NCBI RefSeq assembly: GCF_046119375.1
Contig: NW_027362769.1
Coordinates: 259,656,001 to 259,720,000 of the forward strand
Source: Phyllobates terribilis
Lineage: Eukaryota
DNA length: 64,000 nt
Direction: 5' to 3'
Shown here: piece by piece, positions 1-64,000 of the stretch
How positions within the stretch are numbered: position 1 is the first letter of the stretch
Layout: the number at the start of each line of letters is the position of its first letter
The notes under the pieces: generated by a model
The model's database searches: none
What the model saw: only the letters and a program-made list of their open reading frames with translations
Told to the model about the DNA's origin: nothing
Position numbers and translations under genes: made by a program

Positions 1-890
1 TTTCTTTCGGTGGGTCGCAGTTTTCGGCTGGCGTAAGCAATTACCCGTTCTCTCCCCTGCTGGATCTGGGACAGTACGGCTCCTAGCCCGATGTTACTTG
101 CGTCGGTGTAGAGGATAAAGGGCTGGCTGTAATCCGGGTACGCCAGGATTTCATCCCCCGTGAGGGCCATCTTCAGCTGGCGGAAGGACTCTTCTTCCAG
201 CTTCTCCCATCTGAAGGGCGGCTTCTGGTTCTTGGCCTTCCTGGACTGGCCTATCAGGAGGTCCTGCATAGGAGCTGCCTTTTTGGTGAAACCGGGAATG
301 AATCTTCGGTAGTAGCCTACCAACCCGAGGAACTGCCGCACTTCCTTTACGCTGGAGGGTCTTGGCCATTCCTTAATCGCGGTGATCTTATCAGGGTCGG
401 GAGCCACTCCGTCAGCACTCACCACGTGTCCCAGGTACTGCACTTTTGGTTTTAGCAGGTGACACTTCGACGGTTTCACCTTCAGACCATAGTTTGCCAG
501 GGCTTCAAACACTTCCGCCAGGTGTTTCAGGTGGTCCTCGTAGGTTTTGGAATAAACTATAACATCGTCCAGGTACAGCAGGACCGTCTCAAAGTTCCGG
601 TGTCCCAGACAGCATTCCATCAATCGTTGGAAGGTTCCTGGTGCGTTGCAGAGTCTGAACGGCATGCAGGTAAACTCGCTAAGTCCCATCGGGGTGGTGA
701 ATGCGGTCTTCTCCCGGTCCGCCTCTGCTACAGGAACCTGCCAGTACCCGCTAGTGAGATCCAAAGTGGAGAAGAAGTTAGCAGATTTTAAAGCAGCCAA
801 AGACTCCTCTATCCTTGGTAAGGGGTACGCATCTTTGTGTGTGATACGGTTGATTTTCCGGTAATCTACACACATTCTCATGGTGTTGTC
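1..890 (-). CDS. pol: Gypsy A pol, RT-RNase H portion (open to the window edge)
   Basis: Manual translation gives MRMCVDYRKINRIT...LDLTSGYWQ...MPFRLCNAPGTFQR...YLDDVIVYS...YLGHVVS...LYTDASNIGLGAVL with no stops. It is separated from the upstream ORF by a 1-nt deletion near 890 (LVKKK-DNTM). Confidence 0.9.
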
Positions 891-3034
891 TTCTTTTTAA
901 CCAAGACTAGTGGAGCTGCCCAGGGGCTACAGCTATCCCTGATTACCCCAGCCTCCTTCGTGTCTCTAAGCATCCCCTTGGCGTGTTGGTAATGTGCAGG
1001 GGGTACGGGTCGGTATCTCTCCTTTATGGGAGGGTGGTCTCCCGTGGGGATGTGATGTTCCACTCCCTTCACTCGCCCGAAGTCTAGCGGGTGTTTACTG
1101 AACACTCTCTCGTATTCCTGGATCACCCGGTAGACTCCCTGCTTTTGGTGAGCGGGTGTGGAGTCAGTACCCAAATGCAGTTGCTGACACCAGTCCTCCA
1201 TTTGTTGCTTAGAGCCGTTACCTTCCTCTGGATGAGATGGAGGCAAGGGTTCCACGGACTGTACAGAATTTTGGTTGATGGTATACAATTTGGCTAGCGT
1301 AGCATACCGGGGCAGGTACACTTCCCTCTCCCCGATATTTATTATGCGAACGGGCACCCTCCCATGGCGTACATCAACCACCCCCCGTGCCGTCAAAATG
1401 GTGGGCCTACTATCTGAGTAGACTGGTTCTACCATTGCCTGGTAATCTCTACCTCTCAGACCAATAGCTGCCCGGCACCAAATCATCATTTCACTTTTCG
1501 GGGGCATGGCAATAGGGAAAGGGTCACACATTCTCACGCTACCAATCTCACCGCCGGAGAGTTCCACTTGTTGCCGTCGCATCAGTGCCCGGATCTCTTT
1601 TTGGAGCACTCGCTGCTGGCCGGAGCTGGCGTTCTTGGCAACCTGCTGTAAAATAAGAATCACCTCTGCAAGACAATTTTCAATCACATTAGTTCCTAGA
1701 GTTATCTTTGGGTGACTCTCGCGCTTGTCAATGTCCACAATGATCAGTCCCTGTGCTGCCAGTTCGACTTTACCGATTTTAATGGTCACCTCTTTAAATC
1801 CGATCTGTGGCACGGGCTGACCATTGCTGGCGATGATACTCAAGTCGTCGTCTGGGTAGCGGGTTATATCCGAGTCATTCCAGTACTGCTTGAAGAGCAC
1901 GTACGGGATGGTGGTGACCTGTGACCCGGTGTCAAGTAGGGCACTCATAGGAATGCCATCCAGTACTACAGGCAAGACTGGACGTCCTCCCACGTATTTG
2001 TCACGCCAGTTCGATGGGCCTGGTGATCTTATTCCTAGGGGTTGGCCCTCTACCCCAGGTTGTGACAGTTTTAAAGGACAGTACCTTGCCATATGTCCGG
2101 GTTGATTGCAGCGGCGGCAGATGGGTTGTCCGTCCTCGTTGTATCGGTCGCTGGGTCTTCCTCTGGCCGGTGGGGTCCTCCTTGGTCGGCGCCACGGGAT
2201 ATCCTCCGGTCCGGATGCCAGCTGGATCTTCCCTGGAGTAGAAACCTGTAAAGACTGCACAGTTCGGGTTAGCGCGGCAACGCTTTTAGTTAGCTCTTGG
2301 ACCTGATGGTGCAGGTCTGTAGCCGGGTCATTGTTTAAAGCCTGCGCATCAGCTCCCACAGGCCCTGCCGACAAGGGCGCCGTCTCCTGGTAGTAAATGG
2401 TAGCAGGGCGTTTGTGGGTCACAGCGCCACCTGGTGCCGGTTCTCGGAGCACCCGGATGGCTCTGTCCTTGAACTGTGCAAAGTCCAGATGAGGGTTCTG
2501 TAAGGCCATTGCTCGCAACTGGGTTCGGTGGGCATTGCAATGTAGACCCTCTATAAATTGTTCAGTCAACAGCTTGTCTTCGTTTCCCACACCGTCAGGG
2601 TCGGCCTGCTTAACGGCTCTCAGGGCCTCTTGTAGATTTAGTGCATAGTCCCTTATATTCTCATGTGCTTGCTGCTTGCACCCGTAGAATCTAAGCTTGA
2701 TCTCGGCTGAGGTACGGGTATCAAAGGTGTCCTTCAGCCGGGCTAGTATCTCTGCGACAGTCCTCCTCCTCCCAAGTGGCCAGGACTTTACCTCCCTTTG
2801 GGCTGCCCCCGTTAATTGAGCCACCAGGATGCTCACTTTTTGCTCTTCTGTGAGGGGGTACACCTGGAAGAGGCTATCCAGCCTTTCTCTGAAGTCATTT
2901 AGGGTATGTGACTCCCCTGAGTACTGGGGTAGCCAGGCTGCCCCCGGGATGTAGGGCATGGTGAAAGGCATGACCGCAGCAGCGGTGGTGCTGGCGGTGG
3001 CTGTGGCAGTGAAGCTCTCCTCCGTATCCGACAT
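878..3034 (-). CDS. gag: Gypsy A gag-protease-start of RT, fused in one frame
   Basis: 718-aa ORF with CRRCNQPGHMARYC zinc knuckle, LLDTGSQ aspartic protease and SPWAAPLVLV at the RT start. Confidence 0.9.
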   Translation of the reverse strand: MSDTEESFTATATASTTAAAVMPFTMPYIPGAAWLPQYSGESHTLNDFRERLDSLFQVYPLTEEQKVSILVAQLTGAAQREVKSWPLGRRRTVAEILARLKDTFDTRTSAEIKLRFYGCKQQAHENIRDYALNLQEALRAVKQADPDGVGNEDKLLTEQFIEGLHCNAHRTQLRAMALQNPHLDFAQFKDRAIRVLREPAPGGAVTHKRPATIYYQETAPLSAGPVGADAQALNNDPATDLHHQVQELTKSVAALTRTVQSLQVSTPGKIQLASGPEDIPWRRPRRTPPARGRPSDRYNEDGQPICRRCNQPGHMARYCPLKLSQPGVEGQPLGIRSPGPSNWRDKYVGGRPVLPVVLDGIPMSALLDTGSQVTTIPYVLFKQYWNDSDITRYPDDDLSIIASNGQPVPQIGFKEVTIKIGKVELAAQGLIIVDIDKRESHPKITLGTNVIENCLAEVILILQQVAKNASSGQQRVLQKEIRALMRRQQVELSGGEIGSVRMCDPFPIAMPPKSEMMIWCRAAIGLRGRDYQAMVEPVYSDSRPTILTARGVVDVRHGRVPVRIINIGEREVYLPRYATLAKLYTINQNSVQSVEPLPPSHPEEGNGSKQQMEDWCQQLHLGTDSTPAHQKQGVYRVIQEYERVFSKHPLDFGRVKGVEHHIPTGDHPPIKERYRPVPPAHYQHAKGMLRDTKEAGVIRDSCSPWAAPLVLVKKKTTP

Positions 3035-3452
3035 CCTCCTCCCCCCTAGTGGACCGTGGCCTACCTTGCGATGATCCTTTTCCGTAGGCCGCGGCTCCGC
3101 AGTGGATCGTCAGGGTTGAGGACCTTCCGTCGCGCTCCTGTGACGTCGGCGTCTGCTGGGCTCCTTCCAGGACCTTACGCAACGTCCGGACGTGAGGCGG
3201 GGCTTCAGTTCTCGCGCGCTTTCGGAGTCCACGCCCCTCTTCTTCCCGCGCGGCGTCCCCAAGATGGCGTCCAAGGGCGGGAAGACTCCACGGATGGCGG
3301 GAAGAAGGCAGAAGATGGCGTCGGGTGGCGGGAAAACTCCACGGATGGCGGGAAGAAGGCAAAAGATGGCGTCGGATGGCGGGAATCTTCACCACAGGTA
3401 AGTTTAACAGTTCTTTTTCAGGCGCGCAGTACCCGGTGGTTGCGGGCACGGA

Positions 3453-3470
3453 ATCCTGCCGACTACGCCA
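3453..3470 (-). promoter_or_regulatory. Primer-binding site for tRNA-Ser(AGA/TGA)
   Basis: TGGCGTAGTCGGCAGGAT lies 5 nt inside the LTR end and is complementary to the vertebrate tRNA-Ser 3' end ...ATCCTGCCGACTACGCCA (tRNA sequence from memory). Confidence 0.85.
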
Positions 3471-3475
3471 AAAGT

Positions 3476-4494
3476 TGACGCGCCCCCTGGGCCATGTTTG
3501 GGGAATACCCGGAGCCGGATCTGTTGGGGGTGGTAGTCCTCGTGGCGGTGACCCGGTCCGTGCCCAGGGTGTCAAACTAAGTGGCGATGTTTTTAGTGGC
3601 AGATGTGATATTGTTCGACTACGCCACCCGTTGAATGCGGTTATGAAACCGCCGCTGCAGGGCAGACCGCTGAGGCCGGTGGTACAGTTGTGCAGCGTGG
3701 GTAGTATAACCCCCAACGGGAGGGGTATGGCCTCAGGGCAGCGGACGTGGATGATGGGGATGGTAGAATTGCACGCAGGCACCAGGAACCACTCAGAGAC
3801 GGTGCGGTGTAGTTCAGGGTCTTTACTGGTGACAAAGATAGACCCTCCCGGGAGTACTGGCTAGCGGTCGGGGTCTGGTCAGTCCGTGAGCAGACAGGAT
3901 CTCCCCTGGCCAGGTGGAGTTGTAGGCCTCCCCAACTAACTGTACTCTTCTTGGCTACCTTGCTAGAAGCGGGTAAAAGTAGCCCACGTCCCTGAGTGTA
4001 CCGTGTGGTGCTCACCCGTATGGCCGGTGACTCGGGGCCTTCTGGTAGCCTCCGCTCCACGACGGCGGTGCTGGTCCCTTGCGTGTGACCGTGCCTTCGG
4101 GTTTCTTGGCCAGAGGACCTGAAATCCCCTGCCGGTCGGTTTCTGCTGCTGGGTATGGAACAGTCCCCACAGCCTCGGACTCCGTGTCCGGTGAGATCTC
4201 TTCAGCCAAGGCGAGCTATCTAGCTTCCAGCCTCTGGCACTCACTCCTGCTCCTACAGAGCTCCTGTTGTAACTTTCCCTGCAACTGCTCCACACCAGAC
4301 CAGACTGTGTCTCTGTCTCTGTCTGTGTTCTTTCTAACCCCACCTCAGCCCCAGTTTATATAGGGGAAGTTCTTCCCCTCCCAGGACTGGGCAGGAGGTG
4401 TGGCATGCTTCGGATTCCTGACCAGGAGACCTCCCACCTGCTTACAGACGTAATATTGCTATTACTGTGGTAACCAGACCCCTGGGGTTCCACA
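3476..4494 (-). repeat. 5' LTR of Gypsy A (1019 bp)
   Basis: Termini TGTGGAACCCC...GGGGGCGCGTCA, a TATA-like CTATATAAA near 4355, and an adjacent PBS. Confidence 0.85.
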
Positions 4495-4680
4495 ATAGGA
4501 ATTAGATATGCGGTACTGTGGGCTAGATCACACATGATGGGGATTAGATACACGGCACTGTGGACTGTATCACACATGATGGAGATGAAATACGCTGCTC
4601 TCTTGGCTGTATCACATATGGTGGGGATTAGATACGCAGCATTGTGGGCTGTATCACACATGATGGGATTAGATACATGG
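4495..4680. repeat. Minisatellite, about 42-bp unit, 4-5 copies
   Basis: Repeating ATGATGGGATTAGATAC...CTGTGGCTGTATCACAC. Confidence 0.8.
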
Positions 4681-5259
4681 CTTTGCTATGTCAGTGTAAA
4701 CCTTCAGATGTTTCTAATGCAGAGATGTCTAAATGAGGTTCACGCTGACATAGCAGAGATCAGTCGGTGCTCAGAGCACAGCAGATTGATGATCACACTG
4801 CTGTGCTCTGAACACTGCGGTTAGTGATGGTCAGCAGCCTGACATTGCACTATTAATCCCAGGCTACATGGCTGACCATACTGCTGGCAAAACTCTTGGC
4901 TGCACGCAGTGCTCTCACTGCTCGGAGAAGCGCTGCAGCAGTGAATTCTCCAGCGGTGAGAACAGCGTGGTAGCCTAACAGTAGTACAATGTCATTCTGC
5001 TCATCACCAGCCTGATACTGCCCGCAGCATGGAACCTTCGCTACGCGCGTCCCATCACCGGTCACGCTGAACACTGTGAACGGCGACAGGGTGAAGTTCT
5101 AGCTCGCAGCACAGCTGTAAGCTGGACAGCCCAGGGGGCATAACAAAATGGGAGAAACCAAACATCAGCTCACCGGTATAATGAACTCGATGGATATGGG
5201 TGCGGTGCAAGGAAAGCTTCAGGCCGGCTCCTGGGCAATGAGAGTCATGGAAGGATGAC

Positions 5260-5420
5260 GGAAAAAAAATCCAGCAACCTCAGGGAAAATCCAAAAGGGT
5301 ATAAATTAAAACATCACATTTGATACATTAAAAACCAGGGGTAGAATTAAAACTACATGAAGGGAAGGAAAGACACCGGGTCTACGTGTTTCGAGCTATT
5401 AGCTCTTAGTCCTGAAAAAG
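5260..5420 (-). mobile_element. Penelope-like pseudo-LTR relic with a degenerate hammerhead motif
   Basis: Minus strand of 5381-5414 reads TCAGGACTAAGAGCTAATAGCTCGAAACACGTAGA: a stem II, then GAAAC, then a near-palindromic stem III. Confidence 0.45.
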
Positions 5421-7548
5421 CATGTCCAAGAGAATGAGGAATTTATATCTAATAGCCCTGGAGAAAGGGGAGAGGGAAGGAGAAGGAAAAAGGAATATCC
5501 TATGGAGCCTACAAAAAGATTAACCCTTTGAAATATATACAGGTTAGCAATGACAAAGTATATAAATATTTCTGTAGAAAAATATCAATACAAAATGTTA
5601 AACCTTATAATACTTATACAAGCCACTGATGACAAAGTATTCCTTCCATGGAGCCTAGGGGGCATGCTCTGGGCACAGGGGGAGGCAGCCACAGTGTAGG
5701 AGTTGTGGTGGGACACCGGCCGCAGTCTCATGTACCAGGGGCTGCCGTGTTTGCAGTGTGTAAGTGCTGTGCTCAGACACCAACACACCAGCAAATGAAA
5801 ATGGCAGCCGCCCCCCAGAAAACCAGACGCAAATCATTCCTTCGATTGACCTGCGACGAGAGTGGCATTCGTTTTGTTGCTGGATTTGAACCCAGTGGAA
5901 GTGGAGCCCAGCACCGCACTTGCACGATCAGCACAGCTTGGTACTAGAGGAACTGAACACTTCTGTCAGCCTGCACCACTGGCCAGCAGCTAACTCCGTG
6001 GCTTCAGTCCAGTGGCCCCTGTGTAAGTTCAGATTCCTGTACAGGCGTTAAACAGTGAAAGACAACCCCTGGGATCTGGTAAGCGGAGTGTCTTGCACTA
6101 AGCCTGTCCGTGGTCGAAATTTTTAGAACTCCTAGGTGACCACTGATAGAGACACTTTATATTAATCGGATAACAATAAGTATATTTACCTCCCATACCA
6201 GCGCCACTCCTCTGCTCTGTGCGCTGTGTACTACACTGATCTTGTAACGTTGTTGGTCACGTGAGCGCTGCAGCCAATTATTGGCCATTGATGGGCTGCA
6301 GTGCTCACCGTTCATCAGACCTAACTCCTCCCTCTGCTGGAACTCTAAAATGTGAAGGGTTACAGCCAGGGACAGTCTAAGACTAAAATTCAGCTCTGAC
6401 ATTTCAAAGCACACAGGCCTATGCTGTACTTGTCCCCTTTCCTAGATTGAGGTCTCTATTAACTTATAGTACCCTGCCGACAGGAAATCAAGAGTACTAT
6501 CCATATTTCCAATAATACCACTATATAAGATTTAATAATTATAATAATATTGCAATATTACAAACAAATATCACCATATATACAGTGGTGATAATACTGC
6601 AATACTAATCATTAACCAAAACCACAGTACTAGGACTTATAATACCATGATACGATGACCACATATTAGTAATCACAGTTCTATACTAGTGCTCTGCAGA
6701 CCATATGTGTATGCTTTACAGGTTCTCACCAGTTATGTTCTCGCTAATCATTGTCATTCATTTTTACTTTTCTTTTTTATTCAGCCCAGACCGTCGTGAC
6801 GACTTCTTCCATTCATAACTCATCCCTGCAAAGTGTCACAAGAAACATTGTTGATTTACTGGTTTTCCAGCCCTCACATTCTCCCACCTCTACACAAACC
6901 ATATAGTGTTATTAACAGTGCCCTAGACAGTAATAGTGCCCCCTCTATGCCCTATATTACCGCCCTTTAATGCCCACATATAATAATGTTCCCTCAGTAT
7001 TTCCTCATAGTAATAATGCTCCCCTGTGCCTCCTAACAGTTATACAACACCCTATAGTAATAATGTCTCCTGTGTCTGCGTATAATTGCCCTTGAACCTT
7101 TATAATAATTACCCCAAACCTTCTTATAATACAAACACACCAATGCATTCTTATAATAATAATAATGCCTCCCGTGCTCTCCCTATGAAGATAATGATTC
7201 CCCATTTAGCCTCCTTATAATAATGCCCGTGAGCAGAGGCACACATAGAAATTACAGGACCCCTTTTCAAAAGTTCTATTACTGCACATAGCCTCAGTCA
7301 CAGAGGGGCATACTTCCCAACTTTAAAGGGGTTGTCCGGTCTAAACCGATAAGGCTGCAGTCACTCTGCAGTCACTCTTTGATTGCAGACTTATGGATTC
7401 ACCCAGCGCAGGCACTGTGCACTGCGGGGATTCGCCGGTTTCTGACCCGAGACCGGAGGGTTTGTATGCATTTTTCACACTCTCGGCCAATAGGTGCAGC
7501 CTTGCTCTCCATACACTTGCCTTGAGCCGAGAAAAGGCACAATGGTTG

Positions 7549-8564
7549 TGTGGCACTCCAGGAGTCCAGTTGCCACAGTGGCATTGCCTCCCTCACAAGA
7601 GGTGATGCCATGCCTGGAAGCAAGCAGGGGTCCCCTAATCAGGTTTTACTAAGCATGCAACACTTTCCTGGCTCCAGACCAGCAAGGGGAGTTCCTCCCC
7701 TTAGCAACTGGGATCTGGGGGCTGGGTTAGTGAGACTTAGTGTGAGGAGTTGAAGTCAGGACGTCGAGGAGAGAGGAGCTGGGGACTGGAGCTGCGCGGC
7801 AGCTCACCCCAGAAGAACCAGCACAGAAGAACCGGACACGGGAGTCCGAGGCTGTGGGGCACCGAAGGCCCAGCAGCAGAAACTGGAGGGCCGGAGACTG
7901 CAGGTCTCCTGGCCCCCATCAGCCGCCCGGAGGCTCAGCAGCACCTCAGGGTCCAGCACCGCCAAGTGGGATAGATGCACCAGCAAGGCCCGAGCTACCT
8001 GCCATACGGGTGAGCACAGAAACGTTGCACTCAGGAACGAGGGCCACCGCACAGCTACAAGCAGCAGGGCCAAAGAGTTTAGTGTAGAGGGAAGGCTTCC
8101 AACTTCACCTGACAAGCAGGATTCTTTACTTGCTTCCAGGCTGCCCGGACTTCCACTTCAAGCCAGTACCCTAGTCCCGGCTTGTCTAATCACCACCAGT
8201 AAAGATAAGAGGAAACCGCCATTAAGTTGTGGACTGATTATTGCTGCGCCATCAACCCCTGCACTACAATGACCAGCATAACCCATAACATCTACACTGC
8301 CCTGGAGCTAAGCTCTACCTGTGGAGAGCCACACCATCCCTGCTGCAGTAACATCAGCTCCACAGGACCTGCTCCACAGCGGCGGCTTCCTTAGCCGCAT
8401 ACCACAGGTGGCGTCACAAAATTTTATACAATCACTATAAATCCCCTATCAATAACCCCTTTTTATTGACCACCCTGGGTCACGGACCGGGTCACCGCCA
8501 CTGTGACATCCCCCAGCATTTACTGGCCCGGCACCGGGTACCCCACGGCCCAGGGGGCGCATTA
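7549..8564 (+). mobile_element. Gypsy solo LTR
   Basis: TGTGGCACTCC...GGGGGCGCATTA flanked by the 4-bp TSD GTTG (7545-7548 and 8565-8568). Confidence 0.85.
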
Positions 8565-11548
8565 GTTGGCAGTATGACGCCCTGCAGCTGCAGGCTATCA
8601 CAGAACTCCTGGGTGTTGCACAGATGGATTCTCCCTAATGGCCTCAATACATGCAGACACCTCCACCCAAGTCCACTAGATGGAGCCCTGTCAGGTATAT
8701 ATATACTGGGGGGTGGAGTTCAGGAAGTCAGTCAGTGGGAAGCAGTGAGTGTGATACGATGCTGCAGCACCAGACAAGCTGAAGTCTGTGTGGCTGAAAG
8801 CCAGGCTAGGCCCAAGCTGTGGGCTAGTCTGTCTAGTGGAGAGCCTAGAGTGGGCTAGAAGACAAGGAGAGGAGAAGAGCCATGAGGGACAGAAGAACCA
8901 CAGAGGGTTCGTCCCCTGATGCAAGCTGGGCACCGGGCCCATACCTATTGGGATCTCCATGCCCAGTAGGGAATCCGGCATACTGAGGAGGATTTCATAT
9001 CCCTCGGTCCACCTGTGAATGCCGCACATTTAGAGGACTAGGTACCATGAAGGCCCCGGCGTCCAGGGATAGTGGTAACCAGTGGGAAAGCCCTCGCCGC
9101 CAAGCAAGACAGGTGAGAGAGACATCAAGGAAGCTAGATCATGTTCCCATCCAGAGGACCGCAGCCAGCGCTAGAAGCCGGAAGGTAGGCCACAGTTAAC
9201 TAGGGGGGCACAGCGATGGCGGATGATCAGCAACACGCCGGGGCCCCAGTTAATGCCCCAGATGACCAGCCTGCACCCGGCGCTGCTCAGGCAGGAGCAG
9301 TCGTCGCACCAGCAGGAGCTGTGGCATGGATGGTGCCCATGGCTCTACAGCATGCCCTAAATGTTCAGAGGGTGAGGGAACTGTTGGAACAGGACACCCT
9401 GACTGAACGGGAGGATGACCAGGATGGGTCACCTACCTCCCATCCCCAGGCGCAGCCCAGGAAGGGGCGCCCTTGAGCTACTAGTTCCCCGGTAGCTCTC
9501 GTGTTAAGTATAAGTTAACCTGAACTTGGAGTCTGTGAACTATGAGCGGTCTCACCATTGTACATAGTTTGCACCTCCTGAGGTGCCCCCTGGTGGATAT
9601 TACAAGACTACCACCACTAAAGCCTGCTTGGCGTGGCCTAACCAGTGGCCCTACTCCAGTCCAACAGCCCGCCCAGGACCTTCGTTGGGGGTTTGGAGCA
9701 GGTCCCCCACAAGCCAGCTTACCCGGATGAAAGGGACACACCGGAGGAGGGATCTCATCAAAACTGACCGTTGCAGAAAGTAAAGCTGTGTTGCTGCTAA
9801 TGTGCGTGTGCTCAATTGTTATAAAAGTATTTTAGATATATTAAAAAGAAAGAAAATATTTTTTTTGCTACAAGTAAAGTATAAATAATGTTTATTAAAC
9901 CTGTTATTGCAACGTTCAAGCTACGTGCCTCCCATAAAGGGAATAAAAGTTGTTGTAATGTTTAAAAATATGTTATCCTTGTGTTACCTGTTATAAAAAA
10001 TTTGTTTCAGTCCAGGAGTACTGACTTTTACTAGGGGGGAATGTGATGCCCTGTGGCTGCAGGCTGTCACAGAACTCCTGGGTGTTGCACAGATGGATTC
10101 TCCCCAGTGGCCTCAATACATGCATACACCTCCACCCAAGTCAACTAGATGGAGCCCTGTCAGGTATATATATACTGGGGGGTGGTGTTCAGGAAGTCAG
10201 TCAGTGGGAAGCAGTGAGTGTGACACGATGCTGCAGCACCAGACAAGCTGAAGTCTGTGTGGCTGATAGCCAGGCTAGGCCCAAGCTGCGGGCTAGTCTG
10301 GCTAGTGGAGAGCCTAGAGTGGGCTAGAAGACAAGGAGAGGAGAAGAGCCATGAGGGACAGAGGAACCACAGAGGCCTCGTCCCCTGATGCAAGCCGGGC
10401 ACCGGGCCCGAGCCTATTGGGACCTCCATGCCCAGTAGGGAATCCGGCAAACTGAGGAGGATTTCATATCCCTCGGTCCACCCGTGAATACCGCACATTT
10501 AGAAGACTAGGTACCATGAAGGCCCCGGCGTCCAGGGATAGTGGTAACCAGTGGGAAAGCCCTCGCCGCCAAGCAAGACGAGTGAGAGAAACATCAAGGA
10601 AGCTAGACCCTGTTCCAGGCAGGTCAGAAGTAGAGATGAGCGTTGTTCTACTCGAACTGTTCGCCAATCTCAAATTCGAGCTGTTTTGGGCGGTGTTCGA
10701 GCCGTTCGGCGAACACGAACGATTTGAGAAAAATTCGGCTGTTCGAGGTAATGTTCGATAACTGTTCGTGCACCAAAATCATAACTGGATTTTTTCTCAG
10801 TAATGATGAAAATTAATGTTAATACGCAGTTTGAGTGTACAGCGGGGTGGGGGGAGGGGCAGGGGATGGATCTCTGCAGGAATAATGAAGATCTCCATTT
10901 TTTTTTCTCTTTCCCGCATTTGCAGTGGGGAGGTGTAGTCTGTCAGCCTATCAGCAGCGCACACACGGAGCGAACTGCTGTTTTTCACACAAGCAAGGGC
11001 ATGTGTCATTGGCAGTGTATGTCACATGTCCTTGCCCTATAAGACCAAGCCATTTTCCCCGTCGCCACCATTTTCTCACTGCTGCAGCTGCGTGTTAGAC
11101 GGCACCGCTGTTGCTGTGTGCGCTATACCTTGTTAATTTCAAGCCAATTTTCGCACAAATTTACAGATAGCTTGGGAGTAGGGAATAGTTGTGATTGCAG
11201 TCCTTTTAAGGACTAGGTTACAGCATTTCCTACGACTTTTATCAGGCAGGTCTGTGCTCTTAAATAGATAGATTGTGGGAGTAAAGACTAATTGTAATTG
11301 CAGTCCTTTTCAGGACTAGGTTACATCAGTTCCTATCAGTTTTTGCCAGGCAGGTCTGTGCCAGTGCTGTGCAAGTTTTTTTCACAGCATTTGGCTGAAT
11401 CTAGCAAAGCTAATCCTTTTTGGCCTATTGCAGAGTGTGTTAGTCAGTGGAGTAGCCTATCTGTGTTGCAAGATATACCACCTGTGTATAGAATACCAAT
11501 TTTTTTACTGCACCTAGTGAAGTAAAATCTTTTGGGCATAGCATCATT

Positions 11549-12275
11549 CTATTAGTCCATCTATACTGACCTCCATCAGGTTGCAAATTGAATATAATTT
11601 TTTTCTGCATCTAGCTCTGAAAAAATATTTGGGCTTCTAGCAGTGTGTGGGACTTGATCTATTAGTCCATCTATACTGACCTCCATCAGGTTGCAAACTG
11701 AATATAATTTTTTTCTGCATCTAGCTCTGAAAAAATATTTGGCCTTCTAGCAGTGTGTGGGACTTTCTCTATTAGTCCATCTATACTGACCTCCATCAGG
11801 TTGCAAATTAAAAATAATTTTTATCTGCATCTAGATCTGAAAAAATATTTGGCCTTCTAGCAGTGTGTGGAACTTTCTCTATTAGGACATCTATACTGAC
11901 CTCCATCAGGTTGCAAACTGAATATAATTTTTTTTTGCATCTAGCTCTGAAAAAATATTTGGCCTTCTAGCAGTGTGTGGGACTTGTTCTATTAGTCCAC
12001 CTATACTGACCTCCATCAGGTTGCAAATTCAAAATAATTTTTTGTCTGCATCTAGCTCTGAAAAAATATTTGGCCTTCTAGCAGTGTGTGGGACTTTCTC
12101 TATTAGTCCATCTATACTGACCTCCATCAGGTTGCAAACTGAATATATTTTTTTTCTGCATCTACCTCTGAAAAAATATTTGGGCTTCTAGCTGTGTGTG
12201 GGACTTGTTCTATTAGTCCATCTATACTGACCTCCATCAGGTTGCAAATCGAATATAATTTTTTTCTCCATCTAA
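11549..12275. repeat. 110-bp tandem array (about 6.6 copies) inside the hAT; related units at about 16140-16400 and 19800-19900
   Basis: Units start CTATTAG at 11549, 11659, 11769, 11879, 11989, 12100 and 12210. Confidence 0.9.
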
Positions 12276-12390
12276 CCCAGCCAATAGTTTTGGCCTAATA
12301 CCACAGTTTGGCCACTCAGCTCTGCTCGGTTCCCATCCATTGTTTTTTTGTGCAAACAACTCCAGAGTTGTGAATTAGTTAACCACCAAA

Positions 12391-15300
12391 ATGAGTGGAA
12401 AAAGGCCTGCTGCTGATGGAAAGGGGAATAGGCGTGTTGGGAAGGGGAAAAAAGATTGTGTCTGTGGGGTAGGTGTTAAAGCAACAGTAACATCTGCAGA
12501 AGAAAGACCATCTTCCAGCCAAACTAAAATGTCTACTTCTTTTAGCGGACAATGTGATAAGATCCCTTTCTTACGGCCATGCCAATCGCTACAAATTCCA
12601 GATGAGGCACAAAAACAGCAGGTGCTTCAACGGATATCAAGTGCTCCTTTAAGTGGGCTCTCCTCCACATCAACTTCAACATCACAAATACTCCAGTCCT
12701 CAAAGGTGTCACCCCAATCGCACTTGCTTCCTCACAGCTCCCAAATCTCCAGCTGCCCGTCTGAGTATGAGGTAGAACAGATGGTTGAGTCTGCAGAGCT
12801 GTTTACTCATACTATAGCCTGGGAATCAGAGGTCGACTCCAGCGCTTCTGTGAATCCAGACGAGGAAATGATCTGCACTGATGCCCAGAATCTTTATGAG
12901 TCGGATCCAGGACCAGACGCAGAAGGTTCTGACCATAATGTAGACCCTCATTCCCAAACTGTAACTCCTGTTGGTGGAGACAATGAGGAAGACGATGATG
13001 AGACTCAAATACCTGATTGGAGCGACAACTTTAGTTTTTTGTCAAGGCAGGAACAGGTTGGCTCTGAGGACGACGGGTGTGATAACGCACAGGGTGATGA
13101 TGATGAGGTTGGAGATCCCACTTACTGTCAACCCACAGTCAGCCAAGAGATGAGGTCAGCAGAGGAGGTGGAGGAAGATGCTAGTGACGACGAGGTCAGG
13201 TTGCGCCTTCCTGGACAGAGACGTAGTACTGGAAGCACGTCAACAACTGCATCCTCAAACACAACTCTGCCTCTCACCACAAGTCGTGGTGGCTCTTCAG
13301 GTCGCATGGGTGCTAAGCCTTGCATAGCCTGGGCATTTTTTCAGATCGATAAAGATGACCCAACTCGTGTTATCTGTAACATTTGTCAGCAAAAGCTAAG
13401 TAGAGGCCAAAAAATACATAGTTTGAGTACTTCATGCATGAACCGGCACATGGACATGAAGCATAAGTTGCAGTGGGAAGCACAGTGTGCTACAATGCGG
13501 CCTAGCCGGCCGGGCCAACCACCGTCTGACATATCTTGTGCATCCGCGGCCTCTTCATCCTCTGTGACTGGGGGGACAGCAGTCACACCTGTTTTGGGGC
13601 GCAGACCTGCCACCTCTTTACCCGCAACAGCCAGCGTGATTGGCAGGTCATCATTTTCTTTGGAGGTGGTAACACCAGCTGGTGTTGAGCGCTGTCCGAC
13701 ATCGATAGCACCACCTTTGGATCAAGGCAACCTAACATGTCCGCCTGCATCTTCCTCACAGACCGGCAGTTTGCCGGGGACACCCTTATCAACCCCGTCT
13801 AAGCACAATAGCCAGCCCTCGGTCCCTCAGATGTGGACAAGTAAAAGACCATTTCCTCCTAGCCATGAGAAAGCTAAGAGGTTGAATTTCACCATCTGCA
13901 AGCTCTTGGCTACAGAAATGCTGCCTTTCCGCCTGGTGGACACAGAGGATTTTCGAGACCTTATGTCCGTCGCAGTGCCCCAGTACCAGATGCCCAGTCG
14001 GCACTACTTCTCAAAGAAAGGTGTGCCTGCGCTCCACCAGCATGTCACACACAACATCACCGCTTCTTTGAGAAACTCTGTGTGTGACAGGGTGCATTTC
14101 ACCACAGACACTTGGACGAGTAGGCATGGACAGGGGCGTTACATGTCGCTGACTGGGCACTGGGTAACTATGGTGACAGCAGGACAAGGGGCTGCTGTCC
14201 AAGTCTTGCCGTCCCCACGAGTTGTGCGTCAATCCTCTTTATGTCAAAGTTCCTCCACTGCTTCTGCCTCCTCAACCTCCTCTCGGTCTTCCACCTGCAC
14301 CCAAAGCCTGTCTGGTCATGCCACAAGCTTTCTAGCTGCGCAGAAGGGATCCTGCACACCTCCTTACTATGCTGGCAGTAGGGCTCAACGTCATCAGGTG
14401 GTTTTTACTTTGAAATGTCTGGGAAATGTGAGTCACACAGCTGAGGAGTTGTGGTCAGCTCTGGAGAACCAATTTCATGAATGGTTGTCTCCACTGGACC
14501 TGAAACCAGGGAAGGCCGTGTGCGACAATGCTGCAAACCTGGGTGCGGCCCTTCGCCGGGGCAATGTCACACACGTGCCTTGTATGGCTCACGTGTTGAA
14601 CCTGGTTGTCCAGCAATTTTTAGCCCACTATCCCAGACTAGATGGCCTTCTGCAGAGGGCACGGTCGCTGTGTGCTCACTTCCGCCGTTCGCATCCCGCA
14701 GCTCAGCGACTTACATCTCTACAGAAGTCGTTGGGCCTGCCACTTCACCGGCTAAAATGCGATGTGCCTACCCGGTGGAATTCAACTCTGGACATGTTGC
14801 AGCGACTGTGGCAGCACCGACAAGCCCTGGTGCAATACGTTCTGACGTATAGCCTGGGCCAACGAGATCCAGAGGTGGGTCAAATCACGCTGGAGGAGTG
14901 GTCTCAGATCAGGGACCTATGCACCCTTCTGCACAGTTTTGAAATGGCGACGAAGATGTTTAGTGCTGACGATGCCATTATCAGCATGACTATTCCGGTG
15001 ATTTACATGCTGGAGCACATGTTAAACAGAATTCGGAGTCAGGTGGTGGCACAAGAGGAGGTGGAGGAAGTAGAGGAGGAGGAGTTGTATGCGGAAGGGC
15101 TAACATCTGCAAGGTCCAGACGGTCGGCAGCACCAAGGCGGCAGGCATGTGAGGGTGGGGGAGATGGTTTTACCAGGGCGCATGGTAGCAGCCAAACTAG
15201 TGAGGAAGGTGCTTGAACCCAGGAAGAAGTGGAGGACAAACTGATGGAAGACTCATCAGATGAGGGAGACCTTGATCACATTTCTGTTGTGCGAGGTTGG

Positions 15301-16092
15301 GGGGAGAGGACAGAGGAAGGAAGCATGATTGTTACCTCGCCACAAACACAACAGGGACTTGGTGCTCCTGGATGCGCAACACACATGAGTGCTTTCTTGC
15401 TGCACTACCTGCAACATGACCCTCGAATTGTGAGAATTAGAAATAATCCTGACTACTGGGTTGCCACACTGTTAGATCCCCGGTACAAAAGTAAATTTGC
15501 CGAAATTATTCCTGCCATAGAAAGGGATGCACGCATGCAGGAGTATCAGCAGAGACTGTTGCAGAATCTTACATGTGCCTTTCCACAAAACACCAGTGGT
15601 GCACGTAGTGAATCTCACAGTTCCAACTTGCCAACCGTGGGACCGTCAAGTGTTCAGCACTCAAACCGTAACAGAACCACAGTATCTGCTGGTAACATCA
15701 ATTTTGCGGAATCATTTCACCACTTTTTTAGCCCATCCTTTGCAAGGCCACAGGAGACAAGAAGTCTGACAAATAGTCAACGCCTAGAGACGATGGTACA
15801 GGAGTATCTCCAAGTAAACATTGAAGCCATGACTGTGTCACTGGACCCTTGCTCTTTTTGGGCTTCCAATCTGGATAAATGGCCGGAGCTAGCCACTTAC
15901 GCCTTGGAGATCTTGTCATGCCCCGCAGCCAGCGTTCTGTCTGAACGTGTGTTCAGCGCTGCTGGTGGTGTGCTGACAGATAAGCGCACGCGGCTCTCCA
16001 CTGATAATGTAGACAGACTCACGTTCATAAAGATGAACAAATCATGGATCCGAAATGACTTTTCTACCCCTGTGTCATCCTGGGGAGAGTAA
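12391..16092 (+). pseudogene. hAT (ZBED-like) transposase, 1233 codons with one in-frame stop at 15214-15216
   Basis: BED finger (WAFF...CNIC...H...H), TTDTWT, CDNAAN, CMAH, DVPTRWNS and SERVFS plus the hATC dimerisation tail. The two ORFs in the track are in the same frame. Confidence 0.93.
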
Positions 16093-16529
16093 AAGCTTGA
16101 TGATTGGTTAAAATCACCCTACCAACCGTTTTAAGCTTTCAAATTACTAATCATGTTTATCTGTATCTTGGCTGGAAAATAATTTGGGCTTTGTAGCAGT
16201 GTGCAGCACTGATTCTATTAGGCCATCTATAATAAGCTCCACCAGATTTAAAATTACTAATCATGTTTATCTGTATCTTGGCTGGAAAATAATTTGGGCT
16301 TTGTAGCAGTGTGCAGCACTGATCCTATTAGGCCATCTATACTAAGCTCCACCAGATTTAAAATTAATAATAATTTTTAGCTGCATCTAGCCCGGAAAAT
16401 AATTTTGGGGCTCCGAGATGCGCAAGACACATAAGTGCCTTCTTTCTGCACTACCTGCAACATGACCCTCATATTGTCAGAATTCGAAGTAATCATGACT
16501 ACTGGGTTGCCACACTCTTAGATCCCCCA

Positions 16530-17901
16530 AACTTTTCGATCAACCTTTTCATTTTAATAAAGACCAAAAAAATGGTCATTTTTGAAATTATAAGCAATAG
16601 CCGGTTATTAGAAACTGAAATCAAACAGTTTTCAACTCAAAACTTTATTCTAGGTGATGTTACATTTTCACATAGGACCCCTTGTTCGAAAGGAGCTTCT
16701 GAACTCTCTCGTCCATTGAATTTGTCAGGTTTTGGATGGTTTCTGCTTCAATTGTTTTGCATGAGGACAGAATACCCTCCCAGAAGTGTTGCTTAGATGT
16801 GAACTGCCTCCCGCCATCATAAACACTCCTTTTGATGATGCTCCAGAGGTTCTGAATGGGGTAGAGGTCAGGGGAGCATGGGGGTCACACCATAAGTTTG
16901 TCGCCTTTTATGCCCATATCAGCCAGAGATGCAGATGTTTTATGTGCAGCATGAGATGGTGCATTATCATGCAAAAAAATGATCTTGCTGTGAAATACAC
17001 GGTTCTTCTTCTTGAACCATGGCAGGAAGTGCTGTTTGAGAAAATCCACATACATTATGGAGTTCATCTTTAGCGCCTTCAGGGATCCTAAAGGGGCCGA
17101 CAATCTCTCTCCCCATGATTCCAGCCCAAAACATTACTCCACCTCCTCCTTGTTGGCGCTGTAGCCGTGTTTGCGTGGGGTGTCCATCAACCAGCCATCC
17201 TCCACTCCATCCATCTGGACCATCGAGCGCTGCACGGCACTCATCCGTGAACAAAACAGTTTTGAAATCAGTCTTCATGTAATGTTTAGCCCACTGGAGC
17301 CATTTCTGCTTGTGTGAAGTGGATAGAGGAGATCGACAGGATGGCGTATGCACAGCTGCAAACCTCTGAAGGACCCTGCATCTTGTTGTTCGGGGGACGT
17401 TGGAGGCACCAGCAGCTTCAAAAACTTGTCTGCTGCTATGACAAGGCTTTTTTGCCGCTGCTCTTTTAACCTGACGTAATTGCCTGTAGGAAAGAGTCCT
17501 CAATTTGCCCTTATCAGCACGCACACGTGTGTACTGTGAATCAGCTACATACTTCTTGATTGCCAAGACACTTCATCCTGATCATCGCACAATGTTGATT
17601 GTAGTCATGCCTTGACCTAAACCCTCCACAATTTGTTGCTTCTCAGCAGCCGACACATCCTTTTTCTTTCCCATTTTGGCAGAAAATGTAGGCTGCTTAA
17701 TAATGTGAGACAGCCTTCTTAAGTAGTCTTGCCTTTCATTGGACACACCTGCCAAACTAATTAGCACAGGTGTCTGCAATTGCTTACAGTGATATAAAGA
17801 GCCCTGACACACATCACCATCAATGAGTTTAACTGACAAACAAACAAATTCTTCCCTTATCACTCCTAAACACTTTTTGCATAATAATTTGGAACACAGT
17901 G
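16530..17901 (-). mobile_element. Tc1 transposon, decayed and truncated at the 3' end
   Basis: TA-CACTGTGTTCCAAATTATTATGC TIR at 17901. Translation gives MGKKKDVSAAEK, LFTDEC, LHDNAPSH and SPDLYPIQNLW (catalytic E changed to Q), with stops and frameshifts. Confidence 0.9.
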
Positions 17902-17970
17902 TACATGTGCTTTTCCACAAAACACCAGTGGTTCACGTAATGAATCTTACAGTTCTAACTTGCCAACCGT

Positions 17971-19800
17971 GGTCTGTATGGAGTTGTTCAATAAAGGGCC
18001 CAAAATTAAGATAACATAGATGGGAGAGGTCTCTATGAATAGGAATTCCTAAGTATTTGATACCCTGTGAGGGCCAGGCAAAGGGAAAGTTGGACTGGAT
18101 GGAATCCTATATGGATTTGGGGAGGGAGACATCGAGGGCCTCACACTTCTCTGCATTGAATTTAAAATTTGACCATGTAACAAAGTGATCTATTTCAGCC
18201 ATAACAGCATGGATGGATATATGCGATTGAGTGATATATACTAGGACATCATCAGCAAATAGAGAGCACTTGTACTCGGTGCCTCCCACCTCAATCCACC
18301 TAATATTGGGGTTATGGCGAATTGATGAGAGCAGGTGCTCCGTCACTAGGATGTATAAGAGAGGGGACAGAGGACATCCCTGCCTTGTCCCATTGGTGAT
18401 TGTGAAAGGTGATGAAAATGTTCTGATGTACCCCCTGGGCCTTGGGACACCCGGAGCCGGACCCTTTTTGGTGGATGCTGGTGGTTGTAGTCTTTGTGGC
18501 GGTGACCCGGTTCCATGGCTCAGGGTGGTCAAACCAGTGGCGGAACTATTTATGTGGTTTTGATGTTTAAATGTCCGACTACGCCACCCGTGGATTGCGG
18601 TCAGAGTGAACCGCCGCTGCAGGGCAGACCGCTGAGGCTGGTGTTGTGGGTGCAGCAGAGCGTAGCATAACTCCCCACGGGAGGAGTATAGCCTCAGGGC
18701 AGTGTATGCGGAGGATGGGGGTGATGGTGCAGGGCAGCAGCAGTAACGACACGGAGTCAGTGATGCAGTTCAGGGCCTTTACTCACAGTTCTTATTATCC
18801 AGACCACGTCTGCAGGTAACGGCTGCCCACGTCGTACTGTGCTCACCAGGTGAGGGGCTCAGACAACTCCCAGATAACTTTGGAGCACTTCACAGGACCC
18901 CCTTTGTGTGTCCTTTGTCTGGCCTTTCTTACCAACCCTTCTGTCCGGCTGCCTCGGGCCTCCTCTTGGTAAACTTGACGCCAGTTTCCCTGACCCTATG
19001 TGGTGCCTTCCTAGCGGGTGTAGCGAGGGGCTGCGCCACATAAAATGTCAGAGCCTCCGGTTTCTAGCTGAGGGTCGTTTCCTGCCTCCACTAGTTTCGG
19101 GGACCGGTCTCCCCCTTTGGCCTGACCCCTCCACGCAGGTGGATTCGGGCGTGCGGTGGCGACTCGCCCATCCGCACCCCTGGGATCCCTTCATTCCTCG
19201 TTCCTGGAGCCTTCTCCGCTCCTCTTCCTTCCTTCTCCCTCTTCCAGGCCTGGGCCTCTGTTACTAGGCCCGCCTCCGGAGCAGAGCTCATGCAGAGCCC
19301 CTGCTCCCTGCCACTTCTGCTCAGACTTCTCTGCAGTGAACTAAGATGGTGCCCACCTTTTATACTCCCTTCTCAATGCACCCAGGAACTGCTTCCTCCC
19401 TGCTCCTGCACTACAGGGTTCCCCTTCCTCAGTGTTCCCTCCCCCCACTCCAGCCAGGGACAGGGACTGTCGTGCCCATCTCAGAGGCATATTGGTCGCC
19501 CTGCCCCACGGCAATGTGGTGTAATGCATGCAGGTGTCGGGTCCTGATCCACACTCCATCCTTACCTGAGAGTGAGATATCACACCTCTGGGTGAGGTGC
19601 AATACCTCTGTAGCAACCGAGCCCTCAGGGTGCTACAGTTCCATTTATCTTCAGCCTAGGTGACGTATTGTGATACAGGGCCGTGATTTTGGCTATAAAA
19701 GGGTCCCCTAGACCCCTACCTCAAGCTTTTTAAGAGAATCATATATGGCGTGCCAGGAGACTCTATGGAATGCTTTCTCAGCATCCAACGAGAGTATCTA
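17971..19800 (-). mobile_element. L1/Tx1-clade LINE RT fragment split by a solo LTR
   Basis: SLDAEKAF...LYHN...INGTFSSPFTITNGTRQGCPLSPLL...LFADD...KYLGI reads across the LTR insertion. Confidence 0.85.
18424..19637 (-). mobile_element. Gypsy solo LTR
   Basis: TGTAGCACCC...GGGGGTACATCA flanked by TSD GTTC (18420-18423 and 19638-19641). Confidence 0.88.
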
Positions 19801-20050
19801 ATTACAAATTTTTAACTGCATCTAGCCCAGGAAATACTTTGTGCCTAGTAGCAGTGTCTGCTAGTCAGCGGATTATCCCGGCTGTTAAGCAAGCTACACC
19901 ACCTGTAGTTTGGACACTTAATTTTTTCAAAGGAAATGCTTCGGGACCACGGGATACTCAGTGAAGAGCATCAGGAGGCACCCCAAGGCATAGGGGCTGG
20001 GACTGGCAGTAGGATGCCTTGCGGTGGACAGCCGAGCTCGATCCTTATAA

Positions 20051-20172
20051 AAGCTTTTTAACTGCAGCAGCTTTAGTGGACGCTACTGGAGCTGGAATTA
20101 CGCGGCTGCTGGCATGAGACTTGCCCTCCAATAGATCCTTGTAAATGGATTTAAAGTGTATTCATTCAAATT
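20051..20172 (-). pseudogene. 18S rRNA fragment (helix 18 / 530-loop region) inside the hAT
   Basis: Reverse complement reads ...ATTGGAGGGCAAGTCTCATGCCAGCAGCCGCG-TAATTCCAGCTCCAGTAGCG...GCTGCAGTTAAAAAGC, roughly 85-90% identical by eye to vertebrate 18S. Confidence 0.9.
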
Positions 20173-21337
20173 AGAGAGACAATTTAAATGAAAAAGCTTA
20201 GAGCTGCCAACACCACAGGGGGGCACGCTCGACCCACCAGCGGACAGGCACCAGTATTGGGAGAGGGGGGCTGGCCGTCAGGGTTCACCGCGGCTCTGGC
20301 ACAAACCCGGCGACACGGAGGTGGCACGGGCAGGAGCGGACTGAACGTGTCGGCTTCTCACTTTTTGAATTTTAGAAGGGCATGACATGCCTATATTTGT
20401 GTCTACCCCTCCTTTTACTCCTCCACCTCTTTTCTTTTCGCATGACTATATGTACTTGTCACTTTTCCATGTGTTAGTTGTGTCTTCTGAGCAGTTTGTC
20501 AGCTTTTGGACACCTTTGAAGGTGTTTTCTATGTGTTTCTATGTGTTTTTGTTTGCCTGCCATTGGTTTTAATGGTGTTCGAAGGTGTTCGACGAACAGT
20601 TCGACGAACAGTTCGGCGAACACATGGGTGTTCGACGAACCAAACCGAACTCGAACACTACGGGGGTGGCTCAACACTAGTCAGAAGCTCCAGGGAGAGA
20701 GGCAGGAAGATATAGAAAGGAGGCTTTACACCCGGTCACTGGGGAGCAGGTCCTGAAGTGCACACCACCTACAAGTATCCCGGACCATACCTGACTACCA
20801 TCATCAGTAAAGGTACGGAAGTGAACCCCTGTGTGCGTGTCTGTTCTTCCTCTGACCCGGCTGGGTCCCCTCTCTCCTGTTTCCCTTCACACCATCCCTC
20901 CCCCGGGGGCCCCCTCCACCTGTGGGGAGCAGAAACACCTCAGCTGCCATCCCAACGTCCCCGGAGGTCTGAAGCAGCGCTGGTAATCATTACCAGGTGC
21001 CACAGGTGGCGTCACAAACTATTTACTTTATTTTTATTTTCTATCCAAGTTCCAATCCCCTTTTTCAAGAGGGACCCCAGGGTACGGGCCTGGGAGCGGA
21101 CCACCGCAACATCCCCAAACCAGGTAAAGGGACGGGTACCGAGTCATCCCCATCCCCTGGGCGCGTCAGCAGCGTCACTAGACGGGGGGCAGCCTCGGCT
21201 CCATACTGTATGGCTATGAGTATGTATAAATCATGCATACCCTTCGGTCCTGGGTCAGAAACCGGCAAATCCCTGCGCTGGGGGATTCATGAGTCTGCAG
21301 TCACATAGAGTAACTGCAGACTTATCAGTTTGAACAA

Positions 21338-22578
21338 CCCCTTAAGGACTCTGGGATTTTCCTTTTTTGCATTTTCGTTTTTTGCTCCCCTTGTTCGCAG
21401 AGTCATAGCGTTTTTATTTTTTGGTCAATATATCCGGGTGAGGGCTTATTTTTTGAGGGACGAGTTGTACTTTTGAACGACATTACTGGTTTTACCATAT
21501 CGTGTACAAGAAAACGGGAAAAAAATTACAAGTCCGGTGAAATTGCAAAAAAAGTGCAATACCAAAGATGTTTTTTTACCACGTTCACTGAATGCTAAAA
21601 CTGACCTGCCATTCTTATTCTCCAGGTCATTACGAGTTCGTAGATACCAAACATGTATAGGTTCTTTTTTATTTAAGTGGTGAAAAAAAATCCAAAATTT
21701 GCTAAAAAAAAAAATGGTGCCATTTTCCAAGACCCGTAGCGTCTCCATTTTTCGGGATCTGGGGAGATTATTTTTTGCCCACCGAGCTGAAGTTTTTATT
21801 GATTCTATTTTGGGGTAGATCCGATGTTTTGATCGCCCGTTATTGCATTTTATTGCAATGTTGCGGCGACCAAAAAAAGTAATTCTGGCGCTTAGAATTT
21901 TTTTCTCGTTACGCCGTTTACCATTCGGATTAATTCTTTTTTTATATTGATAGATCGGGCAATTCTGAATGCGGCAATTCCAAATATGTGTATGTCGGGT
22001 TTATTTTTTATTATTTTATTTTGAATGGAGCTAAAGGGGGGTGATTAAAACTTTTATATTTTTTTTATTTTTTTTATATTTTTAAAAACTTTTTTTTTAC
22101 ACTTTTTGCTTGCTTCTATAGTCTCCATAGGAGACTAGAAGCAGCAACTATCCGATAGCCTCTGCTACATAGAGGTGATGAGCAGGTCACCTCTATGTAG
22201 CAGAAATGCTCCTGTGATATGAGCACCGACCACTAGGTGGCGCTCATCGCGATCAGTACATGACAAGCACTAAGGTCTGCTGCAGACCCAGGGTTGTCAT
22301 GCCCACTCATCAGTGACCCACGATCATGTGACAGGGTCACGATGGGTGGGGTAAGTGACGCGCTTCTGGCACAGCGCTGTTAAATGCCGCTGTCAGAGAT
22401 TGACAGCCGCATTTAACTGGTTAACAGCTGCTAGTGGATCACGATTCCACCCGCGGCTGTTGCTGGTACATGTCAGCTGTAATAATGAGCAGACATGTGC
22501 CCGGTTCAGTGCGGGCTCAGCGCCAGAGCCCTCACTGAACTGGGGGTGATAGCTATTATGCCCCAGGCTTTATAGGGG
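21338..22578. mobile_element. Non-autonomous TTAA-type (piggyBac-like) DNA element
   Basis: Starts CCCCTTAAGGAC and ends AGGGG-TTAA, with no ORF. The superfamily is assigned from the termini only. Confidence 0.5.
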
Positions 22579-22765
22579 TTAAGACACGGAGAGGGATATA
22601 CGTATATTGTGGCACTTACACAGTTATTTCTCCTCTACTGAAGCCCTTTAGTGTTCTCGCCCACTATGATATCCTTCCATGGTCTCCATAGAGTATGATG
22701 CCACAAAATAGGCCCAATACAAAATGATGTTCCCACATTCCCCCACCTACACAACATGTTGGCAC

Positions 22766-22944
22766 TAGTGATGAGCGAGTATGTTTTGTTAACCCTTTCA
22801 CCGAGTATGCTCGGGCGAGCACCGAGTAGTTACAGCTGCTCGGTGATATGTTTGAATCACTCCCGTGTGCATGATTTGCGACTGTTTGACAGCTTTAATA
22901 CATGTGAGGAATGTGTAAGAAATAGACATACTCGCTCATCACTA
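22766..22944. mobile_element. hAT MITE
   Basis: Perfect TIR TAGTGATGAGCGAGTATG/CATACTCGCTCATCACTA with a decayed 8-bp TSD GTTGGCAC/GACGGCAC. Confidence 0.75.
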
Positions 22945-22980
22945 GACGGCACCACAAACCCCACACAATAAGATGGTCAT

Positions 22981-25900
22981 TAATGATGAGCGAGTGTGCT
23001 CGCAACTGCTCGGTACTCGCCCAAGCATCTCACTGTTCGAGATGCACTGACTGTAATGCCGTAGCCATGTTGGTTGTGGCATTACAATGATTGGCTGGCC
23101 GCATAGAGTCATCACGTCTATATCAGACCCAGTGACCCTGTGCTTGTCACAGTCTACCCTTCAGACAGGCAGAGTATGGAGAGCTGCTGCTGAGATAGGG
23201 AGAGAATTGACGGTTTATTAATGAGGTATTAGGTATTCCACAGTAAGATATATATCCATCTGAACTAAGAGTCCTTCTAAGAACTAATACAGCTGCATAT
23301 ATTATTAATCCTGGTGATAGCAGGAGTTAGGCAGGCAAAGTTTGTGGAGATTGTATGAGCAGAATAGGATTCATTGTACATTCTGTCTGCTCTGCTGCTG
23401 TTACAGATATTCATAGCCCTAGATATCAGGGCTAATTTTTTTTTTGCTCTTAATCCTGATTATTTGCTTAAAAAGTCATACAGTACATTATTTTACTGCT
23501 CCATTTGCTTGTTAGCAGAATACAGCCAGATTGTTTTGATTTTATTCACATTTCTGTATTGTGGAAGCAGTCCATCATCAGCCGTGATCCCATATTACTG
23601 TGGTAATAATCGTGACATTTTTTGGAGCGTGCCAAATATTACACTCCAGTTAAAGTCTGCCAGTTGTGTGCTGTTCAACCTATTCACACTTAGTTGCTGA
23701 CCAATACCACTGCCTAAAACCATGGTTATCAGACGGGATCAGATATTACTGTGCTAATAATCCAGAATGTTTTGTAAGTATGCCAGATATTATACTCCAT
23801 TTAAAGTCTGCCACTTGTGTATTGTTCAAAAATATTCACACTTGGTCGCTGTCCATTGCCAATGCCATACTACAAGGCTACAGCCTGAAACCGTGGTCAT
23901 CAGACAAGACCAGATATTACTATGCTAATAATCCAGAATTTTTTCAGAGCGTGCCAAATATTACACTCCATTTAAAGTCTGCCAGTTGTGTGTTGTTCAA
24001 CCTATTCACACTTGGTTGCTGACCAATACCATATCTATAAGGCCACTGCCTAAAACTGTGGTCCCAATATCACTGTGGTAATAATCGCCACATCTTTTGG
24101 AGCGTGCCAAAAATTACACTCCAGTTAAATTGGGCAAGGCGCGTGACAAGGGACGGGGAAGTGAACATGATGCTGATGGGGCACACAGAGGCCATGGGCA
24201 AGATGAAACTGAGGAAGCACAACAAACACCCACATCATGTCGAACTACTTTCCTGACCCAATTTCTAGGGGGCCACGGAAAACCACTTTTAAAGCCACAG
24301 CAGTGTGAAAAGGTTGTTGGTTGGATAGCAGATAATGCTTCCAGTCAGTTTGCCACCACCACCCTGTTTTCCACACTGTCCAGCCTAAGTAGTCTTGAGT
24401 CTGGACCACATATTCCTCCCCTTCATCCTCCTTATTCCCACCATGCTGAGTGCCCAGAGACAAGTGATCCCACACTTGGACACTCCGAAGAGCTGTTCAC
24501 TTTTCCATTTATAGATTCAGGCCTCTCGCCTGGCCTGCTTCAAGCAGAGCAAGAGGAGAGTGCATGTAGCGATGCCCACATATTTGAGCAGCCACGATCA
24601 CACGAAGGCGATAGTGGGAAACTGCAATTACTGTTGCAAGAGGTGGATGATGATGATGATGATGATGAGCACAATTACCAGCAAGTCAGGAGGAGGCCTA
24701 GTGTGTGTACTTGGAAGACGAGGTGGTGGACAATGGAGTCAGTGACCCAACCTGGCAAGGTGACATGCATAGCGAGGACAGCAGCACAGAGGGGGAGGGA
24801 GGTGTAGCACCACAACAGGCAGGGACAAGCAGTGTGGTGGCCACAAACACAAGGCGGGCAATTGCTCCCCGGAACACCAACATGAGGGAAGTTGCCAGTC
24901 CAACTGTTAGGTCTTCCAGAATCTGTCTCTTTTTTAAAGACTTTCCAGATAACCCCAAAATGGCCATTTGCAACATCTGCTATGCCAGCATCAGCAGGGC
25001 AGCAAAACTACCAGCCTGACCACCACCAGCATGCTCAGGCACATGACAGCAAAGCATTCGACTAGTTGAGCCGAATGCCAGGGTCCAAAAACAGAGTCTG
25101 CGGGTGATACCACTGCTTGTTCTGCTGTTGTGCATGCACACCAATACCCTGTCCATGGTGCAGGTGAAGATGCATCCCGCCCTGCACCTGTCATTGCACA
25201 TTCACAACCACCACCATCAGCAACTACGTCCGTGTCCCAGCGTAATGTTCAGCTGTCCCTACCCCAGTCCCTTGAATGCAAGTACCCGCCATACATAAGC
25301 ACGTGTCCCAGAACATTACCCCTGCCCTCAACAACATAGTTACTGGGAAGGTCCACCTAACCAGGGAAATGTGACAAGTGCTTGTGGCCAGGGATGGTAC
25401 ACAGGCCCGGCGTGAGCACCCGGCGCACCCGGCCAAGTGCCAGGGCTCTGGGCCCACTCACCATCGGGTACCCCGGTGCACTATGGGCTATGGGTGAGCG
25501 GTGCAGTGCTGGTGCCAGCGCCCACCACCACTTCTCGCTTGCTCAGGGTCCCGGCAGCCGGCGGCACAATAGTTACCCCTCCTTGTTCCTCCGCAGCAGC
25601 TCCCGTCTCTTCCGTGGCTGCTGCACTGTGATGTCTCAGCTCAGAGGACGTGGTGGCGTCTTTGCACCATGCTCTCTCCTGAGCAGTCACAGGGCAGAGC
25701 AGGAATACGCCGGTGACGCTGAGGAGTCCGGAGCAGCGGCAGTAGGTGAGAAGTGAGGTATTTGTTTTTTTTTTCCTTTTATATGTATGAAGGCATGGGG
25801 CATTATATGGGGGGGGGAGAGGTGACATCCTGCATGGGGCATTATATTGGGGGGAGACATCCTGCATGGGTCATTATATGGGGGGGTGACATCCTGCATG

Positions 25901-26823
25901 GGGAATTATATGGGGGGGGAGAGGTGACATCCTGCATGGGGCATTATATGGGGGGGAAGTGATATTTTGCATGGGACCTTATATGGGGGGGGAGTGACAT
26001 CCTGCATGGGGCATTATATGGGGGGAAGTGATATCCTGCATTGGGCATTATGTGGGGGCAAAGTCTGCAAGAGGTGTTATGTGGGGGCCAGTATCCTCTA
26101 TGGAGCATTATAAGGGGGCCAGTATTCTTTATGGAACATTATATGGGGGCCAGTATCCTGTATGAAGCATTATATGGGGACCAGTATCCTGCATGGAGCG
26201 TTATATGGGGACCAGTATCCTGTGTGGAGCGTTATATGGGGACCAGTATTCTGCATGGAGCATTATATAGGGTCATTATTTAGTATGGAGCAATATATGG
26301 GGCCCATAATACTGTATGGAGGACTATGTGAGGCCATTATACTTTATGGAGGATTATTTGGGGCCATTATACTGTATGAAGGACTATGTGGGGCCATTAT
26401 ACTGTATGGAGGACAATACTGTTCGGACTACACTGTGCACTGCGAGGATTCGCTTGTGTCTGAGCTTTTGTAGAATTTAAAATAGATATCGCTCATATAA
26501 TGTAAGAAGTGAAATCTTTGGCATTGTACTATATATATATATTTCTCTGCGGTATCTGGGCATCATAAATCGTAGTATGTGTTAAAGAGGCCACTGAGAC
26601 GCTTTCACCCAGGGCCCACAAAAAACCTGGAGCGGGCCCTGACTGTACATCTCGCTGAAGGCATACTGGGTTAATATAGTGGAAGCCGGGACCAAGTCGG
26701 ACCCTGGGACGGAACACGTCCTCCCGACACCGAGGATTGCGGGCCCTGGGTCAATCAGGGTTTCCCCCACATTCTACACCTCCTCCTCTTCAGCCTCCAC
26801 CTCCGAAATTACCACATCAGTAG
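22981..26823 (+). mobile_element. Second, decayed hAT with transposase remnants and an internal about 180-bp repeat (23570-24090)
   Basis: Left end TAATGATGAGCG. BED finger remnant MAICNICYASISR near 24960. GKVHL...GQGWY|ISLKAYWVNIVEAG reads across the MITE at 25402-26641. Confidence 0.75.
25402..26641. mobile_element. hAT-type MITE carrying a G-rich about 30-bp minisatellite (25790-26420)
   Basis: Ends CAGGCCCGG and CGGGCCCTG, TSD-like ATGGTACA/ACTGTACA, and it interrupts a continuous transposase frame. Confidence 0.7.
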
Positions 26824-27513
26824 TAGTGATGAGCGAATATCTTCGAGATCCGATCTCCAAACTTAAGTTCGACACGAATGTGGCACATTCGAGTTTGTGA
26901 TCGGAAAGGCGAGCAAAATTTGTTAAATTCGGTAAAATAAGTAAAGTTCGGCGAATTTCCATAGTAATGTGATTGCGGGACAACTACAGCGTTTTTTACA
27001 GTTTTGCTAGCATAGTGCTTGTGTATGATGAGTGGGGAGACGTGGCAGATGAGTGGGGGAGCTGGGGATAGCTCAGAACAGGTCAGATCAGCGGCGCTTT
27101 TTTTTCTTTTCTGTAGGCGGTAATTTTAAGTCAGGAAAGCGCAGCTAGCCAATCAGAGCGCAGGAAGCATCCACAGTGTCCCAAACAGAAGGGCTTCTGC
27201 AATTGGCTGCTGAAATCACATGTCCTCTCCATATAAAAAACGACCATGTTTCCTCAGCGCCATATTATGCATGTCACTGAAGGAGATAGATGCTGCTGAG
27301 TGTGCTCTGTCCTGTGTAATGAGAGATATTAGCTAGATAGATGGGCGCTTCTGTGGAAGTCAGATAGTGTAGATAAGTCCTGTGCTGTGCATTGGTTGTA
27401 CGGTCTGTGCTCCATGCAGATCTTCAATCTATTTTTGCACTTGCTAATGTGATAAAGCAAGCAAGCAAACCATTCTAAACAGTGCTGTTCATGCAGTCAG
27501 CGTAGGGTAACTA
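26824..27513 (+). mobile_element. Left end of a third hAT
   Basis: TAGTGATGAGCGAATAT terminus followed by TTCG subterminal repeats. The right end was not found. Confidence 0.6.
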
Positions 27514-27559
27514 CATTACATTTAGTTACATTTTCCAGTTGGCTTTATATTATAAATCA

Positions 27560-30500
27560 CTAGCTTTTACCCGCGGCTTCGCTCGCGTGGAAGTTTCGTG
27601 ACAGATCATTTTAATGGTAAAAAAAAATAATCGTAATAGTAAAAAAAAATAATCTTAATAGTAAAAAAAAATAATCTTATTTAGTTACTCGTACATCCAA
27701 AATTTCAGATGTCTAACTTCAAAACTGACGGATTCCATACAATCTTTGAACCCCTATAATATTAAGAGGGAAACTCTTGAGGGTGGAATTATCAAAATTC
27801 CTTTCTTAGTGCTCATTTAAGCTATAATAGAACTTATCTGCAAATTTCAAGATGCTAAGTTCAGTGGTTTCGGCTGTGCGTTGACCGCTAGGTGTGTCAG
27901 TTAATCAGGTTTACAGTTTTATATATTCTTCGCCTGTATGGTGTGTTTATAAAAAGTAGCCCTATGTCCTTCCCCAGGCTTGAAATTATCCATATCAAAT
28001 TTCATCACAAACGGATTACTAAACACTGATTAATAAACAGGACGGACTGAAGTTACTTGCGTTTAATATTGTTCGTGTTAGTAAAGAATTAGTATGTAAT
28101 TGAAATAATGGACATCCGCAGGTAATTTATCTATGTGTTTTTACTGCAATATACTCCTGTAAACTATGTTATTTGATTTCTTTCGTTCAGCGAAAATATG
28201 TAGATTTTGCGATTTAGAAACACGTGAGCAAGCTACGTATAGCTGACCGTGGGAAAAACAGGGCGTGCCTAAATGTATCCCCGCTACCTTCAAAGTTTGC
28301 CCTTGCGATTTATTGATGGTCATTGAAAATGCAACTTTAAGTGGGAACTGCAAACGTTTGAAATTAAAGGGTAAGTTATTGGGTAATATTGGTATAAGAA
28401 TATTTTCACCCTTAGCTTCTCCAGTTAAAATTGTGGCCTTTACAATGTGCCTGCCTAGTTCAGTGACTCGCAGTCTAGTGCCATTACATAATCTTGGGGC
28501 GTCCAAGTTGCGCATTAACAAAACGGGTATACCGACCTTTAATTCGAGCTTATGAGATGGGACCCCGGATAGCTCCAAAGAGTTAAGAAACTCCACGGGG
28601 TAGCTCGTACAGTCTTCAGATGACATGACTGTGTCGATAGAGTTGTAGGTTGTTGCATCGCTGGTTACTTGGTCCAAGATAATTTTATTGATTTTCGCAA
28701 CTGTTTCATTTCTTGGTGCTAGTATAGTTCTTTCACATAGCCAATTTTCTTCGTGGATGTTTTGTTGCAAATTTGGAAAAACTTGAGTAATAAGTGCGTC
28801 TTCCGAATCCACAACATGACAAAATTGGTTAGTGAATAGAACCATACCTTCTTCGTCAGTTTCGATTCGACCTTCACCGATCTCGAGCAGTTTCTCAACG
28901 TACGCGCCCGACTCTAGATCACAGAATAACTGGACACGCATGTTGGTGGTGAGGTGCAGCTTTTCAACTTTGGTCCATAAATATGAGTATTTCAGAGATG
29001 CATTAATTTCGTCTGCTGCAGTGCCTCGCTCGATGACAGGCAAAGTTTGCCTAAAGTCCCCAGCCAATAAAACAACCACACCACCCATTATTGTTTGTTT
29101 ACTGTGTAAGTCTTGTAGACAACGATCAAGAGCTTCGATGGCGCATTTGTGTGACATTGTGCACTCGTCCCACACGATTAGTTTGCACTGTTGCAACAGG
29201 AGGCCACGGGCGCTGCTCTTGCTGATATTACACAATGGGGTTTCTTCGTTTACCAGATTAAGAGGTAATTTAAAGACTGAATGTGCCGTCCGTCCACCGC
29301 TTAGCAATCTTGCAGCAATTCCAGAGGAAGCCACAGCTAATGCAACGTTATGACCGCTACGAATTTTTGCTAAAAGTAAATTAAGCAAGAAAGTTTTTCC
29401 TGTACCACCCGGGGCATCAAGGAAAAAAAGTCCGCCTTCACCATTCTCAACTCGTCCTACTATTTTGTGATAAATCTCTCTTTGATCAGGTAGCAAACGT
29501 GGCTCAGTTTCGCAAACGTGAGCGTCTAACTGGGTGGTATCATAGCTTAGCTCTTTTATCAACTCGTTCGACAGCTCTCCTCTACGCCGCTGTGAGGGTA
29601 GACCAAAATCGGACAATTTCTTTCCAGAAATTATTAATATTTTGTCCTCGATAAGCCCCAACGCCTCATTGAAACAGAGATCATCGTTAACGTGATCCAT
29701 TCTTTCAAATCTGTGCATGATATCCTCTGATAACGCAGTTTTATACTTGTGCCAGAGTTGTAGAGGATTGGATAAACCGCAAGTGCATATCAATATGGCA
29801 AACAGCTCTCTTATTTGCGCCGGGGAGCGACATAGCACGGCCTCTTCTAAGGTGGTATCCCAGTGGTTATCATCTTCCAACAACCCCATCTTCTCACACA
29901 CCTGCCGAAAAGTTGCAAGTTCTTGACCTTCAAATGTTTTTAAATCCGAGAAGTTGGTTGGACCCCTTATTACATTCAGCAGCATACGCAAGCAATAACA
30001 TTCAAAATTGATAACGTGCACCGTGTAAATGCGACCTAGAGCGTCTCCTGCCTTCACACCTGGCCAGCCATCGACAGGTGTTCCTTGTAAATGACGTTTC
30101 CATTGCTTCCGTGCCACATTCCAAGTATAGTAGCGAGGCACGTCAATGTAAAGTAATGTTTTTGCAAACGTATCACTTTGGCACAACAGGAAAAATGCAG
30201 TTAGTGTAGTTTTAGGTGGTGCTTCTAATCTCTCTCTAAAATTATTTTCCGTAAAGTAAACCCTCTCGCCATTGGGTAAATGAATCGCGAGATGAGTGAC
30301 GGTTGGGTGTCTCTCGTGCAGAGGCAGACCTAAGATCCGCCACGCTGCTTCGTTACTACTAACATATCGGCCAGTTCTAAAGGTCTGCACCTCATCTCTT
30401 GGATCAATGTTAACATTCCCTTGCTGGCGGATGTTAAAAATAGCCTGGTCGCTACCCTTATTAATATATTTTCAAATATATTTTATCGCCTGTACCGTAT

Positions 30501-33500
30501 TACAGAACTCTACATTTAAATGAGAATTAAAATTTTTTGATAAGAGTGGAGAATATGGGACCACCCAGCTATTGTCCACCAATATTTCCTGTGTTCCTCT
30601 ACGGGTTTTTATAATCGTCGTGCGTCCACCATTCTCTGGTGCTCTGCGCCTGTACAAAGGATAACCTTTGTCATTGGTTTGAGTATCTTTTAAAAGCTTC
30701 CTCGGATATTTTTTGGTACATTTTCCTCCTTCATGCATGGCGATGAAGAATTGAATGTACCACATGGCCCGTGAATCATATTCTTTGTCACTGTATCATA
30801 GAGCTTTTGATCGGTTTCTGGGTTTGGTATCTCAGCACATATGATTTCGTCAATTTGGTTCCGATGCAATTTTTCCTTTAACCACAGCAGTAAGTGCACA
30901 TGAGGCAAACCTCGCTTTTGCCACTCGATCGAGTACATGAAGCATTGCATATCACCAAATATGTTACCTTTTGTAAGTAGAGCTACCAACTTCTGTACTT
31001 TTATTCTAAATACTCGGGCTGTTAAGTCATGTCTGTCCGTTGAATTTTGACCAGCCATAAGCTCTTTGGTGATTTCTGGCCAAGCGGGGTTGCAAGTCAT
31101 TGTAATAAATAAATCAGGCCTCCCATAATTACGTACGTATGTGAACGCATCTTGTCTGTATTCGTGTAGGTATCTGGGGCTATTTACAAATGATGACGGG
31201 AGAATCACCATCTGACCTAAGTTATTTGGATCCAAATCCGCATCATTTCTTATTGCATCTTGCAAGTGAATATAATTTTCTGCGCGCAGTTTTTTTTTAT
31301 TTAAAGAAATGAACCTTAAGCGCTCACTTTCCATCTTTACATACATGTCGACCAGAAACTGATGAAGTAGGAGCCTACACTTAAGCATCAAATTAAAATC
31401 GCAGCGACGGAGCATCAAGTGAAAGGCATAAAAATCTTTGCAGGACACCTTTTTGCTTGGCATTGCTTGTTTGGTAATTGAATTTATCTGAGGAATATCA
31501 ATGCTGTACCCCTCTTGTCCTTTCCAAAAAATTATTGGGTACTCGAGAGCGTCATAGAATCTATGTGTATCGGGAACCCTAGTGAGCATGCCATCGCACG
31601 GCTGCACAACGATGTCCCGAGACATAGTTTGTTTGCTACTAACTATTACAGCAGCTATTTCATTTGTAGTAGAGGCATTGAATCGTCTCTCATGTTGACC
31701 ACGTGGTACACGGTCTGGGTGAATCACTACTTTGAAATGATCGTCATTGATCATTCTGTCTCTAGCCAATTTAAATTCATGCACCAAAATGTTGTGGTCG
31801 TGAAGTACTCGTTGTAATTTTTTAACTATGTTTCTATCTACGCTTTGCAAGCACTCAGTACGCCTGTTAATTTGTTCTTCTTCGTCACCTATGAAATAAA
31901 CTTGTAAAAATTGTGGTTGCGAAATGGACGTAGGAATTAAAGAACCGATACGGTGGTATACTTGTCCTTGAATTGTAAAGGTCGGGCAAAACCCTGGCAT
32001 TGAGACAATTTGATCTGCTCCAAAAGACGTCATATGAAAGCACATGTTGTATTTTCTTATATTATTTAGAAAAAGGCGAGATTCATCAGTTTCATTAGAG
32101 AAAAGCTCTTTTAAAGGTTGAACTGGCTCGTCTATATAAGGAAGAGCTACTTTCCCGCTCAAACAACACATACCTGCTGCTTCCTCTTTCCACTTAAGAG
32201 CTCCGCAATATTTGCAATCTATGGTCATTGCTTCTATTTTTATAAGCTTGTGAGTTTCATAACCAAGAGTCTCATCATACTCAAATGCAGCTTTATTAAA
32301 CAATATCCATGTATTTCTTGTAAATGTTTGACGTCGCTGTGCAGCCCTTTCAGCAACAGTGCGTCTGCGAGATTCGGCCATTTCATAAGTTTCAGTGGCT
32401 CTTTGGGACGCCATGTAAGTCGCTTGCTGCTGACGTCGAGCTTGGGACTGTTCTTGAGTTTCAGCAGCCCGTTGAGACGCCAGATACTCCGCATGCTGTT
32501 CACGTCGGGCTTGGGACTGTTCTTGAGTTTCAGCAGCCCGTTGAGATGCCAAAAACTCCGCATTCCGTTCACGTCAGGCTTGGGATTGTTCTGGAGTCTC
32601 TGCAGCTCTATGTGCCGCACAACGCACCGCCTGCTCAAGCCTTCGTTGCTTGGCTTGTTGAGACGTCTCATCACGTCTAATTATTTTCATAGCTCGGGCT
32701 TTATTAGAGCTTTGCGAAATGTTAGACTTACGCTTTCGTGGCATTTTTATAAGTACTAATTACAAAATAGGTACTTAGTAAAGTTCAAACAAAATACTAA
32801 AACAATCTAATTAGTTATATTACGATCGCTGTACAGACGATATCAGTTGTATATGACTGGTCTATGAGGAGCAGGTGTGGCGCGGTTACCCATAGCAACC
32901 ATTCCCAGTGCTCTGTGGGAGCGGAGAGCAGCCTGCTGGTGCTGTGGGTGACATGCTGCGCTGCACACACACAGGGCTGTGTTGCACACAGGAGGGGAGG
33001 ACGCCATTTGTGTAGCGCTGCTGCCGGTGCTGTCAGGCTGCAGTGTGTGCATCCTCCATGGAGAAGCGCTCAGGTTACTGTCCCTCCCCGTGTGTGAGTC
33101 ACTTCCCCTCCACCCAGGTGAGGCGCTCGGAACTTTCCCGGCTGCAGCAGCTGGCGCAGGTGAGCGCATGTTTTATTATACGGTGTTATGTGGAGGGACA
33201 ATGGCAGCGGGGACCCCCTGTGTGAGTACAATGACGGCCCGGTGCCCCTGGGCAACCTGCAGGAGGAAGCCTCACACTCCCCCCGGGCTGTGGGCGCGGG
33301 CAGGCCGTGCTGGGACGTGTAGTTCCCTAGTAACCTGTTCCTGACATATGAGCTGTTTTCTGGGCTATTTTTTTTTATTTTTTTTTTTTAAGTCTGAGAA
33401 AATGTCATAAATTATCCTTCTCCCTTCAGATGTTTCCAGAGTGTAATGTATCAGGGTGAGCTCATGACTGACAGCTGCCAAAGTTTCTAGGAAATGTCAG

Positions 33501-34158
33501 CCCCTGGGGGTCGTGTGTGAACCCCCTGTGCCACACTTGTACCTGGCCACGGTATATGATCACCCCTGTATTCCGACTGTGGACAGGCGGCAACTGTGAC
33601 CTCACTATACAATGATCCACTATGGGCAAATGATTGTATTATCAATCTCTTCTGACTGCTGTAAATCAGCCATTTAAATATCACCTGTGTATTTGTGTAT
33701 ATAAGAGTTTGATAAATATACTAAAAAGTTTGATAAATATACTAAAATGTGCATTGTAAAATTGTAAAATAGTATCTAATTTAATTAAATTTATGGTTCA
33801 CAATTTAGGTCATAGTGGCTTCCACATAAAAAGTAGATATATGCTGTCGCGGACTTTTATTTAGAACTATTCAAGACAAACAATTCTACGGTACATCATC
33901 TTTGTGTAACTCCAACGGTTTAGGCAGCGTATGCCAAGATAGCTCTCAGAGGCAAGATTTTTTTCCGACTTAATTGACATGTATCGTTATATTACGACCA
34001 AAATTACATAAAATCATTACAAATTGTAGGCTATATGTTATTCCGATGTATAATCTATATTACTGTAAAGTTTCATGCAAATCCGTCCAGTAGTTTTTTC
34101 GTGAAAAAGTAACAAACATACATACTCACAAACTTTCGCATTTATAATATTAGTAGGA
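27560..34158 (-). mobile_element. Autonomous-type Helitron, 6.6 kb, complete ends
   Basis: 5' end A|TCCTACTAATATTATAAATGCGAAAG at 34158. 3' hairpin CCACGCG...CGCGGG followed by CTAG|T at 27560. Inserted in an AT dinucleotide. Confidence 0.95.
28141..32744 (-). pseudogene. Helitron Rep-PIF1 helicase, about 1530 codons, intronless, with 2 stops (32574-32576, 30472-30474) and 1 frameshift (about 30725)
   Basis: Rep motifs PDLFITMTCNP, EWQKRGLPHVH and YPLYRRR. Helicase motifs GGTGKT, WDEC, GDFRQ, NGTRL, TINKSQG and GQLYVACSR. Confidence 0.95.
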
Positions 34159-37100
34159 TTTGACATTTCATCACCACTACACATTTATTTATATTTTCCT
34201 TTTAAGATATACATTTTACACCAATATTGTTATTAGTGTCAAACAGCCATGTTGCTCAAACAAAAGACATTCCAAAAATAATCATAATTTAGACATAATA
34301 GCAGGAATCCATATCTATCATCACACTAAAAGGGGATCCAGAATCTTTTTTATTTTTATTTTTTTTAATTTTACTCTCATTCAATTCATGATTTCAATTA
34401 CAACGACTATTACTACAAAACCAGCCAGGCTAAATTATTAATCAACCCTGATACTACAGAAAGGATGAAAACTTAAAACCCTCATTAAAGCCGTTCGGGC
34501 AGCGAGATTTCAGCCTGTATATCCAGCGACACTCTTCTTGCAGGAGTGCTTTATCCAAATTCCCTTTTCTTGGTCCCAGGGTGATAAGCCTAATCCCCCA
34601 TACAATGAAATTTAGGGGTTCATGCCTATGAGTGTTCCTCATGTGCACCGACAAAGGAGTATCTACTTCCGTATTTTTTGAGCTAATATGATTTGAAATT
34701 CTTCTCCGCAACTCCTGTATTGTTTTACCAATGTACAATTTCGGGCATGGGCACCTTATAGCATATACTACCCCTCTAGTTCTACAGTTAATATCATCCA
34801 TGATGAAAAACTTCTTGTTATCAACTGAATTAATAAACTCCATCATTTTCCGAAGTAACTTACAGAAGGAACAGGGACCACATGTTTGTGACCCTCTTGT
34901 TCTTCTGTCTGAGCTAGACCGGCTATTAGGTGGGGTAAAAATGCTCAGATATTCACGTAATTTTTCCCCCTTCGATATGTTACTCTGGGGTTAACTCCAA
35001 TGACATCCCTCAAATCAGGGTAGGCTCTCAAAATTGACCAATATTTACGTAGAGTATTATACATACCATGTGCTCATTCATCATATGTCCCTATAAATCT
35101 AATTAAGGGATCACATGGTTTATCACCCGATTTGTCCAATAGCGCATCTCTCTCAGACAATTTTGCCCTGTTGAAGGCCTTATGCAAAATTTTCTTTGAA
35201 TAGCCCCTTGCAGTAAACCTTTGAAATAGATTTCTACTTTTTACTACCAAATAAGGCATCATTTGAACAATTACGCCTTGCCCGCAGATACTGTCCGACC
35301 AGTATTCCAGCCATTAAGGATGGAGGGTGCCAGGTTTCCCAATGCAATAAATTGTTCGTGGAAGTCGGCTTCCTATAAATATCAGTATGGATGTTTCCCT
35401 CTCCATCAAAAGATATGGTTAGGTCCAAAAAGTTTGGCTTGTAACCAATTTCCTTTGTAAAATGCATACCAATTTTGTTATTGTTAAGGATAGATACAAA
35501 ATCAGAAAATAACCGTGCTTCACCATCCCATAAAATGAAAACGTCATTGATGTATCTACCCCAAAATAAAATGTGACTCGTCTAAAGGGATAAATCCTCA
35601 CATAAAACGTGCACATCTTCCCACTGCCCCAAAAATAAGTTAGATAAAGTGGGTACACATGAAGTATCCATCGCGGTACCCCTTATCTGATGATAGAAGG
35701 TACCGCTAAAGGTAAAATAATTGTACGTAAGGACAAAGCTTAATAGAGAATAAAGAAAATCAGTATGTGCCTTAAACTGCCTTCTCTTGGCCGAAGAAGA
35801 TGTTTGACAGCTGCAATGCCTAAACCATGATCAATGTTGCTATAGAATGCCTCTGTATCCAAGCTCGTGAGGATTGTAGTCTCAGAGACATTTAAGCCCC
35901 TCAGTTTCAAGACCATGTCCTTAGCATCTCGGATGAATGATGGTGAAGTATTTACAAATGGGGCCAATAACTCATCTAGGTACTGACTGGCACCCTCTGT
36001 CAAGGAATTATTCCGGGAAACAATAGGCCTCCCATGTATCGGAAAGATCTTTCTATGGACCTTGGGCAAGGCTTAAAAGGTTGCGATGGTGGGCTGGGGA
36101 TTAAAAATATACTTAAACTCATCTTCAGACAGTAGATTGTTTCTTCTAGCTTCCCTTAACAGGGTAGATAGTTCCTTCAAATAGAGCTCGGTGGGATCCG
36201 ACCTCAGAATGGTATATGTTTTTCTATCTCCCAATAGATCTTTCACCATTCTAGTGCAATCTAACACATCCATAAGGACAATGTTGCCCCCCTTATCGGA
36301 GGGCTTTATAGCTAACTCTTTAGTTCCTTTCTCTCTACTACTCACAGAAACCTTGCTGATCTCCTCCTCTACCATAGTGACAAAAGTGTTAATGTTGTGG
36401 TATTGGGAGAAATTTGTGGTGTTTTTACTCTTTTGTTTGAGTGAGGAGAAGGGTGGGGATATATCAGGTGGATCAACCTCCAACTCTTCCAGGACTTGTA
36501 TTGCCTCCATCTCTCGCCTATTAGTCTCCATCCCATCTCTGTTCTTAATAGCATGATATTTATGAAGTCTTAACTTCCAGGCGAACAGATTCAAATCTTT
36601 AGTCCAACTGAAGGGATCAAAACCCGGAGTTGGAGTGAAAGATAAACCCCTTTTGATAAGCAATACATGTGTCTCATTCAGTGTTTGGGAAGATAAATTA
36701 AAGATCTGTAGGTCCGTCCCCATCTTATAATCACCACCATCTACGACGGGTTCAGGTTCCCTAAAAAAGACGGTTGCCGAGTCAAACTGATACTTGGCAT
36801 TGGGGTATTTACTAAGCCACTGCCCACGAGTGATGATGTCGATGTTGGTATATGTATACTTGGGGATAATATTGGCGCTGTCAATTGGCCCATATTCATT
36901 GTGCCCACTGCTTGAGAGGCAGTCATATTGTCAAAAAGGGAAGGTATAGTCTGCTGTGTGGGTTCCGTTCTCACACCCACAGTAGCGGGTAATAAGGAGG
37001 ATAAATGCCCATCTACATGAATCTGTGTATTTCTTTTGGGACGTATATTGTCTCCCTGCATATTTGTCCATGATTTAAAGGGGAAATTTTTCTTTTGTCT

Positions 37101-38185
37101 ATAACTCCCTTTGGGGCCACTTTTCCGCTTCGTACCCCCTCTGAAGTTTGATCCACCACCACTGGAACTGTCAAATTCTGAAAAGTCTGCCTTTGATATG
37201 TCAGAAGGTCTTGAATTACCGTATCTAGGTCCCCTGATTCCTTTCCTATATATCTGGCCTGATTCAAAATCCCCCAGATCTCGAATATATTTCCTATGCT
37301 TATGCTAATTTATCTCCATTTTGAGATTTTCAAAATTTCTTTGCAGATTTGATTCTAATTTCCCCAAATCAGGGTGTGTTGAGAACTGACGTATTTCATG
37401 TACCTCCTTTTCTAATTGGGTATTAATTTAATCAAACTCGGTTTCTCATATTCAAGGAGATAATTCATTAACCGCAAAGAACATTCGGTCAGTAGCTGTT
37501 CCCACCCCTGAATAAAATTATTGTCTTCCCTATGAGCGTTAGGGGTAATCTGTATGCTTAGGCCACAAGATACAATTTTTTTCTGAAGGTAAGTCTCTAG
37601 ACTAGCAATTTCCCACCAACTCCTAGTTTGTTGTTTAAATGTTTTCAGGAGATTATTAAATGATAAATTAATATCACTCTGTATTAATGATGTGTTATTG
37701 GTAGAGAAAAGCTGTGTGGCTTCCAGCAATAACCCTTCTAAATTTTGTTTCTCTGAAGGGAAACCTGCCATATTATTAAGAACAGACTACATGGAGCTAA
37801 CTTAAGGCTCCACTGAATTATCACAAACCACTCTAAACAGTGCCGTTCATGCAGTCAGCGTAGGGTAACTATATAACAATTACAAATTGCCATAGGCAAA
37901 AAAACCCTAAACTAAAGACTCATAAAAAGTAATTTTTATTAATTGTTATTAAATTATTAGATGAACATATTAAAACGAGCATGCAGTCAGCAGTGCACAG
38001 GGACAGATAGCTATTATATCTCTCCTTATATTGGTCTCCTACCTATCACTGTTTCATAGTCGGCCCCAATAGTATCACTCATATAGGAGTATCAGGATAT
38101 ACTTGAGGTGCGGCTGCAACATACACTTATTCTATTTAGTTTTTACATATTGCTGACTGACACATTTAAAAGCACCCTAAAGCCT

Positions 38186-38225
38186 CCCCAACATGTTTCA
38201 CCAGATATACTGGCGTCATCAGGGG
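38186..38225 (-). ncRNA. Minimal type I hammerhead ribozyme with intact core
   Basis: CCC-CTGATGA-C-GCCAG-TATAT-CTGGT-GAAAC-ATGT-T-GGGG: complete catalytic core, stem II, palindromic stem III ACATGT and a GUU cleavage triplet. Confidence 0.8.
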
Positions 38226-39203
38226 ATTGAGGCTATATGAGTGAGCGCATGGATCGCTTGAACTTTTAAATCTTTGGTTCTGATGTCACACCTGCAACTG
38301 CCTATCACAAAGGTTTATACATTCAGCCAATAGATGGCAAAGGTCAGTACATAGCACCAATGGGCATTTAACTTATACTCCACTCTAGAGAACCATATTG
38401 CATCTCATTGGCTCACTCCTGCTTGCCAATCATACACATTTATACATTCAGGCAATCGCTACTCTACATCAATACAAAGTACCAATGGTGGCTTTTGTCA
38501 TATTCTTCCCCAGATGTGATATCAGGTTTCATTGGTGCTTCAATGTGTACCAATCACGGCAAACCACATCTTAAGCCAATGGTTACAAAGGTCACCACAA
38601 GACACCAATGGGTGTATTAAAAAAAACAAAAAAAAATTATTTCCATGGTCTCCGGGCCGCGCGTCACTGCAGTCAGTCCGTTAAGAGAATGCTTCCACTC
38701 CGGCGCAACCGCGCATGCGCATCACCGCTACCGCCAACAGGAGTCAGTGCGCATGTCAGAGCTAATAAATCCACTCTTACACTACATAAGCGTTACTCAA
38801 ATTATTATACAATGGGCCCATTGTTGTATGACCATCTGAGTATAACATATTCAGCAAATATATACAGCCATTATTATTACACTTACTCGGGGGAATAAGT
38901 CTCCATATTTCATCCAACTGTGATGTATTCTTGACAGATGTATTCCAGTATATTCTGTATGGATATGTGCAGGATATTATTACCCTCATTCATTTCTGCA
39001 CTCTGATGTATTCTAGACTGCTGTATTTCAGTGTATATCCAGGATATTATTACCTCATTCATTTCTGCACTCTGATGTAGACTCCGATGTATTCTAGACT
39101 GGTGTATTTCAGTGTATATCCAGGAAGGATATTATTACCCTCATTCATTTCTGCTGTACATTCTGATGTATTCTAGACTGGTGTATTTCAGTATATAAGA
39201 AGA

Positions 39204-39596
39204 ATGAATGAGTTTATTAATCCAGTTGATAACCAGAAGTTTTTCATCATGAATGATATTAACTGTAGAACTAGAGGGGTAGTATATGCTATAAGGAGCC
39301 CATGCCTGAAATTGTACATTGGTAAGACCATACGGGAGTTGCGGAGAAGAATTTCAAATCATATTAGCTCAATAAATACGGAAGTAGATACTCCTTTGTC
39401 GGTGCACATGAGGAACACACATAGGAATGAACCCCTAAATTTCATCGTATGGGGGATTAGGCATATCACCCTGGGACCAAAAAAAGGGAATTTGGATAAA
39501 GCATTCCTGCAAGAAGAGTGTCGCTGGATATACAGGCTGAAATCTCACTGCCCGAACGGCTTTAATGAGGGTTTTACGTTTTCAGCCTTTCTGTAG
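39204..39596 (+). CDS. GIY-YIG endonuclease domain of a 5'-truncated Penelope copy
   Basis: VVYAIRSPCLKLYIGKT...RISNH...QEECRWIYRL...GFNE. Confidence 0.8.
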   Translation: MNEFINPVDNQKFFIMNDINCRTRGVVYAIRSPCLKLYIGKTIRELRRRISNHISSINTEVDTPLSVHMRNTHRNEPLNFIVWGIRHITLGPKKGNLDKAFLQEECRWIYRLKSHCPNGFNEGFTFSAFL

Positions 39597-40395
39597 TATC
39601 AGGGTTGATTAATAATTTAGCCTGGCTGGTTTTGTAGTAATAGCCGTTATAATTGAAATCATGAATTGAATGAGAGTAAAATGAAATAAATAAAATAAAA
39701 AGGGTTCTGGATCCCCTTTTAGTGTGATGATAGGTATGGATTCCTGCCATTATGTCTAAATTGTGATTATTTTTGGAATATCTTTTGTTTGAGCAACATG
39801 GCTGTTTGACACTAATAAAAATATTGGTGTAAAATGTATGTATTAAAATGAAAATATAAATAAATGTGTTGAGGTGATGAAAGGTCAAATGATTTATAAT
39901 ATAAAGCCAATAGGAAAATATAACAGCAGAAATGAATGAGAGTAATAATATTCTGGATATGTCAATATAAAATATACTGGACTATACCAGTCAAGAATAC
40001 ATCAGAGTGCAGAAATGAATGAGGGTAATGATATCCTGGATATACACTGAAATACACGGTCTAGAACACATCAGAGTGTACATCAGAGTGCAGAAATGAA
40101 TGAGGGTAATAATATCCTGCACATATCAATACAGAATATACTGGAATACATCTGTTGAGAATACTTCAGAGTTGGATGAAATATGGAGATTTATTCCCCC
40201 GAGTAAGTGTAATAATAATGGCTGTATATATTTGCTGAATATGTTATACTCAGATGGTCATACAACAATGGGCCCATTGTATAATAATTTGAGAAACGCT
40301 TATGTAGTGTAAGTGAATTTATTAGCTCTGACATGCGCACTGACTGCAGTTGGAGGTAGCGGTGATGGGCATGCGCGGTTGCGCCGGAGTGGAAG

Positions 40396-41663
40396 TGACG
40401 CGCCCCATGGGTCTGTGCTGTGCAGGGGATACCCGGAGCCGGATCGCTGGGGGTTGTAGTCTCCGTGGCGCTGACCCAGTCCGTGCCCAGGGTGGTCAAA
40501 CCAATGGCAGTCTTAATGTTGTAACAAGTGTCCGACTACTCCACCCGTGGATTGCGGTCAGTGGGGACCGCCGCTGCGCTGCAGACCGCTGAGGCTGATG
40601 TTGTATGCGCAGCCAAGTATGGGATTACTCCCCACGGGAGAAGTATTGCCTCAGGGCAGCTAGTGTGGATGATGGGAGTAATGGTGTGAGCGTCCCAGTC
40701 CTAATGGTGCTGGTGCGGCGATGAAACACAGAGACTTGTAATTGCAGTTTCCAATGCTTTACTCACAGTTGGAATTCGGTCAATCCTGCAGGCGATGACG
40801 GCCCAAGCCGTGCTGCGTCCACCAGGTGAGGGACTCGGTCAACTCCCAGGCAATTCCAGAGCGTGGCTCAGGGCTCCCTTCTCTACCTTTCTCTGGCCGT
40901 CCCCACCAGTGACCCACCTTTGTCCAGCTTCCTCGGGCCTTCTGTTGGAGAAACCTATCTCCGGTCTCCCTGACCCTATATGGTATGCCTTCCTGGTGGA
41001 TGTAGTGAGGGGTCGCACCAAGATGTGGTCACAACCTCCGGTCTTTGGCTGAGGAATCTGTTGCCTCCACCAATTTGGGTTCCGGTACCCTGTTCTGCCA
41101 ACCCTACACCCGCAGTCTCCTGGGTCCTTAGGGTTCCCTCTGTCCTCGTGTCTCTGGGCCTTTCTCTGTGTTCCTGTTCCTGGTTTCCTTTCTTACTTTC
41201 CTTTCTGTTCTTTCTTCTCTCTCTCTCTCTCAGGCTCTGGCCTCCTGACAAGGCCTGCCCGTGGAGCAGAGCCCATGCAGCAGCTCTGCTCCCTGTCACT
41301 TCTCCTCAGACTGCACTGACTACTGTCCTAAGATGGTGCCCACCTTTTATACCTCCCTTCTGTGTGAGCCCAGGTGACTAGCAACCAATGGGCTCCTACC
41401 TATTCCCAGAGACCCACCCCTATCTGCTCCTACACCACTGGGTGTACTTTCCCCTCCCCACTCCAGCCAGGTACAGATTCTGTCGTGCCTGCACTCCTGT
41501 CTCGTGGGAGCACCGTTGAATAGTCCCTCGGAAATGGGGTGTGTGTGGTGCATGCAGCCTACCGGGTCCTGGTCCACACTCCATCCTTACCCGGGAGTGG
41601 AATATCACACCTCTGGTTTGGGGTGCAATACCCCTGTAGCAGCCGAGCCCTCGGGGTGCTACA
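40396..41663 (-). mobile_element. Gypsy solo LTR
   Basis: TGTAGCACCCC...GGGGCGCGTCA flanked by TSD GAAG (40392-40395 and 41664-41667). Confidence 0.9.
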
Positions 41664-42136
41664 GAAGCATTCTCGGAAAGGACTGACTGCAGTGACGCAA
41701 GGCCCGGAGACCTCGGAAGGAATTTTTTTTTTGTTTTTTTTTTAATACACCCATTGGTGTCTTGTGGTGACCTTTGTAATCATTGGCTTAAAATGTGGTT
41801 TGCCGTGATTGGTACACATTGAAGCACCAATGAAACCTGATATGACATCTGGTGAGGAATATGACAAAAGCTACCATTGGTACTTTGTTTTGATGTAGAG
41901 TAGCGATTGGCTGAAAGTATAAATGTGTATGGTTGGCAAGCAGGAGTGAGCCAATGAGATGCAATATGGTTCTCTAGAGTGGAGTATAAGTTAAATGCCC
42001 ATTGGTGCTATGTACTGACCTTTGCCATCTATTGGCTGAATGTATAAACCTTTGTGATAGGCAGTTGCAGGTGTGACATCAGAACCAAACCTTTAAAAGT
42101 TCAAGCGATCCATGCGCTCATTCATATAGCTTCAAT

Positions 42137-42176
42137 CCCCTGATTACATCAGTATATCTGGTGAAACATGTTGGGG
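42137..42176 (+). ncRNA. Second hammerhead copy with a core mutation (CTGATTA, G8U), probably inactive
   Basis: CCC-CTGATTA-CATCAGTATATCTGGT-GAAACATGTT-GGGG. Confidence 0.65.
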
Positions 42177-42479
42177 AGGCTTTAGGGTGCTTTTAAATGG
42201 GTCAGTCAGCAATATATGAAAACTATATAGGATAAGTGTAGGTTGCGGCCGCACCGTAAGTATATCCTGATACTCCTATATGAGTGATGCTATTGGGGAG
42301 ACTATGAAACAGTGATAGGTAGGAGACCAATATAAGGAGAGATATGTACTGCTGCACTTACACAATTATTTTGCCCCTACTGAAGCCCGTTAATGTTCTA
42401 GCCCACTATGATACGCCTTCTAAGGCCTCCATAGAGTAGGATGACTTAAAAAAATGCCCCAACACAGAAAGATGTTCCC

Positions 42480-45110
42480 ATATTCATCCACTTACACAGC
42501 ATAATGGCCCCACAAACCCCACACAGTAAGATGGTTACCCCAGCCCCTCCACACAGTATGATGGTCACTACAGCCTCCCTGCGCAGTATAATGTCCACCA
42601 CATCCTCCAAGCACAGTATAATGTCCTCCACCGCCTGCTCACATATTATGGTGGTCACCACTGACCCCCACACAGTATGATTGCTACCTATAGCCCCTAT
42701 ATATAGTGTGATGGTCTCACAACAGGAACCTATACAGTATGATGGTCCCCCACAGGCCCCTATACATTATGATGGTGCCCCACAGCCTCAATACAGTATG
42801 ATGGTCCCCCACACAGTATGATGTGCAACTAACTGCCCCAATACAGTATGATGATCTTCCCACAGGCCCCTATATAGTATGATGGTTCCCCACAGCTCTC
42901 CATATAGTATGATGCCCTCCACGTCTCTATATAGTATGATGGTTCCCCACAGACCCCTGCATAATATGAAGATCCCCCACAGCTTTCCATACAGTATGAT
43001 GGTATGATGGTTATTCCTATATAGTATGACTGCCCCCCACAGCCCTAATACAGTATGATGGTCTCCCATAGCCTTCCATAGACTAGGATAGTCCCTCACA
43101 GCCCCAATACAACATGATGGTCTCCCACAGGCTCCTATATAATATGATGATCCCCGCCCAGGCCACTATCTATAATATAAGGCTACAAGGGTCCCTTTGT
43201 CCAAAGCCTTTATAGACTGCGCAAGCGCGACGCACCTGCGTTGTCTGGCTGTAGACGGTAGAACGCATCAAGCCGTTACAGGTTAGAGCAGTGTATGGCG
43301 CCGGAGATCGCGGTATGTGTAGGCACTGAATGCATACCGCGATCTCCGGCGCCATACTTACATACATACCTGACTGGGAGGAGTGTTGCCGAGGCGCCTC
43401 TGTTCTGGCCGAAGACTGGGACAGGAGTGAGGCTTTGGAAATGGTGCATGCGCATAGCGCGCTGTCTGGCGCAAAGTTACTGAAGACACATTTGCCGTGT
43501 GTTTTCAGCAAAATGGTGCCGCACAGCGCAGTATGGGCACACGCTTACTCCGGCACCACACTCCTCTCCCGGACTCCGGCAGAACGGGACGCAGCTCTGG
43601 AACAAAGGGAAGAAAGGTGAGTATAAGTGTTTATTTTTTTGTGTGTGTGCAGCGTGATGGGGATGAGGGGTACCATACATACCAGGCTAGGGATGAGGGA
43701 TGGAGTACCATGCATACCAGGATGAGGGATGGGGTACCATACATACCGGGATGACAGATGGGGTACCATGCATACGAGGATGACAGATGGGGTACCATGC
43801 ATACCAGGATGACAGATGGGGTACCATGCATACCAGGATAGGGATGAGGGGGTACCATGCATACCAGGATGAGGGATGGGGTGCCATGCATACCAGGATG
43901 AGGGTTGGGGTACCATGCATACCAGGATGATGGATGAGGGGTGCAATGCATACCAGGATTGGGGATGAGGGGGTACCATACATACCAGGATAGGGATGAG
44001 GGTTACCATACATACCAGGATTGGGGATGAGGGGTAGCATACACACCAGGATGAGGGGTGGGGTACCATGCATACCAGGATAGGGATGAGGGGGTACCAT
44101 GCATACCAGGATGAGGGACGGGGTACCATGCATACCAGGATGAGGGATGGGGTACCATGCATACCAGGATGAAGGATGGGGTACCATGCATACCAGGAGA
44201 GGGATGAGGGGGGTACCATGCATACCAGGATAGGTATGAGGGGTACCATACATACCAGGATGAGGGATGGGGTACCATGCATACCAGGATAGGGATAAGA
44301 GATGCCATGCATACCAGGATAGGGATGAGGGGTACCATACATACCAGGATAAGGATGAGGGGTACCATACATAGCAAGATTGGGGATGAGGGGTACCATA
44401 CATACCAGGATGAGGGATGGGGTGCCATGCATACCAGTATTGGGGGTGAGGGGTGCCATGCATACCAGGATAGGGATGAGAGGTACCATACATACCAGGA
44501 TTAGGGATGAGGGGTGCCATGCATACCAGGATTGGGCATGAGGGGGTACCATACATACCAGGAAAGGGATGAAGGGTGCCATACATACCATAATTGGGGC
44601 TGAGGGGTACTATGCATACCAGGATGAGAAATGGGGTATTATACATACCAGGAGAGGGATGAGGGGGTACCATACATACCAGGATAGGGGATGAAGGGTG
44701 CAATACATACCAGGATTAGGGATGAGGGATACCATACATACAAGGATGAGGTGCCATGAAAACCAAGATTGGGGGATGAGGGGTGCCATGCATACCAGGA
44801 TGGGGATGAGGTGTAGCATGCATATCAGCATAAGGCTGAGGGGGCCATACATACTAGGATTGGGGATGAGGGAGCCATGCATACTAGGATTGATATGAGG
44901 GGGTGCCATACATACCAGGATAAGATGGGGGCAGCACATAATAGGATGGGGGCAGCACATAACAGGATGGGGGACCATATACCAATAAAAATGCTCGCCA
45001 CCGGGCGTAGAAAGGGTTCAATAGCTAGTATAGTATGTTGGTCTCAGTACAGGCTCCTATATAGTATGATGGTCTCCCACACAGTATTATTGGCACCACA
45101 GCCCACAATA
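42480..45110. repeat. Degenerate about 30-bp minisatellite (CAGTATGATGGTCCCC...), interrupted by a non-autonomous Helitron
   Basis: The unit continues on both sides of 43169-45028. Confidence 0.75.
43169..45028 (+). mobile_element. Non-autonomous Helitron with an internal 29-33-bp minisatellite (about 43650-44930)
   Basis: A|TCTATAATATAA 5' end, CGCC-ACCG-GGCG hairpin followed by CTAG|T at the 3' end, AT target site. Confidence 0.75.
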
Positions 45111-45560
45111 AGACCCAAAACCTACTGCTCACCTAATCCAGCCATCGCGTCCACCACAGTTGCTATCTCCTATTTCAATACTGTCTTGCAGTGGACGCCG
45201 TTGCAGTGACGTCATCGCACCGCACGATGTCACCTGAGTGTCATCAGCCTCCAGCAGATCACATCCTGCGGCCTGTAAAAGTGACGGGGTACGGAGCTGG
45301 CGGCTACATGCTCCACCATGGCTGTTAACAGTACCAAAGTATTGAGGACGTCAATACAGTTAATAGAGTTGCAACTGATGCGGCACACAACCGGACTAGC
45401 CCATCTGGTGTTTGCTAGAATTGCCAGATGGCCAATCCGGACGTAGTTACAGCTCTCATATGACATAATAATCATGCCATAAGATCATGGGGAGACACTT
45501 AGCTCAGAATGGAAAAACATCATCGGTCTGGTAGACTTGTATGCTATTTTTCTTCTTTCA

Positions 45561-47205
45561 CCCCTTAGTGACCGAACCAATTTTGACCTTACTGGCCAGG
45601 CCAATTTTTGGAAATTTGACCAGTGTCACTTTATGTGGTAAGAACTCTGGAACACTTCAATGGATCCCAGTGATTCTGAGACTGTTTTTTTGTGACATAT
45701 TGTACTTCATAATAGTGGTTACATTTGTTCAATATGACTTGCGTTCATTTCCGAAAATATCAGAAATTTGGCAAAAATGTTTAAAATTTTGCAATTTTCT
45801 AAATTTTAATTCTTATGCCCTTAAACCAGAGAGAGTTATTTCTTACAAAATGGTTAAAAAATAACATTTCCCACTTGTCTACTTTACATCTGCCTCATTT
45901 TTAAACATAATTTTTTTTTGTTAGGAAGTTATAAAGGTTAAAAGTTGACCAGTGATTTGTCATTTTTACAGCAAAATTTACCAAACAATTTTTTTAGAGA
46001 CCACATCACATTTGAAGTGACTTTGGTTGGCCTATATGAAAGAAAATGCCCAAAAGTGACACCATTCTAAAAACTACACCCCTAAAAGTCCTCAAAACAA
46101 CATTCAAGAAGATTATTAACCCTTCAGATACTTCACAGGAATTAAAGCAATGTTGAAGGAAAAATTAACATTTTACTTTTTTTCCCAAAAATTTTAATTT
46201 AGCCCCCGATTTTTTATTTTCATAAGAGTAACAGGAGAAAATAAACCCCAAAATTTGTTGTGCAATTTCTCCTCAGTATGCTGATACTCCATATGTGGGT
46301 AAAACTACTGTTTGTGTGCACGCCAGGGTTCAGATGGGAAGGAGCATTGTTTGACTTTTTGAATGCAAAAATAGCTGGAATCAAGATTGGAAGTCATGTC
46401 GCGTTTGGAGAGCCGCTGACATGCGAAAACAGCAAAAAACAAAACAAAACACAAGTGACCTCATTTTGGAAACTAGTCCCCTGAAGGAATTCATTTAGGG
46501 GTGAACTGAGCATTTTTAACCTACAGGCGATTCACAAAACTTTATAACTTACAGATGTGAAAACAAAAAATATTTTTTTCCACTAAAATACTGTTTTAGC
46601 ACCAAATTTATATTTACACGAGGAATAATAGAAGAAAATGGACCCCATAATTTGTTATGCAATTTTTACCAAACACAGTGATACCCCATATGTTTGAGCA
46701 CACGGCAGGATTCGGATGGGAAGGAGCGCTACTTGACTTTTAGAACGCAGATTTTGTTTGAATAGATTCTGGGCTCCATTAGCCGAGCCCCTGAGGTGCC
46801 AGAACAGCAGAAACCCCCCAAGTGAACCTATATTGGAAACTTCATTGCCTAAGGAATTCATCTATGGGTGTAGCGAGTATTTTGAACCCATAGGTGCCTC
46901 ACAGAATTTTATAACATTGGGACGTGGAAATATGACATTTTTTGTGGTAAAAATGTAATTTTTGTATTTGCTGCAAACTTGTCAGGTACACAAGGGTTAA
47001 TAGGTGAAACTGGACCCCATAATTTATTGCGCAATTCCTCCCGAACACGGTGATGCCCCATATGTCGTCAGAAATTACTGTTAGGCAACACGTCAGGGCT
47101 GAGAAGGAAGGAGCGCTATTTGGCTTTTTTCTAGCACAGATTTTGGAAGAATAGTTTACGGGCAACATTCACTACTGGACAACTCATTTTGAAAACTGTC
47201 AGTGT
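45561..47205. mobile_element. Non-autonomous TTAA-type DNA element with about 400-bp internal repeats
   Basis: Starts CCCCTTAGTGACC. CCCCA(A/T)AATTT(G/A)TT repeats occur near 46247, 46645 and 47015. The right end is unclear. Confidence 0.5.
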
Positions 47206-47823
47206 GCTTAATTTAACCTCTTAATCAGAGGCGGACACTGACTGCTTGGGGCTCCTGTGCAAGAAATGTGCCTGGGCCCCTCATCTTTTATGGTGACAAA
47301 GCTACACATGTATATATAGCCACACAGACATATATACCTCTTACATAGCCTCCTTTATTATGTATATTGCCGTCCCTTATTACACAGTACCCTCTCTTGT
47401 TATGTACAGCACCGTCCCTTACATAGTTTTATTACATACCATTCTCTCTTGTTAGATATGTAATGCAATGACGGCTGATGGAGCATGGGATAGCTTCTTT
47501 TCTATTGAAGGAGCTGATGGACTGGTCTTCTGGTCAGATGCTGCCCCATCAGCAGTCATTTTATATCTATCTAGAGACGACTAATAAAAGAGGGCGCTGT
47601 GACTGACAAAAATAACAAGAATACGATATGTAAGGGATAGCACTGTACATAACAGCAGAGGAAGCTATATGATAAGAGACGGCACCATATATAACTAGAG
47701 AGGATGGTACGTAATAAGGGATGGTGTTATACATAATAAAAGAGGAAACTATATAGTTAAGGATGGCGCTATACATAATAAGTGAGTACACTATATACTA
47801 AGGGACTGCGCTATACATAATAA

Positions 47824-48072
47824 AGCTACATTCCTGTATCTGTGTGCAGTGTCTGTGTGCTGCATGCTTTTACAGACGCATTGAGCATGTCCTATTCTAA
47901 TCCTCAACATCTGATCATAACAGGACATTCTCTGACCCTCACAGATCTCATTCTTAGATCGGTGATTTTCATGGATGTGTGAATGGATCTATAAAACTCT
48001 ACGAGTCCATGGACCATCCGATAAAAAAATCTGGCAGCACACGGACTTTTCACACAAATGTGAGAATGCAGC
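47824..48072. mobile_element. PIF/Harbinger-like MITE
   Basis: TAA-AGCTACATTC...GAATGCAGCC-TAA. Confidence 0.45.
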
Positions 48073-49339
48073 CTAAAGGATTTTACAGATAACATTATCA
48101 CTCCAAGTCACACAGTGCAGATACAGAATAATATTTATGTGGCGCCCAGCTCCGCTTGGTACCACAGATCCTAGAAGGGTGCATTAATGGAATCCTCCAC
48201 AAGAGGCCCCCATAAACATTCACACATCTCCACCTTCCACCTCAGACCAGCAGAGGGAGCCCGTTAGGGATATAAATAGGGAAGGTGGAGCTAGGCAGTT
48301 GAGTGATTCAGCAGTTCCTCTGGAGAGTTCAGCAAGTACAGACCTGAATACAGAGTCGAGCTCAGTTAGTCTGGAGTGCACAGAGAGTGAAAAGCTGTGT
48401 GTGCGGAGAAGCACGTGGGTTTCTGTGTAGGCAAACTAGGCCTCCAGCAGTCCTGAAGCCCAGTCTAGACTCAGGAGCTCAAGTAAGTGAGCCCAAGGTG
48501 TGCCAACGCCTGTAAGAGCGGTGAAGAGTGGCAAGCTGCCGTTAGTGTGAGTAGCCTAGTGAGGGCCCGAGTGTGGCCAAAGGCGAGTGGAAAGTGAGCA
48601 GCAGTGGGGACAGAGGAGCTTACCCAGCTCACCCCAAAGAATATACCGGACACCGGGTCCGAGCTTACCGGGATCTTTATGACCCAGTAAGGCATAACCG
48701 GAATCCCTGGAGAACTACAGGTCCCAGGCTCACCAGAGAGCTGATACGCAACAGAGTCAGGAGACACATAGGCCCCGTAAGCTGGGAGCATGCACTCCAA
48801 GAGAAGGCCCTACCACAACGTCAGCCGATGCAGGACAGAGATAAAGTTTTGCCTAGCTTCAGGCAGGTCAGAAACTTTCTACGCAGAGGCAAGAAACAGG
48901 AGGCCCTACACCCGCTCATTGGGGAGGATCCTGATATGCACCCTTCACCCTACAGTGCTCAGGGATGTGCCTGAACTACCACCAGTAAAAAGTACCGAAG
49001 TGACTACCGTGTCCATCCCGGTTCTTGCTCTGACTCGGCTGGGTCTCACCTGTCCTGCATCCCCCCTCTGCGTACGCTGCCCTGAGGCCTAGCTCCACCT
49101 GTGGGGAGCTATACCATCGAGCTGCCATATCACCGGCCTCAGTGGACTGCCGCAGCGCTGGTGATTCTCACCAGAAACCACAGGTGGCATCACGAATTTC
49201 CATGAAATTAACAAACAATCCCCTTTTAAAAGCTGACCCCAGGGTACGGGCCCGGTAGCCGACCACCGAGACATCCCCAAGGCCAGGCAAAGGCCCGGGT
49301 ACCGAGTTGTCCCCATCCCCCTGGGCGAGTCATCTTTCC

Positions 49340-49357
49340 TGGCGTCACGAACAGGAT
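49340..49357 (+). promoter_or_regulatory. Primer-binding site for tRNA-Ser(CGA)
   Basis: TGGCGTCACGAACAGGAT is complementary to the tRNA-Ser(CGA) 3' end ...ATCCTGTTCGTGACGCCA (tRNA sequence from memory). Confidence 0.85.
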
Positions 49358-49723
49358 TTCGTGCCCGCTGCAACGACGGAGTGTTATGCCCTTTGCCACC
49401 GGGTACTGTGCGCCTTTAATTAAAAACTGTGTACGTTAAACAGTGGTAAAGATTGCCGCCATTGTTGGGCCGCCAAGCGAGAAGAAGGGCGTAACTGCGG
49501 GAAACTGAGGGGCGTACCTGCAAAAGCACGCGAAGCCCCGGACATGCCCCACGCCTCGAAGTCAAACCAGGAAGCGCCAGGTCCTTGAAGGAGCGTCGCT
49601 GAACGCTCTGACGTAGGACGCAAGCGACGCAAGGTCCTGAAGAGGACCGTCACCTGCGGAGCTACGGCCTACCGGAAGAAAAGAAAAGAAGGTAGGCCAC
49701 GGTTCGCTAGGGGGGGCGTCAGA

Positions 49724-50887
49724 ATGTCCGAGGAACAGCACGACGCCAGAATACCGGTTAATGGCTCTGATGTTCAACCCGCGCCTGACGCCAGGCTGGC
49801 CGGAGCGGCCGCTCCACCAGCAGCGCCTGTAACCCCTGTCATTCCCATAACTCTGCCGTACATTCCTGGAGCAAAGTGGCTCCCCCAGTACAACGGCAGA
49901 CCAGATACCCTGTCTGGATTCAAACGGAAGATATGCGGTATCTTGGACATGTATTCTATGACAGGCAAGCAGAGGGCCGCTGTTGTATTAGGACAACTGA
50001 CTGGTGCTGCGGAACAGGAAGTGGAAACATGGTCAGCCGCAGACCAGGAGTCAGTGTCAAAGCTACAGACTGTTTTTGAGGATCATACCGAGGCGGACCT
50101 CCGGATGAGGTTCTACAACTGTTCCCAACAGCCAGAGGACAATGTTCGGGACTATGCCTGGCGTCTACAAGGGGCCCTGCGGGCTCTGAAACAGGTTAGT
50201 CCGACCAGCATCGAAAATGAAAACAAAATGCTGAAGGAAGAGTTTGTCCGGGGACTGAGGTCTCCAGAGGAGAGCAGAACTGTACGTTGGTGGTCCTTGG
50301 ATCATCCAGATGCCACCTTTGACAATCTTAAGGACATGGCTATAAAAGGACTGCAGCCCCTGGAAACAAATGCCATCCAATGTTACCAGGGTGGGGCTAC
50401 CCCAGTGCCTGCTACACCCACCTTTTCCCCAGTGGCTGCTGAAGCCAAGGTTCCAGCAACGTCTCCTAGAGAGCTGGACAGTCTGCGCTCTGATGTGCGC
50501 CAGTTGAGCAAAAGCCTGACCACTGTGCTGAGTGCTCTGCAGCTACGGACGGAGCCCGAGGAAGGAGGGAAAATCCTGTTAGCAGATAGCCCTGAGGATG
50601 TCCCCTGGATGCGAAGGAGGAGGAGGACAACACCACCCTCTACGAGGATCAGTGACCAGCGCCGTCCACAGAAGGACCCTACCTGCTACTGCTGCCACAA
50701 GACCGGACACACCGCCCAGAATTGTCCTTTAAACGAGAAAACCCTGGGGCCGAGGGCCGACACCCAGGAGTATCTCAGCCAGGCCCCTCAGACTGGTACA
50801 ACAGGTTCGTCGGAGGAAGATCTTTCCTGTCCATTGTGCTGGACGGCATCCCGACGCACGCTCTGCTGGACACAGGATCTCAGGTAA
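49724..50887 (+). CDS. gag: Gypsy C gag
   Basis: 387-aa ORF with CYCCHKTGHTAQNC knuckle, homologous to Gypsy A gag. Confidence 0.9.
   Translation: MSEEQHDARIPVNGSDVQPAPDARLAGAAAPPAAPVTPVIPITLPYIPGAKWLPQYNGRPDTLSGFKRKICGILDMYSMTGKQRAAVVLGQLTGAAEQEVETWSAADQESVSKLQTVFEDHTEADLRMRFYNCSQQPEDNVRDYAWRLQGALRALKQVSPTSIENENKMLKEEFVRGLRSPEESRTVRWWSLDHPDATFDNLKDMAIKGLQPLETNAIQCYQGGATPVPATPTFSPVAAEAKVPATSPRELDSLRSDVRQLSKSLTTVLSALQLRTEPEEGGKILLADSPEDVPWMRRRRRTTPPSTRISDQRRPQKDPTCYCCHKTGHTAQNCPLNEKTLGPRADTQEYLSQAPQTGTTGSSEEDLSCPLCWTASRRTLCWTQDLR
50728..50768 (+). promoter_or_regulatory. -1 programmed frameshift signal
   Basis: T TTA AAC in gag phase, an 8-nt spacer, then a CCTGGG/CCCAGG stem. pol is in the -1 frame. 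Confidence 0.75.
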
Positions 50888-53800
50888 CCATAATGCCTGA
50901 CGTCCTCTACAAGAGGTTCTGGTCCATGGGCGACCTAAGCCCACCAGCTCCAAATCTTTCTGTTTATGCCTCAAATGAACTCCCCCTTAACCTAATCGGG
51001 GTTAAGAATGTGACAGTAAAGGTGGGGAGAGTGGAGCTGAAGGACCAGGGACTAATTGTAGTAGAGACTAATCCTGATGATACCAATCCGTATATGGTAC
51101 TAGGCACTAACATTGTTGGTAACTGTTTGGGAGAAGTTGTGTTCTTGCTCCAACAGATAGCTGACACTGCCAGACCAGGACAGAGGAGGGTGCTGCAGAA
51201 GGAGATCCGAGTCCTGATGTACCAGCAGCAAGTAAGGTTAACAGATGGTGAAATCGGTAATGTGCGGGTGACGGACCCCATACCCATTGTGATCCCCCCA
51301 ATGAGTGAAATGCTTATCTGGTGTAGAGCTGCTATAGGTCTTAGAGGACAGAGCTACCAGGCGGTAGTAGAACCCCTTTGCTCCGAGCACAGACCCACGC
51401 TCTTAACTGCCAGAGGAGTGGTAGATGTACGCAATGGGAGGGTGCCCGTCCGTCTTCTCAACTGTGGGGAAGATGAGGTCAGATTGCCACGTTATGCCAC
51501 TGTTGCCAAATTACATGCTGTAAATAACAATTGCATTCACAAGGCGGAGTCCTTAACCTCACCAGACGAAGTGGAGGATAATGGCACTGCAACCCAGGTG
51601 GAGGATTGGTGTCAACAGCTCCATGTTGGGACAGACACCACTCCTGCCCATCAGAAACAGGGTGTACACCGGGTGGTTCAAGACTATGCGTAGGTGTTCA
51701 GTAAACATCCACTTGACTTCGGGAGGATTAAGGGGTTTCAACACCATATCCCCACAGGTGACCATCCACCCATCAAAGAACGTTACAGGCCTATACCACC
51801 AGCACACTACCAGAAGGCTAAGGAAATGTTGCACGACATGAGAAAGGCGGGGGTAGTAAGGGATAGTTGTAGTCCCTGGGCAGCTCCCCTAGTGCTAGTT
51901 AGGAAAAAGGACGGGAGCATGAGAATGTGTGTAGATTAACAACAAGTAAATCGCATTACACATAAAGATGCATACCCTTTACCACGTATTGAGGAATCCC
52001 TGACTGCCTTGAAGTCTGCAAATTACTTTTCCACCCTTGAACTCACTAGTGGGTACTGGCAAGTAGCTTTGTTGAGGAGGATCGGGAGAAGACGGCCTTC
52101 ACTACCCCGATGGGACTCTGCGAGTTCAACAGTATGCCGTTTGGACTCTGCAATGCCCCTGGAACGTTCCAGAGATTGATGGAGTGCTGCCTGGGACACC
52201 GCAACTTCGAGACTGTGTTACTATACCTGGATGACATGATAGTGTACTCCAAAACGTATGAGGACCACCTGAAGCACCTGGCAGAGGTATTTGAGTCACT
52301 GTCCCGGTACAGGATGAAGTTGAAGCCCTCAAAGTGACACCTGCTCAAGAGAAAGGTACAGTACCTGGGGCACATTGTCAGTCCGGAAGGGGTAGCACCA
52401 GACCGGGAGATGGTCACTGCCATCCAGAAGTGGCCGGAGCCGAAGAACCTCAAGATGGTGCGTCAGTCCTTGGGACTAGTAGGATACTACCGGAGGTTTG
52501 TAAAAGACTACACCAAGAAAGCAGCTCCTCTGCAAGACCTCCTGGTAGGGCAGTCCCAGAAGGGCAGAAATCCCCCATTCCACTGGGGTAAGGAGCAAGC
52601 CGAGTCATTTCAGCAGATGAAGGAGATCCTGACAGGCGATGAGATCCTAGCCTACCTTGACTACAGCCAACCGTTCCTGCTGTATACTGATGCCAGCAAT
52701 GAAGGACTGGGAGCTGTCATAAGTCAGAAGCAGAATGGCCAAGAGAAAGTGATTGCATAAGCAAGCAGGAAGCTCCGCCCGACCGAGAGGAACCCAGAGA
52801 ACTATAGCAGCTTTAAGTTGGAGTTCCTGGCCTTGGTCTGGGCCATCACAGAAAGGTTCAAGCACTACCTAGCCTCCAGTAAGTTCACTGCCTTCATTGA
52901 TTACAACCCCTTGACCCATCATGAAACAGCTAAGCTAGGAGCACTGGAACAACGATGGATGGCTCGGCTGTCAAGTTATCAATTCACAATTAAATACCGG
53001 GCGGGCCGCAAGAACGCCAACGCCGATGCCCTGTCCAGGATGCCTCACCAGTCAGACACAGAAGAAGAAGTGGATGACCTGGAAGAGATTGAGCTACCTG
53101 TCTTTCACCGGAATGGGATGATCCACGAGCAATGAGCCACCAGGAGGCAGCGTGGAAAGATGTTAAACCCCCTACTTCACCACAGCTGGAAAGAGACCCA
53201 GGACAGTGACCCGGTTGTCAGTCGCATCAAGGAGCTGATAACCCAAGAAGGTTCCTCCCTGGAAAAAGAAGCGTCTCTGCAAGCAAAGCAGCTGTGGAAC
53301 GAGAGAAGCCGGCTGTTTATCTACCGTGAGAAGCTGTGCCGGAGGTACGTCAATACAAAAACCTATGAGATGGTATGGCAGATAGTGGTCCCCAAGACAG
53401 ACATCCAAATGGTGCTGGAGGCCTACCACGATCAGGCGGGGCACTTTGGCTGGAAAAAGCTAGAGACCCTGCTGAAGTGTCGATTCTACTGGGTAGGAAT
53501 GCGCAGCTCCACTGAACGGTGGTGCCGGGACTGTGGACCCTGTGGCCTCAGAAGAAAAGACTACAGCAGCCAGAAGGCACCCCTGCAACCCATCAAGATG
53601 ACTTGACCCCTGGAGATCATGGCCCTGGACCATGTCAAGCTGTCACCCAGCAGGTCAGGGTACTCGTATGCCCTGACCATGGTGGATCACTACTCACGTT
53701 TCCTGGTGGTCGCCCCCGTCAAAGACCTGACGGCCGAGACAACAGCAAAGACGTTCCAAGCGTATTTCTGTAGACCCCATGGTTATCCTGAGCAGGTGCT

Positions 53801-54851
53801 GACGGACCAAGGCCCGGCCTTTGAGGCTGAGTTGTTCAAGGAGTTCTGCCATTTATACGGGTGTAAGAAGATAAGAACTACACCGTACCACCCACAAACC
53901 AATGGTCTCTGTGAGAAGATGAATAACATCATCATCGACCTGCTGAAGACCATACCACTTGAGGAGAGAAATCAGTGGCCAGACCTACTACCTGACCTAG
54001 TAGATCTGTACAATCACATATCAGTAAGTTCCACCAACTGTACTCCGGCATATCTCATGAGAGCAAGGCCAGGAAAGCTGCCCATGGACCTGGAGCTTGG
54101 TGTTGTAGAATCAGAAGCGGATGTGACCACTGAGGACTGGGACACGGCCAGACAGGAGCAGTACAGAAGAGTACAAGCAAGTGTTGAAGACAGTCTCACT
54201 CGGGTGAGGGACAAGCAGGAAGCTCAATACAACAGAGGTGCCCAAGCAGAACCCTTCACACCTAGTGAAGTAGTATTAAAAAGGAAAAGAAGAAACCACA
54301 AACTTGATGACCAGTGGGAGAGGGAACCCTACACTGTGTTGAATTCAAGATTTGATAATAGGAAGACTTGCATAATTAGCAGAGGCGGAGGAAGGACGAC
54401 TGCAACAGTATCCAGGGATCACTTAAAGTTGTGTCCAGATCTGATAAAACCCCAAGAGGAAGTGCCTCTCGTTATCCCGGAGGAGCCTAAAGAAGCAGTA
54501 ATACACACTGACTTAGGAGATTTCCCGGCAGATTGGCCCCAACTAGGAGGAGCAGTAATCATCCCTGTAATTACCTTCTACCCACAGCAAGAAGAGCCTG
54601 TAAGTGCTGAAGAGGAGCCAGCTAAAGAAGAATCCCCGGATGAAGGATCCCCGGTAGGAGAAGAGCAAGAAGGCCCAGCCAATGGTGAACTTGTCAGTCC
54701 TGTAGAGAGGTCAATGCAGCCTTGTAGCCTCTTCACACCTAGTACTGACACATTGGGAGGTAGAGCACCTATTAGTGCCTCACGCATTCCAGTACCACGC
54801 AGGTCTACGCGTAGTACTAAAGGTCAACCCCCTGTCAGGTATAATCAGTAA
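50728..54851 (+). pseudogene. pol: Gypsy C pol (PR-RT-RH-IN)
   Basis: LLDTGS, YLDD, YTDAS, HHCC zinc domain and the ALDH/LTDQG/LCEK DDE triad. Stops near 51691, 51937, 52335, 52758, 53133 and 53604, and a frameshift near 52070. Confidence 0.93.
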
Positions 54852-55428
54852 GATAGCTAAACTCTGACAAATGTAGATAGTTACCCCTGGGGTATTATAT
54901 AGCATTAAATTTAATTGAATTATATTGTGTGTTTTCATGCATATGTATATTATTTTGTGCTTTGCTTTATTACTGAACAGTTCAAGTTATATGGACACTT
55001 TACCTAATGACTTCCTTATTTATCTAAGAACTCCGTGGCTGTGGACTGTATGCAGCCCAAAAACTATTTCTTGTAAATATTTGCACTCCCTGGAGTGCCC
55101 TTCTAGGTGACCTCAGAAGTAAAACCTGTCTGGTGTTGCTCTAATGGGGGTCCAACTCGGGATCTTCATGCCCTGCAACCACCCCAGGGCCTACGTTGAG
55201 GGTTTGGGACAGGTCCCTCAAGCCACCAAGTACTCTACCCTGTGAGATGGACATCCTGTCTGGGAACCTCACCACAAGAGACTTGAATTCTGAGGACGCT
55301 TTGTACCTGTTTATGTTATTATGCAACGTTTAAGAAATGTGCCTCCCATAAAGGGAAGAGTTATTGCATTGTTAATGTTTACTATTGTTGTTTTAAAATG
55401 TACTTCAGCCCGGGAGTGCTGAGCTTTG

Positions 55429-55439
55429 CTAGGGGGGAA
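55429..55439 (+). promoter_or_regulatory. Polypurine tract
   Basis: CTAGGGGGGAA immediately precedes the TGTGGCGCCC start of the 3' LTR. Confidence 0.85.
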
Positions 55440-55487
55440 TGTGGCGCCCAGCTGCGCTTGGTACCACAGATCCTAGAAGGGTGCATT

Positions 55488-56716
55488 TGTGGCGCCCCTG
55501 AGGGATCGACCGCCACAGGAATGCTGCACTTCTCCAATGGAGTGTGGTGTTCCTCCTCTGAGGTAAGGCCGGTGTGATGGTTGTGACCTAACCCTTTTGC
55601 ATCCAACACCACATTTCTCCACCAGAGGGAGCTAGAATGCACTAGGTTCTGCTCCCCTGGTTACAGGGAGACTGGGGAACACAAAGTGGTAGGAACCAGT
55701 TAGTGGGTGTGGGTGGAGGATCAACTAGTTGGTTACACTTCAAATTTGATATTTAATAGAATGCCATCTTTGATCTGGGGTCTTTGGCGGTTCTATTGGC
55801 TCTTGGTTCTTGGTATGTCAAGTGGTCTAAACTACTGTGTGTTATGTGACCTCCCTCCGGGAGTGCAGATCCTGTGTGGGCCTGCACCGGTAAGGGACAC
55901 AGCCCTCGTACCCTGGCCTTGGGACGAGAGGTAGGTTGTGGACAAGGAATGTCTCAACCCGGCCAAGGACCAGGATCAAGAAGGCCCGGGAGCTTTAGAG
56001 TGTGGCTCCCTAGCAAATGGGTCCCGGGGAGGATGCAGACAGAGCAGAGCACGCCACCTGTCCTCGCCTACCTGATCTATTCAGAGGGATTCCGTCTGCA
56101 AGAGTGGTACCGGCCCCCGACACCCGACCTTGTACTCTACGTCCAGGACGGGAAAGCCCGGCTAGGCCCTGAGGATCCCACCGGGCGTCGGATGGAGAGG
56201 AATTGCCACCCGAGCCCTACACCTGAGAGGAGCTCAGAGGGAGACCCGGCCTATCTACACACGCACAGACGGGAAAGGGTGAAGTCTGTAGTGCAGGAAC
56301 ACTCTGGTGTAGGGTCGCTACCGAACACTGGACTTCCTCGGAGGTAGTCGGACCCCCGTCCCTGGTGGCCGCAGGACTCCTTGAGGAGCAGGGAGTCACC
56401 TTCCCGTTAACATCTCTGAGTGAGTAAAGCCTTGGAAGTTCACCCCTATGGCCTCCGGACTGTTCATTACGCGCCATACCACGCGACGTGGTGCCCGTAT
56501 CTCCCCACGCTACTACTACCCTCCTTCATCTTGTTTGCCCTGAGGCCTTGCTCCGTCTGTGGGGAGCAGTAATAACTTTAGCCGCCATGACATCGAGCCT
56601 CAGCGGACTGCTAGCAGCTCTGGTGGCCTTTCACCAGACACCACAGGTGGCGTAGTCGTAAAAATCAGCCACTCAATCCGGAATAGCCCACACCATCTCT
56701 TTCTAATGTGACGGGC
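55488..56716 (+). mobile_element. Foreign-family LTR segment inside the Gypsy C 3' LTR
   Basis: Begins with a new TGTGGCGCCCC terminus, is absent from the 5' LTR, and replaces about 200 bp. Confidence 0.75.
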
Positions 56717-57826
56717 AGTGAAATGCTGTGTGTGCGGAAAAGCATGTGGGTTGCTGTGTAGGCAAGCTAGGCCTCCAGCGGTCCTGAAGCCCAGTCTAGA
56801 CTCAGGAGCTCAAGTAAGTGAGCCCAAGGTGTGCCGATGCCTGTAAGAGCGGTGAAGAGCGGCAAGCTGCCATTAGTGTGAGTACCCTAGTGAGGGCCGG
56901 AGCGTGGCCGAAGGCGAGTGGAAAGTGAGTAGCAGTGGGGGCAGAGGAGCTTACCCAGCTCACCCCGAAACATATACCGGACACCGGGTCCGAGCTTACC
57001 GGGATCTCTATGACCCAGTAAGGCATAACCGGAATCCCTGGAGAATTACAGGTCCCAGGTTCACCAGAGAGCTGATACGTATTAGAGCCAGGAGACACAT
57101 AGGCCCCGTAAGCTGGGAGCGTGCACTCCAATAGAAGGCCCTACCACAACGTCAGCCGGTGCAGAACAGAGATAAAGTTAGGCCTAGCTTCAGGCACGTC
57201 AGAAACTTACTACGCAGAGGCAAAAAACAGGAGGCCCTACACTCGCTCATTGGGGAGGATCCTGATATGCACCCTTCACCCTACAGTGCTCCGGGATGTG
57301 CCTGAACTACCACCAGTAAAAGGTACTGAAGTGACTACCGTGTCCATCCCCGTTCTTGCTCTGACCCGGCTGGGTCTCGCCTGTCCTGCATCCCCCCTCT
57401 CCGTACGCTGCCCTGAGGCCTAGCTCCATCTGTGGGGAGCTATAACATCGAGCTGCCATATCATCGGCCTCAGTGGACTGCCGCAGCGCTGGTGATTCTC
57501 ACCAGAAACCACAGGTGGTGTCACGAACTTCCATAAACTTAACAAACAATCTCCTTTTAAAAGCTGACCCCAGGGTACGGGCCCGGGAGCCGACCACCGC
57601 GACATCCCCAAGGCCAGGCAAAGGCCCGGGTACCGAGTCATCTCCATCCCCCTGGGCGAGTCATTTACATCCAGGCAATTACCACTAACGTCTCATCAGA
57701 TCAGAGTCAGATTCTGCTGCTTCTTCTCCATCTGGTCAGACCTTCATGTCCACATCACCCAGCCACGACTCATCTTGTCACTATGATCAGTGCAGCCTAG
57801 AAAATAACAAGGTCACATATATTGTA

Positions 57827-59389
57827 CACTGCTCAAAAAAATAAAGGGAACACTTAAACAACAGAATATTACTCCAAATGAATCAAACTTCTGTGAAATC
57901 AAACTGTCCACTTAGGAAGCAACACCGATTGAAATTCGATCAATTTCACATGCTGTTGTGCAAATGGAATAGACAATAGATGGAAATTATTGGCAATTAT
58001 CAAGACACCATCAATAAAGGAGTGGTTCTGCAGGTGGGGACCACAGACCACATCTCAGTACCAATGCTTTCTGGCTGATGCTTTGGTCACTTTTGAATGC
58101 TGGTTGTGCTTTCACACTCGGGGTAGCATGAGACGGACTCTACAACCCACAGAAGTTGCTCAAGTAGTGCAGCTCATCCAGGATGGCACATCAATGCTAG
58201 CTGTGGCAAGAAGGTTTGCTATGTCTGTCAGCGTAGTGTCCAGAGGCTGGAGGAGCTACCAGGAAACAGGCCAGTACACCAGGAGACTTGGAAGGGGCCG
58301 TAGGAGGGCAACAACCCAGTTGCAGGAGCGCTACCTCCTCTTTTGTGCAAGGAGGAACTGGAGAAGCACTGCCAGAGCCCTGCCAAATGACCTCCAGCAG
58401 GCCACAAATGTGCATGTGTCTGCACAAACGGTTAGAAACCGACTCCATGAAGGTGGTATGAGGGCCCGACTTCCACAGATGGGGGTTGTGCTCACAGCCC
58501 AACACCATGCAGGATGCTTTGCATTTGCCACAGAACACCAGGATTGGCAAAGTCGCCACTGGTGCCCTGTGCTCTTCACTGATGAAAGCAGGTTCACACT
58601 GAACACATGTGACAGACGTGACAGAGTCTGGAGAAGCCGCGGAGAGCAATCTGCTGCCTGCAATATCCTTCAGCATGACGGGTTTGGCAGTGGTTTAGTA
58701 ATGGTTTGGGGTGGTATTTCTTTGGAGGGCCGCACAGCCCTCAATATGGTCGCCAAAGGTAGCCTGACTGCCATTAGGTACCGAGATGAGATCCTCAGAC
58801 ACCTTGTGAGACCATATGCTGGTGCGGTTGGCCCTGGGTTCCTCTTAATGCAGGACAATGCCCGACCTCATGTGGCTGGAGTGTGTCAGCAGTTCCTGCA
58901 AGATGAAGGCATTGAAGCTATGGACTGCTCCCCCCCCCCCCCCCGTTCCCCAGACATCATGTCTCGCTCCATCCACCAACATCACGTTGCACCACAGACT
59001 GTCCAGGAGTTGGCGGATGTTTTAGTCCAGGTCTAGGAGGAGATCCCACAGGAGACCATCCGCAACCTCATCAGGAGCATGCCCAGGTGTTGTAGGGAAG
59101 TCATACAGGCACGTGGAGACCACACACAATACTGAGCCTCATTTTGACTTGTAAGGACATTACATCAAAGTTGGATCAGCCTGTAGTGTGTTTTTCCACT
59201 TTAATTTTGGGGGTGACTCCAAATCCAGGCCTCCATTGGTTAATAAATTTGATTTCCATTGATGATTTTTGGGTGATTTTGTTGTCAGCACATTCAACTT
59301 TGTACAGAACAAAGTATTCAATGAGAATATTTCATTCATTCAGATCTAGGATGTGTTATTTGAGTGTTCCTTTATTTTTTTGAGCAGTG
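57827..59389 (+). mobile_element. Full-length Tc1 transposon (1563 bp), non-functional; transposase about 58128-59135
   Basis: TA-CACTGCTCAAAAAAATAAAGG(G)AACAC TIRs at both ends. LFTDESRF and MQDNARPH are present, the SPDLNPIE motif has lost its E, and there is a TAG at 59034. Confidence 0.95.
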
Positions 59390-59614
59390 TATATATGCAT
59401 GTCTCCCCCACACTGACTACAGATATGTACCCCACCATTAATATGCTATTAGCCACTTAGTAATCAAAATATAAAGTGATGAGCACTGCAGCACTGTGCC
59501 CCCCATTAACTATAATCTCCACCTGCCAATAATATAAATTATTCAGTCTCTGTGACTCTCCCCAATTAACTGTAAGGCTATGTGCACACGGAAAATATAC
59601 AAGTCTGTACAGTA

Positions 59615-60260
59615 CAAGCAAAGTGAAACCCCCATCATTGCTCTGTCCCAGCACCCCGTCATTGATCTCTCCCAGCACCCCCCGTCATTACTCTCCCCAT
59701 CCCACCATCCTCATTAATGATCTCTCCATCCATATCATTGCTCTTCCCATCCTCATCATTGCTCTGTCCCAGCAACCACATCATTGCTCTCTCCCAGCAC
59801 CCACATTATTGCTCCCTCCCTGTCATTGCTCTCCCCATCATTGCTCTCCCCATTGCCACCATTGCTCTCCCCATCCCCACCATCCTCATCATTGCTCTTC
59901 CCATCCCCACCATTGCTCTACCCAGCCCCATCATTGCTCTACCCAGCCCCATCATTTCTCACCCCAGCCCCATCATTGCTCACCCCAGCCCCATCATTGC
60001 TCTCCCAAGCCCCATCATTGCTCTCCCCAACCCCATCATTGCTCTCCCCAACCCCATCATTGCTCTTCCCAGTCCCATCATTGCTCTTCCCAGCCCCATC
60101 ATTGCTCTTCCCAGCCCCATCATTGCTCTTCCCAGCCCCATCATTGTTCTCCCCAGACCCATCATTGCTCTCCCCAGCTCCATCATTGCTCTCCCCAGCA
60201 CCATCACTGCTCTCCCCAGCCCCATCACTGCTCTCCCCAGCCCCATCATTGCTGTCCCCC
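59615..60260. repeat. 21-bp minisatellite (CCCAGCCCCATCATTGCTCTY), about 30 copies
   Basis: Direct reading. It accounts for the repetitive ORFs in five frames. Confidence 0.9.
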
Positions 60261-61783
60261 ACCTCCACTCATTCTCCTGTTTCTCTCCTAGCGTTTCAGT
60301 ATAAAAAAAAATACACACACAACTTACCTCTCAGCCCACTCCCGCAGCATCCTCCTAGTCTCTGGTAACTTTCTCCCTGACACAGGCCCACACTGCAAGC
60401 AACATGAGCCTGTGTCAGGGAGGAAGCACTGGGAAGGAAGCAGAGGACGAATCCCTGCAGCTACGCTGCCATTTTCCTCCTGTCAGCAGTGGAGCCGCAG
60501 GAATCGCTCCCTGCCCGCCGCAAATGATGAGAGCAATATGGCCATGGGCCCCCCGGAGCCTGGAACTCCGAGAAGCAGGCCAGATTTCCCTCATCATTAG
60601 CCGCCCAGAAAGGGGCCCCCTGCATCGCCGGGCCCCGGTGCAGTTGCACCGGCGGTAGGTCCGCCCCTGCCCTTAATGACTGCCAAAACGCCTTATAATG
60701 GCAGTCGTTACTATACTTATTCCTCAGTGCCTCTTATTCATGGCTCTGAGGAATAATAGTATAGCGCTGCTCCGCGGCCGAATTTCCAGTGGGTGTCAGC
60801 TGTATATGACAGCTGACAACCTGTGGTATCATCCATGGTCAATTTTGAGCCGATCGGTGCCGTTTAACCTTTTAAATACCGCTGTCAATCATGACAGCAG
60901 TATTTAAGTTGTTACAAGAGGGTTGCAAGACCCCCTTAGCAACCATCAGACCCCCACCATGGGAATCACGGGTCCCGATTGTTACCATGGTACGCTGAAG
61001 TCATGTGATGACCTCAAGGTACGGTGGCCTGTGAGATCCAGCTATAAGCTGGGTCTCACAGGCACAGTCAGTGAGGAACTGACTTCTCTCATGCACTGCA
61101 GTACACGAGTACTGCAGTGTATCAGAACAGTGATCAAAAAAAATTATACATGTCCCACAGTGGGACATAGTGAAAAAGTGAAAAAAAGTAAAGTAAAAAA
61201 AAAAAAAGACAAAAAAAGTGCACACAAATCATTAAAATCAGTTTCTCCACACAAAACGCAGAGTTTGTGATAAAAGAAAAATAAACAAAAAAACGCACAC
61301 AGAATTGGTATCACCGCATCTCTATGGGGAGGAGGTTACTTCAGGGGGACGGCTTTAAATATTTGTGCTCCATGTCGCTATGACCGTCAAATGTCCATCC
61401 AATCACCTGCCAGCATATAGTGGATGGTACAGTATTTCACATTATAGGGGGAGGGTATTGTTTTATAGATGTTTTATTATTTATTATATTGATGAAACAA
61501 CATGTGAAAGTCAATAAATGACTCCTCACGTGATGCAATATATCATTATGATTTGTGATTGCATCCAAAAACTATATTTTGAAGAGGTGAATATGACCCT
61601 GCAGTAAATAGTTCTGCCCAGTGAGCGATAACATCACAAACTACCGTATGAGGTCACAATGCAAACATTCTATCTCTATGGATACGGAACCTGCCGCTAG
61701 TAACAGTTCTACTGACACAGTGAAAACGCGACATTTCATATTCACTTTCTGTGACGTGAGAACCGAAATCGCTATCCGCTATA

Positions 61784-63486
61784 ATGACTGAGAGAAGGTC
61801 TGCTAGAGCAAATAAAGGGGCCAGATACAAGAAATATGTATCCAACGGCCTGCTCGACATTTTATGCAAAAAGGAAAAACCTCGTAAGTGTAAAATGAAG
61901 ACATTAAAATAATTGTACAATACAATTCCTGTAAAGGGAACCTGGTCATTAGATAAATGCTTCCCGAGCTGCAGGCAGCATGAATCAGAGCTTGGCGGCA
62001 CGACTGCAGCCAGGTAGGTTTTTCCTGAATTGCTCCGGAGACTTTTCCTTGCACCACTTTAGCTGATCGACAGGTCTCTCAAGTGTTAACATAGAGAGTG
62101 ATCTGTCAATCACCTGGAGCGACGCAGGGGAAGCCAGGAAGGTCACCGGAGGGTGGCAGGGAGACGGTCGCCTCTTTAAACTATGTGTTCTCTGAAACGC
62201 CAGACCGATTTTACAAAAAAACATACCTGGTTGTGGTCATGCAGTCAGACTCAGATTCATGCTACACCTCGTGTGGGCAGAATGAATTGAGTGACAAGTT
62301 CCCTTTAATATGGCATAAGAGCAGCCTGACAAATGCCGGATTAATAGGTATTTGCTAACATTTATTATTACCAATATAAATAGTAAAATAATCCACCAAT
62401 CCTGCGCTACATTACTAGTGCAGAGAAACGAAGAGATCAATAAGTCTAAAATAATCAATTTCATTTCATCAATCAATAAAAATAAGAAACACAATATTAA
62501 GAATATATATGGCTAAAAAACAGAGTGCCCAGTATGAGGGACTAGCCCCTGACCAGGAATACCATTATAATAAAGGCTCATAAATAAATATAACTATCGT
62601 AATATAGTATATCAGCATTTAGAGAAAACTCCCCTAAAACAAATTCTTCAACATAGTATATATGATCCGATATTTCCTGATATCGGAAGGTATCGCTCAA
62701 CACTACTAGTAATGTAACACAGAATTGGTGGATTATGAATTGGTTTGAAGTGCCATTTTTTGCATATGGATTTCCAGTTTTGATGCTAGATAACTAGTAA
62801 AATAGTTAGAAATTATTGATAAGGGGAGAAAACCTTCTGCAAGAAAGTCCAAATTAAAATATAAGCCCCAAATTGGCTGCTATAATTTCCTAAGCAGAAG
62901 GTTCTCCTAATATTCCCTATTTTCTCCACTATTAGCTGTTCGTCGTGTTGTACCAACAAATAAAAAGGAAAGAAGAACATTAAAATATTTCCAGGAACAG
63001 GCCGCCGTACTCCCTGAGATGGGAGAGCCGGCTACAGAAATAGAATATAGACTGTACTCAATGTAAGTAACCACTTGTATAGTACTAGACGTGGTGTTCC
63101 AGAGGGTTCATTTACTTATAAGTCCATGTATCCCGGATAGATGAGGTCTTGTCTCTTTATATCTTAAGTGCAAATTCTCACAGCTCTTAATTCATTAATT
63201 GTCTCATCTAAATAGAGAGGAGATTGAGGCCGAGCTCAGGAAACCAGCAATAATATTTAAGGAGCCCAGATCACCCGACCCGTGAGTTACACTCAGTGAT
63301 GGCGCCAGCCTCACACTAAAGTCATTCTTAACATCTTAACATCTTGTATCTTCATCAAGTGGAACATCAGGATTTTGGTGTTTATTTTTCAGGGCAGAAA
63401 ATCAAAAAGAGGACAACGACTCGGGCAGAGCAGCGGATAAGACCAGCAAGCCGCCCCCCAAGAAGAAAGCAAAGAAGAACCATTAG
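61784..63486 (+). CDS. Candidate spliced host gene, 128 aa; exons 61784-61883, 62936-63062, 63216-63281, 63393-63486
   Basis: ATG with A at -3, donors C|GTAAGT, T|GTAAGT and C|GTGAGT, pyrimidine-rich acceptors, compatible phases 1, 2, 2, no stops, C-terminal PPPKKKAKK, and ATTAAA at 63776. Confidence 0.55.
61935..62304. mobile_element. T2/Kolobok-type MITE in the candidate intron 1
   Basis: GTAA-AGGGAACC...GTTCCCT-TTAA. Confidence 0.7.
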
Positions 63487-64000
63487 TGATGAGGTGATGT
63501 AGAGCGCCAATATCTTTATTTTTGTGTTTATGAAGAGAGATGAGGACCACTCTATATCAGCCCTTCTAGATTGATAATTGGAGGATATAGTCACATAAAA
63601 ATATTCATAGTATGAAAATCAATAAGAACAGAATAGGTATTACACAGAAGACCAAGTGATTGGGAAACACATAAGATAATGACATTCTACATATTGTAAC
63701 AAAGGCTGACACATCACAGTGGTCAGGAATAGTACAAAGAACCATAATTAGATATTTGCAGTGCATGAAGGTTTCATTAAACTTTGTTGATCTTTTCATG
63801 TTTTCTTGTTTTAGGTGATGACTGCCCCATAATATCAGGGGTAAATGTCACGTGTCACCACCAGTCACCTACAACCAACCCCCCAGAATGAGATGCAATC
63901 CTTACTACCTGCCAACCCCCATCTAGGTCTAACTACCATCAGCTAACATCGCTTACCGCTAATTCCCACCTCCGGTAAGCAGATATGACCACCTACCCTC

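Follow-up and report, generated by a model that had tools for sequence, protein, structure and literature searches.

Structure and insertion site of the element

The window analysed here (64,000 nucleotides of Phyllobates terribilis DNA) contains a complete autonomous Helitron of 6599 bp on the minus strand at 27560..34158, with a TC start, a hairpin and CTAG end, and an A|T insertion without duplication. The T of the 5' TC is at 34158 and the last G of CTAG is at 27560; both ends are of the Helitron1 type (TC and CTRR), with a TCCTAC... 5' start and a ...AAAAGCTAG 3' end, and they lack terminal inverted repeats. The right terminal sequence (RTS; 27560..27590, minus strand) consists of an 8-bp hairpin at 27570-27590, a spacer, and CTAG at 27560-27563. 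The hairpin, CC-A-CGCG-A-GC GAA GC-CGCG-GG, is followed by TAAAAGCTAG, and its stem ends 10 nt before the 3' end of the element. The fold energy of the hairpin alone is no better than that of shuffled sequences (z = -0.55); the palindrome is kept in published members of the Hel-2 family of Lepidoptera and bracoviruses. The left terminal sequence (LTS) and conserved leader occupy 33727..34158 on the minus strand, and the first 30 nt are of the Hel-2 type.

The element was inserted into the 3' tail of a Penelope retroelement. When it is excised in silico, the joined flanks match a paralogous Penelope tail at 408/435 positions (94%), gap-free over the junction. This paralogue belongs to the other arm of an inverted Penelope pair and retains the unfilled target site GTCAAA|TGATTT (39884..39895, plus strand), with the empty-site junction at 39889|39890. 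Because the joined flanks align to this site without a gap, insertion was between A and T and produced no target-site duplication. The host is a dendrobatid-like frog, since close matches to a transposase ORF of the window (75-82%, to fragments) come solely from Ranitomeya imitator and Phyllobates terribilis. The preliminary description of this locus, made from the sequence alone, is upheld: the coordinates of the complete TC and hairpin-CTAG ends are exact, the A|T insertion in the Penelope tail is clean with an uninterrupted version nearby, and the element is integrated rather than a contaminant, having exact ends at one A|T of a host repeat and a frog-type transposase ORF in the same window.

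The RepHel gene

The coding region of the Rep-helicase (RepHel) lies on the minus strand as four open pieces with no introns. Piece 1 (32577..32744, 56 aa) has a basic N-terminus and begins with the ATG at 32744-32742. It is followed by the first lesion, an in-frame stop at 32574..32576 that falls within the third of three tandem 69-nt coding units. These units, found by repeat search at 32368..32574 (minus strand), encode 23-aa repeats in the N-terminal region of RepHel, and copies from moths match this region several times over, at staggered positions. Piece 2 (30693..32573, 627 aa) contains the Rep nuclease domain (Helitron_like_N, E = 1.4e-55), including the HUH motif GLPHVHLLL at about 30894-30911. 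The second lesion is a one-base frameshift at 30726..30727, the frame changing between 30795 and 30693. Piece 3 (30475..30795, 107 aa) is meaningful from approximately residue 24, and its last residues are the first half of the two-tyrosine motif; the third lesion, an in-frame stop at 30472..30474, is inside this catalytic motif, which reads KYI*KYINKG. Piece 4 (28144..30471, 776 aa) is a Pif1-type helicase (PIF1 E = 5.1e-63, Pif1_2B E = 2.4e-18) with Walker A (GGTGKT) near 29392-29415 and VWDECTM as Walker B, and the stop codon of the gene is at 28141-28143. The presence of PF14214 (1.4e-55) and PF05970 (5.1e-63) together with these motifs identifies a Helitron1 RepHel, in which an HUH/two-tyrosine nuclease is joined to a Pif1-like SF1B helicase, in a gene broken at three places.

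An intronless Rep-helicase three lesions from intact had been described previously, and exactly two stops and one frameshift are present. The coding DNA had also been called CpG-rich, which agrees with a CpG observed/expected ratio of 0.74-1.0 (about 0.9) across the gene as opposed to 0.46-0.53 for the flanking DNA and 0.51 for the window as a whole. In the favoured reading, this autonomous Helitron is represented here by a copy that is dead but still young.

The host-like segment and family copies in sequencing runs

Between the leader and the gene, a GC-rich, CpG-poor, host-like segment (32807..33726; CpG observed/expected 0.45-0.70) replaces the ancestral leader, as indicated by sequencing depth, a junction contig, and CpG content. 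It includes an exon-like ATG...GT unit on the plus strand at 33058-33160, and is matched neither by the moth loci nor by any other part of the window. Copies of the family were examined in Logan runs, in which A to E are coded organism labels that do not tell frogs from arthropods. Positions 32950-33549 have high depth in the run of organism A and zero depth in the runs of organisms B, D, and E. A contig from organism A with a depth of 287 (contig depths in Logan are not copy numbers) spans the junction of LTS and host-like segment at 33678-33970, and at this 5' junction, to which the check was confined, nearly all family copies in the run of organism A continue with the 0.9-kb segment. The segment and its LTS junction are at family-level depth in organism A only, while in organisms B and E the sequence past 33727 is leader, with a 26/29 match to the copy from the moth Eumeta. 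No bridging contig was seen for the second junction, near 32807-32857. Since organism A alone covers the host-like segment, it is likely to be the species of the window; the Penelope flank of the insertion is covered in none of the runs.

The family is present in at least 16 runs from seven studies, and at least 13 runs from four studies contain half or more of the element's words. Half of these words are present even where the contigs of a run total no more than 8-10 million letters, which suggests that the family has a high copy number in such runs. High-depth contigs of organism A differ from the window copy at 32/2929 positions (1.1%), all contigs of this organism that were compared being at least 90% like the window copy, and organisms B, C, D, and E hold copies 95-99% identical to the window element. 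Two of the three lesions are positions where the family differs from the window copy. At 30472 (lesion 3) the family majority in all four runs (A, B, D, and E) has another letter than the window copy, and at 30726/30727 (lesion 2) the family contigs of all four have one extra base; for A and for E it is carried by the sole covering contig, and for B and D by a minority of the depth. Among the private differences of the window copy that were listed, 9/39 are CpG-to-TpG or CpG-to-CpA changes. Near-identical copies in reads fit replicative spread, and the presence of the host-like segment in the copies of organism A and its absence from three other organisms and from moth copies argues for amplification inside the frog lineage. 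The earlier proposal that the element was recently active has indirect support in these young copies, with differences of about 1%, in a run that is probably from the host species.

Relationship to Hel-2 and to autonomous Helitrons of Lepidoptera

Hel-2 (BmHel-2/MITE01) is a non-coding, non-autonomous Helitron of approximately 250 bp known from Lepidoptera, parasitoid wasps, bracoviruses, and a mutant of AcMNPV (Coates 2015, PMC4344730). In comparison with the copies printed in the supplement of that paper, the 5' 30 nt of the frog element match at 27/31 positions in P. xylostella and at 26/31 in both O. nubilalis and Cotesia congregata bracovirus (CcBV), and the 3' 30 nt match at 28/30 in CcBV, 28/31 in T. 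ni, and 26/31 in O. nubilalis. Identity is thus 84-87% at the 5' end and 84-93% at the 3' end, above the 80% threshold applied to each. The hairpin (GCGAGCGAAGCCGCGGG) is identical, and the CTAG end, the A|T insertion, and the internal blocks GGATTTG.ATGAAA.TT and ACATAGG.TAC/GTTTTTAT are common to both. PMC4344730 defines Hel-2 by an identity of 65% or more to a consensus of roughly 250 bp, which in the frog element is split over 6.6 kb: the 5' 95 nt are 60-74% identical, an internal unit 63%, and the 3' 33 nt 86-94%. This internal unit is a degenerate Hel-2-like non-autonomous unit in the 3' untranslated part (27919..28073, minus strand); a local alignment with a published P. xylostella Hel-2 copy matches at 103/163 positions with a score of 38.5, while shuffled sequences have a mean of 16 and a maximum of 23. 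The GTAGCC..ATGTCC and AAATTTCATC blocks previously singled out as insect-like are within this unit. A BLAST self-comparison of the LTS with the element's own 3' untranslated part was not significant. The frog element differs from Hel-2 in being 6.6 kb long, in coding for RepHel, that is, in being of the autonomous-partner type, and in residing in a vertebrate.

Autonomous copies collinear with the frog element (LTS, start of the leader, RepHel, and RTS) are found in four Lepidoptera: Danaus plexippus (L003, 5593-12812), Eumeta japonica (L004), Epargyreus clarus (L005), and Amyelois transitella (L001). All are annotated merely as uncharacterized or PIF1-like proteins. The coding DNA of the frog element is 80.4-82.4% identical to these four copies, the LTS is 75% identical to that of Eumeta over 432 nt and 80-81% to those of Danaus and Epargyreus over 176 nt, and the RTS is 88-91% identical to the moth ends over 32 nt. 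Between the frog element and the Amyelois copy, dS is 0.78-0.94 and dN is 0.10. Among themselves the moth copies have 91-99% identity, and they make up a sublineage of their own, with a short 3' untranslated part, their own leader, and no equivalent of the host-like segment. The terminal strings had no match in a full-text search of the literature, being located later in the supplements of papers, and they are absent from the Lep1 and silkworm Helitron supplements. The resemblance of the 5' end and internal blocks to lepidopteran and other insect Helitrons that was proposed initially is largely borne out, by the Hel-2 termini and the collinear moth copies. Apart from the frog, the family occurs in moths and butterflies, in the viruses of their wasps, and in a spider.

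The element was compared with two other Helitron systems. Hel1 occurs in Lepidoptera and the spider Nephila/Trichonephila clavipes and has undergone repeated horizontal transfer (Han et al. 2019, PMC6544945). The 3' end of the frog element is related to that of Hel1 (23/30, with an identical GCGAAGCCGCGGG core), but the 5' 30 nt match Pgra_Hel1Aa at only 20/35 positions where at least 80% is required, so that by the 5'-end criterion of PMC6544945 the element belongs to a different family. Heli1Xen1 (Li and Pollet 2025, PMC12001565), which was also considered as the family of the element and rejected on its terminal signatures, was acquired by horizontal transfer and is known from Xenopus, toads, lizards, and bichirs. 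It too is a young, autonomous, Helitron1-type amphibian element that was transferred a few million years ago and captures 5' gene fragments; however, it has been reported only among vertebrates, without an arthropod link, and has its own signatures, TATATAAA in the LTS and a CCCGTTA...TAACGGG hairpin in the RTS, both of which are lacking in the ends of the window element. More generally, animal Helitron families that are patchily distributed across phyla have moved between insects and vertebrates (Thomas, Schaack and Pritham 2010, PMC2997563). By description, the frog case would be the same kind of event; the word "amphibian" is absent from the text of that paper.

Phylogeny and searches for closer relatives

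For protein searches the broken RepHel was queried piece by piece, with neither a consensus nor a repaired frame. The best named RepHel proteins are from Lepidoptera (75-86% amino acid identity), together with the spider Trichonephila. In RepHel trees the window element is within clades of SH-aLRT 100 with Lepidoptera and Trichonephila. It lies beside the moth/spider sublineage that was sampled, as its sister, and not inside it; the sampled moth copies are thus a sister group and not the donor. Helitrons from Ascaphus, Eleutherodactylus, and Anolis are distant from it, and other frog Helitrons have 50-66% protein identity to the window RepHel. A neighbouring lineage, present in the frog Leptodactylus fuscus, falls together with a fly. 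AU tests reject both a single clade of the window element and Leptodactylus (p = 0.00018) and a single clade of all vertebrate rows (p = 4.9e-26).

Closer relatives were sought in several collections. No named arthropod copy exceeds about 82% DNA identity (dS 0.8-0.9), which implies that the donor is unsampled. An exhaustive search of protein representatives clustered at 50% identity, too coarse for the purpose, found no closer full-length relative (top match 57%). Two word-index searches found no close dendrobatid proteins; the broken pieces are too short for such searches to find a full-length RepHel of ~1,500 aa, so this absence is weak evidence. A viral contig collection poor in insect viruses contained no relative when scanned with the RTS pattern and the helicase.

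Origin of the element

Horizontal transfer as such is almost certain. The explanation favoured here, with a probability of about 0.78, is that a Hel-2-related lineage mainly of Lepidoptera passed horizontally into a dendrobatid-like frog lineage, in which it amplified. By analogy with established Helitron biology, the HUH/two-tyrosine nuclease of RepHel would nick the element at its 5' TC, the helicase of the Pif1 type would peel off one strand up to the hairpin-CTAG stop signal, and the circle so formed would be pasted into the host at an A|T site. The main form in the frog lineage would have become a variant with ~0.9 kb of host-like DNA in place of the ancestral leader. The window copy would have inserted into the Penelope tail and since then gained private changes at ~1% of positions, including the two stops and the frameshift, partly by CpG decay. 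The arthropod-to-amphibian transfer proposed at the outset is partly supported, by an arthropod RepHel clade and Hel-2 termini. The direction from arthropod to frog would follow from the arthropod majority around the frog branch in unrooted trees, and a direct step is likewise suggested by tree shape only. Contrary evidence had been defined as vertical descent across vertebrates and a lack of high-identity insect matches; vertebrate monophyly is rejected and vertical descent contradicted, but the best named insect match is indeed only ~82% identical.

Horizontal transfer from a source other than an arthropod, by way of another vertebrate, a parasite, or a virus, or else from a vertebrate to arthropods, is unlikely but the most serious of the alternatives. 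The nearest named arthropod copies are just about 82% identical, at least three other organisms with coded taxonomy have copies 95-99% identical, and Leptodactylus fuscus carries the neighbouring, fly-grouping lineage. Hel-2 is also known in baculovirus and bracovirus genomes (PMC4344730), and exchange of Helitrons among reptiles, fishes, and amphibians is documented (PMC12001565). However, with the exception of Leptodactylus the neighbouring branches are arthropod for several nodes, the termini, leader, and internal Hel-2-like unit all have lepidopteran counterparts, and the viral contigs, though including few insect viruses, yielded no relative.

An old, vertically inherited frog family that resembles insect elements through slow RepHel evolution is very improbable and already contradicted. 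Frogs do carry several Helitron families (also PMC12001565), but the moth-frog dS of 0.78-0.94 is low next to the median Ks of 1.3-2.2 that separates vertebrate classes from one another (PMC12001565), and a gene CpG ratio of about 0.9 in a host at 0.5, not yet depleted, also disfavours vertical descent, as do the youth of the copies, the rejected vertebrate monophyly, and the low identity of other frog Helitrons. Non-coding termini and leader that can still be aligned at 75-93% would be unexpected after the protostome-deuterostome split. Poison frogs eat arthropods and the composition of the element is insect-like, but an assembly error that joined frog sequence to insect DNA, whether of prey or of laboratory contamination, is extremely improbable given exact Helitron ends at one A|T, the uninterrupted paralogue, a CpG-poor host-like segment inside the element, CpG decay relative to the family, and the number of runs and studies with the family.

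A more far-reaching version of horizontal transfer is offered tentatively, with the odds against it: a Hel-2-type autonomous Helitron may still transpose in the poison frog, its leader exchanged for a host promoter/first-exon fragment, and the holders of 95-99% identical copies may include arthropods, as part of a live exchange between arthropods and vertebrates, perhaps via diet, a shared parasite, or a virus. Organisms B, C, D, and E may instead all be related frogs, in which case the data would describe how the element invaded one clade of frogs and then spread vertically, and would be silent on ongoing exchange across phyla.

Significance

This kind of event is not new, Helitrons being already known to have moved between insects and vertebrates and among amphibians. 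To this the locus adds an autonomous, RepHel-coding relative of the widespread moth Hel-2, which PMC4344730 treats only as non-autonomous. This relative is inside a vertebrate that eats arthropods, and it appears to have exchanged its own leader for host DNA prior to amplifying. For genome annotation, the locus flags a frog family, probably of high copy number, by which a host promoter-like fragment would be distributed over the genome. Should the close copies of the other organisms prove to come from arthropods, the locus would become a dated, directional example of the movement of a DNA transposon across phyla.

Structure of the Helitron and its insertion site

The Helitron is a single unit of 6599 bp on the minus strand (34158 to 27560). 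Its 5' end begins TCCTACTAATATT, and at its 3' end a short GC-rich palindrome is followed, after a 10-nt spacer, by CTAG; the complete TC and hairpin-CTAG ends reported in the preliminary description are therefore present at 34158 and 27560. The flanks are the 3' tail of a Penelope-like element that occurs twice, inverted, in the window (repeat pairs I2 and I5). When the Helitron was excised in silico and the fused flanks were aligned to the other Penelope arm, 408 of 435 positions were identical and the alignment was gap-free over the junction, with the unfilled paralogous site (GTCAAA/TGATTT) at 39889/39890. The insertion thus lies exactly between A and T without duplication, which is a Helitron signature; it rules out a chimeric join and bears out the clean integration already described. 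In every structural test applied, the element is a canonical Helitron. Just inside the 3' end (27613-27680) is a threefold tandem repeat with units of about 22 nt, made up of an A run plus TAATC(G/T)TAATAGT.

Four open minus-strand stretches together form an intronless RepHel gene, about 1,530 codons long. Its lesions, all on the minus strand and in agreement with the three first counted, are a stop codon at 32576-32574, a frameshift of one base near 30726/30727, and a second stop (30474-30472) between the two catalytic tyrosines. The product matches the Pfam families Helitron_like_N (1.4e-55) and PIF1 (5.1e-63) as well as the Pif1 2B domain, and the HUH motif, both catalytic tyrosines, Walker A, and Walker B are readable. 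An N-terminal repeated segment is encoded by three 69-nt tandem units. The gene is CpG-rich, as had been noted, with an observed/expected ratio of 0.74-1.0 along its length versus 0.46-0.53 in the flanks.

Relatives and family assignment

When the helicase and Rep pieces of the frog Helitron were used as protein queries, the best named matches came from Lepidoptera: Amyelois (80-86%), Epargyreus (74-78%), Danaus (81%), and Eumeta (75-85%). Frog and lizard RepHel proteins match at 50-66%, with the exception of Leptodactylus fuscus (66-78%). Several RepHel fragments from the spider Trichonephila clavipes (proteins P0048, P0126, P0153, and P0217) match at 74-88% and fall inside the moth clade; a Helitron in this spider was also reported by Han et al. 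2019 (PMC6544945), and the source of the fragments could be prey-derived transfer or contamination. A metagenome contig (L006, JGI 3300007153) encodes a 1097-aa Rep protein of the same clade, 76% like that of the window.

DNA was fetched around four of the moth proteins (L001, Amyelois transitella; L003, Danaus plexippus; L004, Eumeta japonica; L005, Epargyreus clarus), and the whole frog Helitron is collinear with autonomous copies at these loci. Identity to the moth copies is 75-81% over 170-430 nt of the left end and leader, 80.4-82.4% over up to 4.5 kb of the gene, and 88-91% over the final 32 nt. The 3' untranslated part is much shorter in the moths than in the frog element. Within this part, 27704-27893 is 69-77% like L005 3528-3632 and 4255-4436, which are two copies in opposite orientation in the Epargyreus leader; the sequence may be a small moth repeat that travelled with the element. 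The Amyelois locus also has a 165-bp non-autonomous relative.

Copies of the non-autonomous family Hel-2 (BmHel-2/MITE01) from moths, a wasp, bracoviruses, and a baculovirus mutant were printed in the supplement of Coates 2015 (PMC4344730). The 5' 30 nt of the window Helitron match published copies at 26-27 of 31 positions and the 3' 30 nt at 26-28 of 30-31, the best (28/30) being a Cotesia congregata bracovirus copy, so both terminal sequences place the element with Hel-2. The sequence blocks described as insect-like in the preliminary description lie in a degenerate internal Hel-2-like unit in the 3' untranslated part, whose score of 38.5 exceeds the highest shuffle score, 23. By sequence, the window Helitron appears to be an autonomous-type, vertebrate-resident relative of Hel-2. 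The terminal signatures of Heli1Xen1 of Xenopus (PMC12001565) and of Hel1 of insects and spiders (PMC6544945) differ from those of the window Helitron, and both were rejected as its family.

Horizontal or vertical descent

Vertical inheritance since the split between frogs and moths is untenable. Compared with the Amyelois copy, the window Helitron has a dS of 0.78-0.94 and a dN of 0.10, which shows that purifying selection kept the transposase functional and that the synonymous distance is far below saturation; for scale, the median gene Ks between Xenopus and other vertebrate classes is 1.3-2.2 (Li and Pollet, PMC12001565). The same conclusion is favoured by the non-coding ends, which remain alignable to moth-type relatives at 75-93%.

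Unrooted maximum-likelihood trees built from the helicase and Rep regions place the window sequence in clades with SH-aLRT 100 whose other members are Lepidoptera and Trichonephila, within a larger group of almost all arthropods. AU tests rejected grouping the window sequence with Leptodactylus (p = 0.00018) and grouping all four vertebrate rows (p = 4.9e-26); the groups were chosen after tree inspection, which weakens the former test more than the latter. The Leptodactylus fuscus RepHel (P0023), a neighbouring lineage, groups with a Rhagoletis fly protein in the helicase tree and with Choristoneura and a Logan contig in the Rep tree, apart from the window Helitron, and is possibly the product of an independent arthropod-frog transfer.

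The autonomous moth copies, from four lepidopteran families, are 91-99% identical to one another: those of Danaus, Epargyreus, and Amyelois share 97.8-99.3% DNA identity over 2-4 kb, and Eumeta is about 91-92% identical to these. Such identity across families suggests recent transfer among Lepidoptera. The frog Helitron is equidistant (about 82%) from all sampled moth copies, and is therefore a sister sublineage whose donor is not among the named sequences sampled. Of the arthropod-to-amphibian transfer proposed earlier, the horizontal component and the arthropod affinity stand, but with the nearest named copies at about 82% and unrooted trees, arthropod origin is probable, as the parsimonious reading.

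Copies in sequencing runs and life in the frog lineage

A run index was searched with the gene and scored as the share of its words in each run; runs are assembled contigs, in which depth is not copy number. The gene was found in 20 runs. Organism A, likely the species of the window, accounts for thirteen runs from four studies (54-64% of words) and a fourteenth from a fifth study (48%); organisms B and C have about 50%, and four more have 6-18%. Half of the words are present even in two runs whose contigs total only 8-10 million letters, which is compatible with high copy number.

Contigs of organisms A, B, D, and E were placed on 28350-34349, and the Penelope flank had no contig coverage in any run. 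High-depth contigs of A differ from the window copy at 32 of 2929 positions (1.1%). Most listed differing positions have one alternative letter common to all four organisms, so these differences are private to the window copy; CpG decay in that copy makes up 9 of the 39 listed private changes. At the second stop the contig majority in all four runs has another base, while at the frameshift an extra base is present in the single covering contig of A and in a minority of B and D contigs. The 8,090 placed contigs of B are 85-100% alike with many internal deletions, and B may be either an arthropod or a related frog. In run X1 of organism A, contigs at 29829, 32142, 32450, and 32857 terminate in Nextera (tagmentation) adapter remaining in the public run, so these contig ends are not biological.

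A GC-rich, CpG-poor, host-like segment of roughly 0.9 kb (32807-33726) has no match at the moth loci or in the remainder of the window. Its 32950-33549 stretch has zero depth in B, D, and E and high depth in A, where a contig of depth 287 spans it into the left end, of a total depth there of about 313; most copies of A have the segment. In B and E, sequence from 33727 instead runs into another leader, which is AT-rich and agrees with the Eumeta copy at 26 of 29 positions immediately downstream of the common left end. The segment thus took the place of the ancestral leader in one lineage; no contig bridging its second junction was seen in the runs. On the plus strand, antisense to the Helitron, 33058-33160 resembles a first coding exon that was captured, with an ATG opening 34 codons that end at a splice-donor-like GT. 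The pattern is best read as host capture and amplification inside the frog lineage: host DNA would have replaced the ancestral leader and the leader-swapped Helitron would then have amplified, implying transposition within that lineage. At the 3.2e-9 per site per year used for pipid frogs (Li and Pollet, PMC12001565), a difference of 1.1% would correspond, in order of magnitude, to a few million years.

Genomic context and significance

The window is rich in transposons. An intact 941-aa open reading frame with a BED zinc finger (12391-15216) is either a domesticated gene or a hAT-like transposase. Close protein matches to it (75-82%) were confined to short fragments fused into gene models of the poison frogs Ranitomeya imitator and Phyllobates terribilis, in line with a poison-frog-like host. 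Our literature search found no paper linking Helitrons with poison frogs, and insect-vertebrate and amphibian Helitron transfers have already been described (PMC2997563, PMC12001565). The present case would gain interest should the other organisms with near-identical copies turn out to be arthropods.

What the first reader, a model, noticed from the sequence alone, without database searches (positions are those of the whole stretch)
32845..33690. Helitron carries a host-like promoter and exon segment with an RFX X-box upstream of RepHel
Seen: an abrupt GC/CpG-rich block inside the AT-rich Helitron 5' region. It contains GTTACC-CAT-AGCAAC (32885-32899, fits the X-box GTNRCC-N0-3-RGYAAC), a YY1-like CGCCATTT (about 33002) and AP-1 TGAGTCA (about 33095). 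It also has two CAG|GTGAG donors (about 33118 and 33160) and an acceptor TCCTTCTCCCTTCAG followed by a small exon and GTGAG (about 33430-33460). Known: Helitrons capture gene fragments, and X-boxes mark ciliary and spermatogenic promoters. Inference: a captured vertebrate promoter about 100 bp from the RepHel ATG could give this element germline expression and spread RFX sites.
Basis: partly seen in the sequence, partly recalled or inferred. Interest (0 to 1): 0.7.

Follow-up and report, generated by a model that had tools for sequence, protein, structure and literature searches.

The report
Helitron carrying captured frog gene start
An insect-type rolling-circle transposon in a poison-frog-like genome carries about 880 bases that look like the promoter, first exon and part of the first intron of a frog gene. 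This repeats a kind of capture already known from bat and Xenopus Helitrons, and the proposed RFX control is not shown.

Summary
Every motif is at the stated coordinates, inside a GC-rich block (about 32820-33700; core 62% GC). The block lies in the leader of a complete minus-strand Helitron (27560-34158), 76-116 bp upstream of the RepHel ATG (32744).

The main reading, a captured host gene 5' fragment, is well supported:
- **Composition.** The block is CpG-depleted like the host flanks (observed/expected 0.49 against 0.44-0.51). The Helitron body is not (0.92).
- **Absence from relatives.** Danaus, Eumeta and Trichonephila relatives lack it, and so does a 94-99% identical Helitron in coded organism D.
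- **Spread with the family.** It has no transposon termini of its own. In organism A it is as deep as the rest of the Helitron, and in organism C one contig spans it.
- **Splicing.** A 2.9-kb contig from a probable RNA run leaves the block exactly at the predicted CAG|GT donor (33159/33160).

- The fragment lies head-to-head with RepHel, so it could drive RepHel only as a bidirectional promoter.
- The X-box is a single consensus match (1 in 64 kb, 0.79 expected).
- The "small exon" has no RNA support.
- This RepHel copy is dead.
- The parental locus was not found.

The closest precedent is HelibatN3/NUBPL in bats. The scan has not noted this block on other DNA.

The parts
27560..34158 (-). Complete Helitron (element strand is minus), inserted between A and T
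   Evidence: The 5' end reads TCCTACTAATATT... at 34158. The 3' hairpin plus CTAG lies at 27560-27591. Both termini and the whole coding region align to Danaus, Eumeta and Trichonephila Helitrons.
28144..32744 (-). RepHel gene (Helitron_like_N plus PIF1 helicase), inactivated in this copy
   Evidence: Pfam: Helitron_like_N 1.4e-55, PIF1 4.8e-63. The ATG at 32744 aligns with the Eumeta start. There are TGA stops at 32576 and 30474 and a frameshift near 30726.
32421..32606 (-). 69-bp tandem repeat (2.7 copies) inside the N-terminal coding region of RepHel
   Evidence: TRF. The same periodic hits appear in the Danaus and Eumeta copies.
32820..33700 (+). [quoted passage not shown]
   Evidence: GC 53% and CpG o/e 0.49, like the host flanks, against 0.92 for the Helitron body. 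Organism D's contigs leave the window at 32819 and have zero depth over 32888-33583. Organism C has one contig spanning 32743-33812. Arthropod relatives have no homology between about 32756 and 33740. The edges are uncertain by about 40 bp.
32885..32899 (+). RFX X-box consensus match GTTACC-CAT-AGCAAC
   Evidence: It is the only match in the window, where 0.79 are expected. P about 0.018 within the block. Binding was not tested.
33002..33009 (+). YY1-like CGCCATTT
   Evidence: Present. It fails the stricter GCCATNTT form.
33092..33159 (+). Transcribed first exon (minimum extent), ending at the donor that is used
   Evidence: A 2877-nt X5 contig (depth 65) matches 33092-33159 at 64 of 68 positions. 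It then continues with unrelated sequence (AGAACATGTTATAGCC...) exactly at CAG|GTGAG. The contig reads through the first donor at 33117/33118.
33160..33700 (+). Partial first intron of the captured fragment, with a T-run at 33366-33389
   Evidence: X5 has no depth over 33236-33583, whereas DNA runs of organisms A and C cover it fully. T-run from TRF.
33308..33323 (-). Perfect THAP11 / M4 core-promoter motif ACTACAcgTCCCAGCA, oriented towards RepHel
   Evidence: One hit, against about 0.001 expected per window. The motif definitions ACTACANNTCCCA and ACTAYRNNNCCCR come from PMC3627581 and PMC5006282.
33431..33455 (+).
   Evidence: The splice-like signals are present. X5 has no depth there, and the spliced contig joins exon 1 to a different sequence.
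33706..33747 (.). 21-bp tandem duplication at the right edge of the block, variable between copies
   Evidence: TRF. Organism C leaves out 23 letters at 33714, and three runs leave out 8 letters at 33753.
33740..34158 (-). Conserved Helitron 5' terminal region
   Evidence: Aligns to Eumeta (75%, down to 33740), Danaus (81%, down to 33992) and Trichonephila.

Best explanation
The block at about 32820-33700 is a piece of a frog gene's 5' end: promoter-proximal DNA, a short first exon ending at 33159, and about 0.5 kb of first intron. It was copied into the variable leader of an arthropod-type Helitron, in the opposite orientation to RepHel. Since then it has been carried along as the family multiplied to a very high copy number in at least two related organisms.

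**Shown:**
- The block is foreign to the Helitron lineage and host-like in composition.
- It travels with the element, including a RepHel-deleted derivative.
- Its second donor is the point where a long contig from a probable RNA run switches to other sequence.

**Inferred:**
- The fragment still acts as an outward-facing promoter plus splice donor, about 1 kb inside the Helitron 5' end. Insertions in the right orientation could then trap downstream host exons, as HelibatN3 does.
- Because the promoter abuts the RepHel ATG head-to-head, it may also start RepHel transcripts as a bidirectional promoter. RNA-like contigs run without a break from RepHel across the ATG into the block and stop before 33236.
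For: **Anatomy.** The Helitron termini, the A|T target and the RepHel domains are all present.

**Composition.** CpG o/e is 0.49 in the block, 0.44-0.51 in the host flanks and 0.92 in the Helitron body. TG and CA are in excess (1.5-1.6) in the block core.

**Absence from relatives.** The leaders of Danaus, Eumeta and Trichonephila align only at 34158-33740 and from 32756 leftwards. Organism D holds the Helitron at 94-99% identity but has zero depth over 32888-33583, and five of its contigs leave the window at 32819.

**Co-amplification.**
- Summed depth in organism A is 13,000-22,000 over the block, 10,000-25,000 over the rest of the element, and 25-185 in the flank.
- In organism C, a 7.8-Mb run yields a 1034-nt contig that spans both junctions. 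Its flank beyond 34159 differs from the window's.
- Another contig in that run joins 28028 to 32743.

**Splicing.** The X5 contig leaves the window at 33159|33160. A minus-strand reading of that junction would not be canonical.

**RNA status of X5.** X5 holds 0.45 of the sampled words. This fits contigs that differ by 1.2-1.6% and lack the intron quarter of the stretch.

**Promoter signature.** A perfect M4/THAP11 motif is present, expected about 0.001 times per window.

**No transposon hallmarks.** There are no terminal inverted repeats, no Rfam match and no second copy in the window.
Against: - No parental locus was seen. The only trace is 68 nt shared with one spliced contig, which could instead be a chimeric transcript started by a Helitron copy.
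- X5 is labelled RNA only as a guess. Contigs carry no strand, and the tool warns that holes in depth prove nothing.
- Summed contig depth is not a copy number.
- The open frame from ATG 33058 stops six codons into the joined sequence, so the exon gives no protein handle.
- The captured fragment lies antisense to the element, the rarer orientation according to the literature quoted in PMC12001565.
- This copy's RepHel is broken, so nothing here shows an effect on transposition.
Confidence: 0.65

Rival explanations
1. The block is host DNA picked up by the Helitron, but it is not a working gene start. It would be filler from a GC-rich non-genic or decayed region. The spliced contig would then reflect a cryptic donor used in a read-through or chimeric transcript from one insertion.
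For: The parental gene was not found, and proteins and metagenome or viral contigs gave nothing. The short ORF stops just after the junction. CpG o/e is only 0.5. The X-box is at chance level for the window.
Against: The junction falls exactly on one of two strong donors. The spliced contig is a single long one at depth 65, higher than the Helitron contigs in the same run. A perfect M4/THAP11 core-promoter motif is present. The layout of promoter, exon and partial intron matches the known 5'-biased captures.
Confidence: 0.15
2. The capture happened in another CpG-methylating host before this Helitron lineage reached the frog. The fragment would then not be from this frog's own gene.
For: This Helitron type appears to move between distant hosts: its closest proteins are from Lepidoptera and spiders, and organism D holds it at 94-99% identity. 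Composition alone shows only that the source genome was CpG-depleted.
Confidence: 0.1
3. The block is an unrelated host transposon or retroposed sequence that landed in a master Helitron copy and was then amplified with it.
For: A 7-bp direct repeat TGTATAT lies at 32849-32855 and 33696-33702. The T-run at 33366-33389 could be a minus-strand poly(A) tail.
Against: There are no terminal inverted repeats or LTRs. No second copy occurs in a transposon-rich 64-kb window. The block's depth does not exceed the Helitron's in the DNA run. Organism D's contigs diverge at 32819, which is 30 bp before the supposed duplication. The poly(A)-like run is internal rather than at an edge.
Confidence: 0.05
4. 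This is the reader's specific mechanism: the X-box recruits RFX2 or RFX3, so the captured promoter gives RepHel germline expression and the family seeds RFX sites across the genome.
For: The X-box fits the consensus exactly. It lies 40-200 bp upstream of the likely + strand start and about 140 bp from the RepHel ATG.
Against: One match in 64 kb against 0.79 expected. There are no binding, tissue or conservation data. The promoter faces away from RepHel. A far less probable motif (M4/THAP11) is a better candidate regulator.
Confidence: 0.12

Closest known systems
HelibatN3 with the captured NUBPL fragment (Myotis bats; PMC4224331, PMC4778049)
   Same: [quoted passage not shown] The donor can splice to downstream host exons.
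   Different: HelibatN3 is non-autonomous and its parental gene is known. Here the fragment sits in the leader of a RepHel-bearing element, head-to-head with the transposase gene and 76-116 bp from its ATG. The host is a frog, the Helitron is of arthropod type, and the parental gene is unidentified.
Heli1Xen1 gene captures in Xenopus laevis (PMC12001565)
   Same: A horizontally transferred Helitron family in frogs that captures mostly the 5' ends of host genes and appears to be expressed.
   Different: It is a different family, with no dendrobatid hosts listed. Its captures were reported in non-autonomous copies, were defined by coding sequence, and have few copies each (19 fragments in 64 insertions).
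Lepidopteran and spider Helitrons (Danaus, Eumeta and Trichonephila loci L001, L002, L004)
   Same: Same termini, the same RepHel (74-85% amino-acid and about 81% nucleotide identity), and the same 69-bp repeat in the N-terminal coding region.
   Different: Their leaders hold unrelated AT-rich sequence where the frog element holds the GC-rich block.

Membership tests
Helitron (RepHel-encoding rolling-circle transposon) | 5' TC terminus, 3' hairpin followed by CTRR, insertion between A and T without target duplication | tested here: met
   TCCTACTAAT... at 34158. GC-rich hairpin plus CTAG at 27560-27591. Flanks are A and T on the element strand.
Helitron (RepHel-encoding rolling-circle transposon) | Rep (HUH) domain fused to a PIF1-type helicase | tested here: met
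   Helitron_like_N 1.4e-55 and PIF1 4.8e-63. The gene is broken by two stops and one frameshift.
Helitron-captured host gene fragment (transduplication, HelibatN3/NUBPL type) | Foreign segment lying between the Helitron termini and missing from related elements | tested here: met
   Absent from the Danaus, Eumeta and Trichonephila leaders and from organism D's copies.
Helitron-captured host gene fragment (transduplication, HelibatN3/NUBPL type) | Mobilised with the element: several copies with different flanks | tested here: met
   Depth equals that of the rest of the Helitron in organism A. Organism C has a junction-spanning contig with a different flank, and a RepHel-deleted derivative.
Helitron-captured host gene fragment (transduplication, HelibatN3/NUBPL type) | A collinear parental locus outside Helitrons in the host genome | not testable with these tools
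   No eukaryotic genome search is available. The only hint is 68 nt shared with a spliced 2877-nt contig. Protein, metagenome and viral scans were blank.
Helitron-captured host gene fragment (transduplication, HelibatN3/NUBPL type) | Gene features (exon, splice donor) that are actually used | tested here: inconclusive
   The contig leaves exactly at CAG|GT 33159/33160. However, the run's RNA status is a guess and the strand is not given.
RFX-regulated (X-box) promoter | X-box GTNRCC-N0-3-RGYAAC near the transcription start | tested here: met
   32885-32899.
RFX-regulated (X-box) promoter | Occurrence beyond chance, or conservation of the site | tested here: inconclusive
   1 observed against 0.79 expected in the window; P 0.018 within the block, judged after the fact. 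Conservation among copies could not be read out.
RFX-regulated (X-box) promoter | RFX binding, and ciliary or spermatogenic expression | not testable with these tools
   No ChIP or tissue-resolved RNA data were available.
Vertebrate CpG-island promoter | At least 200 bp with GC of 50% or more and CpG o/e of 0.6 or more | tested here: inconclusive
   The best 200-bp window (33120-33319) has o/e 0.67 and GC 65%. The core overall has o/e 0.50 with a strong TG/CA excess, as expected of a decayed island.
Independent nested transposon | Own termini (TIR, LTR or poly(A) at an edge) with a target-site duplication, and free-standing copies | tested here: not met
   No inverted repeats at the edges, no other copy in the window, and no excess depth. 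There is only a 7-bp direct repeat, which does not fit organism D's break point.

The most novel reading that the evidence does not exclude
After an arthropod Helitron crossed into poison-frog ancestors, it acquired a host bidirectional (M4/THAP11- and X-box-bearing) promoter directly upstream of RepHel. That capture replaced or boosted its insect promoter and allowed the burst to thousands of copies. The same module now faces outward from every copy as a promoter plus splice donor that can start chimeric host transcripts.
Probability: 0.2. Interest if true: 0.75.

Novelty: new member of a known kind. Interest (0 to 1): 0.5.

Why it matters
Helitrons are known to spread host promoters and first exons, most clearly in bats. 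This looks like a second vertebrate example at high copy number. It has two differences: the carrier is a horizontally acquired, insect-type element, and the captured promoter sits against the transposase gene itself. If that promoter does drive RepHel, it would show how a transferred transposon adapts its expression to a distant new host. If the outward promoter and donor are active, the many copies would be a large source of new 5' exons and promoters in these frogs. As it stands, this is a well-documented capture with untested regulatory consequences.

Tried and rejected
- **Self-comparison of the block against the window:** no second copy.
- **Inverted or direct terminal repeats:** none at the edges.
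- **Rfam at E up to 1:** nothing.
- **Pfam on the block's ORFs:** nothing.
- **Word search with the 108-aa ATG ORF of the block:** no relatives.
- **Exact look-up of the block and RepHel ORFs:** not in the collection.
- **Exact 26-mers of the X-box region and of the exon:** no match in metagenome contigs (both) or viral contigs (X-box only).
- **The 30 letters that follow the splice junction:** not in the window.
- **Organism D's alternative leader sequence:** not in the four arthropod loci.
- **Earlier notes searched by sequence:** blank.
- **Sp1, CCAAT, NRF1, ETS, E2F, E-box and CTCF consensus strings:** none in the block.
- **Reading the junction as a minus-strand intron end:** rejected, because the dinucleotide would be AC, not AG.
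- **Treating 33393-33700 as a host SINE with a poly(A) tail:** rejected, because depth there is not raised above its neighbours.
Full report
**1. What is at the site**

Region 32845-33690 lies inside a complete Helitron on the minus strand, 27560-34158.
- The element's 5' end reads TCCTACTAATATT... at 34158.
- Its 3' end is a GC-rich hairpin followed by CTAG at 27560-27591.
- The flanking bases are A and T on the element strand.
- The two large minus-strand ORFs carry Helitron_like_N (1.4e-55) and PIF1 helicase (4.8e-63) domains.

The RepHel start codon is at 32744 and aligns with the start of the Eumeta homologue. This copy is dead: it has TGA stops at 32576 and 30474 and a frameshift near 30726.

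The nearest proteins are from Danaus (81%), Eumeta (74-85%) and spiders. The host flanks look like a poison-frog-type genome: a hAT ORF has its only strong hit in Ranitomeya, and earlier notes of the scan name the same kind of host.

**2. The observation**

The compositional step is real:

| Segment | GC | CpG observed/expected |
|---|---|---|
| Block (about 32820-33700) | 53% (core 62%) | 0.49 |
| Helitron 5' end | 29% | 1.21 |
| Helitron body | 41% | 0.92 |
| Host flanks | 47-49% | 0.44-0.51 |

The more telling measure is CpG observed/expected. The block carries the signature of a CpG-methylating host genome. The Helitron around it does not.

The X-box consensus occurs once in the window, where 0.79 matches are expected by chance. 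On its own it is weak evidence. The two CAGGTGAG donors lie within 42 bp of each other, against eight CAGGTRAG on both strands of the whole window. That is more than chance.

**3. Is the block part of the Helitron lineage?**

It is not.
- The Helitrons of Danaus (L001), Eumeta (L002) and Trichonephila (L004) align to the window from the 5' terminus down to 33992-33740, and again from about 32756 through the whole coding region. Nothing in them resembles the block.
- In the laid runs, coded organism D holds this Helitron at 94-99% identity on both sides. It has zero depth over 32888-33583, and five of its contigs leave the window at 32819.
- The block is therefore an addition to the variable leader. 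Its left edge is near 32820 and its right edge is between 33700 and 33740.

**4. Does it travel with the element?**

It does.
- In a DNA run of organism A, summed contig depth is 13,000-22,000 over the block, 10,000-25,000 over the rest of the Helitron, and 25-185 in the flank beyond 34280.
- In organism C, a run of only 7.8 million letters yields a 1034-nt contig covering 32743-33812, which is the whole block with both junctions. Its flank beyond 34159 differs from the window's.
- Another contig in that run joins 28028 directly to 32743 (the 27 loose letters match 28002-28028). This is a derivative of about 1.9 kb that has lost RepHel but keeps the leader and the block.
- Such coverage from so little sequence means a very high copy number, although summed contig depth is not a count.
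- The block has no terminal inverted repeats, no second copy in the window, no Rfam match and no depth above the Helitron's. An independent transposon is therefore unlikely.

**5. Is it a gene start?**

The strongest evidence is a 2877-nt contig at depth 65 in run X5 (organism A, flagged as probable RNA).
- It matches 33092-33159 at 64 of 68 positions.
- It then continues with unrelated sequence exactly at CAG|GTGAG.
- Read on the minus strand, that junction would not be canonical.
- The first donor (33117/33118) is read through.
- The predicted small exon at 33431-33455 has no coverage and is not the sequence joined to exon 1.

Two points support X5 being RNA.
- X5 has no depth over 33236-33583, while DNA runs of organisms A and C cover that stretch fully.
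- Its share of sampled words (0.45) fits contigs that differ by 1.2-1.6% and lack the intron quarter of the stretch.

Still, the RNA label is a guess by the tool, contigs carry no strand, and the tool warns that holes in depth prove nothing.

The ORF from ATG 33058 ends six codons after the junction. The exon is therefore probably untranslated and gives no protein handle on the parental gene.

**6. Orientation and mechanism**

The captured exon reads away from RepHel. The promoter-proximal DNA (about 32860-33090) therefore lies between the RepHel ATG (reading leftwards) and exon 1 (reading rightwards). Two consequences follow.
- **Outward promoter and donor.** These sit about 1 kb inside the Helitron 5' end. 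That is the arrangement which makes HelibatN3 an exon trap (PMC4778049).
- **Driving RepHel needs bidirectional activity.** X5 contigs form an unbroken chain from RepHel (30800-32485, 1.6% different from the window) across the ATG to 33121-33159, then stop. This fits minus-strand transcripts that start inside the block. It fits + strand read-through equally well.

A perfect THAP11/M4 core-promoter motif (ACTACAcgTCCCAGCA) lies at 33308-33323 on the minus strand, just upstream of that boundary in the RepHel direction.
- About 0.001 such matches are expected per window.
- The motif definitions are from PMC3627581 and PMC5006282.
- I picked it out after scanning about 20 consensus strings. Even so, it is a much stronger promoter signature than the X-box.

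**7. What was not achieved**

The parental locus was not found.
- No tool here searches eukaryotic genomes by DNA.
- The block's ORFs have no relatives.
- Exact 26-mers are absent from metagenome and viral contigs.
- The sequence after the junction is not in the window.
- RFX binding, tissue of expression and conservation of the motifs among copies could not be tested.

**8. Comparison with what is known**

[quoted passage not shown] Promoter and donor activity have been shown experimentally (PMC4778049).
- **Xenopus.** A 5'-biased capture by a horizontally transferred Helitron is described for Xenopus laevis (PMC12001565). That family is different and is not reported from dendrobatids.
- **This case.** It is a new member of that kind. 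Three features distinguish it: the carrier is an arthropod-type element in a frog, the capture sits in RepHel-bearing copies against the transposase ATG, and it is antisense to the element.

**9. Verdict**

Capture of a host gene start is likely (0.65). RFX-driven germline expression is unsupported (about 0.1).
- The scan has not recorded this block on other DNA.

Noticed in passing
window 33308-33323 (minus strand): A perfect THAP11-binding / M4 core-promoter motif, ACTACAcgTCCCAGCA, points towards RepHel. About 0.001 are expected per 64 kb.
   Followed up: partly
window 28002-28028 joined to 32743 (seen in run X16, organism C): A contig joins the Helitron 3' region directly to the base next to the RepHel ATG. 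This is a non-autonomous derivative of about 1.9 kb that has lost the whole transposase gene but keeps the leader with the captured block.
   Followed up: partly
window 30892-32819 and about 33700-34158 (run X18, organism D): Another coded organism holds this Helitron at 94-99% nucleotide identity but without the block. Its 5' terminal region has very high depth (about 2800). It may be the donor lineage or a sister lineage in the horizontal transfer.
   Followed up: no
window 32421-32606: A 69-bp tandem repeat (2.7 units) lies inside the N-terminal coding region of RepHel. Danaus and Eumeta copies have it too, with shifted register. Depth peaks here in two runs.
   Followed up: no
window 32576, 30474, about 30726: This RepHel copy has two TGA stops and one frameshift. 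The first stop aligns with an arginine in Eumeta, as expected from CpG decay after arrival in a methylating genome.
   Followed up: partly
window 32849-32855 and 33696-33702: A 7-bp direct repeat TGTATAT brackets the GC-rich part of the block. It does not match organism D's break point at 32819. It may be microhomology from the capture event, or chance.
   Followed up: partly
window 34454-34846 (minus strand): An ORF with a GIY-YIG nuclease domain (2.2e-06) lies just beyond the Helitron 5' end, as in Penelope-like elements. The Helitron appears to have landed in or beside one. This flank is itself repeated (depth 25-185 in a run of about 2 Gb).
   Followed up: no
window 12391-16092 (+), 878-3034 (-), 49724-54851 (+), 57990-59036 (+): Other transposon genes fill the window: a hAT transposase (BED finger plus hAT dimerisation domain), gag/protease/integrase ORFs of LTR elements, and a Tc1-type transposase.
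   Followed up: no

Follow-up and report, generated by a model that had tools for sequence, protein, structure and literature searches.

An intact gene of four short exons encoding a small, basic and probably nuclear protein of dendrobatoid frogs

Results

Structure of the gene and its coding product

The window, that is, the whole 64,000-nt stretch of Phyllobates terribilis DNA analyzed here, carries a small gene on its forward strand at positions 61784–63486, and the features of the locus are listed in Table 1. By direct reading of the sequence and translation of each exon, four exons are joined in frame across three GT-AG introns to give 128 codons and a stop codon. The frame opens with an ATG at 61784, preceded by an A at position −3, and closes with a TAG at 63484–63486. 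The donor sites of introns 1 to 3 read ctc/GTAAGT, aat/GTAAGT and ccc/GTGAGT, the acceptor is AG in all three cases with clear pyrimidine tracts before the first and the third, and thus none of the six splice dinucleotides departs from the canonical form; the 128-codon frame is free of internal stops and frameshifts. The codons split at the three junctions are CCT, ATA and CCG, encoding P, I and P, and the product length is therefore 33+1+41+1+21+1+30 = 128 residues, apparently one more than in the protein string given by a sequence-only reading of this DNA. The four short exons constitute an intact gene, and the model is well supported. As that reading had also pointed out, the gene is invisible to the ORF track, since the longest exon holds at most 42 codons compared with an ORF cut-off of 60 amino acids. 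The product is basic, with 31 Lys and Arg residues compared with 20 Asp and Glu residues when those encoded within exons are counted.

Table 1. Features of the four-exon gene and its flanks (positions in the window)
Feature	Position	Strand	Description
CRE-like octamer TGACGTGA	61752..61759	+	25 nt upstream of ATG
Exon 1, coding part	61784..61883	+	100 nt; start codon, 33 codons and 1 nt
Intron 1	61884..62935	+	1052 nt, phase 1, GTAAGT...AG
MITE-like insertion 1, intron 1	61932..62307		13-nt terminal inverted repeats TAAAGGGAACCTG, inner 47-nt arms
MITE-like insertion 2, intron 1	62388..62736		32-nt terminal inverted repeats, 91% complementary
Exon 2	62936..63062	+	127 nt; basic linker and most conserved central block
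Intron 2	63063..63215	+	153 nt, phase 2, GTAAGT...AG
Exon 3	63216..63281	+	66 nt; one EEIEA-type helical unit
Intron 3	63282..63392	+	111 nt, phase 2, GTGAGT...AG
Exon 4, coding part	63393..63486	+	acidic stretch, then KTSKPPPKKKAKKNH, TAG; classical monopartite NLS pattern
Vestige of long-form C-terminal tail	63485..63502	+	one frame over, past the stop: SDEVM*
ATTAAA	63776..63781	+	sole polyadenylation-signal-like hexamer between stop and window end

The first intron is largely made up of two MITE-like insertions, which account for about 725 of its 1052 nt. Both ends of insertion 1 lie at repeat-level contig depth, with contigs diverging at 61972 and at 62306–62308, and the core of insertion 2 (62664–62705) is covered at a summed contig depth of 790–2120 in each of three sequencing runs. 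The sequence-only reading had allowed for additional exons in this intron. The closest homologue runs continuously across the junction and has the proline predicted from the split codon, and this continuity, together with the MITE-like origin of most of the intron, argues against such exons.

The flanks of the gene provide few signals. A CRE-like octamer had been pointed out near 61752, and its position is correct, but its significance is not borne out: TGACGTGA has 2 matches in the window compared with 1.24 expected, and at least 2 matches occur in 35 of 100 shuffles. Because it is present at chance frequency in the window, the octamer is without weight by itself and does not indicate a promoter. 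Neither a CpG island (GC 0.40, CpG observed/expected 0.75) nor a clear core promoter was found upstream, and repeats are present less than 500 nt upstream of the gene. On the downstream side, the position of the ATTAAA hexamer is suggestive of a 3′ UTR of about 300 nt.

Homologues and range of the family

Searches were made with the window exon by exon or by way of its homologues. With exon 2 alone as the query against 1.84e9 representative proteins, the best match was P0001 (XP_077136896.1, RefSeq LOC143793800), a 128-residue "uncharacterized protein" of Ranitomeya variabilis, at an E-value of 3.5e-9, and a second protein of this species, P0002, was reached at 8e-6. The window model aligns to P0001 without gaps, with 105 of 128 residues identical (102 of 125 when in-exon residues are counted), which corresponds to 18% divergence. 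The exons follow the homologue in order: exon 1 is identical at 31 of 33 positions to residues 1–33, exon 2 at 29 of 41 to residues 35–75, exon 3 at 18 of 21 to residues 77–97 and exon 4 at 24 of 30 to residues 99–128 with the same ...KKNH end, and the split-codon residues P, I and P correspond to residues 34, 76 and 98. Such agreement goes far beyond chance, with exon 2 by itself reaching an E-value of 3.5e-9 against so large a collection. The in-frame four-exon gene proposed from the sequence is thereby confirmed, and it is very probably a real member of a dendrobatoid family that we refer to as "MTERRS".

Profile searches further found P0005, P0006 and P0007, which with P0001 and P0002 make five loci in R. 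variabilis (LOC143793800 with its paralogues LOC143810064, LOC143794028, LOC143769819 and LOC143769820), as well as one gene in Anomaloglossus baeobatrachus (ACNLHF_024624), whose isoforms P0008 and P0009 differ by a 24-residue stretch. The five R. variabilis loci share 40–93% identity and their gene spans range from 2.9 to 7.5 kb, the longest being that of LOC143793800, which lies inside a FERM-domain gene. Identity is 82% between the two dendrobatids and about 50% between paralogues. The word-index searches covered proteins of 78–270 residues, and exon 2 alone was run against proteins of every length. Outside the two dendrobatoid species, no match was found at E-values up to 1 in the collection of NCBI- and UniRef-sourced proteins. 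There was likewise no family match in Pfam for each exon, for P0001 and P0002 or for all seven family proteins, no match among PDB sequences beyond chance with the family profile, exon 1 or P0006, no usable match in ESM Atlas feature searches with P0006 and P0008, and no match to the family profile in IMG/VR and the JGI metagenomes. Subthreshold Pfam matches (FBD, CDC24_OB1 and others) were scattered and none was common to more than two of the seven proteins, and the PDB matches that appeared, OspA repeat variants and a methyltransferase, had E-values of 0.39 or worse. In the databases searched, the family was seen only in Dendrobatoidea, which comprise the poison frogs (Dendrobatidae) and their sister family Aromobatidae, and it would thus be restricted to that group. 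The proposal that the protein is lineage-specific thus holds as far as the searches reach, with members in Dendrobatidae and Aromobatidae alone, and the statement that its family could not be recognized is equally upheld, as no curated family was matched and the homologues are annotated as "uncharacterized protein".

Conserved blocks and the nuclear localization signal

The family proteins are 128–172 residues long, rich in Lys and Arg and encoded by four to five exons. Their alignment contains 35 invariant columns in three blocks, with 15 adjacent pairs (permutation p ~0.01), and the window copy keeps 33 of the 35. The N-terminal block, M-T-E-R-R-S-x-R-x-x-K-x-A-x-Y-K-x-x-V, is encoded by exon 1 with all 12 invariant positions preserved. 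In the central block (RTLK...; T-L-K ... Q-x-A-x-L-P-E-I-G ... T ... C ... Y) 11 of 13 invariant positions are kept, the sole deviations being I to M and C to Y, both at positions invariant in the seven database proteins. The C-terminal block, S-K-P-x-P-x-K-x-x-K-K, keeps 7 of 7. The core consensus of a classical importin-α nuclear localization signal (NLS) is K-K/R-x-K/R, placed in an exposed, disordered segment. The C terminus of the window protein, SKPPPKK-x-AKK, presents KKKAKK after a proline run in such a disordered segment, consistent with a classical NLS and in agreement with the earlier description of a basic protein with a terminal NLS; on this pattern, the protein is probably localized to the nucleus. 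AlphaFold2 with the family alignment, for which P0001 was used as a proxy, gave a pLDDT of 59.5 and a pTM of 0.18–0.20 with short helices only, and these low-confidence models point to disorder. Two further motifs were considered. The destruction box of geminin is R-R-T-L-K, and an RxxL box of this sequence is found in the window protein, P0002 and P0007, the first arginine being K, N or T in other members, so that it is not a feature of the family. The sequence K-P-A-I-I-F does not fit a PP1 RVxF site.

Short and long forms

The long-form paralogues have 142–172 residues with two EEI-D/E-A helical units each, and in some of them the tail is longer as well, whereas exon 3 in the window encodes a single unit. 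The difference at the C terminus is explained by four extra nucleotides in the short form, CCAT at 63480–63483, which bring in the stop codon. P0001 differs from the long forms by these 4 nt as well and likewise ends in ...KKNH, while a paralogue contig from sequencing run X3, which does not have these four nucleotides, continues as ...KKNSDEVV. Past the stop of the window gene, the vestigial SDEVM* resembles the SDEVV of the long paralogues. In the long forms, a KR pair ten residues upstream of the C-terminal basic cluster produces a bipartite pattern.

Discussion

Most probably, the locus encodes a genuine small protein that is nuclear and restricted to one lineage. Our preferred reading, to which we assign a probability of about 0.6, is that the gene is intact and represents the short form within a small Dendrobatoidea family whose proteins are nuclear and act through short linear motifs. 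Importin-α would carry the protein into the nucleus through the C-terminal SKPPPKK-x-AKK, and once there the protein would act by these motifs and not by a fold. The N-terminal R-R-S-x-R, which is RRSAR here, would be the best candidate motif, as in the acidic-patch anchor of HMGN and Dsup, and partner binding may fall to the EEIEA helix and the conserved central block.

Several other explanations of the locus were weighed. That the open frames and splice-like sites are a chance run and no gene at all is effectively refuted: the exons are all short and the sequencing runs X1–X3 give no read support, but these runs are small and of guessed type, and the ordered, gapless 82% identity to an independently predicted 128-residue protein, together with agreement at the split codons and at the stop, decides the matter. 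The family may be real and this particular copy a silent or decaying duplicate, unexpressed and with no disabling mutation yet, which we regard as unlikely. Contigs of X1–X3 miss exons 1–3 and no splice junction was seen in them, while a long-form paralogue has a 619-nt contig at a depth of 43.6 in X3; however, with the run type a guess, holes in the coverage prove nothing. The window's own protein is also absent from a collection of 5.8 billion proteins, which may just reflect an unannotated genome. The I to M and C to Y changes at family-invariant positions of the central block are found in this copy alone, and the gene has no CpG-rich promoter and repeats close upstream. Against decay, the frame is intact over 128 codons with six of six canonical splice dinucleotides, and the copy remains gapless relative to P0001 despite 18% amino acid divergence, with 33 of 35 invariant positions kept. 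It is less likely still that other vertebrates have a small disordered nuclear protein to which the family is orthologous, and that fast evolution has put this relationship beyond the reach of the searches. Short disordered proteins soon lose detectable similarity, the identities of 82% between two dendrobatids and about 50% between paralogues indicate fast evolution, and the word-index searches were limited to 78–270 residues, with exon 2 the only query run at every length. Nevertheless, nothing matched beyond the two dendrobatoid species at E-values up to 1 in a collection expected to include other frog proteomes, and neither Pfam, PDB sequences nor the ESM Atlas yielded a match to the family.

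The sequence-only reading had also raised the possibility of an accessory gene of a DNA transposon, such as the second gene of Harbinger elements, spread as cargo by transposition. Family members are indeed dispersed over at least three R. variabilis chromosomes, three of them nested antisense in unrelated gene models, and one of these three, P0005, overlaps the gene model of a Harbinger-type DDE_Tnp_4 transposase. However, this is one homologue locus of five, and P0002 and P0007 have no neighbor within 10 kb. The window is rich in transposons and contains a Tc1/mariner remnant at 57990–59036, 2.7 kb upstream, but this is a separate element and no transposase adjoins the gene. Copy number is low, with five R. 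variabilis loci and a single Anomaloglossus gene, compared with hundreds for a transposon, and exons 1–3 are without contigs at ≥90% in three runs in which contig depth over the intronic MITEs climbs into the hundreds to thousands. In the window, which includes 514 nt of 3′ flank, the gene is not framed by inverted repeats, no member has a Myb/SANT/trihelix or other Pfam domain, the models show short helices only, and gene spans of 2.9 to 7.5 kb are as for old duplicates. The low locus number, the lack of framing inverted repeats within the window and the lack of a transposase-associated domain make a transposon accessory gene very unlikely.

With regard to what an intact nuclear member of this family might bind, HMGN proteins and Dsup provide the closest comparison. 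Cryo-EM places residues 22–26 of HMGN2 (RRSAR) and the RRSSR of Dsup on the acidic patch of the nucleosome (PMC12487698). The RRSAR of the window protein is identical to that of HMGN2, R-R-S-x-R is invariant across the frog family, and the frog protein is also small, basic and disordered with an NLS. The HMGN core is RRSARLSA followed by K/M-P, within a conserved nucleosome-binding domain of 30 residues (PMC3105402, PMC12487698). In contrast, L-S-A-(K/M)-P is absent in the frog, where RRSAR is followed by A-N-K-G-A and the resemblance amounts to five residues, and the frog motif is located at residues 4–8 and not inside such a domain. HMGN proteins have an N-terminal bipartite NLS, an acidic C-terminal regulatory domain and six exons (PMC3105402), whereas the frog protein has a C-terminal NLS, a basic C terminus and four exons. 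The Pfam HMG14_17 family gave no match at E-values up to 10 with exon 1 or any of the seven family proteins. The frog protein is thus a possible functional analogue of HMGN and not a member of its family. For chromatin binding, the RRSAR motif provides a lead only, and binding to the acidic patch, judged by this analogy, is doubtful, if somewhat less so than decay of the copy. A more elaborate scenario, in which a family that arose or was radically reshaped in the poison-frog ancestor consists of tiny, disordered HMGN/Dsup-like acidic-patch binders with a C-terminal NLS, docking through RRS-x-R and switched off by serine phosphorylation, is improbable, ranking between decay of the copy and the hidden orthologue. 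If it were true, the family would be an independent, lineage-specific member of the further proteins with HMGN-type motifs, an "untapped realm", that the authors of the cryo-EM work expect (PMC12487698), and it may relate to the handling of chromatin in very large, transposon-laden genomes. If RRS-x-R does anchor the protein to nucleosomes, the family would add a new HMGN-like chromatin protein that evolved independently.

The present result is a modest gain in annotation and one testable lead. A four-exon gene in which every exon is shorter than 45 codons can be recovered from raw sequence alone, and an unannotated member is added to a family whose only label from automated pipelines is "uncharacterized". 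The family resembles taxonomically restricted ("orphan") genes in that homologues were detected only within a single superfamily-level clade and that its members are short, disordered, fast-evolving and few, having arisen by tandem and dispersed duplication. It differs from them in being of sufficient age to occur in both Dendrobatidae and Aromobatidae, and in its sharply conserved motifs, and it provides a clean case of taxonomically restricted, duplicating genes in which short motifs are held so closely. The "orphan" label is itself a description and not a mechanism.

The gene model and its closest homologue

The interval 61500–64000 was inspected as raw sequence and the proposed exons were translated one at a time. 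The four-exon gene at 61784–63486 (+) is intact and its model is well supported, with coordinates and splice sites exactly as claimed in the sequence-only reading. An AG closes all three acceptors, with clear pyrimidine tracts before acceptors 1 and 3. The split codons CCT, ATA, and CCG encode P, I, and P, giving a predicted product of 33+1+41+1+21+1+30 = 128 residues, with 31 K+R and 20 D+E counted within exons. With every exon at 42 codons or fewer, the gene is absent from an ORF list with a 60-aa cut-off, and its description as invisible to the ORF track was true.

Features of the gene and its surroundings (window positions)
Feature	Position	Length (nt)	Details
Exon 1	61784–61883	100	ATG at 61784, A at −3; identities to P0001 31/33
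Intron 1	61884–62935	1052	donor GTAAGT, phase 1
Exon 2	62936–63062	127	identities to P0001 29/41
Intron 2	63063–63215	153	donor GTAAGT, phase 2
Exon 3	63216–63281	66	identities to P0001 18/21
Intron 3	63282–63392	111	donor GTGAGT, phase 2
Exon 4	63393–63486	94	TAG at 63484–86; identities to P0001 24/30
MITE-like element 1	61932–62307		13-nt termini TAAAGGGAACCTG; inner inverted arms 47 nt
MITE-like element 2	62388–62736	349	terminal inverted repeats 32 nt, 91% complementary
Core of element 2	62664–62705	42	summed contig depth 790–2120 in 3/3 runs
CRE-like octamer TGACGTGA	61752–61759
X2 contig	61459–61679	229	depth 7.2, 4 mismatches
X3 contig	63437–63479	619	depth 43.6
Further contig	63724–63866	151	1 mismatch
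Tandem-repeat block	59600–60300		GC skew down to −0.73
Tc1/mariner transposase remnant	57990–59036		same strand as the gene, 2.7 kb upstream
LTR retrotransposon	48471–57423		open frames 49724–54851
Near-identical ORF pair	48471–48800, 56802–57131
Near-identical ORF pair	48790–49092, 57121–57423

All searches used exons singly or database homologues. Exon 2 (41 aa) was compared by phmmer with 1.84 billion representative proteins, unrestricted in length, and matched P0001 (XP_077136896.1, "uncharacterized protein LOC143793800", 128 aa; E 3.5e-9) at residues 35–74, as well as P0002 (LOC143810064, 142 aa; E 8e-6), both from Ranitomeya variabilis. Two TPR-like matches close to the E-value cut-off appear spurious. 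The four exons align collinearly with P0001 with zero gaps, the split-codon residues P, I, and P fall at its residues 34, 76, and 98, and both proteins end in ...KKNH, for a whole-length identity of 105/128 (82%). That level of identity is compatible with a dendrobatid other than R. variabilis, or with a paralogous copy. Additional exons in intron 1 had been a worry; P0001 is continuous over the exon 1/2 junction, which answers it. About 725 of the 1052 nt of intron 1 are two MITE-like insertions, the cores of which are extremely deep in the runs. At element 1, contigs of other copies part from the window at 61972 and 62306–62308, and the core depth in all runs places element 2 in a very abundant repeat family of the frog.

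A family apparently restricted to dendrobatoid frogs

A collection of 5.8 billion proteins, searched by word index and by profile up to E 1, also contained P0005 (LOC143769820) and P0006 (LOC143769819), of 170/172 aa, and P0007 (LOC143794028, 146 aa) from R. variabilis, and P0008 and P0009, two isoforms of ACNLHF_024624 from Anomaloglossus baeobatrachus, with no further members beyond these two species. P0005 and P0006 are probably tandem copies, since they lie on one 775-Mb record with consecutive locus numbers. Within the collections searched, matches are confined to Dendrobatidae and Aromobatidae, both Hyloidea, which supports the proposal of a lineage-specific gene, a member of a dendrobatoid-restricted family. 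It is apparently a new, unannotated member of a family known already as auto-named "uncharacterized" loci in two related frogs.

The seven database proteins share 35 invariant columns, clustered (15 adjacent pairs, permutation p about 0.01) in an N-terminal block (M-T-E-R-R-S-x-R-x-x-K-x-A-x-Y-K-x-x-V), a central block (T-L-K...Q-x-A-x-L-P-E-I-G...T...C...Y), and a C-terminal block (S-K-P-x-P-x-K-x-x-K-K). The window gene retains 33 of them; at the other two, both within the central block, M replaces I and Y replaces C. Pfam gave no family match for any exon or family member, much as the sequence-only reading had not recognized the family; there were no sequence relatives among solved structures, no neighbors in the ESM Atlas, and no matches in IMG/VR and JGI metagenomes. 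AlphaFold2 with the seven-sequence alignment gave a pLDDT of 59.5 and pTM values of 0.18 (P0001) and 0.20 (P0006), with short helices only in P0001 and two longer helices (77–95 and 101–126) in the long form, and the family proteins are predicted to be intrinsically disordered.

The short form, shared by the window gene and P0001, has one EEI-[DE]-A helical unit, whereas the long forms (paralogues of 142–172 aa) have two consecutive units, and some extend beyond the basic cluster as ...SDEVV.... Just 3' of the stop, shifted by one base, the window reads SDEVM*. The contig of run X3, from a long-form paralogue, encodes ...SRKRANKTSK... without the window's CCAT and then ...KKNSDEVVTASP, like LOC143769819/20. 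The off-frame SDEVM* and the contig lacking CCAT thus indicate a 4-nt indel between the long form and the stop common to the window gene and P0001. Of the isoforms P0008 and P0009, isoform 2 lacks a 24-residue stretch, the first EEI-type unit; it would in effect be a short form made by alternative splicing, paralleling the fixed short form of the window gene and P0001.

Alternative explanations

A chance origin of the four-exon model is of negligible probability, and an orthologue of a more widely distributed vertebrate protein that has evolved too quickly for sequence detection is quite unlikely. A silent or decaying duplicate is somewhat more plausible but still improbable: two invariant residues are altered, no CpG island marks the putative promoter (GC 0.40, CpG o/e 0.75), and three small runs of guessed type (165–205 million letters), compared with 61400–64000, gave no contigs on exons 1–3 and no splice joints, yet the frame is intact, the splice sites are kept, and the alignment is collinear without gaps. 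If the runs are RNA, the X3 contig hints at far higher expression of the long-form paralogue than of the window copy. Isoforms annotated in both other species lend indirect support to transcription of the family.

The suggestion of an accessory gene carried by a DNA transposon fared poorly and is very unlikely. P0001 lies antisense within a FERM-domain gene, P0008 antisense within a TTC21-like gene, and P0005 antisense within a gene model bearing DDE_Tnp_4, the Harbinger transposase domain as in HARBI1, and P0002 and P0007 have no neighbors within 10 kb; transposase overlap thus occurs at one of five homologues. The copy-number check gave five diverged R. variabilis loci, not many near-identical copies, and the exons lack contigs in the very runs that give the intronic MITEs depths in the hundreds to thousands. 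There are no Myb-like domains and no framing inverted repeats in the flanks, of which 514 nt is visible on the 3' side. The host model at the P0005 locus, to which the paralogues there are antisense, spans >26 kb with a 289-aa product and is either a domesticated gene or a chimeric model.

Proposed function

The core of a classical nuclear-import signal is K-K/R-x-K/R. The C terminus of the window gene has a proline run and KKKAKK, fitting this pattern, and the long forms have an extra KR ten residues upstream, making it bipartite; this segment probably directs nuclear import. The invariant R-R-S-x-R at residues 4–8 is a candidate nucleosome anchor. In the window gene it reads RRSAR, identical to residues 22–26 of HMGN2, which, like RRSSR of Dsup, sit on the nucleosome acidic patch in cryo-EM structures, with the second and last arginines making the main contacts; modeled serine phosphorylation predicted repulsion from the patch, and the authors expect further proteins with such motifs (PMC12487698). 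Membership of HMGN was rejected: the frog family has neither the remaining L-S-A-(K/M)-P of the core nor the overall architecture of HMGN proteins (PMC3105402), and the HMGN profile gave no match to it. We regard acidic-patch binding as a lead with about a one in four chance of being correct, and the functional reading, drawn from sequence patterns, as provisional. The lineage restriction together with the HMGN-type pentapeptide gives the family mild interest.

Upstream region

The CRE-like octamer was correctly placed at about 61752; with two occurrences in the window against 1.24 expected, it is uninformative by itself. A-rich-tailed repeats extend to about 61300. The contig of run X2 just upstream of the gene could be a piece of a 5' UTR/promoter transcript or another repeat. 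The Tc1/mariner remnant matches HTH_Tnp_Tc3_2 (E 3.5e-15), with DDE_3 marginally below its cut-off. In the tandem-repeat block, which has a strong C skew, all three + frames are open for ~200 codons and encode Pro/His/Ser/Cys-rich repeats. Farther upstream, the LTR retrotransposon has near-duplicate flanks around open frames with gag/protease/RT/integrase-like translations.
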